A stretch of DNA of 63,846 nucleotides, filler included, from Octopus bimaculoides (GCF_001194135.2; 6 parts of 5 records of this genome joined end to end with filler, not necessarily neighbours in it), one strand, 5' to 3'; positions 1 to 63,846 are shown, counted from the first letter of the whole stretch. Translations and numbers: made by a program. Notes: generated by a model not told the origin, from the letters alone.

Positions 1-255
1 TGTATGTGTGTGTGTGCGTGTGTGTGTGTGTGTGTGTGTGCGTGTGTGTGTGTATGCATGTATTGTTAAAGGGCGTGTGCGGCAACTACCACTGGTTTTC
101 TGTGTTCTGACCATCGTCTTTATATTCAAATTTTGTGACGATCAGCATGCAAAGAAAACCGCGGTTATATGTTAGCATGAATTTCCTTTTTACCGATATA
201 ATCTCTTTTTTTTTTTTTTGCGACTGATCTGTTAGCTTTTTATCTATGTAAAAAT

Positions 256-575
256 GTGAAGGCGCAATGGCCCAGTGATTAGAGCAGCGGAGTCGAATTG
301 GTAGGGTCGCGGTTTCGAATCCCAGACCGGGCGTTGTGAGTGTCTATTGAGTGAAAACGCCTAAACCTCCACGAGGCTCAGGAATGGGGTGGTGGCGAAA
401 CCTACTGTACTCTTTCACCACAACTTTCTCTCGTTCTTTCTTTCTGTTGCACCTGTATTTCAAAGGGCTGAATCTCCCCGAGAAGTACGTTAAGGGTTTA
501 TGTGTCTGTGGAGTGCTCAACCACATGCACGTAAATTTCACGAACAGGTTGTTCAGTTGATCGGATCAACTGGAT
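256..575 (+). mobile_element. tRNA-derived SINE, family B
   Basis: A-box TGGCCCAGTGA and B-box GGTTTCGAATCCC; homologous to 3449-3792, including the tail GTTGATCGGATCAACTGG. Confidence 0.85.
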
Positions 576-3448
576 GCCACAATGTAGAAATATATTCGAG
601 ATTTTTTTTATCTTTAGACTATTGCAGATAATATATGCGTAACTGCAGGTAACATATTTTTCGTGCATTTAATATTTAATGCTGAAGCTAGAAAACTTCC
701 ATGCCTCTTTGCATCAACTGTGCAAATTTCTAAGTGACCATCTTAATTATATTAATGGGTAACAGCACTAAGCAGTTACAAGTTTAAATATACTTTGGGC
801 GTATTCGAACCTATATTAAAGACATTCTCCGTATTTTATTATGCAGAAAATTTCTTGATAAACAGAAATCCTATATTTAATGTTATCCCATACTTTATCC
901 ACTGCGAGCCGCTGAATAATGTAACCAGTCATTGAACGATGACAGCAGTATCATAAGAGGAATCAGTCTCTTTTGCTGAAGAGGAGGTAACCATTCCGAA
1001 ATGCATGTATTCCATAGTCTGGTTGGGAACGCTGAGAAATGTCTCGGTGTATTTACATATATCTATCAACAGCGAGAAACTTTACGAGTTTGAATATGCC
1101 TCAAGTGTATTTGAACTAGTAACAAGTTTGTACTAAGTATATTATATTTGAAGATTCCATATGAAGAAGGATGGTGAAAGAAAATAGCCTTCATTTCTCA
1201 TTACCAGGGAAGGGTGGGACAAAGAAAAACAGAGCTACTTGTAGTTTAGAAATCAAAACAAAGATGAATTCCTTCAATCCATTTTTCGGTTGTTTCGCGA
1301 AGTTCTTTTGTATTTTTTATTTGGCAAGCTCCACTTGACTGAAAATATAAGTTTCCCCATGTGTAAAAATATAGCTACTGATCTGCAAGCCCGGTTAGAC
1401 GGTAGTCTACGAAGGTAGACAAGTAGAGTGTGTCTGTCTATAGGTGACCTTTTCATACAAAAAAGATTAAATTGTCCGCGAAATTGCAAGTATCCGCCCA
1501 TGAGAACAATTAATAATGATGCACTTTTTATCTCTTAGTGTGTGTGTGTGTGTTTGTGAGTGAGAGAGAGAGAGAGAATTGTTTAGTGCTGGAGAGTCAA
1601 TTTTTTTTTTCGCTTAAGAAGGGAGTGACCGCATTTCTTTTAGGCTGAGATGTAGATTGTCACTGACAGGTCACCGAGATCGTGTAGCGAGGGAAAACTT
1701 ATTTTAATTTAAGGGATTTTGTGTTAGAAAATTTAGTGTCTATTGAAATACCTTCATGCTCCATATTTGCCGATCTTGTGCCTACATTAAACATGGTTAT
1801 CATTATTTGTAATGTAGTTGTTATTGCTTCGTACTCTGCTACACATCGGACAGTCCTTTGATTGTTTCAGTAACATATAGCTTTTCTTTATTCTTCGACT
1901 AAGTTTCTAGAGCCTCGCTCAACATTTCTACATTCCTGGAGAAAAGGATGCCCTGATTTTTTGATACCACAAGTCCTACAGCGCAAGAAAGTGAATTTCG
2001 AGTGAGAGGTAGAGGCAGCATCAGAGAAAAGTCTCCTTGGTAGTTTTGAAAATTACAAGACATAATCAACACTGTGTGATTTGAACTCAGAGTAAATAAG
2101 AGCTGAAATACATAGCAAAAGACATTCTATCCGACTCTTTAATGACTCCGCCAACTCGACCCGCGTATTACAACGTTACTTGAAGTTGATAGACAGTAGT
2201 CAAACACATCAGAACAATGTAGAAGAATACACAAAGAGTGGAAGCGGTACATGCAATATTTATTGTTAGTTAACAAAAATTAATGTGTAAAAATAAAATA
2301 CAGGCAATAACATACTTGTTTGATGCCGTGGTAGACAGAATTCAGATATGGATAATGCTTTTCCTTTGAAACAAACATAATTGTTATATAAGATAATATA
2401 AAATGATTCACATAACTTTCATTATAGTGGCAAAGCTTGATTACAAAAACTCTTTTCAATACAAGTGCTGTGTAACCAGGGTGGGTTAGGGGGTTTAGCA
2501 GAATTTCATACTCTTCCGCTTATAATGCATTTTTCAAAGTGGACAGAATCTACTAATTCAGTGAGATAATTATAAATAAATATTGGTTAATCGTAATTTT
2601 ATTATACATAAATCGAACGTTTAATGAGCGTATTCTTCAAAGAAAACATGTTTATTTATGAAATGATAAATTCTTTCTGAACAAACAAGAATACCTCCCT
2701 TCAGCAAACCAAAGAAACAAAATGAGCCAAAGGAAGTGCATCTACATGGTCGCTCGACCTGCTAGAAATTGTTGGTAAATCGCCCTCGAATTACAATATA
2801 CTCTCTTAAAAATTGGATACAACACATTAGGAGTCTCCGTATGTGACGTTAACCATTTCTTTGCATTGCCTATTTCTCTGCATTTGCAGCTGTAGGTCGT
2901 GGTGCAGATTTTTCGGGAAAGATTAGCAGTTTCCTGTGCATACATATCTCCTTTTTCCATGCCAACGTTGTTGTCAAAGAGAAGGTCCACTACTTTAGAG
3001 ACGATACAGCTTGGCACTTGTGCCATCCTCATCGTTACTCTCAGAAAGAAAAAGACCGAAACTACAAAGCAACTTGTCGGACACTGCTATCTCCGGAAGT
3101 CTCCCACCTGAATCGATACAGTTTATGGCTCCACAAAGGGATGAAAATTCACCACAGTGGGGTTTGCAATCATAGTTTAGAGAGTCGAAACAAGTATTGA
3201 TTTAAAAAGTATGTTGGCATGATGGTTTGTTAGACATAGTAAGTAATGCTGTTTCACACACTCATAAAAGCAAGAGGGTTCGACAGGAGTCGCAGCGCTC
3301 GCTCAGTCTGAAAGCGCAACTGAAACTGCGCAACACCCTTCATTTCCAATACCACATCTCTAAGTAGTCCAATAGTCACCGTTCACATTTTTAAACATTC
3401 CGATGGCAGTATTGCCTATCTTATTCACTGCGTTATATATTGTTGTTA

Positions 3449-3792
3449 GTGGAGGCGCACTGGCCCAGTGGTTAGGGCAGCGGACTCGCGGTCATACAAT
3501 CACGGTTTCGATTCCCAGACCGGGCGTTGTGAGTGTTTATTGAGCGAAAACACCTAAAGCTCTATGAGGCTCCGGCAGGGGATGGTGGGGAACCCTGCTG
3601 TACTCTTCCACCACAACTTTCTCTCACTCTTACTTCCTGTTTCTGTTGTGCTTGTAATTCGAAGGGTCAGCCTTGTCACACGTGTCTGTGGAGTGTCCAG
3701 CCGCTTGCACATTAATTTCACGAGCAGGCTGTTCCGTTGATCGGATCAACTGGAACCCTCGTCGTCGTAAGCGACGGAGTGCCAACAACGAC
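3449..3792 (+). mobile_element. tRNA-derived SINE, family B, full length
   Basis: A-box TGGCCCAGTGG, B-box GGTTTCGATTCCC, CAA-type tail; second copy in the window. Confidence 0.88.
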
Positions 3793-3816
3793 AATATTGT
3801 CGTTAAAATAATGCTA

Positions 3817-4223
3817 GGCGTAGGAGTGGCTGTGTGGTAAGTAGCTTGCTTACCAACCACATGGTTCCGGGTTCAGTCCCACTACGTGGCACCTTTGGCA
3901 AGTGTCTTCTACTATAGCCTCGGGCCGACCAAAGCCTTGTGAGTGGATTTGGTAGACGGAAACTGAAAGAAGTCCGTCGTATATATGTGTATATATGTAT
4001 GTGTGTGTATATGTTTGCGTGTCTGTGTTTGTCCCCCCAACATCGCTTGACAACCGATTCTGGTGTGTTTACGTCCCCGTAACTTAGCGGTTCGGCAAAA
4101 GAGACGATAGAATAAGTACTAGGCTTACAAAGAATAAGTCCTGGGGTCGATTTGCTCGACTAAAGGTGGTGCTCCAGCATGGCCACAGTCAAATGACTGA
4201 AACAAGTAAAAGAGTAAAAGAGT
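3817..4223 (+). mobile_element. tRNA-derived SINE, family A, full length
   Basis: Head GGCGTAGGAGTGGCTGTGTGGTAAG...GGTTCAGTCCC, internal (TATG)-like tract, tail GACTGAAACAAGTAAAAGAGTAAAAGAG; more than 10 copies in the window. Confidence 0.9.
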
Positions 4224-4919
4224 ATATAGATATGGGAGATAGATTCATTGAATATCTACAGAATGTCAGCAGTAACGCAACTGACATCGTAAGACCTACA
4301 GCCTAGCATCTTAAGTCACTTGGTTCTCTGCCACCTCCTCACTCCATAACCACTCTACCCTATAATAGTAAGTAACCAGCAAGTTACCTGAGCAATAATT
4401 TATTCTCTAACACTTCACAGACATTTCGCTTCCATCGAATTCCACCACACATCATACTCCCGATCTACTGTACCTCTTTTAATTTAACGAGTCAGCCTTT
4501 TTATTTCTTTATATTTTTTTTAATTTATATACGTTACTGGTTATCTCACTCTACAGCACCAGCCCTTCTTCCCTAAATCGTTCACAATAGCCAACTACCA
4601 CCCTTATTAACTCGCACTACGCATCCGTCTCGGGTCAGTTTCTCATACCAGCTACATTTTCTCGAACCCCTGACACACTCACACCTCATTTCTTACATCG
4701 CTAATTTATTGTCATCATCTCTTCATCTCATTCCTCTCTGTAATTTTTAAGCGATTGACTTTTTCGAATTTGTCAACCAATATTTGAGCATTTCATTGAA
4801 GGATCTCTCTCCGAATTTTCAAGTATGCTCTATTTCTCTTTTCCTCACATTAGCAATATTGTATATTAATTTGCAAATTTAAGTTCAAATCACAGGAAAA
4901 GACCCCATGAGCCAGTAAT

Positions 4920-5090
4920 TTTCAGTCATTTGACTGCGGCCATGCTGGAGCACCACCTTTAGTCGAACAAATCGACCCCAAGACTTATTCTTTGTAAGCC
5001 TAGTACTTATTCTCTTTAGCCGACCCGTTATGTTACGGGGACGTAAACACACCAATATCGGTTGTCAAGTGATGGTAGGGGGCCAAACAC

Positions 5091-5123
<33 letters not shown>

Positions 5124-5274
5124 CGACTGGCTTCTTTCAGTTTCCGTCTACCAAATCTACTCACAAGGCTTTGGTCGACCCGAGGCTATAGCAGAAGGTG
5201 CCAAGCAGTGGGACTGAACCCGGAACCGTGTGGTTGGGAAGCAAGCTTCTTACTGCACAGCCACTCCTGCGCCT
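4920..5274 (-). mobile_element. SINE family A, near full length, inverted relative to 3817-4223
   Basis: Reverse complement of the family A sequence; followed by a 3'-part copy at ~5311-5480. Confidence 0.88.
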
Positions 5275-6139
5275 TTTGAAAACAAGAATACGTTACATAT
5301 TCTTATATTCTTTTACTTGTTTCAGTCATGTGACTGCGGCCATGTCGGACCACCGTCTTAAAGGGATTTTGTCGAATAAATCGACTCCAGGGCTTATTCT
5401 TTGTAAGCCTAGTACTTATTCTATCGGTTGCCAAGCGATAGTGGAAGGAACAGCACAAGCACAAAGACGCACTCACGCGGACGGGAAATTACCCAGAAAC
5501 CATTGGTCTGTTGGTACTGATACTGGCTAGGAGGTAGTAGTACGCTCCCTTGCTCACACTATATTTCGAACACAGATTGTATGTCGATAACCAGCTGGAA
5601 ATGTTGTTTTCCTGGTGTTAAAAGTTAGTAACATTGTCGTACACAGGACTGCCACCTTACGTTGGCAAATAGATGTTACTATGCAGTATGGTTACTAATT
5701 AGATCTCATTCAGAGATTTAAAACCAGCTGTTTTACCCATTACGAGATCAGTAACTGTCAGTCCCTTGTATATCATGTTTATATATATATATATATATAT
5801 ATNNNNNNNNNNNNNNNNNNNNNNNNNNNNNNNNNNNNNNNNNNNNNNNNNNNNNNNNNNNNNNNNNNNNNNNNNNNNNNNNNNNNNNNNNNNNNNNNNN
5901 NNNNNNNNNNNNNNNNNNNNNNNNNNNNNNNNNNNNNNNNNNNNNNNNNNNNNNNNNNNNNNNNNNNNNNNNNNNNNNNNNNNNNNNNNNNNNNNNNNNN
6001 NNNNNNNNNNNNNNNNNNNNNNNNNNNNNNNNNNNNNNNNNNNNNNNNNNNNNNNNNNNNNNNNNNNNNNNGCCTATGCTCTTCCACACAAAGGAACACA
6101 GAAAGAAACAAGGAGAGAAACACGGAGAGAGAGAAAAAA

Positions 6140-7500
6140 ACAAAGAGAGAATCATTTTATTTATGAGTAATTGATCTTTGCATCTATAAGAATTCCTTTT
6201 ACAACCTTTTTGAGCTTGCGGAAGGATAGAGTTCGGTTCCAGGAAAGTGTATATTCTTTCGTTTAGTATCGATGTGAGGATCTTGTAGGTGATGTTGAAA
6301 CATGTAATCGGTCAGTAATTCTTTGTATTTTTCGTGCCTTCAGTTTTTGGCAGAAGATATGTTGTTTCTTCAATCAGCCAGGCAGGTATTCGCTCTGGGT
6401 TCTGGATTACGTCAGTTAAGGATGCAGCAAAATTTTGGTGTACTTCTGTTAAATAATTCATCCAGAAGTTAGGGATCCGGTCCATTCCTGGAGTTCTTCA
6501 TTTATGAGTCTTTCTAAGTGCATATCTTAGTTTTTCTACTCCTATTGCCTCCCATTTATGCTTTTCGACTTCATCCAATCTCACTTTCTAACGTTCTAGC
6601 CAGTAAGCTTCTTTTTTATCGTTCCATATCTTCTTCCAGAGCTCTTGCATTTCCTCAATGTTAGGTGGCTCCTTTACTTCTATCTTGCTTTTGCCAATTT
6701 CCCTGTAAAATATTTTGCATGTCTTGAATACCTTGTTTTTTTCGATAAAATTTGATTCCTTTGTTATACCTTCTGAGCCGTTGGGCTTTCAGTTGCATTC
6801 GTGGTTTCACTAGTTCCTTGATTGCAGGGAGGTTTATAAAATCTTTGATTTTATATTTTTGCTTGATTTTTCTAGCTTGCTTTGTCTTAACATTTACTCC
6901 TCTAGCAAGTTAATCGGGTACTGATACATCCGCCCGCAAAAATTCGATCTCTTTTTGCATTGCTACTTTCCACTTAAGAGGTTTATTGACATGGTTGGTC
7001 TTTTTCTGTGTGGTCCTGATATCTAATCGAGCAGTTACAACTTTAGCAGTGAAATAGATGAGGTTATTTAAGATTAGGTCGTTTCCCTTATTTCTTAAGA
7101 TCTGTCTAAGAGCAATATTATATACCATGATTGTTATTTTTTGTTGTTTGGGAGCTTTGATAGCGTTTCTCTATTTATCATGTCAGTAAACTCAGTCTTG
7201 CTGAGTTCTCTCATATCCTCTTTTGCTTCTATGATCTCTTTATTATTCACCTCAAATTCTGGTGTTCTTGAGGTAGGTTTACTTCCTCCTCTTTTTCCGC
7301 ATATCTGTTCTTTCTTTAGCTTCCTCGTTGGGATGTACTGCTCGTACACTGGGTTCTGTACATCTGTTACCTATTTCATCTGCAATGTTAATGTTTTCAT
7401 TTGGTCTACCATGGGATATTTGGATCCTAACTTTGCCAATTTCACTGTCAGTTAACCTTTTATTCTTAATGATGTCTCTACGTACATTACTTAATTTATT
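6140..7500 (-). mobile_element. Degenerate R4/Dong-clade non-LTR retrotransposon: N-terminal region and RT subdomains 0-2
   Basis: Minus-strand translation with stops and frameshifts gives TPGMDRIPNFW, PAWLIEETTYLLPK, KNYRPITCFNITYKILTSIL, ILPQAQKGCKRNSYRCKDQLLINKMIL; upstream NNLIYFTAKVVT..W..QKEIEFLR. Confidence 0.85.
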
Positions 7501-7816
7501 TGCATCTGTCTATATATATATATATATATATATATNNNNNNNNNNNNNNNNNNNNNNNNNNNNNNNNNNNNNNNNNNNNNNNNNNNNNNNNNNNNNNNNN
7601 NNNNNNNNNNNNNNNNNNNNNNNNNNNNNNNNNNNNNNNNNNNNNNNNNNNNNNNNNNNNNNNNNNNNNNNNNNNNNNNNNNNNNNNNNNNNNNNNNNNN
7701 NNNNNNNNNNNNNNNNNNNNNNNNNNNNNNNNNNNNNNNNNNNNNNNNNNNNNNNNNNNNNNNNNNNNNNNNNNNNNNNNNNNNNNNNNNNNNNNNNNNN
7801 NNNNNNNNNNNNNNNN

Positions 7817-7864
<48 letters not shown>

Positions 7865-7865
7865 A

Positions 7866-8693
7866 TATTATTATTATTCAGTAGTCTTAATTTTATCATG
7901 TGCTTTCACTGCACTACCGAGCGCAACTCTGTGTGCCTTGGGTGCGTATTGTAGTTTGTTTTGACGCTCTTATTCTTACTGTATTGAAAGTGTTTTACGT
8001 AGGATGTGTGCAGTGCCTAGTAGTGTTATTTTCTGTATGTTATATATATTCGTCAGTCCTGGTAATTTTGTTACGTATTTGTCTAAATATTTTTTTTTAT
8101 CATACCTAAAGGGCCCACTATGATAGGAAATGTTCCTGTTTTTAGACTCTACATTCGAGTTATCTCTATTTCCAGGTCTTTGTATTTTGAAAGTTTCTCC
8201 ATTTCTTTTAGAGAAACATTGTCATCTGCAGGTATTGATACATCAATTAGAAAGCATTATTTTTCTTCATGATCTCTGACAACTGCATGTGGCATATTGG
8301 CCTTAATTTCTCTATCTGTGCGTATTGACATATCCCAGTGTATGGTTGCTTTCTCGTTTTCTGTGACCTTTTCTGGCGTGTACCTATACCATCTGTTTTC
8401 TGTTGTTATTCCATAGTGTTGGCATAGCTTCCAGTGTATGTATGTCCCAGCTCTGTCATGTCTGTGAATATATTCCTTCTTAACCAGGACTGGGCAGCCA
8501 GAGAAATATGATTTATTGTTTCTTGTCCATCTCCACATATTCTGTAGTTACTTATTATGTTTCTTTCCCTTTTTGGTACTTTCTGGTGGGGAGGCTTTGG
8601 TTTTGTGCTGCAATTAAAAATCCTTCCGTCTCTGCTTTGAGTCCTGAGCTTCCCAGTCATTGCTGGGATTTTTGCTTTGTCTAGCTTAATCCA

Positions 8694-8695
<2 letters not shown>
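7866..8695 (-). mobile_element. 5'-truncated R4/Dong-clade element: CCHC knuckle, restriction-like endonuclease, 3' UTR and (AAT)n tail
   Basis: Frameshifted motifs GLKAETEGFLIAAQ, RICGDGQETINHI / SGCPVLVKKEYIHRHD, IHWKLCQHYG, WDMSIRTDREIKAN, LIDVSIPADDN..KE.EKLSKYKDLEIEI, PIIVG.LG, LLGTAHILRKTL; flanked by TAT/CAT microsatellites. Confidence 0.9.
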
Positions 8696-8736
<41 letters not shown>

Positions 8737-8760
8737 CATCATCATCATCATTATTATTAT
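8696..8760. repeat. (TAT)n/(CAT)n microsatellite at the 5' junction of the R4 copy
   Basis: Directly visible. Confidence 0.95.
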
Positions 8761-9044
8761 ATGCTTGACTTTTGCTTTGTTTTTGTACATTATGACTCCA
8801 AGTCTCACCCAGAAGCCTCAAGAGACAACAGGCTAGAAGCTCAAGTTGGGTTTATGACTAGGGTGTCATTTTTGCACACAGTGTTGCCCTAGAAAATACT
8901 TAAGAAATCATAAAAAAATTATAAGCTTGTTTTAAAATGTGAGATTACAGAAACAGTATTTTATGTAGGATATGGATAGTTCCCATGAGCCCTATCTGCC
9001 TTTTGGGGATTTCTTGGTATCTGAGCTAGGTAGAAATCAGACAC

Positions 9045-9048
<4 letters not shown>

Positions 9049-9120
<72 letters not shown>

Positions 9121-9258
9121 TAATAATCCTACGCAAAACACTTTCAATGCAGTAACCATAAGAGCATCACAGCAAACTACAGCACATATCCAAGGCACAC
9201 AGAGCTGCGCTCGGTAGTGAAGTGAATGCACGTTATAAAAATAAAACTACTGAACAAC

Positions 9259-9320
<62 letters not shown>

Positions 9321-9345
9321 TTATTATTATTATCATCTTCATCGT
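9049..9345. repeat. (AAT)n microsatellite split by the R4 insertion
   Basis: Directly visible trinucleotide tracts at 9049-9125 and 9259-9345. Confidence 0.95.
9126..9258 (+). mobile_element. Short 3'-end copy of the same R4/Dong element inside an (AAT)n tract
   Basis: Matches the reverse complement of ~7875-8000 (ATCCTACGCAAAACACTTTCAAT...GCGCTCGGTAGTG...ACTACTGAA); (AAT)n on both sides. Confidence 0.88.
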
Positions 9346-9831
9346 CATGAAGTAATAAACATACAATATAATTATTTTAATTTTGAATTTCGACCGAACA
9401 GTATTTGATGTAACCGGCAATGATCTTGATGGAAGCGCACCTGTATGACCACAGTCTAATTAATGACTGAAAGTTATATAGCATTACAAACCATATACAC
9501 GTATATGGAGTACTGATATTTTAAACTTTTCTTGTTTAATATTTATGTACATACAATTAAATATTATCGAAACTTTCTAAATAATCAATGTGTGTGCGTG
9601 TGCCTGCGCGTGTGCGTATGCGTGTGTCTGTGTATGAATGAGGAATGGTCATACTCAAAGACAGCTTGTAGCCATCCGTACTGAATGTAGTTGTATTATT
9701 GAGAATATGAATGGGTAAATTGTTACTGCGCTTAAGTGGCAGCTGACTATATTACATATGTTCTATTATATAATTGTATGTTTCCAGCTTTTGATTTAAC
9801 TGAGAACAGTTTTAGATTCGGTCGGTATTTT

Positions 9832-10210
9832 GGGGGCTGTGTGGTAAAAAGCTTGCTTCCCAACCGCATCGTTTCGGTTTCAGTACACCTTGAGTGGATT
9901 TAATAATTGGAAACTGAAATAAGGCAGTCTAAATATATATATGTATACATACACGCATGTGTGTATGTTTACTCATGCGTAAATGTTTGTATGTGTATGC
10001 GTGCATGTGCGTGCGTGTGTGTGCATTTTGCTTGCGTCCCACCGCCGCTTAACAACCAGTCTGGGTTTATTTACGTCCCAGTCATCTAGCGGTTCGATAC
10101 AATATACGCCGAGCTTAAAATGTTAGTACTAATTGTTGATTTGTTGAACTAAACCCTCCAAGACGGTACCCCAGCAGGGCCACAGCCCGGTGACTGAAAC
10201 AAGTGAAAGT
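9832..10210 (+). mobile_element. SINE family A, degenerate
   Basis: GGCTGTGTGGTAAAAAGCTTGC head, TTTACGTCCC..TAGCGGTTCG middle, GACTGAAACAAGT tail. Confidence 0.75.
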
Positions 10211-11093
10211 TAAACGATTCCGTTTCCGGTGACGAGTTCTTGCGTAGCATATTCTTCTGCCACAACCCTTCCGTATTTTTTTTTCCTCATTCTCTAACAT
10301 ACACACACACGGAGACGTTTTACATACAGATAATATTGAAAGCATCTTACATACATGAGGCGATATGTCAAGCTGATTTTCATTGCGGTTTCCACTCAAA
10401 AATTGGCCAGACGTTTCCCGTCGTAGATAACATAGGCTTATCTTTTAATATATTATTTCCCTATATAGTAAGTAGCAATTTAATACAAACCCGCGATTGG
10501 TTTCATCTAATCAGGACGCGTAATTGCGTGGGCTAGTTGTAACAAGAGTACTCTTATTTTCATTTCCTTCTCGTCGAATACGTATGCACCGTCTCATGTA
10601 GTCTCTTATATTTTCTGTCAAACGAACACACATCCGCACACAGATTCAGGTAAGTTATATTAGAACAGTAACAAAACTTTGCTGTTATTTCAATGTTGCA
10701 GTTTTCTGAGACCTTTCATAAGACAGTTGTTCGTTTTGGTGTTGCTAAATAAAATGCTTTGCTTTTTTTTTTTCATCTAAGAAAAGACCCATTTATCATT
10801 GTCTTTCATTGAACGTCAGTCTTTAAGTCTCAATTCCCTTCACTGACTTTCATTTAATAAAATTAAAACTAACAGTTTCTTTATTTACTTTATTAGCTTT
10901 TAGATTTTTTTCAAGAAAAATTTTTTAAAAGATACTTAAACATGATGTCGTTTGGAATATATGTTGCAGGCTAGGTAGGGATCTTCCACAATAATGATGA
11001 CGGCCTTTCTTACTCAGAGGAATTTAAATAAAATATCATGACAAAATAAATAAATAATTAGAATTTCGAATCAAAAGCACAAACAAATTTAAA

Positions 11094-11480
11094 TCAAAAC
11101 GTCTGAGGAATGTCGAGACTTACAAAACAAAGGAAAAAATGAAAAAAAGCATTAACACTATATACAATATGAAAATCAAAAATTACAGAAGCATCTTTAG
11201 CTTGATCGATGTCAGTCGATAAGAGCAACAGAGGCCACGACACAGGCATAATCAAAACGCCGATTGCTTTGTCAAGATCCTCGGGATCAGGGAAAATTTG
11301 CTTCAGGAAATTCCTCAAGGAAGAAGGGTAATAGACAATGTATATCACCAGGCAAACGGCGTCCAATACCAATACAGCTTTTAGAAGAAGTGATATAGTT
11401 TTTTTTGAATACAAGGCCATGTTCAAAATGCTCCCATAGACGTATTTCAAAGAGGCTGTGTCCAATGCATAGCAGGCCTC
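11094..11480 (-). pseudogene. Possible decayed class A GPCR fragment (TM2-TM3-like)
   Basis: KKTISLLLKAVLVLDAVCLVIYIVYY resembles the ICL1/TM2 (L..LA..D) pattern, followed by a hydrophobic IGVLIMPVSW; an in-frame stop lies upstream and there is no DRY-like motif. Confidence 0.2.
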
Positions 11481-12699
11481 TTGTTACACATCGGAAAGAA
11501 CATCTGTGAAATGTGAAGTTCGTGCAATATGCGTGTATTACGATATGTGCGTACAAATTTACACAAAATTACTATGAATACTAGGTTTTTCGAAGAAAGG
11601 GCAAAAGAAACTGGCTCCTATCTCCAAATCCAAATTATTAGTGGTCCTGTAAAGATTTCTAAGACGTTCCAAAGTTTCATCATATCTTATTCTTTAGGTA
11701 AATAGATGCATTCACGAAATTTAAAAAAAAACACCCAAAGAAAAAAATACATACGGACATACGAATACACAGAAACATGCACCCACGCATGCGTGACTCT
11801 ATGTTGGGTATACATCTATGGCATATAGATTAGTGGTTACTGTGTTGCACACAGTCTCGCATGATCGTTGTTTGGATTCCCACACCAGGTGGTGGATTAT
11901 GTTCTAGAGCATAAAACTCCATTCCAGATTGCTCATCGATCGTTTACCTCATCGATCGTCTACGACCGGCTATTCTAATGCGTGTTTGTGTGTGTGTGTG
12001 TGTGTGTGCGGGTGTATGTGTGTGTGCCTGTGTGTGCCTGTGTGTGCGTGCGCGTGTATGTGTGTGCGTGTGTGTGCGTGTTTGTGTGGGTGTATGTGTG
12101 TGTGTATAATATAGACGTTTAAATTTTACAACTGTTACGGTAGTATTTCATTTGGTTAATGCAGTCATTAAAAAATGCATCATAATATTAAATCCACCAT
12201 CATCAGGTAAAATTTTAACCAGGTAAGATTATATATTTTAGACAAGATTCGTTCAACTAGTGATTCATTTAAGTTTTACATTCGAATATGTACACGATAA
12301 TTAGAAGGTGCGTTGTAAAACAGCAACATGATAAGAGACACACCATATATACGTACAATCTAAATTCGGCGTATTTAAATTAGTTTAAGGTTTAACAATG
12401 ACGCCAAATATCAAGTAATCAGTGAACAAAGCGTTGACATGGGTCGTAAGGAAAAAGTCATCGAGACCTTAGCAGATATATTATCAGTTAGAGGCAAGAT
12501 GTCACACAGTTCAACAATCAATGACATCAAACACGAAATATCTCAACATTCACCTATTCTCATTCACACGTATATACAATAAGGAAATACTCAATTACAT
12601 ATATCTATATGCACGTATACACTCACACACACAAGATTACACAGAGAGACACACACATGTATGTCTCTGTGTGCGTTTATCCCCCCACCCCACCCCATC

Positions 12700-12865
12700 A
12701 TTTCACAACTGATGCTGGTGTGTTTACGTCCCCGTAATCTAGCGGACCGGCAAAATTGAGCGATGGAATAAGTATTAGGCTTGGGGTACATTTGTTCGAC
12801 TAAAGGCGATACTCGGGCATGGCCGCAGTCAAATTACTGAAGCAAGCAAAAGAATAACAGAATAC
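12700..12865 (+). mobile_element. SINE family A, 3' half
   Basis: GGTGTGTTTACGTCCCCGTAA...CATGGCCGCAGTCAAA..CTGAAGCAAG. Confidence 0.75.
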
Positions 12866-12914
12866 ATGTATATATATATACATATATGTGTGTGTGTATA
12901 TATATGTGTGTGTG

Positions 12915-12955
<41 letters not shown>

Positions 12956-13055
12956 NNNNNNNNNNNNNNNNNNNNNNNNNNNNNNNNNNNNNNNNNNNNT
13001 TAATTAATTAANNNNNNNNNNNNNNNNNNNNNNNNNNNNNNNNNNNNNNNNNNNN
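12956..13055. other. Artificial scaffold linker N44-TTAATTAATTAA-N44
   Basis: Exactly 100 bp; 12-mer at 13000-13011; identical at five sites. Confidence 0.95.
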
Positions 13056-13102
<47 letters not shown>

Positions 13103-13344
13103 TAGAACAACAAAGCTATGAACTTGAATAAGGAACCGAAAACACGTATTTCCCGATGGAATGTAAAATATTTAGGCAGATGAAAGTAAACTTGAGTAAT
13201 ATTTTAAGGGCCTCGAAGCTCCAGGTTTCTATTGATCACTATAATTATAAGAAAAGGTTGAGCACTAAGATATATATGTATATATGTATGTATGTATATA
13301 TGTATATATATACATACACACTCACATGTATATGCATGTGTGTG

Positions 13345-13653
13345 TATTGTATAGTAAAACTGTACATTCTTCCCGGTAAAAAGTGGTAGGAACCAGCCAT
13401 TATAAATAGACTAGTAACCGGTCGTCAAGGGAGGGTCGAGAATCGAAGAGTTGAGGTTCGACAGTTCTAGCCGGTGCTTTGTGAAGCTATCAGCGGTAGT
13501 AAGACGGAAGAAGTCAGTATATTACAGTTCCGGCACGAAGCGATGCAACGGTATCCGATGACTTGTAACTATTGTGGCTACTAGGGTAAAACAGCAACTA
13601 CAGTACAACGGCAGTCACACATCACACCAGTGGGAGGAACCCACTCTACAACA
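13345..13653. mobile_element. Possible solo LTR
   Basis: About 310 bp of CpG-richer unique sequence with imperfect inverted ends (TATTGTATAGT / ACTCTACAACA) and an internal TATAAATA; no TSD found. Confidence 0.25.
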
Positions 13654-14566
13654 ATAAATACATCGTTCAGGCATTGCGATACTAATAACCTAGTGTAGAA
13701 CTCAATATAAAAATTGTTTGGGGTGGGTTAAACTATATCGACACACAGATTTGAAATTCTTCTGAATTCTTTTTTACCTCAGCATACATACATACATACA
13801 TACATGTTGAAATTCCAATGAAGGAGGCTTAGATCTAGGTTAGAAACCGTCTCTTTCTTTATTGGCAGGAAATCTTGAAATAAAGCAGAATAATGACATA
13901 CATACATACATATATACAGTGTGTTTATTAAAGATGTCATCGGAAGAGTGCGTAGGAAGTTAGATTATGGCAAAACTGGAAAGTAGGCGGTGTTAATTTT
14001 CGTTTAAAAATTTGCAATGTATAAACCACAAGTGAATGTATTTACATTTATAATAATTATTAAGCAATAAACTAGAAATAAACTGCTAAAATTTAAGGTT
14101 AATGCCAAGTAATTTCAGAAATATGTACAGGAAACAATATATTATAAAACAAAATAAAAACAGAGACGTAATAAACGGAGGTAGAAATGTTTGTAATGGT
14201 TAAACGGATAGAGATGAAAAACAAAACAGAGCGTTAGAGAAAATATATGTAGCCATATCTGACGTTATTAAATGAAAGATAGCATTTTGGAAATGTTAGT
14301 TGTAGGTGTCGGAAAACATCAAAGATATCAATAGAGTTCAATAAGAATAATCGATAATGATTTGGAAATACATTTTGGGGGTTTTTTGGGGGGTTTTTGT
14401 AACGAATGCCGTTTATATCTTTAGAATGATCGGTGAATTTTACGCTAGTTTTGTTGAGTTGGGTACGACTAACTTGAAGGAAGAGATAAGGGTTACATGC
14501 AGTTTGTGTTAGTGTTGTAACAAAGTGAAAGTAAATTGCGATAGGCATCGGAAGTGACTACCCTCA

Positions 14567-14605
<39 letters not shown>

Positions 14606-15522
14606 GTGCGTGTGCGTGCGTNNNNNNNNNNNNNNNNNNNNNNNNNNNNNNNNNNNNNNNNNNNNNNNNNNNNNNNNNNNNNNNNNNNNNNNNNNNNNNN
14701 NNNNNNNNNNNNNNNNNNNNNNNNNNNNNNNNNNNNNNNNNNNNNNNNNNNNNNNNNNNNNNNNNNNNNNNNNNNNNNNNNNNNNNNNNNNNNNNNNNNN
14801 NNNNNNNNNNNNNNNNNNNNNNNNNNNNNNNNNNNNNNNNNNNNNNNNNNNNNNNNNNNNNNNNNNNNNNNNNNNNNNNNNNNNNNNNNNNNNNNNNNNN
14901 NNNNNNNNNNNNNNNNNNNNNNNNNNNNNNNNNNNNNNNNNNNNNNNNNNNNNNNNNNNNNNNNNNNNNNNNNNNNNNNNNNNNNNNNNNNNNNNNNNNN
15001 NNNNNNNNNNNNNNNNNNNNNNNNNNNNNNNNNNNNNNNNNNNNNNNNNNNNNNNNNNNNNNNNNNNNNNNNNNNNNNNNNNNNNNNNNNNNNNNNNNNN
15101 NNNNNNNNNNNNNNNNNNNNNNNNNNNNNNNNNNNNNNNNNNNNNNNNNNNNNNNNNNNNNNNNNNNGTGTGTGTGTGCGTAGAGGATGGTGGTTTAGTG
15201 GTTAGAATGTTAGACTCATGATCGTAAGATTACGGTTTCGATTCCTGGACTGGACGATGCGTTGTGTTCTTGAGGTGTTACGTTCCGATATATATATATA
15301 TATATACATATATACACGCACACACATATATATGTGTATACATGTGTATACGTACGTTTACGCTTCATAGTAATTACGTATGTCTACACGTGTGTGTAAG
15401 CGTGTATAAAGGATTTAGACTAGATCGCCCGGTATTTGTCGAACGCAACACATTCCTGGCTACCTTAATCAACGCAGCTCACCAATCAGACTGCTTCACT
15501 GAAAGCAATCTTCAGTTAATCA

Positions 15523-15553
<31 letters not shown>

Positions 15554-15706
15554 CCTTGTCTGTCTGTCCACCCGTTTGTCTGTCTACTTTACATACATAC
15601 AACACATACACACACACACGTAAGACTAATGTATTTGTCAAAACTTGTACCTCTCGTGTTTTCTTTTGTTCATTACTTTCTTTATATATATACATACATA
15701 TATACT

Positions 15707-15741
<35 letters not shown>

Positions 15742-16799
15742 NNNNNNNNNNNNNNNNNNNNNNNNNNNNNNNNNNNNNNNNNNNNNNNNNNNNNNNNNNN
15801 NNNNNNNNNNNNNNNNNNNNNNNNNNNNNNNNNNNNNNNNNNNNNNNNNNNNNNNNNNNNNNNNNNNNNNNNNNNNNNNNNNNNNNNNNNNNNNNNNNNN
15901 NNNNNNNNNNNNNNNNNNNNNNNNNNNNNNNNNNNNNNNNNNNNNNNNNNNNNNNNNNNNNNNNNNNNNNNNNNNNNNNNNNNNNNNNNNNNNNNNNNNN
16001 NNNNNNNNNNNNNNNNNNNNNNNNNNNNNNNNNNNNNNNNNNNNNNNNNNNNNNNNNNNNNNNNNNNNNNNNNNNNNNNNNNNNNNNNNNNNNNNNNNNN
16101 NNNNNNNNNNNNNNNNNNNNNNNNNNNNNNNNNNNNNNNNNNNNNNNNNNNNNNNNNNNNNNNNNNNNNNNNNNNNNNNNNNNNNNNNNNNNNNNNNNNN
16201 NNNNNNNNNNNNNNNNNNNNNNNNNNNNNNNNNNNNNNNNNNNNNNNNNNNNNNNNNNNNNNNNNNNNNNNNNNNNNNNNNNNNNNNNNNNNNNNNNNNN
16301 NNNNNNNNNNNNNNNNNNNNNNNNNNNNNNNNNNNNNNNNNNNNNNNNNNNNNNNNNNNNNNNNNNNNNNNNNNNNNNNNNNNNNNNNNNNNNNAAAATT
16401 TGAAAAATACTAAACCGTCGTACTACACTTTGACAATTTTTATATCTTGGCATCTGAAGCAGCTGGAGATATGATAGTTTGACCAAAAGAACCGGCTATT
16501 GCAAGCGAAGTTAAATATTGGGAAAAAAAACGCATTTGGTTAAATTTGGACACACGACAGCTTAACATATGTATACGTATTTTTGTGCATGTATGTATAT
16601 GTGTATGTATGTATATGTCTATATAGATGTGTGTGTGTATGTATTTATTTGTGTATGTATGTATATGTGTATGTATATATATATATATACATATATGTGC
16701 GTACATATGTATGTATGTGTGCACATGTGTGTGTGTGTGTGTGTGTGCGTATATGTATGTATAGGTTTTTTTTTTTAGATATATTTTTATACTATGGAC

Positions 16800-16945
16800 T
16801 TAAGGTTTTTGTTTACCAAATCCACTCACAAGGCTTTGGCTATCGTAGAAGACACTTGCCCAAGGTGCCACGCAGTGATTCTGAACCCAGGAGCCATGTG
16901 GTTGAAAAGCAAGCTCCTTACCACACGCCCACGCCTGCGCCCACG
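16800..16945 (-). mobile_element. SINE family A, 5' head
   Basis: TACCAAATCCACTCACAAGGCTTTGG...CCAAGGTGCCACGCAGTG..ACCACACG. Confidence 0.75.
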
Positions 16946-17886
16946 TGCACTCATGGTCGACTACCAATCTCCAGCAAAATACCCTTACCCTGGAATATAC
17001 ATACATGTGCAAATGCATGGTCTGTCTGTGAGATACTCAGCCACTCATGTGTTAATTTAGTGAGCAGATAATTCACTTGAACAAATTACTAAATACTCAT
17101 CGTCGTAACAGCCGGAGAGCCATTCATATTATTTTATTTCGCGTGTGTACGATAAGCATATATAAAAGAAACGGTTCTATTAGCAATACACAAAGAAAGT
17201 CGCAAACGCCATCTTTAATACCAAACATATGGTATTTTAACAAGAATTTTTCCCCACCCAAAAGTGGAATCCTTGGAAGTTATTTAGAATTAATTGAGGT
17301 TTCGGAATTACCACAGATTATCAACGAGCTCGGTCGATTCTATAAAGTGAGTGTGTGAAAACGACTGAAAATGGATTAANNNNNNNNNNNNNNNNNNNNN
17401 NNNNNNNNNNNNNNNNNNNNNNNNNNNNNNNNNNNNNNNNNNNNNNNNNNNNNNNNNNNNNNNNNNNNNNNNNNNNNNNNNNNNNNNNNNNNNNNNNNNN
17501 NNNNNNNNNNNNNNNNNNNNNNNNNNNNNNNNNNNNNNNNNNNNNNNNNNNNNNNNNNNNNNNNNNNNNNNNNNNNNNNNNNNNNNNNNNNNNNNNNNNN
17601 NNNNNNNNNNNNNNNNNNNNNNNNNNNNNNNNNNNNNNNNNNNNNNNNNNNNNNNNNNNNNNNNNNNNNNNNNNNNNNNNNNNNNNNNNNNNNNNNNNNN
17701 NNNNNNNNNNNNNNNNNNNNNNNNNNNNNNNNNNNNNNNNNNNNNNNNNNNNNNNNNNNNNNNNNNNNNNNNNNNNNNNNNNNNNNNNNNNNNNNNNNNN
17801 NNNNNNNNNNNNNNNNNNNNNNNNNNNNNNNNNNNNNNNNNNNNNNNNNNNNNNNNNNNNNNNNNNNNNNNNNNNNNNNNNNNNNN

Positions 17887-17917
<31 letters not shown>

Positions 17918-18033
17918 TATATGCGCGCGTATGAGCGTGTATGTGTGTTCAGGCCCGTGTGTATGTATGTATGTATATATGCATTTATGTATATACGCAT
18001 ATGTATAAACAATAAATACATTTTCTCTTACAG

Positions 18034-18107
18034 TTCGGCCCATAACTCAGTATATATATATCACAATCAAGACAAAGATAAACCTGCGAAAATTCCAAAT
18101 CCACAAG
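18034..18107 (+). CDS. Candidate small coding exon of an unidentified gene
   Basis: Strong acceptor ttttctcttacag| and donor CAAG|GTAAGT; 74 nt, open frame SAHNSVYIYHNQDKDKPAKIPNPQ; no recognisable homology. Confidence 0.4.
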
Positions 18108-19535
18108 GTAAGTGCTGCTATGGATTAACTATATCATAAGTATGAATTATCCCGGGTACGCCTTCTGCATTAAAAAGAAGCAGTTAAGGGAAAGTAAACG
18201 TACATTATGGAGTATACTAGACATTGTTTTATAATTAAGTATATTCACCGCCGTGAAGTTGACATGGAAAATATTAGTAATCAAATAAATATTAGTAATT
18301 GAATTAGTAATTAAATTAACAAGGTGAACTCACAGATTCCATGTATGATAACATCAGGTAGTCAATAACCGTGGATGAGCTTTGCACAGCATTCTACAAT
18401 GGGGTATTTTTTCCGGAATCTTATTTAACTTGTGTGTGTGTCTGTGTGTGAGCGCCTGCGTGCCCGTACATGGGACGCGTGGATTTGCGATTAAGGCGTT
18501 ACACTCGTGCTTATAAGACTGTGGTTTCGATTCTTGGACCAGGCAATGCGTATATATATATATATATATATATATATTATGGAGTACNNNNNNNNNNNNN
18601 NNNNNNNNNNNNNNNNNNNNNNNNNNNNNNNNNNNNNNNNNNNNNNNNNNNNNNNNNNNNNNNNNNNNNNNNNNNNNNNNNNNNNNNNNNNNNNNNNNNN
18701 NNNNNNNNNNNNNNNNNNNNNNNNNNNNNNNNNNNNNNNNNNNNNNNNNNNNNNNNNNNNNNNNNNNNNNNNNNNNNNNNNNNNNNNNNNNNNNNNNNNN
18801 NNNNNNNNNNNNNNNNNNNNNNNNNNNNNNNNNNNNNNNNNNNNNNNNNNNNNNNNNNNNNNNNNNNNNNNNNNNNNNNNNNNNNNNNNNNNNNNNNNNN
18901 NNNNNNNNNNNNNNNNNNNNNNNNNNNNNNNNNNNNNNNNNNNNNNNTGTATGTATATTCTGTTGTTGAATTAATTGAATTTGAAACCTCCCGTCTACAC
19001 AATATACCTCGGTAGCACTTGAAAATGATATGATGGATATTTCCGTTATGGAAACTGAACGAACGGCATGTGACGTTTATAGTTGCTTAATATGAGTTTA
19101 GAAGTTCTTCGCGGTTCATCTGTCAGATGTTGTTGGAATCTTCGCCCTGACGCTTACATCTTAATAGCTTATGAGGGCAACGGGACATTACAGACTTCCG
19201 TGAATGTATAACTGTATGCGCGTGTATATGTAATACGTACATATACCATTGCATGTATGTACATATACACACTCACAGACATATATTTATATATGTATAT
19301 GTATGCATATATCTNNNNNNNNNNNNNNNNNNNNNNNNNNNNNNNNNNNNNNNNNNNNNNNNNNNNNNNNNNNNNNNNNNNNNNNNNNNNNNNNNNNNNN
19401 NNNNNNNNNNNNNNCACACACACACACACACACACGCACGCACGCACACTTTTAATTGTTTTAGTCTTCGTACGGCTGCCATGCTAGAAAAAATTGTTTA
19501 CCTTTAATAAATATCACGTGTGTGTGTGTGTCTAA

Positions 19536-19588
19536 GTATGTATGTATGTATGTATGTATGTATGTATGTATGTATGTATGTATGTATG

Positions 19589-19625
<37 letters not shown>
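19536..19625. repeat. Compound (GTAT)n(CTAT)n tetranucleotide microsatellite
   Basis: Directly visible. Confidence 0.95.
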
Positions 19626-20541
19626 GATTGTCTCTTTCTCTTTGTATCTACCTGCCTATCTTTCTAGCTATCTAAAGTGTACAATTGCGTAATTTATTCA
19701 TTCTCTACATTTCGGATAAAATACCTACCAACCGAAGTAAAAAGTAGTTTCAGAAATATCAAAAATATGAGTTACATCAATGGCTTATAGTTCGTTGCTA
19801 CGGTGATAGCAACCGTATGTTATTTATCAAAAGTTTAAAATAACTTCAAATTTAACGTTTCGAATTACCTCGCTTTTCATTTATAACACTTCAGACGAAA
19901 GTTGAAATGTGTAAATATATCCATTAAGTTCTCAGATAAATTCATTCGTTTCTTTCCAGTGTAATTTGAATTTAGACGAAAAATATTTTTATAGTTGTTT
20001 GCAACTCTATTCTCTTTCTAAAATTTTTGTTTATCATTTTTGAAATGTGAATAAATTTTACTTCTTTTTCAGACATATGACGATGGAGTTAGAAGTAGAA
20101 AAATGAGCACTTCTGACACCTGATTCTCTTCGCTTTCAATCAAGTTTCCAACACTGTCATAACCGTTTGAGATATTTTTTTCTGCGTACAGAGAAATTGT
20201 TGTTACAGAAAGAACTGCACAAAAATAGTTTTTCATGCTTCAAGAAGAGGAAAAACCAGCTTTACGGTTTCTCTGCGTTCCGGCTTACCACTTCAGCTCA
20301 TTGAGGGCGGATTTAACGAGCTCAGCCACGAGGATCCACCCAACCACAAGAGAATAGACCCAGCAGCGGGGATGCTTTCATGATCCATTGTCCATCTCCT
20401 TCGCTCGATGGCCAAAGTCCAAAATATAAAATAAATGAAAAAAAAAAAAAAGAAAGAAGAAGAACGAATTTATTTGATAACTCTAAATAAACTATCTTTT
20501 ATTTGATTTTAGTCTCAAATATTTCTTTAAACAAACCCATA

Positions 20542-20768
20542 TATGGAGGTCGGGGGACTGAGAAGTTCCTGGCTTTAACGGTATCTTGAAAGATCTGGCT
20601 GGAGGCTCAACCTTCTGAATTCTTTTTACAGGGCTTAGAAAAATTGAAGGACCGCTGCAATAAGTGTGTGAATCTGAGAGGGAAACATACTGAATACGAT
20701 CATAATTAACTGATCCCCCTGTATGTTCTTTTACCCAAAGCCAGGAACTTTTCAGCACCCCCCTCGTA
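20542..20768 (+). mobile_element. Mariner-derived MITE / internally deleted mariner
   Basis: Imperfect TIRs (GGGGGACTGAGAAGTTCCTGGCTTT vs AAAGCCAGGAACTTTTCAGCACCCCC...CGTA) with TA ends; internal SEFFLQGLEKLKDRCNKCVNLRGKHTEY resembles the mariner transposase C-terminus. Confidence 0.8.
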
Positions 20769-20792
20769 CCTACAACATTATATTAACATTTT

Positions 20793-21198
20793 CACTCTTT
20801 TACTCTTTTACTTGTTTCAGTCATTTGATTGCGGCCATGCTGGAGCACCGCCTTTTAGTCGAGCAAATCGAACCCAGGACTTATTCTTTGTAAGCCTAGT
20901 ACTTATTCTATCGGTACTCTTTTGCCGAACCGCTAAGTTACGGGGACATAAACACACCACCATGGGTTGTCAAGCGATGTTGCGGGGACAACACAAACAC
21001 ACAAACACACAAACATACACACATACATATACATATATACGACGGGCTTCTATCAGTTTCCGTCTACCAAATCCACTCACAAGGTCGGCCCGAGGCTATA
21101 CTAGACGACACATGCCCAAGGTGCCACGCAGTGGGAATGAACCCGGAACCATGTGGTTTGGTAAGCAAGCTACTTACCACACAGCCACTCCTGCGCCT
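20793..21198 (-). mobile_element. SINE family A, full length, CpGs intact
   Basis: Full reverse-complement match, from TACTCTTTTACTTGTTTCAGTC to CCACTCCTGCGCCT. Confidence 0.9.
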
Positions 21199-21416
21199 AT
21201 CAACATCTAAAATATTATTCCTTTATTATCTTAATTTACGCTTCAAAACTTACATTTTATGCCTGCCTGGATTATCAGAGGCTTCAAAGTAATATTTTCT
21301 ACTTTATTTTAAGTCAGTACAAATCAAAACTTACGTCTTATTTCTTATCTACCATTTTCTCTTTGATTTTATTTTCTATCTGAAATACAAAATTTATACT
21401 TAAGAAATTCCCTTCG

Positions 21417-21516
21417 NNNNNNNNNNNNNNNNNNNNNNNNNNNNNNNNNNNNNNNNNNNNTTAATTAATTAANNNNNNNNNNNNNNNNNNNNNNNNNNNN
21501 NNNNNNNNNNNNNNNN
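21417..21516. other. Artificial scaffold linker
   Basis: 44 N + TTAATTAATTAA (21461-21472) + 44 N. Confidence 0.95.
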
Positions 21517-22254
21517 TATATGGGGAACAGGTTTTCTTTCATGCATCTTTCATTTAATGCACGTCAATGTTTAAATTTACTTTATGGTTTTCATATATTC
21601 TTACTAGCTTAGCTTCTAACTGTTGGTTTATAACAATAAAGTTTCTAAATCCATATCCGACGCGTCCAAATATTCATTTTTATTTTCAATGATTAAATAT
21701 ATTTGGCGTTTGTATTGTTTCTTATATAATGGTTGGATTAGTAGCGTATGTGCATGTCTTTCAGTTAGTTCCAGTCCCAGCTCCTGCCACCACAACCACA
21801 AGGACGACTACGATGACCACCACCACTGTACAACTGGTGTTGGCTTGTTTATGTCACCGTAACTAAGCAGTTCGGCAAAGAAGACTTATAAAATAAGTTC
21901 TGAAGTCTATTTGTTCTACTTAAGCCTTGAGTGAAACAAGTAAACGAGAATAAAAGTGACTGTGCTGATGTAAAATTATATCACCTTAACTCTGATCTGG
22001 ATGCGCGTAACAATAATTTACGATTTGTGTAGCTCGTTTCATTTAACATATTCCGCCCATTAAATGCATGCAATGCTCTTCATATTTATTGTATTTATTT
22101 TGTGTTAATATAAAAACTACACTTTATTTTCATATGGACAATATTTGCTCTAACGTGTCTAAAATATGGAAGCAATGTAAAAAATAAATAATTCTCTAAG
22201 CAACGTGTCAAACAAAAACGTCACTTCCTATCACGCATTAGCAACTGAATCAAT

Positions 22255-22505
22255 GAGTCTCCATGTGGTCATTTCATGTTAGAAATGGCAGCCAAATCTC
22301 TCATCCATATCACACCCTACTGTATTAAAGAAATATTCTAGCAGTGACCATGCCGTTTTGATGTCGGTACAGAGGATTGTATTATGTAATATCTTCTTGT
22401 AATCTAATACATTATTTTTTTAAAAAAGAAAACGTGGTAAGATTTCAAGGAGATTTGGCTGTTATTTCTAGCAAGCAGAAACGAAGTCGCAGAGATACCT
22501 TTGTT
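22255..22505. mobile_element. MITE-like element with inverted arms upstream of ISYNA1
   Basis: GTTAGAAATGGCAGCCAAATCTC (~22278) is mirrored by GAGATTTGGCTGTTATTTCTAGC (~22450); single arms of the same family occur at ~2735-2800, ~26170-26231 and ~43845-43890. Confidence 0.6.
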
Positions 22506-22971
22506 TTATCTGCTAAAAATAGCAGCTTTAAAATCACAATTAAATGAATTAGAGAACGAAGGACTCATTATATAATGTCGGTTAATGTAGTATGCCTGGA
22601 AAAAGACAGGATGATAATGGCTGGAACGGAAAGCAGGCTTTAGTTTATTTTGACCTCTCAGTCAAACCCTTCTTAATCAGGGTGGAAGTAAATTAAAAAT
22701 CCACAACAGAAAGTAAGAGAGATAAAAAAAAACAACAAACAATGGATAAGTAAATAGATAAATAAGTAGATATATGATTAAATAAAAAAAAACAAAACAA
22801 TTAAATAAATAATAACAACACGAAATAAGTACTACTGATAAAGTCAAGGAAAAATACTAGAGAAGAAAAGGATTGTCTGCATAATTAATAGACACGCCAC
22901 TGAAAACATTTTCTCTTCCCTCTTCTGCAAATTAAAAAATTTCTTCTATACTTATATCTGAAAAGAACATC

Positions 22972-22982
22972 TGGAAAATTAT
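22972..22982 (+). promoter_or_regulatory. TonE/ORE-like (NFAT5) motif TGGAAAATTAT upstream of ISYNA1
   Basis: Exact match to TGGAAANNYNY about 90 bp upstream of the TATA box; a short motif, so a chance match is possible. Confidence 0.3.
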
Positions 22983-23070
22983 TTCCCAAAATTCCATTCT
23001 ACCTCTGTGATACAGTATTATAAATAAAAGAAATAAGTAAATCAATAACAAAATAGCAAGCACTGATCAC

Positions 23071-23078
23071 TATATAAA
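23071..23078 (+). promoter_or_regulatory. Putative TATA box of ISYNA1
   Basis: TATATAAA 160 bp upstream of the ATG, with a TCAGC initiator-like motif about 35 bp downstream, in a CpG-retaining region. Confidence 0.5.
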
Positions 23079-23230
23079 TTTGCTGCTGAAGCCAACCGGC
23101 AGCAGATTCAGCAACAGCAGAATCAGAAGCAACTACTTTTACCCTGAGGATTATTCTTACCTATCTCGATATTATAACGTATCGTGTTGTGGTGTTTGTC
23201 AGCCGGTAAAACGTCAAACATTATCGCACC

Positions 23231-23356
23231 ATGTCTGCCAAGCTTTTGAAAGTTAAATCTCCCAATGTCAAATATACAGATGAATATATTGAAGCAGAAT
23301 ATGATTATTCGACCACAAAAGTTACTGATGATGGGGATTTTCTCATCGCCGAACCA
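23231..23356 (+). CDS. ISYNA1: Myo-inositol-1-phosphate synthase, coding exon 1 (MSAKLLKVKSPNVKYTDEYIEAEYDYSTTKVTDDGDFLIAEP)
   Basis: ATG in gcaccATG context; 126 nt = 42 codons; typical MIPS N-terminus (V.SPNVKYT...I...Y.Y.TT.V); donor CCA|GTACGT, phase 0, splices in frame to exon 2. Not listed in the ORF track. Confidence 0.9.
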
Positions 23357-23857
23357 GTACGTGTCAAAAAAACGAATTTAACAAATTTTATCACCTGATG
23401 TTCATTAATACTTTTATTAGAGTGTATATATTAAATGTGTATAAATAACATGCATGTACATTTCCATATAAATAAATACGTATATGTACATACAAACGGC
23501 ACACATGTTCATATTTGCTTATATAGATCTATATCTATATACATATATGTATGTATGTGTATATATAGACGCACGCATATAGCTGTTTCCAATTTATTAT
23601 TTTCATAAAGCAATGAATATAAATGAAGATAGTGCCTAAATCAACATTAAATTCCATATTTCTATCGTTACATGCATCATTTTATGTTTGTGCATGTAAT
23701 ATATTTGTGTATATATTAACGCGTGTGTGTGCGCGCGCGCATGTATGTGTATGTATATAATTCTCCGTTGAAATTCAGAATATATCTGATATCACCTTGT
23801 ATTCATTGTTGTTCATTTGTTTTCTGTTTGCTTTTTCTTTTTCAATTTTCTCTTCAG

Positions 23858-24143
23858 GTAACAACTAAATACACTTTTCGAACCGAGAGGAAAGTTCCTC
23901 GTCTTGGTGTGATGCTGGTGGGCATCGGAGGCAACAATGGTTCCACCTTGGCGGCAACGTTGATAGCAAATAAATGCGGGATGAAATGGCCAACTAAGAA
24001 AGGGATACAAGAAGCCAACTTTTATGGATCAATCACCCAATCTAGTACAGTATGTCTGGGGAACAGTCCTAGAGGAGAAGAAGTTTTTGTACCTTTAAAT
24101 TATCTACTACCCATGGTAAAACCCGAGAATATCATTTTGGATG
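23858..24143 (+). CDS. ISYNA1: Myo-inositol-1-phosphate synthase, coding exon 2 (NAD-binding Rossmann motif)
   Basis: Acceptor ttttctcttcag|; encodes VTTKYTFRTERKVPRLGVMLVGIGGNNGSTL...ANFYGSITQSSTVCLG...LLPMVKPENIILD; donor G|GTGAGT, phase 1 (286 nt). Confidence 0.97.
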
Positions 24144-24879
24144 GTGAGTGCCTTAGCGCTGCTTTGATGTCTGTTCTAACCACACTTCGATTAGTGATCG
24201 GCTTTGTTTAGCTGGTTTGTATTTTGTCTAGAAATGGAGATTTTAAATTGAGTTATTCTTGAATTGTTTACATTCTTCACTTTCGGAACTGCTATTCATT
24301 TTCTTCTGGTACACTGATTCCAAGTTTCTGGAATTTTCTATCGTACATTGATTGATCAGTCTCTCAGTCAGTCAGAATATTTTCTTTTTTATTCGGAAAA
24401 TATCCATGCATATCATATCTTTTCTCTTTCTAGATTATGGTTTAAATTGTTACATATCTAAGAATTTATTTATTCTCGTTCTATTATCAGATTCCAGACA
24501 ATTTCCTAAGAATTAATAGCATACCTACCGATGTGTGCTGCCTCCAAATATCGGAATTAGTTGTGAAAATTTGTTTTGGAGTTTCGGAGTTTCGGAAAAT
24601 TCATGCACTACCACTTCGTTTCCTCGTAACTTGCTGAAAATTTAAAAAAATTCTTTCTTGAAATTTTCAGCTAATACATTTCGGATAATGTAGATTAGGA
24701 TTATCTCAGAATTTGATGTTGTAAAAGAAATTGTAGGATCGGATAATTCATACACCTTAATTTTGTTTTCTCATAAATTTTGATGAATTATGATCCTCCC
24801 CAACAAAATTTTTTCACATCAAATTCCAATTTAATCATAATCCACATCTGAAACGTATCTATGTTTCTTTTATTGTTTC

Positions 24880-25193
24880 AGTCATTGGACTGCGGCCATG
24901 CTGGGGCATTACCTCGAAGAATTTTGGTCGAACGAATCGACCCCAGTATTTTCTTTTTAAGCCTGGTACTTATTCTCTCCGTTCTCTTTTCCCGAATCAC
25001 TAATGTTACGGGAACGTGGGCACAACGACACTGGTTGTCAAGCGGTTTTCCTCTATCAAATCCACTCACAAGGCTTTGGCTGACAACCCGAGACAATAGT
25101 AGAAGACACTTGCACAAAATGTCACGCAGTGGGACTGAACCCGGAACCGCGTAGGTCGGAAGTAAACTCCTTACCACATAACCACGCCTGCGA
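24880..25193 (-). mobile_element. SINE family A, internally deleted, in ISYNA1 intron 2
   Basis: TTGTTTCAGTCATTGGACTGCGGCC...GGGACTGAACCCGGAACC. Confidence 0.8.
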
Positions 25194-25734
25194 CTATTGT
25201 AGAAAAATTCAATAAAAGAATATCCGTTTTTCAGACTTAAAAGAAAAGAAAAATGTCGAGAGGTGGGAATTATGCGAAACGTCATCCCTCCCTCCAATTT
25301 TCTTTTTCACACCAAATTCCGACATAATCGTTATTACTTGTAGAAAATTTTATTAAAAACAATATGCATTTTTCATAAAGTTTTGAAGTGACGAAGTCGT
25401 GGGTGGGCACACATCTGTAGTTTTATCGAATTGTTCTTCGTTAACCCTTTGCACTCTGGAATTTTCCATTTCTTCTAATCACGGTTTTAGGGATATATGA
25501 AGCATTTTCTAGAATGAATTGTTATTGTTTTTATTATTTTGACTGGGTTTTAGGCTTCTATCTGACTATTTTGATATTTTGCATTTCTCTTTGGTTTTCT
25601 TGACTTGGTTGTGAGATTATGAAGTTCCAAAGACCCTGCGCATGGCCTTTGCTGGTCCTTTCCTGATACCTTTTAGAATTCAAAGCATTTCTTTATTTTG
25701 TGTAAGATTTTCGGTAAGCTTTTTTTTTTTAGTT

Positions 25735-26122
25735 TACTCTTACTCTCTCTCTTTTAGTTGTTTCAGTCATTTGACTGCGGCCATGCTGGAGCACTGCCTT
25801 TAGTCGAGCAAATCGACCCCAGGACTTATTCTTTGTAAGCCTAGTACTTATTCTATCGGTCCCTTTTACCGAACCGCTAAGGTACGGGGACGTAAACATA
25901 CCAGCATCGGTTGTCAAGCGATGTTGGGGGGACAAACACACATATATATATATATATTCGACGGGCTTCTTTCAGTTTCCATCTACCAAATCCACTCACA
26001 AGGCTTTGGTCAGCCTGAGGCTACAGTAAAAGACACTTGCCCAAGCTGCCACGCAGTGGGACTGAATCCAGAACCATGTGGTTGGTAAGCAAGCTACTTA
26101 CCACACAGCCACTCCTGCACCT
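25735..26122 (-). mobile_element. SINE family A, full length, in ISYNA1 intron 2
   Basis: Full reverse-complement match, with partial CpG loss in the head. Confidence 0.88.
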
Positions 26123-26479
26123 AGTTTGCATAGAATTTTTACAGGTATTTTCTACAAGCCACCAAGGGAGTCTATGCAGTTGCTGGATCTGCTAGAAATA
26201 CCAGCCAAGTCTCCCTCAAATCAAACCATACNNNNNNNNNNNNNNNNNNNNNNNNNNNNNNNNNNNNNNNNNNNNNNNNNNNNNNNNNNNNNNNNNNNNN
26301 NNNNNNNNNNNNNNNNNNNNNNNNNNNNNNNNNNNNNNNNNNNNNNNNNNNNNNNNNNNNNNNNNNNNNNNNNNNNNNNNNNNNNNNNNNNNNNNNNNNN
26401 NNNNNNNNNNNNNNNNNNNNNNNNNNNNNNNNNNNNGAAAGGGCATATATAGTTTTAGATGAGTCGTGAAGATTTTTAT

Positions 26480-29400
26480 CTTTTTAACTAATATTATAAA
26501 TACAAGAATTCTCCAAAATTGTTATGCTACTTACTGTATGGTGCATAACTTGCAAAACTTTCCTGGAGATCACCAAATATGATAGACTCTGGAATTTCCT
26601 AATATTACATGTGTCTATTCTAGCCAGTTATAGCAATCACCATAACTGTAAAACTGGAATTTTCCAATATGTCTGTTGACTCTGAAGCTGTCTTTCACTC
26701 TTTGTCTCCATATATGACAGACTCCAGAATTTTCCAGTATTGCTTGTATAATATAATCTTCTGACATTCTTAGTTCTGACCTGCTACAGCACTCTTCCAA
26801 GCTTACCTTTTGTTATCATAACTGATAGACAATAGAATTTTCCAGCATATGTGATGTGTGTTGTGTTGATCTGTTATAACAATCTTTTTGTTATTCTAAG
26901 TAACAAACTCTGGTACTTTTGAGTGAGAACTTTTGTCACCATGAATATTTCTAACTTCATAATATTGCTTCCTAGCTTTTGAGTATTTTCTACTCTTGTC
27001 ACCAAAAGTAACAGGCTCTGGAATTTTCTAATACTACTTATTTGATGTTTGTCAGTTCTGGCCTTCCAAGGAAGTTTTTCAGTTTAACCTTTTGTCTTCA
27101 TAACTGACAGATTCTGAAATTTTCCAATATTATTGATAACTGTTAATTCTAATCTGCCATGACAGTCTTTAAATTTTGTCATTATAACTGACATTCTGGA
27201 ACTTTCTGATGTTCCTTTTATGATGGCTGTCAGTGGAGGAATGCTATAGCAGTTTTCCAATTTGTCACTATAACTGACACTCTGGAATTTTCTGTTATTT
27301 CTTGGGTCTTTTAGATTTTCTTGCTGACCAGTCTTTCAGCATTACTTTTTCTCATCAAAAGTGACAAACTCTGGAATTTTCCAATACTGTTATGTTGGCC
27401 TCCCATAACTGTTTTTATTTTTGTTCAACATTTCTGATAAACTCTGGAATTTTCTAATATAATACATCTGTTAGTTATAATACTTTTTATCTCTATAACT
27501 GGCAGACTCTAAAATTCTCCAATATTAAAGGGTAAAGACCACCCCTTTGGTCATGAATGACCATGGGGATTGCACCTAGGAAGTTACCCTCCAAGGTACA
27601 AGTCCGGACAAGTTTGTTTATGGAAGACCAGCAGTCGCCCATGCATACCAGCCTTCCCTCACCATACCAGCGATGTTATCTATGGGAAAGGCGAAGGTTG
27701 ATATATCTCCTATATTATATATCTGTTAGTTCTGGCCTGTTTTAGCAGTCTTTATATTTTGGTGCTAAAACTCTGGAAAGTTTCAATATAATAAGATGTC
27801 CATTAGCTCTGGAACAATCTTTACACTTTGTCACTATAATTAAGATCCTGGAATTTTTCAGCATTACTTATGTCATATAATTCTGGTCTACAATAGCAGT
27901 CTTCCAAGCTTACATTTTGTCATACACTTGCATTTTGCTAAATGATATATTCGTTCTGGCCTTTGTCACCATATCTGTCAGACTGGAATTTTCCAGCATT
28001 ACTTTGATGATACCTATCTGTTACTTCTCTGTAGCCGAGCAGTCTTTCAACATACCTTTCTGTCATCATATGTGACAGCACTCTGGAATTTTCCAATATT
28101 ATTTGATGTCTTTTATTTTCGTCTGCCATAGCTGCTTTCAGTTTTTGTCACCCTAAGTCTGAAATTTTCTTTTATTACATTTCTCTTAGTTCTGACTTGT
28201 TACAGCAGCCTTTATTTTATGTCACCTGTCACCATAACTTAAAAACTTAGGAATTTTTCAGTTAAAGCAAAACATCTACTAGTGCCAGAGCAGTCTTCAC
28301 CCTTTGTTATCATAAGTAACAGACCCTGGAATTTTCTAGTACTACTTATGTAATGTCTGTTAGTTCTAGCCTACCATAGCAGTCTTTAACTTCTGTCACA
28401 GTATCTGACAGATCCTGGAACTTTCTAGTTGTCCTTTTATAATAGTTGTTTGTTCAGACAGCAGTCTTCCAACATTACGTTTGTCACTGCAGTTGGAATA
28501 TCTTCTAGTATTACTTATGTCTTTTAGTTGTCTAATGTTGGAATACTCAGCAGTATTCCAACATTACCAATTTTCCAATATTACATTATGTTTATTATTT
28601 TTGGCCTGCCATAGCATTCTTTAACTTTGGTCAACTTGACCGACATACTCTAGCGTTTTCCAATAATATAAGATGTCTGTTAGCTTTGGAGCTGTCCTTT
28701 TGTCACTGTAACTGAAGCACTTTGGAATTTTCCTATAATATGTTTCTATTAGTTCTGGTCTGTTATAGCAGTCTTCCAGTATTATCTTTTGTCATCACAA
28801 ATGAAATGTTTTGGAAAGTTTTCATAACTTCGGAATTTTGTAATATCATAAGATGCCTGTTAGCTCTGGAACTTGTTTTTATCCTTTGGTACTATAACCA
28901 GCAGACTGGAATATTCCAGTATTATTCACATGATGTCTGATAATTCTTGTTTGCTCGAGTAGTCTTTAATTTTGTTACTAACTGAGAAACACTGGAATTT
29001 TCCAGTATTTCTTATATATGATAAGTTAGACCTGCTATAGCAGTCTTTCAGCCCACCTTTTGTCACAGAACTGGTAGATTCTGGAACTTTCCTGTATTAT
29101 ATTTCTGTTCTGACCTTTTATAGCAGTCATACCTTTTGTCACCGTAACTAACAGACTCTAGAATTTTCCAACATTATATAGCTGCTCTGACTTGCTATAG
29201 CAGTCTTCTATTATTATCCTTGGTTTCCGTAAATGACACACTGTGTTTTCCAATATTATATTTTTATTAGTTCTTCATCTTTTGTTAAAGCAGTTGCTGA
29301 CTTTTGACACCAAAAATGACTTTAGAATCTTCCAATTTATAATATTCTTCTTACCTCTGGATCTATTTTTGCTCTTTGTCATAACTGACAGATTCTAGAA

Positions 29401-31330
29401 TGTTCCAGAGTTATATATTGTTTCTTAGTTCTGCCCTACAATCTTCCAAAATTACCTTTGTCACAAACTTCCATTAATATATTGCTGTTAGTTCTAGCCT
29501 GTTAAAGTAGTCTGTTAATATTACCTTTTGTCACCATAAATGACACACTCTGGAACATTCCAATATTATATTTCTGTTCTGGCAGTTTTTAATTTTTTGT
29601 TATAGCAGTCTAGCTTTTGGCAAAAAACTGTCAAATGTCTATTAGCTCACATAATGCCTGATAATTCTTGTGTGCTATAGACTTTGGAATTTTTCAGTAT
29701 TTCTTATTTGATAATTCTGGCCTGCTGCAGCAGTCTTCCAGACTACTTTTTGTCACAGAATTAACAGGTGCTTGAATTCTCCAATATGATATTTCTGTTA
29801 TTTCTAACCTGTTATAGCAGTCTTAGCTTTTTGTTACTACAAATAACAGACTCTGGAATTTTTCAGCATTTTATGTCTGTTTTGACCTGTTATAGCAGTT
29901 GTCCAGTATTGCCTTTTGTCATTATAAATGACACATTAAGGAATTTTTCCAATATTATATTTTTATTAGTTCTTCATTTTTTGTTATAGCAGCCTTTGGC
30001 TTTCAGTACCAAAAATGACACTCTGGAATTTTCCAGTATTGTAATAGTTTTCTTAGCTCTGGATCTGTTTTTACTCTTTGTCATAACTGACAGATTCTAG
30101 AATGTTCCAGTATTATATATTTTGTCTCTTGGTTCTGCCAAATAATCTTCCAAAATTACCTTAATCACAATAACTGACATACTCTGGAATTTTCCAATAA
30201 TACATTTCTCTTGGTTCTAGCCTGTTACTGCAGTCTTTTATTACTTTTCGTCACCATGCTGCAGCAATCTTTAACTTTTGGCACCAAAACTGACAAACTC
30301 AGGAATTTTCCAACATTATAAGATGCCTGTTAGCTTTGGAGCTTGCTTTTACCCTTCAACACTATAACTAACAGACTGTGAAATATTCCAGTGTTACTTA
30401 ATGATGTCTGATAATTCTTGTATGATAATTCTTTTTTTTACCAACACTGAGAAACTCTGGAATTTTCCAGTATTTCATAAATGATGTCTGGTGGTTTTAG
30501 CCTATGATAGTAGTTTTCTGTCACAGAAAACCTTTTGTCACAGAAGTAACAGATTCTTGAATTCTCCAATATTATATTTCTGTTAGTTCTAGCTTGTTAT
30601 AACAGTCTATGCCTTATGTCACTGTAACTGAGTGACATCTATTGCTTAGATGATGTCTGTCACTGTTCCCTGCTATAGCTGTCTATCAATATAACACTCT
30701 AGAAGTGTCCAATATTATATTATGCCTATTATTTTTGTCTGCTTTAGCAGTCTTTACTTTTTGTCATAAAAAGTGACAGTCTGGAATTTTCTTGTGTTAT
30801 TTAAATGGTGACAGATTCTGGAGTATTTCATGTAGAGCAGAGTATACATGTTGTTCCCAGACTTTGAATTTTTTTTATGTATTTCTTATATTATGTCTGC
30901 TATTTCTGGCTTCCTGTAGCAGTCTTTATCTTCTGTCATTATTACATTTTGTTCTATAATTGACAGACTATGGAATCTGGCGAAGTTACTAATTATAATG
31001 TCTGCTAGTTTGACCTGCTGTAGCAGTTCTTCTGCCTTACATCACCATAACTAACACTGGAATTTTCCAATGTCACTTGTGATGTCTGTCAGTTTTCATT
31101 GCTATAACAGTCATGCCAACCAGCATCTTTAGTCACCTTATCTGTGACTCTGGAATTTTTCATTGTTATATGATGTCAGTTTATCTTGGTCTGCTATATT
31201 TTTGTCTGTATAATTGACAGACTCTGGAATTTTTCAGTATTATTTACATGATGTCTGTTAGCCCTGTCTTGCCATAGTAGTCTTCAGGATTACCTTTTAG
31301 TCACCATTACTGAGATTCTGGAATATTCTG
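26480..31330. repeat. Diverged intronic tandem array A, about 85-95 bp unit, roughly 50 copies
   Basis: Recurring unit ~ACTGACAGACTCTGGAATTTTCCAATATTAT..GATGTCTGTTAGTTCTGGCCTGCTATAGCAGTCTT..CTTTTGTCACCATA, many indels, no long ORF on either strand. Confidence 0.9.
27528..27703 (-). mobile_element. 5'-truncated SINE family D inserted in array A, with target-site duplication
   Basis: Homologous to 35631-35810; flanked by TCTCCAATATTA (27516-27527) and TCTCCTATATTA (27706-27717). Confidence 0.8.
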
Positions 31331-31599
31331 TGCTTCATAGAAAATTTCTGAAAATTGTGGATGATAATCTGCTACAATTTTCCAGCAGTATACATCTGAG
31401 TTTTATAACTGTTTAAAAGGTACTTCCTCTAAATTTTAAAACATTGCTTCAATATTGATTATTAGCATTTACTCTATATCCAACATTGATAAATGGTCAA
31501 CAACATAAAAGAACTAGTAAAGAATTTCCTTATATATAGAATGCTTCTTGGCTTGCTACATTGACCAGCATCAGGTAGATTCTCATTTATGCATTCTTA

Positions 31600-33090
31600 A
31601 TAACCACTTTAGAAATTTTCCCTCAGTTTCGTGTTATAAGAAAGTGTATTAAATAAAGCTTTGGTATGTGAAATGAAAATCAAGGTTTAGCTTACTTAAT
31701 AAATTCTATTTGAATTTTCTAATTATTCTATATGACATCTAGGATATGAACTAGAGTTTTACTTAAAATAATGCATTTTCATAAATTAAATTTTCCACCA
31801 ATTCAATGCAGCTTATGAAATATACAGGGTTTTGTATATCTCATAAGTTTTATCTTTATCAGATTACTTTAGAATTTTTTAATTGTTCTATGCAATTTGC
31901 AAAATATGAAATAGGGGTTTTGCTGATCAGAATGTATTCTAAATTTTCCATCTATTAAATACTGCATAACTTTAGAAGATCTGTATGGAATTTTCCAATT
32001 GTTTTGTGTGACATTAACATATGAAGATAAGGCTTTAATAGCATAATTTATTCTTCTGGAGTTTTCTATCAGTTCAAGGCTGCTTATTAGACAATGGTTT
32101 GATTACCTCAACTTCAGCTGCTGGTTCTGGAATTTTCCAGTTAATCTATATGATATGCAGTGTATGAAATAAGGTTTTGCTTACCACAATACATTCTAAA
32201 ATTTTGTATTAATTTATTGAGATATAAGCTTCTATTACTTCAGCAAATTCTTCTAGAATGTTCCAGTTTTTCTGCATGCCATTTAGAGTATGAAATTTTG
32301 CTTACCATAAATACATTATTTTAGAATGGAATTTTCCATCAATTCAGTGCTACTTAAGAGATATAAAGGATTTGTCTAGTTTAGCTTTAGCAGATTCTGG
32401 AATTTTCCAATGAAATAGATATGTCTTTCTTCAATATATTCTAATGTAATTTTCCATCAATCCATCAATTCTTTACTGCTTATGAAAGGTTTTGTTTGTT
32501 TTAGCAAGTTCTTGTGGAATTTTCCAATTGTTCTATATGGCTCACAAAATATGAAATATGTTTTTCCTTTTAACATATTCTGGAATTTTCCATCAATTCA
32601 ATACAGCTGATATAAAATTCAAGCTTTTTATTATTTTAGCTTCTACAAATTTGAATTTTCCAATTGTTTTATGTCATACAATGTATGAAAATAGTATTTT
32701 ACTTCAACACCCTTTTCTAGAATTTTCTACCAATTCAATGCAGCTTTTGAGATTATCAGAATTTTTCATTACTTTAGCTTCTGGGATTTTCCAATTATTC
32801 TCTATGATATTTAGAATATGAAATAGTTTTGCTTACCATATATAATGCATTGTTCTAGAATTCCTATCAATTCAGTGCAGCTTATGAGATATAAAAGACT
32901 TTTGCTTATTTTAACAGGTTTTCTAGAGTTTTCCAATTGGTTTATGTGATATGCAGGATGTGAAGTAGTTTTGCTTTTCATTCTTCTAGAATTCTTTTCA
33001 TTTCAATTTCGTCTCAAGAATTTATTTTATTCTAACAAAAAAAAAAAGGCTTGTAGGTTGAAGGTTTTTCATCATTCTTATGCAATTTTA
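31600..33090. repeat. Diverged intronic tandem array B, about 65-70 bp monomers alternating as a ~135-140 bp dimer
   Basis: Alternating units GGAATTTTCCAATTGTTCTATATG..ATGAAATAAGGTTTTGCTTAC and AGAATTTTCCATCAATTCAATGCAGCTTATGAGATATAA; shares only the GAATTTTCC core with array A. Confidence 0.8.
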
Positions 33091-34062
33091 GAGTTGTTTT
33101 ATGGTGTATCTATATACCTAAATAGTTCTCAAATTGGTCTCTTGTTTGTGAAGATATAGAATCTTAATCTATGCTATATAATGCTGAATGTATTTTTAGG
33201 CACTTTGATCTTCAATAGCAGTACTTGTCTCTCAGTCCATCTATTGTAAATTTATTGAACTGTCTTACTTACAATTAATCTTTTTTGATTAATTTTGATT
33301 GCCCCATTTCCCCATTATATAACAAACTCAATCTCCTTTAACTCTGACAAACAAACGAACTTGAATTTATGTACAATTTCCCTCCCTTTTACCCCTTTCA
33401 TGTTTTCCCCCTATTCAAATAAGGCTCTAACTAGAAGTTATGTTAAGAGATTTGAGGTTCAGGTAAGTGTGCAGTTAGGTATTGTATTTTCTCTCCTGTA
33501 TGTATCAAGTCTCTCATTAGACTTCAGAATAGAGCACTCATGAAAGAGGCAGATGAAATTGCAAAGACTAAGGAATTTCTGTTTTTGAGAGATGACCTGA
33601 AAGAAATTAAATTGGTAAAAATAAAAATAGAAATTGAAAATATTTCTGGTATGATGTTGGTGCATGAAAGTGAATGACTTTGTTTGAAGAATGAAATAAA
33701 TGTGAATCAGAGAGAGATATAGAGAATTTATGCATGAATAACATGGATGTTAAACAGAAATAGTTGAAGTGAACTAAAGAAATCTAGATTGGGATAGGCC
33801 AATGAAATCATTACAGTTTAGGGAAGAAGAAAAGAAGGAAAAAAAAAAAACAATTGAAGAAAAGAAATCTTGCAAGCCATTTAGAATGTAATTCTGTCAG
33901 TGTTTAATTTTCTGACTTCTACAGTCCAAAATGCTTTATTAATTCAAATGAGCTATATTAGAATCAAATCTACTCAAGATATGTTGTTAGAATATCTCAC
34001 AAACATAATTTAACAGGTTGCTTATTGGTTGATGATTCCAAATAATTTTTCTAATCAATGAA

Positions 34063-34883
34063 ACATTTTCTCTGAAACTAGCTTGAGAGATTTTTTTATA
34101 TCTTGGATTTTTTCCATAGTGATAGTTAAGTTTTTGTTGAAAAACAAAACTGGGATTGGATTTATACTGGATTGTTTTAAAATAAGTAGAATGGTAGAAT
34201 CATTAGTGTTTGGCAAAATACCTTTTGATATTTAGTTCTTAGTGATGCTTGTGCTTTAAAGACAGATGAAAGTATAAACCCTAGTGCCTATTATGAGGTT
34301 ATTTCTACCCTTTGTATTATTATTAACTTTGACTGGCTTGAAGAAGGAATAATGCTACACAGATCCTCTAATTAATGGAATATCTGGGATGTTGTCTGTC
34401 ATCCTATGTAACACAAAGCCGATATAAGAAAATTTAACTACATCAGTTCTTCTCAAAGTGAGTCGTACTACATCATAGTGGAGGGGGCAGTGCAAAATTT
34501 TATTTGGATATTAGGAACAAAGGGGGAAGTAGGGATGAGAGGGAACAATAGATAAACCTGTATCGTCTTTTTAGTTTTTGACTCTTATCTAAAAAAAAAC
34601 ATTAATTGTAATATTATGATAAACCTGCTTGTTAGACACAATCACAACAACCTCATCAACAATAATAAACTTAAATGTGTATATGTAAATAAGCAAAGCT
34701 GTATATATATATATATATATATATATAACATTTTCTCTGAAAATAGCTTTAGAGATTTTTTTTTATCTTGGATTTTTTACATAAGTAATAGTTAAGTTTT
34801 TGTTGAAAAACAGAACTGGGAATAGGATGGGCCTTATTCTGGATTGTCCTAAAATCAATAGAATGGTAGAATCATTAGTGCTT
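34063..34883 (+). repeat. Local direct duplication of about 150 bp (34063-34210 and 34728-34883)
   Basis: Both copies read ACATTTTCTCTGAAA.TAGCTT.AGAGATTTTTTT..ATCTTGGATTTT...GTTAAGTTTTTGTTGAAAAACA.AACTGGGA...TAGAATGGTAGAATCATTAGTG. Confidence 0.85.
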
Positions 34884-35580
34884 ATAGTTTTTGCTTTATA
34901 GTAGGATGGTGCTATATGTGGTGAGTAGCCACATATGTCAAACTAGTACTGAGAACTAAATTACTCTGGTCTGATATTACAAATATGTACATCAAAAATG
35001 GTGGTGGTGAAAGGCATTGATAATGTGTTAATAAAGGATAGGGGTGATAATTTTAAAAACAAGGTTTAAGAGGCGCTGAATATTAATAATAATACAGCTG
35101 AAACAATGTAAAGCTATGAATGAAACATTGAGTGTAAAAAATCTAATTTGAGACTGGTGGCGGTGAGTAAATGCTGACTTCAATTTGTGATATCAGTACG
35201 TGGAAAGGTTGGAAATTTTTCATATGTACAGTGATAAGTAACTTGTAAGGATTGTATGTGAATTTTTAAAAGGAAAAAGTTGTTTGATTCTGGGTTTGGG
35301 TTGGACCAAAATTTTATCAATACCAAGACATTGTGGTGATTGAATAATATCTGTGATTTATGAATCCTTAAGAATGAATAAAAGTGATTTAATGAAGAAT
35401 GTTGGATTTTGTGAAATCTTTAATACATTCCAAAGTTACATGACTACTTTTAATCATTGTCTTTTCAGCTGTCCAGTAGATTGAATATTGCAAATTTTTT
35501 CCTGAAAAAACTTAGTAAATATAAGTTGAAGGTTGAATGAAAATTTAAATTGTTGTAGTAGTTGTAATTCACTGTTCTTC

Positions 35581-35626
<46 letters not shown>

Positions 35627-35630
35627 TTTT

Positions 35631-35980
35631 AAGGGTAAAGACCCCCCTCCCCATTTAGTCATGAATGACCATGTGATTGCACCTAGAAAGTTACCCTCCA
35701 AGGCACAAGTCCGGGCAAAGTTGTTTATGGAAGACCAGCAGTTGCCCCTGCATATCAGCCTCCCCTCTCCATGCCACCAATATTATCCAAAGGAAGGGCA
35801 AAGGTTGATACAGCTTGGCATCAGTGATGTTGCAACTCATTTCTACAGCTTAGTGAACTGGAGCAACATGAAGTAAAGTGTCTTATTCAAGAACACAACA
35901 TACAGCCTGGTCTGGGAATCAAGCTCACTACCTCATGATTGTGAACCTGATGCTCTAACTACTGAGCCATGTGCCTTCAC
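35631..35980 (-). mobile_element. tRNA-derived SINE family D, full length
   Basis: Minus-strand head GTGAAGGCACATGGCTCAGTAGTTAG...GATTCCCAGACC, central GTTGTGTTCTTGAATAAGACACTTTAC domain, tail GGTCTTTACCCTT followed by poly(A). Confidence 0.8.
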
Positions 35981-36801
35981 AAACACATACACACCCACAT
36001 ATACATATATAAAAAAATATTTGTGTTAGTGTTTACATAGGTTTTATATATTATGTAGTGAGGGTTATAATCCAAACTGTGACCTCTTGAAGCATATCTG
36101 CTTATTCCAGTGCTCCAGAATTGTATATAGATGTTATATTTGTGTGAGGTATGCATAAGAGTTGAAAAATACTGGGAAATATCTTCTTGCAGAGTTATTA
36201 CTTATCAAAACAGGAGATTGAAAAAATTTATAATACCAAAAATGTTTCCAGTTTTCTGTTATGATACATTTTAGATATATATTTATATATATGTGTTTGT
36301 GTGTACACCAACAAATGTATGTGTTCTTATATATATGTGTGAGTGCGTGTGTACGCAAACAAATGTATGTGTGTGCCTATTTATATATGTATGATGTATC
36401 TATACACACGTGTATAATTGTGTGTATGTGTATATGGGATATTATTATTTGTTGAAAGCTAAGTCTGCATGAGTTGCTACTCAGGGTTTCACATTCTTGT
36501 TCTTGAAGAGTTGTCAAATGTCAGGAATGAGGAACTCCACATAGCAACTCTTGTAGACTCAGTTTTTAAATAAGTTATTCCACTCTGCAAGTGCATCCAT
36601 TTTAGCATACACCTCAGAGGAGTTGAGTCAGTTCCGACTAGTGGGAATATGGTTTTCATAGGAAGGCTGTACAAAAAGTATTGAAAGTACTGAGTGAATA
36701 TCTTTTTGGGGGGGTCAATTGCAATTCACCCAAGTGTGAACACAATCATCTATATTATATATGCATACCTACAGTACACACATATTATGTGTGTGTGGTG
36801 T

Positions 36802-36874
<73 letters not shown>

Positions 36875-36875
<1 letters not shown>

Positions 36876-37083
36876 GGCAGCAAGCTGGCAGAATCATTGG
36901 CACGCTGGATGAAATGCTTAGTGGTATTTCATCCATCTTCATGTTCTGAGTTCAAATTCTGCCAAGGTCAACTTCGTCTTTCATCCTTTTGGGATTGTTA
37001 ATATAAGTACCAGTTGTGTACTGGGGGTCAGTATAATTGACTATTCCTCTCCCCTAGGTCTTGTTCCTATAGTAGAAAAGATA
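36875..37083 (+). mobile_element. SINE family C, CpG-decayed
   Basis: CTGGCAGAATC..GAAATGCTTAG..CTGAGTTCAAATTC..TTTCATCCTTT..AAGTACCAGT..CCTATAGTAGAAA; homologous to 60719-61175. Confidence 0.8.
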
Positions 37084-37681
37084 TATATCTAAAATATGTA
37101 AATATAAAATATGTATATATAAAATAAGTATATTAGGTAGAATGGGTAATGTATAAATCCTTCCATCTATAGGATAGAAGGAACTATTACATTTCAGTAT
37201 ACTTTAAAATAATATAATACCCAAAAGTATGCAATAATGTTTTGTGTATGAAAAGTGTCTTTTGTATATAGTCAGGTCATTTTTGTTGATGTCAAACAGT
37301 AAACTTGGTTAAAAGTTCAGTTCCTGTCACAATAAGTTTTGAATTATGACAAGTTTGTTCTCGTTTGGTATTTTTATATTTATATTGGGTTGAATTTTGT
37401 TTTATTGCAAAAAAAAGCAAGATGTTAGCATAGTATTGTTTAAGATTGACATACATATCCTTGAGAATTTGATTTGGTAGCTTTCTTTTTAAAACTAATT
37501 CGAGACTCAACTTGTTTGTTATCCTGTTGAGAAAGCAGCTGTGTATGTTTAGAAAGCAGGTTGTATCAGAGGATAGTTCTTCTCTATACGGAGAAGAGTT
37601 TGTTGGGAAATAATTATGCTATACATATTCTGTTGTTTTGGGCAGTGGCAAAAATATCTTCTGTATGTGTGTGTGTGTGTG

Positions 37682-37744
<63 letters not shown>

Positions 37745-38980
37745 GTACGTACGTACGTACCTATATATGTTTGTATGTACAAACAAAATGTACTAGCTTC
37801 ACCGAAATATATTTATACACACACACACACAGTAAAAAAGAATTTTGTTAAAGTGATTATCTCCACATGGTGAGTTGTAATGAAAAAATATATAATAACA
37901 GAAGGAAAATGCACACAGTTTACATAGTTTTAATATATTTTAAAGGGCAGAGTATTGCGATAGTCGACTAGTTTTGCATTTTGCTAACATTGAAATTATT
38001 GCAATTTTGTATTTTCTTAAGACGTTTTTAGTCCATGTTCTTGTAAATGAATCGGCATGTAGAAAAATCTAAGTGGGGGTATATATGAGTGAGTGAGTGC
38101 ACAAATGAAGAAAAGAGGCACTTGGCACATTTGGTAGGAGTTATGTATATTTTTAATAAGTTTCATTCAGCAGTGGATGACTTAAAGTTTGTTGGCTTGT
38201 AGGATAGATTAATCTCATATCTGATGAGATGGGTTTCTCCTACGATCCAATGCAACTTGGAGCTGAGTCAACCTCTCATTAAAATATATACGTATACTTT
38301 ATAACTTTTATGTAACTATACATGCATATATAATTATGTAAAAGTTGAATTAGAAAATTAGAAACATTATCCGATATAGAAAACAATGTGTTGGATATAG
38401 TGGGTAGATAGAAGCTGACAGTTTACCCAATTTTGCCCTTGGTGACACTTGAAGTAGTCTGTCAAATTTTGATATACCATTAAAAAATATATATACCCTT
38501 AAAGTATATTCTGTTTTGCTATAAAGCAATGAAATTACTTTGACAGAAAAAGTCAAATTTAAGACATATATTATCATTTTTGAAACACTTGAGGTTGACA
38601 TCTAGCAGCTATTGGCTGTTCCCAAGAGTCAGATAATTGCACAAGCTGATATTTAGTGAATTACATACGCTGAAAATAATCCATCCTCAGGTGGTATTGA
38701 TGTAATTTTTCTAACATTGAAAGCTGAATTTTCATTTTTGTTCACAACTAACATATACTGGAGTTGTTTGTTCAAAATAACTATGTATTTATACAAGTGA
38801 ATTTGTTCATATAATTTAACTCTTCTTTTATTTCAGTTTATCATAATTTAATAATTTCCGTTATCATTGTAAATAACTATTACTTTATTGAGTTGTGAGA
38901 TATAGAGCAATTCACATGGCTACACATTTTTTTTTCTTTTTAGCCAAGTAGGAAGTGTTCAAGAGTAAAAAAAAAATATG

Positions 38981-39200
38981 GGCAGCACACCAGGCGAAGT
39001 GCTTGGCAGTATTTCGTCTGCCGTTATATTCTGAGTTCAAATTCTGCCGAGGTCGACTTCACCTTTTATCCTTTCAGGATCGATTAAATAAGTACTAGTT
39101 ACTAGTTGTGCACTGGGGGTTGATGTAACCGACTTAATCCCTTTGTCTGTCCTTGTTTGTTCCCTCTCTGTTTAGACCCCTGTGGGCAATAAAGAAATAA
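38981..39200 (+). mobile_element. SINE family C, 5'-truncated
   Basis: CTGAGTTCAAATTCTGCCGAGGTCGACTTCACCTTTTATCCTTTCAGGATCGATTAAATAAGTAC. Confidence 0.78.
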
Positions 39201-42200
39201 AAATTTGGGATTAGGGAAATTTAGCTCAATCTTTTGAAATAAAAGAATGTATTATGGATTTTTTAAAAAATCTAAAGATACTAGTCCAACTCCTAGTGTG
39301 AAAATGAAAATAATGTTTCAAACAGTGAGATATATTATGCAAGCAGTATAATTTTTAATTGTTTAGGCAAGTTAAAAAAACAATAGCTACATATCTATAT
39401 GAATAAAAACAATTCAGGAATCATTTGGTTAATTCGTTTTCATAGTGAAATTAATAGTTAGTGATTGTGTGCCCAAGATAGCATTGTCCTTTCACAAGAT
39501 CATTTATTGTCATGTGTAATAGAAAATGCCATAAAATTAGTTGTCTTCAGTAATGACTAAAATTTTTGAAGATTAAAGACATGATGAATGATCTCCCCTC
39601 TACGACTCAACGAAAAAGTAGCAACGTTTATGTTTTATGGTCAACGTCTAGATGCCATTAAATGCATTTTATGTTATTTTAAAATGTAGTTCAAATTTAC
39701 AAGTTTACCTTTTGCATTAGTATTTTTCTAGTAGTTTGTAACTTGTTAAATATTATTAAATGTCTCATTTTGACGTGAAAATAGTAAATAAATCTTAAAT
39801 CAAATCATTTCAAAGTATTGATCATAGAAACTCTATACAAATTATTTTAAAATAAAACCTGTTGATGAAATATATAATTTTTAATACAATATTGTTACTT
39901 TAAAACCAAAAAAAACAAGAGATTAAAAAAAAAATCAATTGCTGGTGTTGTAACAGCTTTCATGTGACCCCTGCATCAACAGGTGTCAACTGGAGAATGA
40001 CTAGACCATGGAAAAAAACTCAGTATTTCTGCTATCTCAGGATTGTTTTTAGAGGAAAGAGATAAAACTGAACTGTAGGAGAGGGAGTGCTCCATCTTGT
40101 TAGCTGATTGTCTTTGAAAGGCTCACTATTATAACAAATTTAACTAATTAACAATAAATACTCTCAAAGCGAAATCCATATAAAATGTTAATAACATTTT
40201 TCACAAAACCAAAAGCTTTATTATTGTTGGTTTCATATCAAATAATACTTCATCTTAAGTGGACATAGTATATCTGGATAAAAGTATATTCAAGAAAATA
40301 TACTTTTTGTGCATATTGAGAAATATGCTCAAAAGGTCAGATTTTTTTTTATGTACATTTAACTGCATATGTCTTACAATGATAACTCATATTAATTTTT
40401 GATATAGCTTCAGTTATTACTATGGTTGTCTTTGTGTTGTGTTTTTTTATTGTGCAGTCATTGCAAGTTATTGTCCTTGATATGCTTATAAGTTTGTCTT
40501 TGTTTCTATAACCCATGGAGAGTTTTGTAGGTGTTGAGTAAGACGACCCAAATTTGCTATAAGACAAACACCACTTAATGATAAAGATGTCAGGAAAATT
40601 TTTCAATTTCAGTAACTAAACAGAAACAATGGCAAAATTTTGGTAATTTGACATCAAAATAATCTTACATGATGTAGTATTGTGGCTGTCATGAAATTCC
40701 AGACATGTTTTTCCTTGTATTTATTGAAGATGTCATATACCTTCAGTTATAAAGAGAGATGTTAGCTAAACATGCTGAAACAGCTGATGAATTCAAATTA
40801 CTGGAACACAAGCAACATGGCAACAAATCAATAAATGACTCTTTAAGAATAAATTCACAAGCATTTTGTAAATGGAATGAAGTTGATGGAAAACTCTGAG
40901 CAAGAGAGAATTAAACTGTCGTAATTGTGGTTAAAGACACAGGAAAAGTGTCTAGCATTCAAATTAAGTGACCTGAATATGGAAAGCCACTTCACTTTAC
41001 TAAATATTATTGGTCAGGTCCTATCTATGGCATCAATGAATTTTCATACGAAGACATGCTCAGTGTGCCTCCATGCTTAATGTCAACAATGTACATCTTA
41101 ATTAATGTTTTAAATATATACTATAAATTGAACAATGTTCCAATTGGAATGAAAATAGGTAGTGGTGCATCTTGTTCAATTATCCTTTATTCCTATATTG
41201 ATATGATAAATTCAGCGTTATTATTCATCAGTTAAACATTTAGATAACTAGTTGTTCAGCACTGAAGATGAACTCATTGCTAATTTTTCATGGAGGAATT
41301 AATGTCACAGATTTTCCTTTGACTTCAGATTAAATGGAATAGGGCATTTTATACTGAGGCACATAACAGCTATTGACAATGTTTGTGAAAGGTCATATAG
41401 CTAGTGTTCTATGGGTAGAAGAATAAGCAACATAAGCCAATTTTACTGCTGAAATCATTAACAGAGGCCCCTAGTAATCATCTATTATTATTAGAAAAGA
41501 TTATTCTCTGAATGCTGAACTTATTTTGAAAATTATTAGTGGGAATATTATCCTGTAGCAGTCATTAGCCAGATTTAATAAGTTAATGAAACTAGTTTAA
41601 TATTGAGTGTAAGGGTTATGCCATTAATTTGGTGCATTGAATGATTGAGACAATTTCTATTTGGCTGTAACTTGTTCAGTCATGGACCAGCAACTTTTAA
41701 AAACTATTTTCAGTGATCTGTCACAGGGAACTTCATAAACAGAATTGTTTGGTAAGGGCTATGTTGCAATACGATTTTACTGTAAAATGGGTTTTAGGTA
41801 AATTAAGATTGCATATTTCCTAACTTGACTTGAATACAAAAGATTTGAAACTTACACTGGTTTTCTGTTCACCTTACTAATTAGCCAAAATTCATGTGAA
41901 CACCTAAACACAAAAACGACTGAGTTGGTTAACAATCACTTGACGCATACAGGGAAATAATGAATATATCTTAGCTATAGTTGTTTGGATTGAGAGTTGT
42001 GGGCCTGGATAAGCCATTGTGTTAATTTGTCTTTCTGCAAACTGAAGAATTCTAAGAATTTATAAGGGTGTATATTCAATCTTTCCACTTATACTTTTAA
42101 AACAAAACAGTTTTAGAATTAGTTTGAGTGTCATGCAATTTATAATGCTGATACTTCAGGTAGTGATGTTTTCAGGTGATATGTTAATTCAATTAATGAT

Positions 42201-45200
42201 TGCTTGGGTCTCTTTCCTTTATCTAGTTTTCTGACTCAATGAATAGAACCAATTTAGGTATCATCAGTTTCAAATCTTAGTAATTACGTTGTTAATTAGG
42301 GAATATATAGAAAATTGCAGCTTGTTCTTGTAGCTAGGTTTTTTTTAATTAAAAAAAACTTTTTTTAAGTGTCACTAATTGATATTTTCTGTTTTTAATG
42401 CATTGGATAATTCTATTACTAATATTTAAAATATAAAGTGTTTTGTGTGTGGAATGTTTTTACATTTTGGAAGCAGCTTGTTTAAAACAGATGAAAGAGA
42501 AATAAATTAATATTTCTGAAGGCAGAATTAGTAGAGTTTTGCACCTCTGTTATTTCTGAATTCAAATATAGCACTGATAGATTTTCTCTTTCTTACAACC
42601 CTTCATATTTTTGGAGTCAGTAAAATAAATCTAGGGTTGATATTGACTGTACCCTTGCAATCCAAGTCCTAGTATAGCCAAAGTCCACTGACTAGAATCA
42701 GTAAAAGACTAAATGAATATCTATAAATATTAAGTGTAAAATGTGTGATTAGTTAAGTTCAAAATGTTTACATATTTGGGAAATATTTATGTATATGTAA
42801 AATACAGAAACCATACAAAATCTTCTGTAAGTATGAAAAGCTAATCCAACGGAAAATGCTGGTAAGACATTTCATTTTGAGTAATTCAAGTGATGGATAA
42901 GGACACAATTTTATGTGTAGTAAATGTTTTATGGCACACTTCCATCCAGAGAAAACAGCATATTGTATGGTTGTTCTTAGAAATAAAGTTTCTTTGTTTC
43001 TGATGTGTTGGTTCATTCCTTGCTCAATGCTGTATCTTGTCCACAAAGAATGCAGCTAAGCAGTAAAATCATCTGTTCTGCCCTTGTAGCAATTTATCTG
43101 TTGCATGCCGTGTGCAAAAAAAAAAAAAAATTCTTTTGCCATTTTGAATGTTTGATTCCCAGGGAAGGAAAGCCTCTCCTGACAGTTTTATTGTCAACAA
43201 GGACAGAATTGCTACACAAGATCAAGCTGTATGTCAGTCACCTACTGACGTGAGTTTATATTTTGCAGTTTCTTATATCTTATTTCAAGTCTAGCTACTT
43301 TTCTTTCACTGTTCAAATAGTTAAAATGCTGTGATTTTAAACTCTATGAACAAGAATATCTACTCACACACATTCAGATGCACACATTATTTCAACACAC
43401 ACACATGGACACACTCACAAACATACAAATGCAGTCATGTTTGTTAGTTAGGAAATCTGTCAAACATTCAATAGATAAATTCTGAAAATATTCTATAGTA
43501 CATTTGATCTTCAATTCTAGTAAAGACTGTTTGTGTATTACAGAATAATGATATTATTAATAATTAACTCTTCTGATAATTATATTCAATCTTGAAGGGT
43601 TTTCAGCAATCATATTTAATGAAATAGAACATTAATTCTGAATAAAAACTGATTTCTATTTTATCAGTCACCTTTTCTGCCATACATATTGGTTATGTAA
43701 GTTGTTCACAAAGTATTGTTTATGCTGAAGTCAATTTGATTGACTTTTAGATCAAAACCTTCCAGCTATGGCCACCTCTACTATTTTTCAGGCATAATGT
43801 ACTTTGAACAGCTCTGTACAATGTCTTTTTTTAGACAATAGAGTATAATTTGAGGGTGATTTGGTTGCTGTTTCTAACATGTTGAGTATGTATGGATACA
43901 GAACTTAAGAAACAGTTATCCTATATTTTCTTTAATATTTCAGACCAGAAATAGAATTATTTATTTTCTATTGGTCAAATTAAAACTTTTGTCAATTTTC
44001 CCATGAAAACAATTGTTTTTAATCAATTCTTCACTAAAACACAAGTTTCCTTTTTCTGCACTAATATATTTGCCTAGTTTACCTTGGCGTTTCATGATCT
44101 GTGTGACTTAAATATTGCTCACCTATTTGAAAACTAGTCCATTTGTAACACTAGACAGAGTAGCAACACTTCAAATTAAAGATACTTTTCCAAAAGTTAA
44201 TAATCTATTTTTTGGAATGTGTCTCAATATCAGAAAACTGATGTGTATATTATGTATTTCAAGCAGTCTGCTCAAAGATACAATTTAATAGATGCATTTG
44301 TATTGCATCATAAATGTTCTTGACTTATGGTGTAGATTAAAACATTTTGCAGTTGCACTGTATTGATCAAGTATTTGAAAAATTATGGGACTTAGGCTTT
44401 ATCTAACTCCGACAATCAAAACTGTAAGGCCATAACTATAGCTGCTGTCCTGTATTCATTCAAACCTTCCCTACTTGCTAGCTTTTCTTTTTAATTTTTA
44501 CTTCAGTGCAACTTATAGTATTGGAGTTTTCTTAAACTCTTAACTTTAATGAAGGTAAGTGTTAAATGCAATTAATTTAACTTGCTTTATTGATGATTAT
44601 CTTGTTTTTTATGCTTTCTTAAGACCATTTTATTGAATAACTTGATCTCCAAATATACCTACTTATTAACAAAGTTAAAGAATCTTGTTTTTTTTGTTTT
44701 TTTTTCTGCTTATTGAATTCAAGCTGAGAAGTAGGTTTTCATTTTGGCTATGAAATAACGTCTGTAGCCAGGTTGTTTTTATTCATGATTCTTTCCAGCT
44801 TGCGATGTCTTCAAATTACCTCCCTTGCTTTATACCTTCGTTTTTAACATCTCTACTATGCCACACTGCACTCACTACAAAGTTGATTTCATAACATTAT
44901 CCTAACCATCAGAATTTTTCTGCCCCTCGCATCATGTATCATTTTACACCAAATGTTAGCATATGCGCACTATTGTTGCCTGCTACAAAACTATGATTGT
45001 AAGGTGCTCAAAATCTAAGATAAATTCTTATCAGATATACTACAGTGGAAGAGTTAACATACACGATTAGTTTTATTTGTGTGAATTTAGATATATAATT
45101 GCAAAACATATTTTTGATAGAAATTGAAAGTAATCATTTCTAGTATCAAATGGTTTCATATGTTGTATGGAAAGTACATTTGTGGTGACTATGAACTCTG

Positions 45201-48046
45201 TTGGCTTCATATGTGATATGTACTTATATACGATTTGTGAGAAATTTGACCAGCTAGTATTTTACTCCTGTTAGCAATGAAGCTTTATGTTTGTGTATGT
45301 GTGTGTGTGTGTGCTTACTTAGTTGAATGGAATATTTTTGAAACTGTGTCATTAGCAGTTGCTTTAGGGCAGAATAGCTAACAAGGATAATGACTGAAAA
45401 CAGATAAAGAAACACTTAATCTTATGGTAGCTAAATCGGCAAGAGTATATAGTTTTCCCCTTAAGCCAGTAGATTGTGTATTTTTCTTTTAAAATCTTTT
45501 GCTGATAATTCAATTTGGTGATGATCAAGCTTACTCTGAATTACAGAAAATGCTGTGATATCAAATGCGATAATTATTGGTAGATGATTTAATTTCTGTA
45601 ATACAATATTTTTCTTCTGAAATATTTTAATATTTACTTAAGAATTCAGGCTTATTTTGTCAGGTGTAGAAAAGTTCTAGTGTAATGTTGATTTCTACTA
45701 ATAAAAGAAATACTTGCGATTTATTTGTTGGAAAAATATCCCAAAAATTGGACTTTACTTGGAAAGCTACCAACTTGGTGTGTAGTATTATTTCAGATGT
45801 TTACTCATTTGAGTTTATAAGCTGAACTATAAATTATATTATCATGAGTTTATATCTTGCTGAAGCAATATTTTATTGCCCATGGGCAAAACACATTACT
45901 CAATTTGGTTGGATGTCTGGTAATGTTTATATAGGCAAACCTTTTCCATCTGTGGTATCACAAACAAAATATACACTCTCTTACTGAAGTAGTATAGTCT
46001 TCCATTCAATATAATCTGAGTTACATATTAGTAGCATGGCTCCCTTACCTTCAAAACTTTCAGCAAAATGAAAAACAAAACAACATAGAATTAACGACAA
46101 CATTCTACAGGTGTTTCTGTTTTTGAATTCTTTCAAATGCAATACTGTTAATACATTCAAAACTGCTGTTTAAAATGAGGCCAACAGTTTTTATTTATTA
46201 AATACAGCCTTAAACATATCTTTATCTAAATGTACTATATCTTGTCTTCATTTAAACAGTGGTTTACCTTCTTCCTCCTGGAAACTTATATTTTGTTTGC
46301 TTAGTATACATGTTTAAAAATTCCTATTTTTCAGGGTAATATTTCAATATTGTCCTGATATCACCACCTCACAACATACCTCCTCGTGCTTCTCCCATCA
46401 ACAGCATTCTTTTCTTGCTTGTCTTTTTAAGATTCCATAATTTTAAATAGATTGCCTGGGTGCATGAATTCAAAATCAGATATCATTTTATGATAAATTC
46501 GAAATACTATATATGAGAATTTTTTTTTCTAAATTAAAATCAAGTGCATATATATTTTAATTGATAAAAAATTACCTCAATTTTGAACATTACTTGTAAA
46601 GCTGCCAAACTGATGCACTAAATTGATGATTTGTGGGACAACTGTGACAGTTTGAGGATGCTGTATTTGTAATTAGTGGGATAAGTTGTTAGTGTGATGA
46701 TTTGAGAATGTTTTTTTTAGCTTGTTTTATTTTCTATTTTCATGTACCTTTATTCTGGACAAGATACTGGGAATGATTAGACTAAACTGAACAACAATTG
46801 AAAGAAAAAAAAAAAAAACTTCCTCTGTGTAACAGGCAATTTGAATTTTGTGTACAAAATTCCAGTAAATAAACGGGTTTTTGGTAATGAATTAAATTTA
46901 GGCTTATCTCGTTAGGGTTTACAAGATATTCATTGAGCTAGCTCATTGGCAACATTTTTTAAATGAATTGTGGTTAGATGGGGGATTTTTAAACTTGTAA
47001 TTATAAAAATAAGCATTTGTGCCTAAAAAAATTCTAGGTTATTTCTGGTTTGTGGTAAACTTGGACGTAATGGTTTGAAAATAATGAAAAAAGTAATTTT
47101 GCAGTGTGTGGGAGGTAAATTCATTTTTGGTACCCTAAATTATTATTAATTTTGCATGTATAATAAGCATGCTTCTTTCTGCATGGAAGTTAGGTGGGTA
47201 GGTGGGGGGGGGGTGTAATTCATTAGTTTCATTTTGTCTCGTCAATACATGAATTTGTAAACACATCTTCCATGTGGATTCACTAGTTGCTGTGGATGGA
47301 ATACCAAGCAGTTTGATCTAGCATTAAACTGTTCACCTTGATTTGCATTGCAACCTTGGGCAGAATGAAACTGTTTTTAGGAAATGGTAATGATGTGAGT
47401 ACTTTCTTCCCTGCCTTTGTTTCACATATTCTCATCGTTTTTGCTCAATATGTTTACATGCATATTTGTTAATAGGAAACTTTGAAAATCTGCTACCTAT
47501 TTGAAGTTTTACTGAAATTTCTTCATGAAATGCAGGGGATAAGGAATTATAAAAATGTTTCTGGGGGTATACTCAGAATATGATTGTGATTTCACAACTT
47601 TTTTTTTCCTTTGTTGGTTGCTTTTGTTTGTATAAATGGGTAAGTTGTGTGGAAGAAAGGGACGGCACAATTAGTGTGTTAATTGCACATAGGTGGAAAA
47701 TAGGATGTTTTGTGGGTGATTATGAAATCTTAACTTTTATCACAAAGCTTTTTCTCAAACAAAATTTATTGTAAATTACATTTTTGTATTAACTGAGGAA
47801 AGATTTTATTTAACACTATACTAATATATTAAATTTTTTTTTCATTCTGAAGATGTTGCTTTAGTTTGAAAAATAATTAGAAAAATAACCAGAACTATTA
47901 TATTTTTGATTTCATTTGTAAATTAAACTATATATGGATGGTTCTTGTTAGCACTGATTCAAATTAAAAAAAAAACAGTTATATTTATGCAATATTAAAA
48001 TTACTGTTTCAAAAAAAGTAAAATATCATTTCTTTATCTTATCAAG

Positions 48047-48450
48047 GTTGGGATATCTCATCTGCCAACGTAGCTGATGCAATGGAGAGAGCTCAAGTTC
48101 TAGATTACAATTTACAGGTACAAGTGAGACCGTATCTTGAAGGGATTCGTCCGAGACCTTCTGTTTACATGCCTGACTTCATAGCAGCTAACCAAGCAGC
48201 ACGGGCCAATAATGTATTATCTGGTACAAAGCAAGAAATGTTGGAACAACTACGGAAAGATATTCGTTCCTTTAAAGAAAATAACGCTATTGATAAGGTT
48301 ATTGTTCTCTGGACAGCTAACACTGAAAGGTTTTGTGATGTTCGTCATGGACTAAATGACACTGCAGATGCCCTAATAAAGAGCATCCGTAACAATGAAA
48401 GTGAAGTGTCACCATCCACATTGTTTGCTGTTGCCAGTATTTTGGAAGGA
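48047..48450 (+). CDS. ISYNA1: Myo-inositol-1-phosphate synthase, coding exon 3; gene 3'-truncated by scaffold end
   Basis: Acceptor ctttatcttatcaag|GT completes the Gly codon from exon 2, giving GWDISS; contains [16 protein letters not shown] and the conserved [10 protein letters not shown], ending [14 protein letters not shown]; donor GGA|GTAAGT. The NGSPQNT and SYNHLGNNDG exons were not found before 50634. Confidence 0.97.
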
Positions 48451-49661
48451 GTAAGTTTCTTTTTTTTGGGGTTTTTTTTTTTTGTTACTCTCTTTAAAAT
48501 TGATAACTACATATCTCCTCTACAAGACACCTGTGCTTGTCCTATCATACCTTACCTTCTCAACACCTGGCATAAAGCCACCTCCCCACTCTCTTAAATA
48601 CACCCATCCACTCAGGCGAGAAAAGTTTTCATCTTATAAAAATTACTAGGTGTCTTCACTAGTGTTAGGGACGGGAAAAATGCACCCCATATTCACTGTA
48701 AAGTGATTAACATTAGGAAAGGCATCCAACTGTAGAAACCATATCAAAGCTGACATTGTAGCTTGATGCAATCTTGCAGCTTGTTGGACCATGTCACATT
48801 CCACACTAAAGTGTCCACTATTCATAATTATATCTGTGCTTTAAAACTAAATCTCTTTTATTGGTTATCTCATTACACTGCTTACATTTTTTCACCTTTA
48901 GATAGAGTTTATAAGTTTGGTAACAATTTACTTCCCGTGCAATTTTCATTTTTTTTCTTCATGCAAGCATGGGTTAGGTGAATATGTTATCTATTGAGAC
49001 ATTGTTTTATAATCAGATTGCCCTTCTTATTCTACACATACTTTGTCACGTCTGGCCGTATAGCCTTTTTTGTTTGTTTATTTCACTATTTTGTTTTCCT
49101 GTCTTGTTTTCTGTCCGCCACTACATTCCTCCATGGAACAAATTTAATTTGTATCCGTGGGAAGAGCCATTTTAACGATGTGTCCTGCCCTAACTCTTTG
49201 AAACGCCAGTGTTATAATGGTGGCAGCTGATGAAGGAAATGTTCTCTATGTGGCCTGTGTGTTTTCTGTACCGTTTATCATTTTGTCCATGTTTTTTTGC
49301 AACGTCATGTACCCAGATATGCATCTATATATACATGTAGATGAAGGTATGTACATATGTATGCATATACTCATATATTATTTGTATTTTCTTATTCTAC
49401 ATGGCTTTAAAAGAGTGAAGGTGTTGACAGAAGAGTTGACAACCACTACAGCACTGCCCATCACAACTTTGATACATGTGTGTGATTGTATGTAATCACA
49501 AACATAAATATTATATCTTCTTAGTCTATGCCACATCACTTGTGGTTGTCAACTTCAACTTGAGAGTAAACTTCTTTCCAGGTTATGCGAAATTGCATTG
49601 CCAACTTTGAGATAGTGCACAGTTCTGTGTCCTGCATATGTTCATGTACATATATATATAT

Positions 49662-50182
49662 TCTTTTACTTGATTCAGTCATTCTACTGTGGCCATGCTG
49701 GGGCACCACCTTGTAGGATTTTAGTTCAACAATGGACCCCCAGGACTTATATTTTAAGCCTAGTACTTATTCTATCAGTCTCTTTTGCCAAACTGCTAAG
49801 CTATGGGTACATAGTCAAGTGTACATTGTCAAGTGGTGATGGTGGGGACAAACAGACACAAAGACACACACAGATATATACATACATACATACATACGTG
49901 TGTGTGTAATATATGTATGTATGACAGGCTTCTTTCAGTTTCTGTCTACTAAATCCACTTGGAGGCTATAATAGAAGACACTTGCCCAAGGTGCCATGCA
50001 ATGGGATTGAANNNNNNNNNNTATATCATATATATATAAAACGGTATTCTTTCAGTTTCCAAATCAGCTCTCATGGCTTCAAAGCTATAGTAGAAAACAC
50101 TTGTCCAAGGTACCATGCAACAGAACTGAATTCCAAATCACCTGTCTGGGAAGTGAGCTTCTTAGCCATACAGTCATGCCTG
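49662..50182 (-). mobile_element. SINE family A copy plus a second head, heavily CpG-decayed, in ISYNA1 intron 3
   Basis: Family A sequence with CG changed to TG/CA at most CpG sites; a short N gap separates it from the second head. Confidence 0.8.
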
Positions 50183-50634
50183 GTATATTTCATATTTGAT
50201 CCAATAACATTGATATGCAAGATTCAAGTGGGCATTTTACTGCATGTGCAGAAGCATGTTTGCTCAGCTGCGCATGTACATTCTTAGTATTACTGCTGGC
50301 TGAGGATTTTTATTGACCCCCCCCCCCTTAAAAAGTCAGTAGTGACTGAACATGTGAGAAAAACAAGAGTTAAAAGAAACAAATATAATTTGATAGAATT
50401 TTGCTTTAATTTTCACAAAATTCTTCCAAATTTGTCTTCTACTCATGGGAATTCATATGACTATGAAAAAAATTGTTTTTCTTTTAATTTTTCAAATTCT
50501 TTTTTTTTTTTAATCACAGTTTTAAAGTATGGATAGTCCAAAGTTTTTGGTCAAATCCCAGCAATAGACTATTATATGTGTCTATGGAGAGAAAGATATT
50601 GAAAAATATTATTACATCAGAGTAACAAACGAAC

Positions 50635-50734
50635 NNNNNNNNNNNNNNNNNNNNNNNNNNNNNNNNNNNNNNNNNNNNTTAATTAATTAANNNNNNNNNN
50701 NNNNNNNNNNNNNNNNNNNNNNNNNNNNNNNNNN
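50635..50734. other. Artificial scaffold linker (truncates ISYNA1)
   Basis: 44 N + TTAATTAATTAA (50679-50690) + 44 N. Confidence 0.95.
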
Positions 50735-50764
50735 ATATATATATATATATATATATTTATATTA

Positions 50765-50795
<31 letters not shown>

Positions 50796-52795
50796 AAGGT
50801 ATGTGATTTGGTACTCCGTAGATAGGCTACCCTTATAGTTTATAGACACAACACATTTGGAGTCAGTTAATCCATACAGTGAGAGATAAATATGAAATCA
50901 ATGCGCAACCGAAAATGCTGCTAATAGTTCCATACTTTAATGATATAAATAGATGTTATAAAAGTATTAGTAGTTCTTTCGGTTGAGGATTAAAATTATG
51001 TGTGTGTGTGTGTGTGTGTGTGTGTTTGTATGTGTAGCATGTAGCTTACTTGGACATTTTCTTCCTAACTCAGATACGTCCCCTCTCCACTTCCTGACGA
51101 AGACCCACGCGTGCACGGTATGCGCCCGCTCTTGTTACCATCATAGATGGAGCCTGAAGCTAATAAATTACATGTCTACGTATTTCCGACTTTCGTTGTT
51201 TTCTTAATTTCTAATATATACATATGGGTGTGCATGTGTGTTCGCGTGCATGTGTGCGCGTGCGTGTGTGTCTATATTTAGCGTAAAGTATCTGAAAGGT
51301 GGATACTCAATACAATGGTAGTGTTCGATGTTATTCTTTATTTTGTTCAAGGCATTTTCTGGCTATTCTGAGTTTCACGATTCAGTACAGGCGATCTTCT
51401 GGCTTTTGCACCCATAAGTGAAACTCGGTGTAGCAAGAGATATACTCAACCAACATAGTAAGTACGTGTCAGTGTGTGTTTGTATGTCTGTATGTATGTG
51501 TATTTCTTTGTGTGGTTTTCTATAGAATCGTCTAGCTTAATAAGTAGGGTTTTATTGTGTTTCACTCACGATTGTGAGACTGGTCTTTTGTTGTGTTCTT
51601 GAGTGAATCGGTTCCTATTGTGTTGCTACAGTCAGCTCAGTTGTAAAGTATTAGACATACGACAGATTGACGGTATGTTTACGGAAAATATCGGCCTGAT
51701 GCTAAGACTGAGATACACTTTGTGAGTAGCAGAACTTCACATCCGATATTCAGCTCCATGTCATTTTATATCATTTCTTACACTACATCGGGAATATACC
51801 TTCATGTTCTTTTGTTATTTCACCAAGCATCGGACGTCCTTATTTAAGTTTACATTCCAATAAGCCGACATTAAGTAGCACGGTCATCTGCATGAAAATA
51901 TTAATGTAATCCTTTCAGGTTCAAGAATTTAAACAGAAGTATTTTTATATACTAATTTTTGAAATAATCTTATCGATCATTGGATCGCTTTTATAAGAAA
52001 TATATATGCCAACACAATTTTATGTATCACAATTCAGTCAATATCTTTCCCCTGCCCCAGAAGAGATCACCATGACAAAGATTTCTAAACTTCACACAAC
52101 AGTAGTCTCATGGGAAGATGCATCATTGCATCCACAATTTCTTCGTAATTCCCTTATACCTTCCACCACTCAGGTCACAAACCCCCACCCGTTGGTCTGT
52201 TTGGGTAGTCGTTGCGGGTGAATGATTTACAGGATGAAAATGCAAATCCTACCGTAACATGTTAGTCGCTTTTTACGACACACTTCGGAAACACACTTTG
52301 GCATGCCGGCCTCCATGCAGAACATGAGTAATGTAAAATTCAGTGTCCTGGTCCGGGATTCGAACTCACAATGGACTGATCATGATGTCAACGACATAAC
52401 CACTGGTTTTCACTCCTGATCCACAATCACATAGCTGTATAATCCAAATCGGAAGCTACTGAATTGCTTATAGATCCCTGATGTATTCAGTTGCGATAGA
52501 ATCATATTTATTTGAGAAACATGGGTATATCTGTGAGCGTGTGTGTGTGTGTGTGTGTGTGCTTCTGTGTATAGGTTTGTATGTATATATAAATATGGGT
52601 ATGTACACACACACACACACACACACGACAACGACAGAAATCTTCCGCACTTTTAATTTTACCAGCGTATTCTTTTATCTAATCTCATGTATGTATGAGA
52701 TCTATCAATGAATATATGGAAAATAAACACGCGCAAACCAGGTTTCTGTTCATCTCTGACATACGGAAATCATAATAAATTTGAACATACATTTT

Positions 52796-52859
<64 letters not shown>

Positions 52860-54903
52860 ATGCATATATAAATACATATATATATTTGGCTGTATGACGC
52901 AAACACTAATGTAGTGCCATATGGTTGAATATAGGCTGTCATAGTAAATCATTAAGAAACCACCATCTTCACACAACTCAAAATATGTATCTTATTTATT
53001 GTATTAATGGGAAAACGGGAATAGTTACCAGCAAATAAATAAGGAGTTACAACCCATATTCTTACAAGCCATATTCCGATATTCAGAATGAAAGCATGGT
53101 AGAAATTGATCACAAACCATACCGTCTCCGTTTCATATTTAGTCTTTTTTGTTTGTTTTTTGTTCTTTATGTAGAATTTGAGATGTAAAGAAAGAGTGAA
53201 TGTTTTATAAAAAAATGTGAATACATTTAAGAGAATTGATACGATACAATACGTTGGGAAATTGGAGTTTTTATTACCGAGGAATAGACAGAAACTGAAA
53301 AAAACATCTGATGCTACAATTAACTTATATTGAAATGTCTCAAAATTATAGTCTTTGTTTTTACCATTCACACCATAGGTGTTTACTTGCTGGTTTATTA
53401 TCTTCTAGAGACACTTCTTTTTCTGAATTAGGCAATGTACATACATCTAGTTTTTTGTTAGTAATCTCATCTCTATTTCTATAAATATGCTTTGCAGAGA
53501 GAACTATATCGGGAGTATTTACTATGCATGGTGTAATATTATTCATACCATATTAAAGCACTATCACCTTCGGTAAGGCCTTTAATACTGAATACCTTCA
53601 AATAGGTTATACTTACTCTAACTTAAGTAAAATGCTTGTAATATTGAAATGAACGGGTTATTCGTCTCAACCGGACTCTAGCTTAACACATTTTCTCCGA
53701 GTCACTTACAAATATGAGAGCATTTTAATTTTCGCTGATACACTCTCCCTCTCAGCCTATCTCTTTCTCTCTTTCTTTCTTTTTCCTTATCTATCCCTCT
53801 CTCTCTCTCTCTCCTCTTCTCTCTCTCTCTCTTTCACAGAGATAGCAACAAAAGTACTAATCTCACAAAACTATATGTCAGTTTGCTAAAGTGTTGTCAA
53901 AAATCATGAATGACATGTTTTTCATCAATTAAATCATGATGAATTATGTGATAAAATTTCATTTCAAAAGCGATACAGTGAAAATCATTGAATCGCTTGG
54001 GAGAGAAACAGTGAGCAAGATTCAAAAGTCATAGTTAGGCATTGCAAAAATAAGCAGAAAGCCAAACTAAAAATGTATTATTTTGGCCAAACAATGGTTT
54101 ACAAATTCAATATTGCGATGAAAATATAACATATGAACCAAATTCAGAACACTAGACAACCATTTCTGCCCCATGATATATCTCTTGCGATCACCCTTGG
54201 TCAGAGTTCGGTGCTGATTTATCTTCAACTAATGGTCATGGTAATTAGTGATGTCTGTAACACTAGATTTACTGAAATAATGCAATTAAGCGATAAAACA
54301 AGTTCTACATTAATAAACAAGGCTGAAATTAATATTTGGCTGACATAGATTACTAGATATTCAGATTTTAGATAATTCTTATTAATTATCTTCCGGAAAA
54401 TTAATATATATTTTTCATTATGCGGAACTTACATACCTTATCACATTGATTCCACCATTCTCATAATCGAATGTATAAGCTTAGATTTCAGAGTAAAACA
54501 ACCAAACATCGATAAAAATAAAGGTGGAGGCGAAAACAAAACCCGTATCTGTCATTGAACAGCTTATGAAATACACGAATACACTGAAGTAGACCAACCG
54601 TGCAACTTCTTAGTTATCATTTAAGGAGGACCCCTTATTCAGAATACCTGTCGGGCTGACAGTAGAAAATATCATATATGTATATGAAATCGATGTATAT
54701 GAGAGGCTGACTTCATATGCGAAAACTCTAGAAGCAGGTAAAAATATAGCAAGAATTAGTCATACAGAAATTAATGGAATCCGATACTGACTAAATTAAT
54801 GCTGTAAGAATACTGGTGTACTCTACATCTGCGTATGGTCATATGTGAAATAATACATTGAGTTACATCTTAAGATAAGCAATGTAATGTTATTTCCTTC
54901 CAG

Positions 54904-55196
54904 ATGTAAGACTACATGTAAGGATGATGTTGATGATGATGATTATGATGGTGATGATGATGATGATGATGATGAGAATGATGATGATGAAGTCGATGAC
55001 GTGTACGACAACGAAGGGGGCGAAGATGATGATTATGCTGACAACGACGAATTAGACGATGACGACGACGACGATTACGACTTGGTTTCGCGGGTGAAGA
55101 TTTTATGGAGGCGGTTGTTCACGTGTATTGCAGGGTCCGTGAGCCCTGATCTGGACAAACAAACACGGAGCCTGAATGGACGATTAGCTGCTCAGA
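54904..55196 (+). CDS. Candidate Asp-rich exon, or a degenerate (GAT)n microsatellite
   Basis: Acceptor ttatttccttccag|, donor CAGA|GTAAGT; 293 nt open frame CKTTCKDDVDDDDYDGDDD...NGRLAAQ with mixed GAT/GAC codons. Confidence 0.25.
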
Positions 55197-56245
55197 GTAA
55201 GTCATAATGTCCATTATTTTGTTCTTTCCTCTCGTCTCTGCAAAGGTGCTCCTTATTTATTGTTTTATTCAAACAATAGTATTTTAACAAAGGACTCAGA
55301 CCGAATTAGTTCAACAAGAGTCGCCTCATGAATATACAGCATGCAAAGCCTGGCCTTATATATTTAATCATGTATTACAGAGCATAGCCGATATGTAACT
55401 GCTGTAGGATATTTATATGAGTTTCACTCAAGCTACGCTTTCGATTTGGGGGCGCATTTTCAACCGTAATACAACTAACTCTATTCAATTTCTTGACGCA
55501 TCCTACTCTACAAAGAATTCTTACAGCAAATCGCTAGTCTCAAATGACTTAGCGGGGAAATGTTGGGTCAGTGATCTCACATCTCCTTTGCAATAAAAAA
55601 AGAAATCATCTTGAAAGAAAACAGTATTATGCATTTGAGTGTGAAATTTGAATTTCATCGAATCAACTAAATTATATAATTTTTATGCATTATTCAATTT
55701 TCTGTCCGTTTTCGTTCCAACTAGGAATTCCGTACAGTATATAGTTGTAATTTAGATTTCATTGAATTTTGTCTGTATGCTATATATGCAAATATATGTG
55801 TCTGTATACACCATTCTGTCTGTCTGTTGGAATCTCACTTCACACACATATTATTGAATATATATGTGTGTGTGTTCGCATGTCTGTGTGTCCGTGTGTA
55901 TATGGGTGTGTGTGTATGTGTGTACATGTGAGCGTGTATTTTGCGTGTGTCTATTATTATTATTTTTTACTTTTGTTGTTGTTGTTATTTATAACACATC
56001 GATTCGGCTCCATGCTACTTAAAAATTGGCTAGTCTTTAACAGAATCTCGTCCTTTCAGACTTAGTAATCTAGACCTGGAAGAGATGGTTTTCCGTTAGA
56101 AGCCCGCGAGCCATTAAATGGCATGGAACCGAATCTATCTGTTTTAAAGAATAATGAATACACTCCTACTAAATGATTTTTAGTGCCTATTCTTTAATTT
56201 TTCTACTCATTTAAATGCACGCGCGTGAGTGTGTGCGTGCGTGCT

Positions 56246-56282
<37 letters not shown>

Positions 56283-56829
56283 GTATGTATATATGTACAT
56301 ATTTTTCTGTGTCTGTCTGTTTATGTATATATCCTATCATGTCGTTGTCTGCCTCTATCCGAATATTTAAGTATTCGTTTTTGTCTCCTGTAATTTGGTG
56401 CTTCTTACAACTAGCAATAACAATATTTCGCTGATGTCACATCCGATAGCCAGTGTAGGCTTTGGCAATTCATTCATCCTATCTGTTATAGTGTACTGCC
56501 TTCTGCGTGCTTTTTCTCTGCATTTAAGTCTGATAGCGGTGCTTTAAATTTCATTTTATACATGGTCTTTGTTCCATCGCATGGCGATCTATTTGAGATC
56601 TTGCTTCTTTTGAATTTCTGTGGTGGATATGAATTGTCTATCTGAATCAAGACTAAAGGTGTACATAAAGAGTAGCGTGAACTTCAAAATTTTCCTGCGA
56701 CATTCGATGAAAGATTTCCATAAGCTCCCAACCAAGAAATACATATCCAAAACATCCTCCTGATCTATAAATGTCAAAAGGTCCGGCTTACTGTGAAAAA
56801 CACGAAAGTTGGAGTATATAGATACATAT

Positions 56830-56929
56830 NNNNNNNNNNNNNNNNNNNNNNNNNNNNNNNNNNNNNNNNNNNNTTAATTAATTAANNNNNNNNNNNNNNN
56901 NNNNNNNNNNNNNNNNNNNNNNNNNNNNN
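56830..56929. other. Artificial scaffold linker
   Basis: 44 N + TTAATTAATTAA (56874-56885) + 44 N. Confidence 0.95.
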
Positions 56930-57946
56930 ATATATATATATATATATATATATAAAGAGAGAGAGAGAGAGAAAGAGAGAGAAAATAGTCTTAAATGACA
57001 GAAAAAATTCCCTATGTAAAGCAATCTAGAAAAATAAAACAGACTATTTTGTATTGAAAATAAGATGAATTTATCTTTCGTTGTGTTTAACAAACATTTA
57101 GAAATTCAATGAAATATTTTATCTCTAACAGGAAACCTATGATATTTTGAATGATATCAATTTATTCAGCTGCTGACTTTGGAATCCTTCCATTTTGAAT
57201 AGGAAGTCGTTGTCTGTTTGATTTTCTTTTGTATACACACCATGATAAAGAGCTACAATGACCGAACTGATATTATATCAGCTTATCCTTTCATGGGTCC
57301 ACACTTTCATTTTTATGTCAAGATGCTTTAGTTTATTTCTTTCGACATGTTGAGGAGATTCGAGTGTCATCGGCCGACAAACGCATCTTCAGAGAAATCA
57401 TTATGAAGAAATCTATGTTTATTCAGTTTACTTTCGTTTGTTCGCTTTTTACATAAAGTGATAGATGTGATGGAATAATTTTAATGAAAAGACAGAATAC
57501 TCTTGATCGAACAAAGTTATTCTTATTTTCTTTGTAGAAACCATAAAATAAATACCAATGATAGACTGATTCATTCAACTAGTTGTAACCTAAATAAATC
57601 CGTCTGTACTTCATTCAAAGAAAATTTTTTCATGATTTACCTTGTTTCCAATTTGAATTGATAATTTATGGAGAAAATATAAAGAAATTCTTCGAAGCCT
57701 GCCTGTTAGAAATATATTGCAGATGATTCAACTGTTTACATACTTCTGCACCTTATAAAAAAAATGACGTTATGTCTAATTAACCATTATATTCGTAGGA
57801 TGTCTCAAAGAAAATCTAAGGAACTAACATAAAGAAATAACCATACAAGTTGTAACTGAATGAAGATTCGCAGTTATTTAACGTCGTTGGTGTTCTGTGG
57901 CGCTTTTGCTGATTTTTTTTTTCAACCCATATGCTTTAACTTTTAG

Positions 57947-58086
57947 ATGTCCTGTTTACTATGATATTCCACCTCAATGCACAATGGTCAACGTTCCTGG
58001 AAGTTGTTGTAAAAAGCCAATTTGTGATTTTGGCGGCAAGTCCACAACATCGACTGGACATCACAAAGGAAACCGTTTCGGTGTAG
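57947..58086 (+). CDS. Internal exon of a secreted cysteine-rich VWC-like repeat protein (second half of a module)
   Basis: Acceptor ttaacttttag|, donor GTAG|GTAAGC; 140 nt, phase 2 to 1; encodes CPVYYDIPPQCTMVNVPGSCCKKPICDFGGKSTTSTGHHKGNRFGV (CP..C..CC..P.C pattern). Confidence 0.85.
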
Positions 58087-58751
58087 GTAAGCGGTAAATT
58101 TTTGTCTTGAAATACCAAAACAAAAAAAGCATTTATCTCTGTGAACTTCCTTTTCTAAACTTCTCTCTCAGCTTGGATCTACGAATAACTTTTCGATCAC
58201 AGTTCCACCCCAGTCTTTATCTGAAACTTTTCGATCTTCCTCTGTTTTTCTCGTCCTTCTATTATGGGCAACATATCCAGTTCTATTTTGCCTTCATACT
58301 TTCGTTGTGAAAACGAAAGCCAAGTACCGGAATTGATCTGGTCTACTACATTCTTCCTCAATTTTTTGACCTTGTACCCATGTCATAAATCATAAATATT
58401 ATTAATAATAATATTAGCACCACCAACATCTTTCTGACTTAACAACGTAAACTAAATTCAAATTAGAGTGCAGACTGAATCAACCGCGTCTTCTTCCTTA
58501 CTGTTATTTCTATAGTGAAAGCAAGGCGAACTTTTAGAATTACCAAAGTCTACAAAAAATTCTTCGTGGTAATTGGTCTCGTTCTTTGCGTTCTCATTGC
58601 CCAAACAGATGTAGCAAACTTATGTAGCAAATTTATTTGTACCAAGCCGACAAGATGGCGTCGTGTAAAATAAACAAAGGAAGGCAACAAGAAACCACAA
58701 TTACATTTTCTTATGGAAATAACAAGTACGTAACACTTATGAAGGATGTCA

Positions 58752-58803
<52 letters not shown>

Positions 58804-59141
58804 TAAATACATCCATCCATCCATACATACATATATATATATGTATACACACACATATATACGTATGTATGTGTGCATGTATAACAGTTTGATGAAGTCA
58901 AGTAAGCTGATACTTCGAAGTCATTGTCAGCCATTTTCTTATGAAAGTTTAATAAACATATAACCTACTAAGAAGTATTGAGTAACCCTTCTGTTTCATG
59001 TTAAATAGTTTTTTATGTATAACTTGACATAAAAACATACATACATACATACAAATATTATATATCGTATCATCACTTCTGTATCTATTAAATAAATTAT
59101 TCAACTTATTTCAACATCTCCTTTGCTGCTTTTTTTTTCAG

Positions 59142-59256
59142 ACGTGTGTGTTTACAAAGGAAAAGAATACTACCAAGACCAAACATGGTCCGATGGCTGT
59201 CAGTCAGAATGTATATGTAAAAATGCCCATTCGGGACTGTGGGTATGCCAATCAAA
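59142..59256 (+). CDS. Internal exon of the same VWC-like repeat protein (first half of the next module)
   Basis: Acceptor tttttttttcag|, donor AA|GTGAGT; 115 nt, phase 1 to 2, in frame with the upstream exon; encodes DVCVYKGKEYYQDQTWSDGCQSECICKNAHSGLWVCQS (C.Y.G..Y.....W..GC...C.C....G...C). Confidence 0.88.
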
Positions 59257-60480
59257 GTGAGTGAAACAACTTCTCTTTCTTCTGCTCTTAAGCATCAGTT
59301 TCTGAGGGGGGCCATCAAAATAGCCTCAATGCAGATATTTAACCTGGTAATATTAGAAGCCAAATATCCTTAACGTTACACTGTAGCAGTCTCATAATTA
59401 AAATAGGGACATTGAATAATATAGTTTTTGTTACGTAATGACTTGTGATGATCAAAGAAGGAACGACTTCAATCAATGTTCTGGTTGTAATCAAAGTAAC
59501 AGCTTATTAGTTCCATAACACCATCAATTTTCACGTTATTTTCTTCATGGTGTTTATCCAAAAGGCTATTCTTTTTCGTTAACGAAAATATGAATACTCT
59601 CTTCTCTCAAGCACTCTGTCGCGGGATACTTTATGCCACGTGTCAGAAAATTCTACAATACTTAGAAAGCTTCAATGGTTTTAACGTACCACATTTCTAC
59701 TTACTTATTCCCTTGTGGCAAAACGTAAAGCTTCCCTTCATCTATGTTTTAAAATGATTTCAAGACTCATTTGTTTTTATTTAACTTTTAAAACTCTGAT
59801 TGTATGCGATATTCGACGAGTTGTAGATAGGAAAGGATTTAAAATGGCCGCCAAAACACCTTAGAGTGTCAGATGTGGTAAACAAGACTTAAACTTCCAA
59901 AGGAGGCGAGACAGCGATCCAATTTCAAATCTAACATGAAATCACCACACTAAAAATAACTTTAGTGAAAGCTTTGACATCAAGTTTTCTGCTTGCTCCA
60001 CCCATACAATCTACGAAATTTGTCCTACACTTCAGATATCAATAGAGATGATTTTTTTTATTCAACCAAATAAATTTGAAACTTTATTAGTCTTCGCAGA
60101 AAGGTTAAAACTATCAGACAAAATACCTTGCGGTACTTAGTTAACTCCCTTTATGTTCAGAGTTCAAATTCCACCCAGGTCAGTCATTACCTTTCATTCT
60201 TCAGGAATCAATTAAAATGAATACTAAAACCAAATGTCAATGTAACCGACTATACTTCTCATCTAAAGTCTGCAACTCTGCATCCCGGTGTTAAAAAAAA
60301 AGACGATTATTATTATTGGAAAAATTAACTTGCAATATTTGTTTTGTTTTTCATTTGGTTTCTTGTTTTTTGGGAGGTGTTTTTGCTCTTTCTTTTTTTT
60401 TTTTTTTTTTTTTGTTCTCCACACTCTGAGTTTGTATCCCACCAACAATTGATCTTGAAATTGCTGGACTTGAGCCAAAA

Positions 60481-60600
60481 TTTATTATTATTATTATTAT
60501 TGTTCAGTAGTTTTATTTTTATAACGTGCTTTCACTTCACTACCGAGCGCAGCTCTGTGCGCCTTGGGTATGTGCTGTGGTTTTCTGTGGTGCTTTTATG
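60481..60600 (-). mobile_element. Short 3'-end copy of the same R4/Dong element with (AAT)n tail
   Basis: TTCAGTAGTTTTATTTTTATAACGTGC...CTACCGAGCGCAGCTCTGTG..CCTTGG matches the other two 3' ends; (TTA)n lies immediately to the left. Confidence 0.85.
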
Positions 60601-60718
60601 TTTCCCCCACAGCAAACNNNNNNNNNNNNNNNNNNNNNNNNNNNNNNNNNNNNNNNNNNNNNNNNNNNNNNNNNNNNNNNNNNNNNNNNNNNNNNNNNNN
60701 NNNNNNNNNNNATTAAAG

Positions 60719-61175
60719 TGGCGAGCTAGCAGATGCTTTAGCTCGCCGGGAAAAATGCTTAGCGGCATTTCTTCCACTCGCTACGGTCTGAGTTCAAATT
60801 CCGCTGAGGTCAACTTTGCCTTTTATCCTTTCGGGGTTGATGAAATAAGTACCAGTTACGCATTGGAGTCGATGTAATCGACTAGCTCCTTTCCACAAAG
60901 TTTCACGCCTTGTTCCTATAGTAGAAAGGATTATTATTATCATTAAACTGGTGAGGTGAATTGGCAGAAGCGTTAGCACGCCGAGCGAAATGCTTAGCGG
61001 TATTTCGTTCATCTTTACGTATTTTGAGTTCAAATTTCGCCGAGGTCTACTTCGCCTTTCATCCTTTCGAGGGTCGATAAATTATGTATCAGTTGATTAG
61101 TAGCCCCTCCCCCAAAATTTCAGGCCTTGTGCCTATAGTGGAAGGGATTATTATTATTATTATTATTATTATTAT
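60719..61175 (+). mobile_element. Two tandem SINE family C copies (60719-60942, 60951-61175) with (ATT)n tails
   Basis: Head-to-tail duplicates, each with the tRNA-like head GAGTTCAAATT and the central GAGGTC.ACTT.GCCTTT.ATCCTTTCG motif. Confidence 0.85.
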
Positions 61176-61922
61176 CATCCTCTCTATCTTATTACCAAAT
61201 ACTGCATTCTGAGATTTCTTTGTGCTATGTTATTGCTAGTAATACCAATCACTTCGTTCCAGGTTCCTGCTTATACAGAGATTTATGATTAATGTCTTAT
61301 GATCAAAGACTTTTTAATCAAAAGCATTCCAATCATTAATATTCAGTTCTTTGTTGGTGTTGTATTACTCATGGGTTGGATATATTATCCAAGCTATGGT
61401 TATATTATCGAAGGTAGAGTGAAGTTTTCTGGGGATTTATTTGCTATGTTTAACATTCAGTGTGACCCATGTTAAACATAGAAGCAACAGAGCCTCTGCT
61501 TCGATAGTAATGCTAAAAACAACGGTGTTGCAAAATTTATAGTCAAAATCATTAACATCACACTGCTGGTACTTCTTACATGAATCCCACAAGGAATTAA
61601 AGCAACTTCGTCATTAGCGGGATTTGAGCTCGAAACCAACCAAAACAAAATTTAGATATCTGGTGTTGAATTGATTTTACCTCCCGTGTAAGCCAAAGCA
61701 AGATTTGAACTCACACTGCAAAGATCAGGGACAGACACCACAAAGTATTTGTTTTGACGTTCTTACAGTCCCCTATTCACTACCCTTACTTGGCAAGGTA
61801 ATCACAATTCCCGAAAGGATGAAAGGTAAACTTGACTTCAGAGTGATTTGAACCCAATACACTGAAATTTGAAGCGAGTGCAGCGAGACATTCTATCCGA
61901 CCTTATAACGACGTGTGTACGT

Positions 61923-62022
61923 NNNNNNNNNNNNNNNNNNNNNNNNNNNNNNNNNNNNNNNNNNNNTTAATTAATTAANNNNNNNNNNNNNNNNNNNNNN
62001 NNNNNNNNNNNNNNNNNNNNNN
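61923..62022. other. Artificial scaffold linker
   Basis: 44 N + TTAATTAATTAA (61967-61978) + 44 N. Confidence 0.95.
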
Positions 62023-62874
62023 AAGTTGATATAGCTTAGGTGGCAGAGGTATATATATTCCATCTTGCAATATATATATATAGAATTTAGAGAAGAACTA
62101 CCATTATACAATTCAGACAATGAAAGACCTCAATGACACCATCTAGAAAAAAAATACACTATAAAAATACTAATCTAAGACTTCAATAAAGCATAAAAAG
62201 TAAATAGTAGTGAATTGATAAAGGCATATATATATATATATATATCCTGTTGTGTCTGAGGAGAGTCATTTTCATTTTGTGCCTTATGATTTATCACACT
62301 CACTGGTAAAATTTCCACTTATTTCTTATTTTTTATTTTCCTAAAATTTTCGTTATTTACACTGCATTCCTTTTTGTTTGTGCGCATGTGTGTGGGTTAG
62401 TGCGTGTGTGTGTGTGTGCCTATCCATGCATGCATGCATGCATGTATGTACGTATGTATGTATGTATGCATGTGTGTGTGTGTAGGCATATGTATATATG
62501 TGTGTGCATTTGTATGTATGTATTCTGCATATTCATGTGCTTACATGACCGTGTTTGTGTATTTTTTATGTGTGTTTGTATATTTATGCACCTCTGTCTC
62601 CCTGTGTGTGCATGTCTAAGTGTGTGTTTTACAACTAAGTACCGTGTTTGTATGTATGGATGTGCATCTCAGTATGTGTGGACACGTGTCTCCATATGTG
62701 TCCTTGTGTGAAGTAAAGTATGTGTGTATATATGGTCATGTGTTTCAGTCTCCATTTGCGTATGTGTGCTTGTCTGTTCATATAACCTATGTACCTATCT
62801 ATCTGTATGTAGATAGATATACACATATATACATATATGTAGATAGATGTATGTGTGTGTGTGGGTGTAATAAT

Positions 62875-63030
62875 AATATTGAAAAATACCTTAAGAATGA
62901 GAACCCAGGTTCGAAATTTCCCCAAAACACTTGATGAAGGCTGGAGGGTATATCAACCGAAATGTTGTGTTAACAACAAACAAGATGAAGACAAATATCC
63001 GTCAAATGTAAATAATGTATATAATTTTCA
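62875..63030 (+). mobile_element. Probable Penelope-like element terminal (pLTR) fragment
   Basis: Carries the degenerate hammerhead followed by an A-rich end; family assignment is by resemblance only. A related-looking piece lies at ~62225-62360. Confidence 0.4.
62926..62971 (+). ncRNA. Degenerate minimal type I hammerhead ribozyme motif in a Penelope-like end
   Basis: Stem I AACAC/GTGTT; tTGATGA (C to T); stem II GGCTG/CAaCC with one mismatch; GAAAtGTT (CpG-type change from GAAACGTT). Confidence 0.55.
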
Positions 63031-63653
63031 ATCTTCAGATTTTTTAAATATGCTAAGCCACTGGTTTTAATTGATTAATATCAATTTCTACCGTCATTAT
63101 TCAATTTTTAAATAACAATGTTTTCTAACCGGTTAAATTAGGTGATGAATTTGCAGTTATTTACATTCGTAAATATTAACAAACAAAACCATGGTCAGTA
63201 GGTAATCGTTTTTTATTTCATATNNNNNNNNNNNNNNNNNNNNNNNNNNNNNNNNNNNNNNNNNNNNNNNNNNNNNNNNNNNNNNNNNNNNNNNNNNNNN
63301 NNNNNNNNNNNNNNNNNNNNNNNNNNNNNNNNNNNNNNNNNNNNNNNNNNNNNNNNNNNNNNNNNNNNNNNNNNNNNNNNNNNNNNNNNNNNNNNNNNNN
63401 NNNNTATATATAGTATAGGGAGAATATATATATACATACATACACACACACACATATATATAATAAAGCTCTGAGCAAGGTATAAACAGTAGCAGCACGA
63501 CATTGTGAAGTACATTTTCCACCTAAATGTGGCTAACCCTTAAGGATCGATGTTACTGTAGCTTGTAGCCCCAGGAAGACATCTCTTCCAGCTGGCTATT
63601 GACACACTATCTGTGCCTAATCAGGAATGGCAAAGTCGCCAACCTGTGGTTGT

Positions 63654-63698
63654 CACACGCTGATGACGGGTCAATACCCAGAAACTCGAGTGCGTGTG
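63654..63698 (+). ncRNA. Minimal type I hammerhead ribozyme motif, near-intact
   Basis: Stem I CACACG/CGTGTG; core CTGATGA; stem II cGGGT-CAAT-ACCCa; GAAA; self-complementary stem III ACTCGAGT; cleavage triplet GUG is non-canonical. Confidence 0.7.
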
Positions 63699-63846
63699 CA
63701 TCACGTCAAGCTGGTGATGGGAACGATGACTTCCCTTTACAAATACTGATAGGGCACTGATTGTGTGTTAATAGCCCAGGTCAGTGAAGCAGTCGTCCTC
63801 ATTAGATGCATACATATATACATATATATATGCATATATATATATA

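What the first reader, a model, noticed from the sequence alone, without database searches (positions are those of the whole stretch)
26480..33090. A 6.5-kb intronic array of NFAT5/TonE-like elements inside the inositol synthase gene: candidate satellite-built osmotic enhancer
Seen: the best-conserved part of both tandem arrays in ISYNA1 intron 2 is GGAATTTTCCA, which is TGGAAAATTCC on the minus strand. By eye there are about 16 exact copies (e.g. 26656, 28994, 30186, 32582) and about 10 more variants fitting TGGAAANNYNY, all in one orientation, while the flanking unit sequence is full of indels. Established: TGGAAANNYNY is the TonE/ORE bound by NFAT5/TonEBP in osmoprotective genes (SLC5A3/SMIT, aldose reductase, BGT1), and in euryhaline tilapia MIPS and IMPA are hyperosmotically induced through NFAT5-responsive OSRE1 enhancers. 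Inference: tandem amplification may have built a homotypic NFAT5 (or Rel/NF-kB) binding cluster that couples myo-inositol synthesis to salinity in a cephalopod. I know of no description of this.
Basis: partly seen in the sequence, partly recalled or inferred. Interest (0 to 1): 0.78.

Follow-up and report, generated by a model that had tools for sequence, protein, structure and literature searches.

The report
Intronic repeat array with stress-motif core
About 9 kb of an intron in the octopus inositol-synthase gene is an old, decayed tandem repeat whose best-kept 12-14 bases form a GGAA..TTCC palindrome.

Summary
The piece is Octopus bimaculoides MIPS/ISYNA1 on the + strand. Coding intron 2 (24144-48046) carries two adjacent degenerate tandem arrays: about 57 units of roughly 85 bp at 26438-31390, and about 21 sub-units of roughly 68 bp at about 31600-33050. 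GGAATTTTCCA occurs 17 times on one strand (0.03 expected), and 26 sites fit TGGAAANNYNY. In array 1 the core block is the best-kept part of the unit. After composition correction it ranks 1 of 86 windows, and 11 perfect cores are seen against 0.8 expected from the units' own flanks. The effect per site is modest (substitution identity 0.84 against 0.77). Other blocks are also kept, and in array 2 the core is not uniquely conserved.

The NFAT5/osmotic reading is not favoured over alternatives. The motif is a dyad, TGGAA-nn-TTCCA. At equal stringency more units keep a heat-shock-element pattern (36) than TonE (26) or a relaxed Rel pattern (21). Eleven perfect three-pentamer HSEs occur. TonE-critical bases are not the best kept. 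The tilapia OSRE1 consensus is never matched.

The array is ancient (internal duplicates at most about 81% identical). Genome-wide copy number, orthologous introns and expression could not be tested. Verdict: a real old minisatellite with a candidate stress-factor site cluster; function unproven.

The parts
23231..23356 (+). MIPS/ISYNA1 coding exon 1 (ATG to GT donor)
   Evidence: Reading; identical to residues 1-42 of P0001.
23858..24143 (+). MIPS/ISYNA1 coding exon 2
   Evidence: Pfam NAD_binding_5, E=4.5e-29; splice sites read; matches P0001.
24144..48046 (+). Intron 2 (23.9 kb), which hosts the arrays
   Evidence: GTGAGT donor at 24144; AG acceptor at 48045-48046.
48047..48450 (+). MIPS/ISYNA1 coding exon 3
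   Evidence: Pfam NAD_binding_5, E=4.7e-48.
24326..24338 (+). Isolated TTCTGGAATTTTC, a perfect three-pentamer HSE and 12/13 match to the core block, 183 bp into the intron
   Evidence: No unit-like flank was detected by the array-1 HMM.
25456..25468 (+). Isolated exact core block CTGGAATTTTCCA, upstream of the assembly gap
   Evidence: weak HMM hit at 25453-25475, E=0.02.
26232..26436 (.). Assembly gap (N run); the true 5' edge and length of array 1 are unknown
26438..31390 (+). Array 1: about 57 head-to-tail units. Consensus: ACCTTTTGTCACCATAACTGACAGACTCTGGAATTTTCCAATATTATATATATGTCTGTTAGTTCTGGCCTGCTATAGCAGTCTTT
   Evidence: Iterated nhmmer, MAFFT and hmmalign; repeat families.
27525..27703 (+). 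Dispersed-repeat (SINE-like) fragment inserted into one unit after the array formed; a second copy lies at 35628-35810
   Evidence: 84% identity over 184 bp; it interrupts unit 27482-27671.
28993..30623 (+). Old higher-order duplication inside array 1 (blocks of about 700-780 bp, about 70% identical)
   Evidence: Self-BLAST: 28993-29838 against 29685-30623 (70% over 949 columns), and 28703-29149 against 30165-30629 (72%).
31600..33050 (+). Array 2: about 21 sub-units of 64-76 bp, alternating type A (core+AATTGTTCTATATGATATGCAGAATATGAAATAG) and type B (core+TCAATTCAATGCAGCTTATGAGATA), with a dimer of about 137 bp. It ends at an A-run (33040-33050).
   Evidence: (families D8, D11, D13).

Best explanation
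What it is (shown). The feature is an old intronic minisatellite that is no longer being homogenised. A unit of about 70-85 bp was multiplied head-to-tail, partly in blocks of about 750 bp, in the first 9 kb of MIPS/ISYNA1 intron 2. It then decayed to about 65-80% identity and was hit by a dispersed-repeat insertion. Each unit carries the dyad (C/T)TC-TG-GAA-TT-TTC-CA, that is TGGAA-nn-TTCCA, and this block is the slowest-decaying part of the unit.

How it most likely works (inferred). The block is kept because it is a protein-binding site. The array would then be a homotypic cluster of some 35-40 usable sites for an oligomeric factor that reads GAA/TTCC half-sites. The heat-shock factor trimer (nTTCnnGAAnnTTCn) fits the tolerated variation best. 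NFAT5 and Rel-homology dimers are the next candidates. The model is an intronic, stress-responsive enhancer or factor-loading platform for a gene that makes the osmolyte and chemical chaperone myo-inositol. The motif does not reveal which stress (heat/proteotoxic or hyperosmotic) would act.
For: Enrichment and single orientation: 17 exact copies against 0.03 expected.

Retention of the core in array 1. It has a composition-corrected residual of +0.18, rank 1 of 86 circular windows; the next independent block reaches +0.09. Substitution-only identity between old duplicate blocks is 0.84 in the core against 0.77 outside. Split by base class this is A/T 0.88 against 0.82 and G/C 0.78 against 0.68. 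There are 11 perfect cores against 0.77 expected, and 26 cores with at most 1 mismatch against 4.0 expected, from each unit's own flanks. The top 8-, 11- and 14-mers all come from ACTCTGGAATTTTCCAAT, which is an alignment-free result.

The same block is essentially the only sequence shared by arrays 1 and 2, and it survives as isolated copies at 24326 and 25456.

Fit to HSE. GAANNTTC matches 38 sites and RGAANNTTCY 36 sites, against 26 for TonE at the same 14 bits and 21 for GGRRNNYYCC. YTCYRGAANNTTC matches 21 sites (0.03 expected). There are 11 perfect trimers in the piece. The base before GAA is a purine in 45/47 units and the base after TTC is a pyrimidine in 51/51, as the HSE rules in PMC8379338 require. 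The GAA/TTC triplets (0.77-0.92) are kept slightly better than the n positions (0.70-0.83).

Precedent: the human satellite III array is activated through HSF1 in heat and TonEBP/NFAT5 in hyperosmotic stress (PMC10813801).
Against: The constraint signal is modest per site, about 30% fewer substitutions. Other blocks (TTTTGTCAC, GTCTGTTAG, ATAGCAGTCTT) are also above average; for example, ATAGCAGTCTT shows 6 perfect copies against 1.06 expected.

The central TT and the downstream TATTA are unspecified in every candidate factor model, yet they are also kept (0.79-0.83). This argues for block-wise rate heterogeneity or a longer, unknown site. In array 2 the core is not uniquely conserved.

Most array-1 units have CTC, not TTC, as the first pentamer (35 C against 10 T), so many sites are only two-pentamer HSEs.

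Units are not independent, because variants are inherited through block duplications, so the p-values are overstated. The array shows no recent homogenisation and tolerated a repeat insertion. The prior that any one intronic minisatellite is functional is low.
Confidence: 0.4

Rival explanations
1. Neutral relic. The array is a decaying minisatellite with no regulatory role. The core looks conserved because of non-selective rate heterogeneity. The flanks contain slippage-prone AT/TA runs and indel hot spots. Unequal exchange and gene conversion would start preferentially in the best-matching segment and so keep it uniform. The resemblance to TonE, HSE and Rel sites would be a coincidence of an AT-rich palindrome.
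For: The internal duplicates are old (70-81% identity) and there has been no recent homogenisation. A dispersed-repeat insertion was tolerated. Several blocks besides the core are also above average. Positions unspecified in all the factor models (central TT, downstream TATTA) are kept nearly as well as specified ones. Array 2 shows no special retention of the core. The substitution-only advantage is small, 0.84 against 0.77. RNAalifold finds no structure and Rfam finds nothing in the arrays.
Against: The core is rank 1 of 86 after composition correction, and perfect copies are about 14 times the expectation. The core survives where the unit flanks are no longer recognisable (24326, 25456, array 2). 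Variation at the two spacer bases leaves GAA and TTC and their spacing intact in about 8 units.
Confidence: 0.36
2. The cores are TonE/ORE sites on the minus strand, bound by NFAT5, and they couple myo-inositol synthesis to salinity.
For: 26 matches to TGGAAANNYNY in one orientation. The core TGGAAAATTCC is 10/11 identical to the reporter TonE TGGAAAATTAC (PMC11838016). NFAT5 is present in molluscs (PMC11838016, PMC11898675). MIPS is osmotically induced in tilapia through GGAAA-type enhancers (PMC7374092). A single further TonE-type site, TGGAAAATTAT, lies 259 bp upstream of the ATG.
Against: Conservation is dyad-symmetric, not TonE-shaped. The essential GG (C9/C10) is changed or missing in 12 and 14 of 53 units, while the TonE-free positions A3/A4 are the best kept. 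The common variant TTTTCTA destroys TGGAAA but leaves the HSE intact. OSRE1 is matched 0 times in the arrays. Known osmotic elements are TSS-proximal (PMC7374092). HSE captures more units at equal information content. From general knowledge, octopuses are stenohaline osmoconformers.
Confidence: 0.1
3. The block is the target of another sequence-specific system that acts on repeats rather than on the host gene. It could be a long (about 24 bp) site for one of the many octopus C2H2 zinc-finger proteins, or a recombination-promoting 'minisatellite core' in Jeffreys' sense. It could also be the internal repeat of a mobile element that is present at many loci.
For: The conserved block is about 24 bp long (A-CTCTGGAATTTTCCA-TATTA), longer than any of the three factor sites. 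Two arrays with otherwise unalignable units share it. Array 2 ends in an A-run.
Against: No further copy of the unit occurs in the other 20 kb of the piece, whereas true dispersed repeats recur there 2-3 times. No terminal repeats or coding remnants of a mobile element were seen. There are no data on recombination or zinc-finger binding.
Confidence: 0.1
4. The array acts at the RNA level. The repeats would be transcribed in sense within the pre-mRNA and act as structured RNA, a small-RNA cluster or a protein sponge (GGAAU motifs, as in HSATIII RNA).
For: All units are in the sense orientation of the gene. Each carries GGAAU and a pyrimidine-rich TTTTCCAG that resembles a 3' splice site.
Against: RNAalifold predicts 0 conserved pairs over 44 units. 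Rfam gives no hit in the arrays. A single orientation is automatic for tandem duplication. The dyad symmetry of conservation points to double-stranded DNA recognition.
Confidence: 0.04

Closest known systems
Human satellite III (HSATIII, (GGAAT)n) at nuclear stress bodies
   Same: Both are tandem arrays whose repeated GGAA(T) motif serves as a multi-copy landing site for stress transcription factors. HSATIII uses HSF1 in heat shock and TonEBP/NFAT5 in hyperosmotic stress (PMC10813801; SatIII-HSF co-crystals are cited in PMC8379338). The octopus core contains GGAAT and fits both factors' consensus sequences.
   Different: HSATIII is a megabase pericentromeric 5-bp satellite in head-to-tail arrangement, transcribed into lncRNA. 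The octopus array is 6-9 kb with 70-85-bp units, one palindromic site per unit, inside an intron of a metabolic gene, and no binding or transcription has been shown.
Heat-shock element (HSE; at least 3 inverted nGAAn pentamers bound by an HSF trimer)
   Same: The piece has 11 perfect TTCnnGAAnnTTC sites, 21 YTCYRGAANNTTC and 38 GAAnnTTC in the arrays. The Y-R dinucleotide between TTC and GAA and the purine before GAA are kept (rules from PMC8379338).
   Different: Classical HSEs are promoter-proximal, with one to a few per gene. Here there are dozens, 0.2-9 kb into an intron. Most array-1 units have CTC instead of TTC in pentamer 1, and there is no fourth pentamer.
TonE/ORE (TGGAAANNYNY, NFAT5/TonEBP) and synthetic 8xTonE reporters
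   Same: 26 consensus matches. The core is 10/11 identical to TGGAAAATTAC. The multimerised layout resembles artificial 8xTonE reporters (PMC11838016). The host gene belongs to the osmolyte pathway.
   Different: The positional conservation is not TonE-shaped. Natural TonEs are single or few in number, and lie upstream.
Tilapia OSRE1 enhancers of MIPS, IMPA1.1 and GS (PMC7374092)
   Same: The same gene family (MIPS) is involved, the sites share a GGAAA-type core, and one OSRE1 (in GS) is intronic.
   Different: The 17-bp consensus DDKGGAAWWDWWY(D/N)NRB is not matched by any unit. OSRE1 copies lie at -232 to +56 of the TSS or in intron 1, as single copies. Their binding factor is unidentified.
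Repeat-built enhancers: GGAA microsatellites bound by EWS-FLI1, intronic VNTR enhancers (own knowledge, not checked here)
   Same: In both, tandem amplification of a short factor motif creates or tunes enhancer activity.
   Different: Those are short, homogeneous, polymorphic repeats with experimental proof. This array is ancient, heterogeneous and untested.
Jeffreys-type minisatellite 'core' sequences (own knowledge)
   Same: A short core is shared between different minisatellite arrays whose units otherwise differ.
   Different: Those cores are G-rich and linked to recombination. Here only two adjacent arrays are known, and the core is an AT-rich palindrome.

Membership tests
TonE/ORE (NFAT5 site) | Sequence fits TGGAAANNYNY | tested here: met
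   26 minus-strand matches in 26438-33090, with fewer than 1 expected.
TonE/ORE (NFAT5 site) | Constraint falls on TGGAAA rather than on the N positions | tested here: not met
   Plus-strand C9/C10 (the essential GG) are kept in 0.77/0.74 of units. The N/Y positions A4/A3 are kept in 0.89/0.89. The pattern is dyad-symmetric.
TonE/ORE (NFAT5 site) | NFAT5 binding and hyperosmotic activation | not testable with these tools
   Needs EMSA, CUT&RUN or reporters. The literature shows only that molluscs have NFAT5 (PMC11838016, PMC11898675).
OSRE1 (tilapia osmolality/salinity-responsive enhancer 1) | 17-bp consensus DDKGGAAWWDWWYDNRB (refined form has N at position 14) | tested here: not met
   0 matches in either array. 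Four scattered matches elsewhere in the piece are at about chance level.
OSRE1 (tilapia osmolality/salinity-responsive enhancer 1) | Location within a few hundred bp of the TSS, or in intron 1 | tested here: not met
   The arrays start at least 1 kb downstream of the ATG, in intron 2 (PMC7374092).
Heat-shock element | At least three contiguous inverted nGAAn pentamers | tested here: met
   11 perfect TTCNNGAANNTTC in the piece, all in 24326-32727. 21 YTCYRGAANNTTC against 0.03 expected. Most other units have only two perfect pentamers.
Heat-shock element | Auxiliary rules: Y-R between TTC and GAA, and a purine preceding GAA | tested here: met
   The spacer is TG or TA. The base before GAA is a purine in 45/47 units and the base after TTC is a pyrimidine in 51/51 (PMC8379338). 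Transitions alone could also produce this.
Heat-shock element | HSF trimer binding and heat inducibility of the host gene | not testable with these tools
No literature on octopus MIPS regulation was found.
NF-kB/Rel site | GGGRNNYYCC | tested here: not met
   0 matches in array 1 and 1 in array 2. Only the relaxed GGRRNNYYCC fits (21 sites), and the outer G/C are the least-kept core positions.
Tandem repeat / minisatellite | Head-to-tail units in one orientation with a derivable consensus | tested here: met
   nhmmer finds 54 significant + strand units in array 1. There is an 86-column consensus, and array 2 shows an A/B dimer structure. TRF detects only one fragment because identity is about 65-70%.
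Satellite DNA family (genome-wide) | Many arrays or high copy number elsewhere in the genome | not testable with these tools
   No cephalopod genome or reads were available. No further copy lies in the other 20 kb of the piece. Translated searches and a metagenome scan found nothing.
Structured or small-RNA cluster | Conserved base-pairing with covariation, or a match to a known RNA family | tested here: not met
   RNAalifold predicts 0 pairs on 44 units. Rfam gives no hit in 26438-33090.

The most novel reading that the evidence does not exclude
The array is a genuine repeat-built intronic stress enhancer in which one palindromic site, TGGAA-nn-TTCCA, is shared by HSF and NFAT5, as on human satellite III. 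Heat/proteotoxic stress and hyperosmotic stress would then converge on synthesis of the chemical chaperone and osmolyte myo-inositol in a cephalopod. The number of surviving cores would set the response strength.
Probability: 0.12. Interest if true: 0.7.

Novelty: new member of a known kind. Interest (0 to 1): 0.35.

Why it matters
If the cores are bound, this would be a natural, ancient example of an enhancer assembled by tandem amplification of a stress-factor site. It sits in a gene whose product protects proteins and cell volume, in an animal group whose cis-regulation is almost unexplored. The roughly 75 natural variants of one site would work as a built-in mutational series. They could show which factor reads it, because HSE-, TonE- and Rel-specific positions vary independently among units.

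If it is neutral, it is a useful caution. An AT-rich GGAA/TTCC palindrome satisfies three unrelated consensus sequences at once, so a consensus match inside a repeat is weak evidence for any one pathway.

Tried and rejected
Genome-wide copy number and transcription are therefore untested.
- Orthologous introns: the protein search returned the O. bimaculoides protein but no other cephalopod MIPS. That protein is not on record in the contig index.
- Proxy for genomic abundance through spurious ORFs. A 1653-aa stop-masked translation of array 1 found nothing. The 73-aa array ORF searched against 1.84 billion representatives gave only two unrelated repetitive proteins (Chara braunii and an ENA metagenome protein), which are chance matches multiplied by their own repeats.
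- An exact 22-mer scan of the metagenome contigs gave 0 hits.
- Structured-RNA idea. The unit consensus contains inverted repeats (CCATAACTGACAGA/TCTGTTAGTTCTGG and CTGCTATAGCAG). RNAalifold gives 0 conserved pairs over 44 units, so this was rejected.
- Rfam and tRNA scans found nothing in the arrays. The weak mir-297-like hits are TA/TG low-complexity sequence far below threshold.
- Homology between arrays 1 and 2 outside the core block is not above shuffled controls. It therefore cannot be decided whether the shared core reflects common descent with selective retention or capture of a fragment by the founder unit of array 2.
- The 'ascertain in copy A, measure in copy B' test was not discriminating: the core scored 0.85 and the best other blocks 0.85-0.86. 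It was replaced by phase-based tests.
- A literature search on octopus MIPS regulation found nothing relevant. No description of octopus satellites with this unit was found.


Full report
**Context**

The usable piece (21517-50634) carries the 5' part of an inositol-3-phosphate synthase gene on the + strand. Translated exons hit Pfam NAD_binding_5 (myo-inositol-1-phosphate synthase) at E=4.5e-29 and 4.7e-48. The joined exons are 100% identical to the Octopus bimaculoides protein A0A0L8H4N0.

From the sequence:
- coding exon 1 is 23231-23356;
- exon 2 is 23858-24143;
- exon 3 starts at 48047.

The intron that holds the finding is therefore 24144-48046, 23.9 kb.

**The observation**

GGAATTTTCCA occurs 17 times, always on the + strand, between 25458 and 32592. 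Shuffles give 0.03. TGGAAANNYNY matches 26 times on the minus strand of 26438-33090 and twice on the plus strand.

TRF sees almost nothing because the copies are only about 65-70% alike. Seeded repeat finding and an iterated nhmmer profile resolve the structure.

- Array 1 (26438-31390) has about 57 head-to-tail units of 57-190 bp, mode 77-89.
- Its 86-column consensus is ACCTTTTGTCACCATAACTGACAGACTCTGGAATTTTCCAATATTATATATATGTCTGTTAGTTCTGGCCTGCTATAGCAGTCTTT.
- Array 2 (about 31600-33050) has about 21 sub-units of 64-76 bp. These alternate between two types and form a dimer of about 137 bp.

An assembly gap (26232-26436) hides the 5' edge of array 1. Isolated core copies at 24326 and 25456 suggest the repeat once began about 180 bp after exon 2.

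**Age**

The best internal duplicates are blocks of about 700-950 bp at 70-72% identity. Short stretches reach 76-81%. A dispersed-repeat fragment (27525-27703, with a second copy at 35628-35810) splits one unit. The array is old and is not being homogenised.

**Is the core more conserved than the flanks?**

Yes in array 1, by every measure tried, but moderately.

1. In an hmmalign alignment of all 53 segmented units, the consensus base is kept as follows across the core:

| Position | G1 | G2 | A3 | A4 | T5 | T6 | T7 | T8 | C9 | C10 | A11 |
|---|---|---|---|---|---|---|---|---|---|---|---|
| Fraction kept | .70 | .77 | .89 | .89 | .83 | .79 | .87 | .92 | .77 | .74 | .79 |

   The whole-unit class means are 0.67 for A/T columns and 0.57 for G/C columns. 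After subtracting these class means, the core window ranks 1 of 86 circular windows. Its residual is +0.18; the best block clear of it reaches +0.09.

2. Unit phase was assigned by the profile rather than by the core. On that basis, substitution-only identity between anciently duplicated blocks is 0.84 in the core and 0.77 outside. By base class this is A/T 0.88 against 0.82 and G/C 0.78 against 0.68. That is about 30% fewer substitutions.

3. If each core had decayed like its own unit's flanks, 0.77 perfect cores would be expected and 11 are seen. For at most 1 mismatch, 4.0 are expected and 26 are seen. The next best block elsewhere (ATAGCAGTCTT) shows 6 against 1.06.

4. Without any alignment, the commonest 8-, 11- and 14-mers of both arrays all come from ACTCTGGAATTTTCCAAT.

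Caveats:
- The units are related through block duplications, so the counts are not independent events.
- Three other blocks (TTTTGTCAC, GTCTGTTAG, AGCAGTCTT) are also above average.
- The kept block is about 24 bp long (A-CTCTGGAATTTTCCA-TATTA), not 11.
- In array 2, other segments (AATATGAAATA in type A, TCAATTCAATGCAG in type B) are kept as well as the core.
- Outside the core block, arrays 1 and 2 are not alignable above shuffled controls.

**What is the motif?**

It is a dyad: TGGAA-TT-TTCCA, often CTGGAA-TT-TTCCAG, preceded by (C/T)TC. Three consensus sequences fit it at once.

| Pattern | Information | Sites in the arrays |
|---|---|---|
| TonE, TGGAAANNYNY (minus strand) | 14 bits | 26 |
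| Relaxed Rel, GGRRNNYYCC | 12 bits | 21 |
| Strict NF-kB, GGGRNNYYCC | | 0-1 |
| HSE dimer, GAANNTTC | 12 bits | 38 |
| HSE dimer with auxiliary rule, RGAANNTTCY | 14 bits | 36 |
| YTCYRGAANNTTC | | 21 (0.03 expected) |

Perfect three-pentamer TTCNNGAANNTTC sites number 11 in the piece, all inside 24326-32727.

The HSE rules quoted in PMC8379338 are obeyed in these respects. There are at least three inverted nGAAn. The TTC-GAA spacer is pyrimidine-purine (TG or TA). The base before GAA is a purine (45/47 units), and its mirror base after TTC is a pyrimidine (51/51).

The common variants can discriminate between the models:
- TTTTCTA (C10>T) and CTAGAA (G1>A) leave an HSE intact.
- TTTTCTA destroys the TGGAAA of TonE.
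- Both variants destroy the Rel GG/CC.

The conservation profile is mirror-symmetric about the centre. The TonE-essential GG (C9/C10) is kept less well than A3/A4, which TonE leaves free.

So the tolerated variation looks most like an HSE, less like TonE and least like Rel. The preference is slight, because G/C positions decay faster everywhere in this AT-rich intron. The central TT, unspecified in every model, is also kept.

The OSRE1 consensus (DDKGGAAWWDWWYDNRB, refined to N at position 14) and its role in tilapia MIPS, IMPA1.1 and GS are confirmed (PMC7374092). The same paper places those elements at -232 to +56 of the TSS, or in intron 1 for GS. It calls NFAT5 only the 'prime candidate' whose binding 'is still unclear'. 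No unit of either array matches OSRE1.

NFAT5 is reported in molluscs (PMC11838016, PMC11898675). The reporter TonE TGGAAAATTAC differs from the core by one base at an N position (PMC11838016).

The nearest precedent for a repeat array used by stress factors is human satellite III. It is driven by HSF1 in heat and by TonEBP/NFAT5 in hyperosmotic stress (PMC10813801).

**Alternatives examined**

A structured or small RNA is unlikely. The consensus has inverted repeats, but RNAalifold finds no conserved pair in 44 units, and Rfam has no hit in the arrays.

A dispersed mobile-element origin cannot be excluded. Against it, no other copy of the unit lies in the remaining 20 kb of the piece, where true dispersed repeats recur.

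Every route to other genomes or reads failed or was closed.

**Verdict**

Shown: there is a real, ancient, one-orientation tandem array in MIPS intron 2, and its slowest-decaying block is a GGAA/TTCC dyad.

Inferred, at about 0.4: the block is kept as a multi-copy protein-binding site and the array works as a stress-responsive intronic platform. HSF is the best-fitting reader and NFAT5 or Rel come second.

Nearly as likely, at about 0.36: the array is a neutral relic with block-wise rate heterogeneity.

The specific NFAT5-salinity model is possible (about 0.1) but is not favoured by the positional evidence. The idea of repeat-built factor-site clusters is known, so this would be a new member of a known kind. 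It is interesting mainly as a testable natural mutational series.

Noticed in passing
window 22972-22982 (+): A single TGGAAAATTAT lies 259 bp upstream of the ATG. It fits TonE and is 10/11 identical to the reporter TonE. This is the position where the tilapia OSRE1 elements sit. One hit in 2.6 kb is near chance level.
   Followed up: partly
window 23452-23468 (-), intron 1: TATGGAAATGTACATGC matches the refined OSRE1 consensus. Three more matches are scattered at 34102, 37603 and 42776. The expected count is about 1, so this is probably chance.
   Followed up: partly
window 24853-25191, 25750-26118, 49648-49858 (+): Three copies of one SINE-like dispersed repeat (77-81% identical). Two of them lie between exon 2 and the arrays.
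   Followed up: partly
window 27525-27703 and 35628-35810 (+): A second dispersed-repeat family (84% identical over 184 bp). One copy is inserted inside an array-1 unit, which dates the array as older than the insertion.
   Followed up: partly
window 26232-26436 and 50012-50021: Assembly gaps (N runs). The first abuts array 1, so the array may be longer than assembled.
   Followed up: no
window 34062-34211 and 34727-34883: A duplicated segment of about 150 bp (78-93% identical), 665 bp apart, each copy next to a (TA)n run.
   Followed up: no
window 23440-23760, 34702-34727, 35594-35618, 36805-36874, 37682-37740: Long (TA)n and (TG)n microsatellites. They account for the sub-threshold Rfam 'mir-297/mir-466'-type hits, which are low-complexity artefacts.
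   Followed up: yes
window 33500-35500: GC skew switches from about -0.12 in the arrays to +0.26/+0.30 just downstream. This marks a compositional boundary at the 3' end of array 2.
   Followed up: no
window 23889-23898, exon 2: The palindrome GGAAAGTTCC (Rel-like and HSE-dimer-like) lies inside coding sequence. It is most likely a by-product of the codons.
   Followed up: no
P0001 (UniRef A0A0L8H4N0), residues after ...ASILEG: The deposited 453-aa octopus model is shorter than typical animal MIPS proteins. It may skip part of the central region, so the gene model downstream of exon 3 may be incomplete.
   Followed up: no
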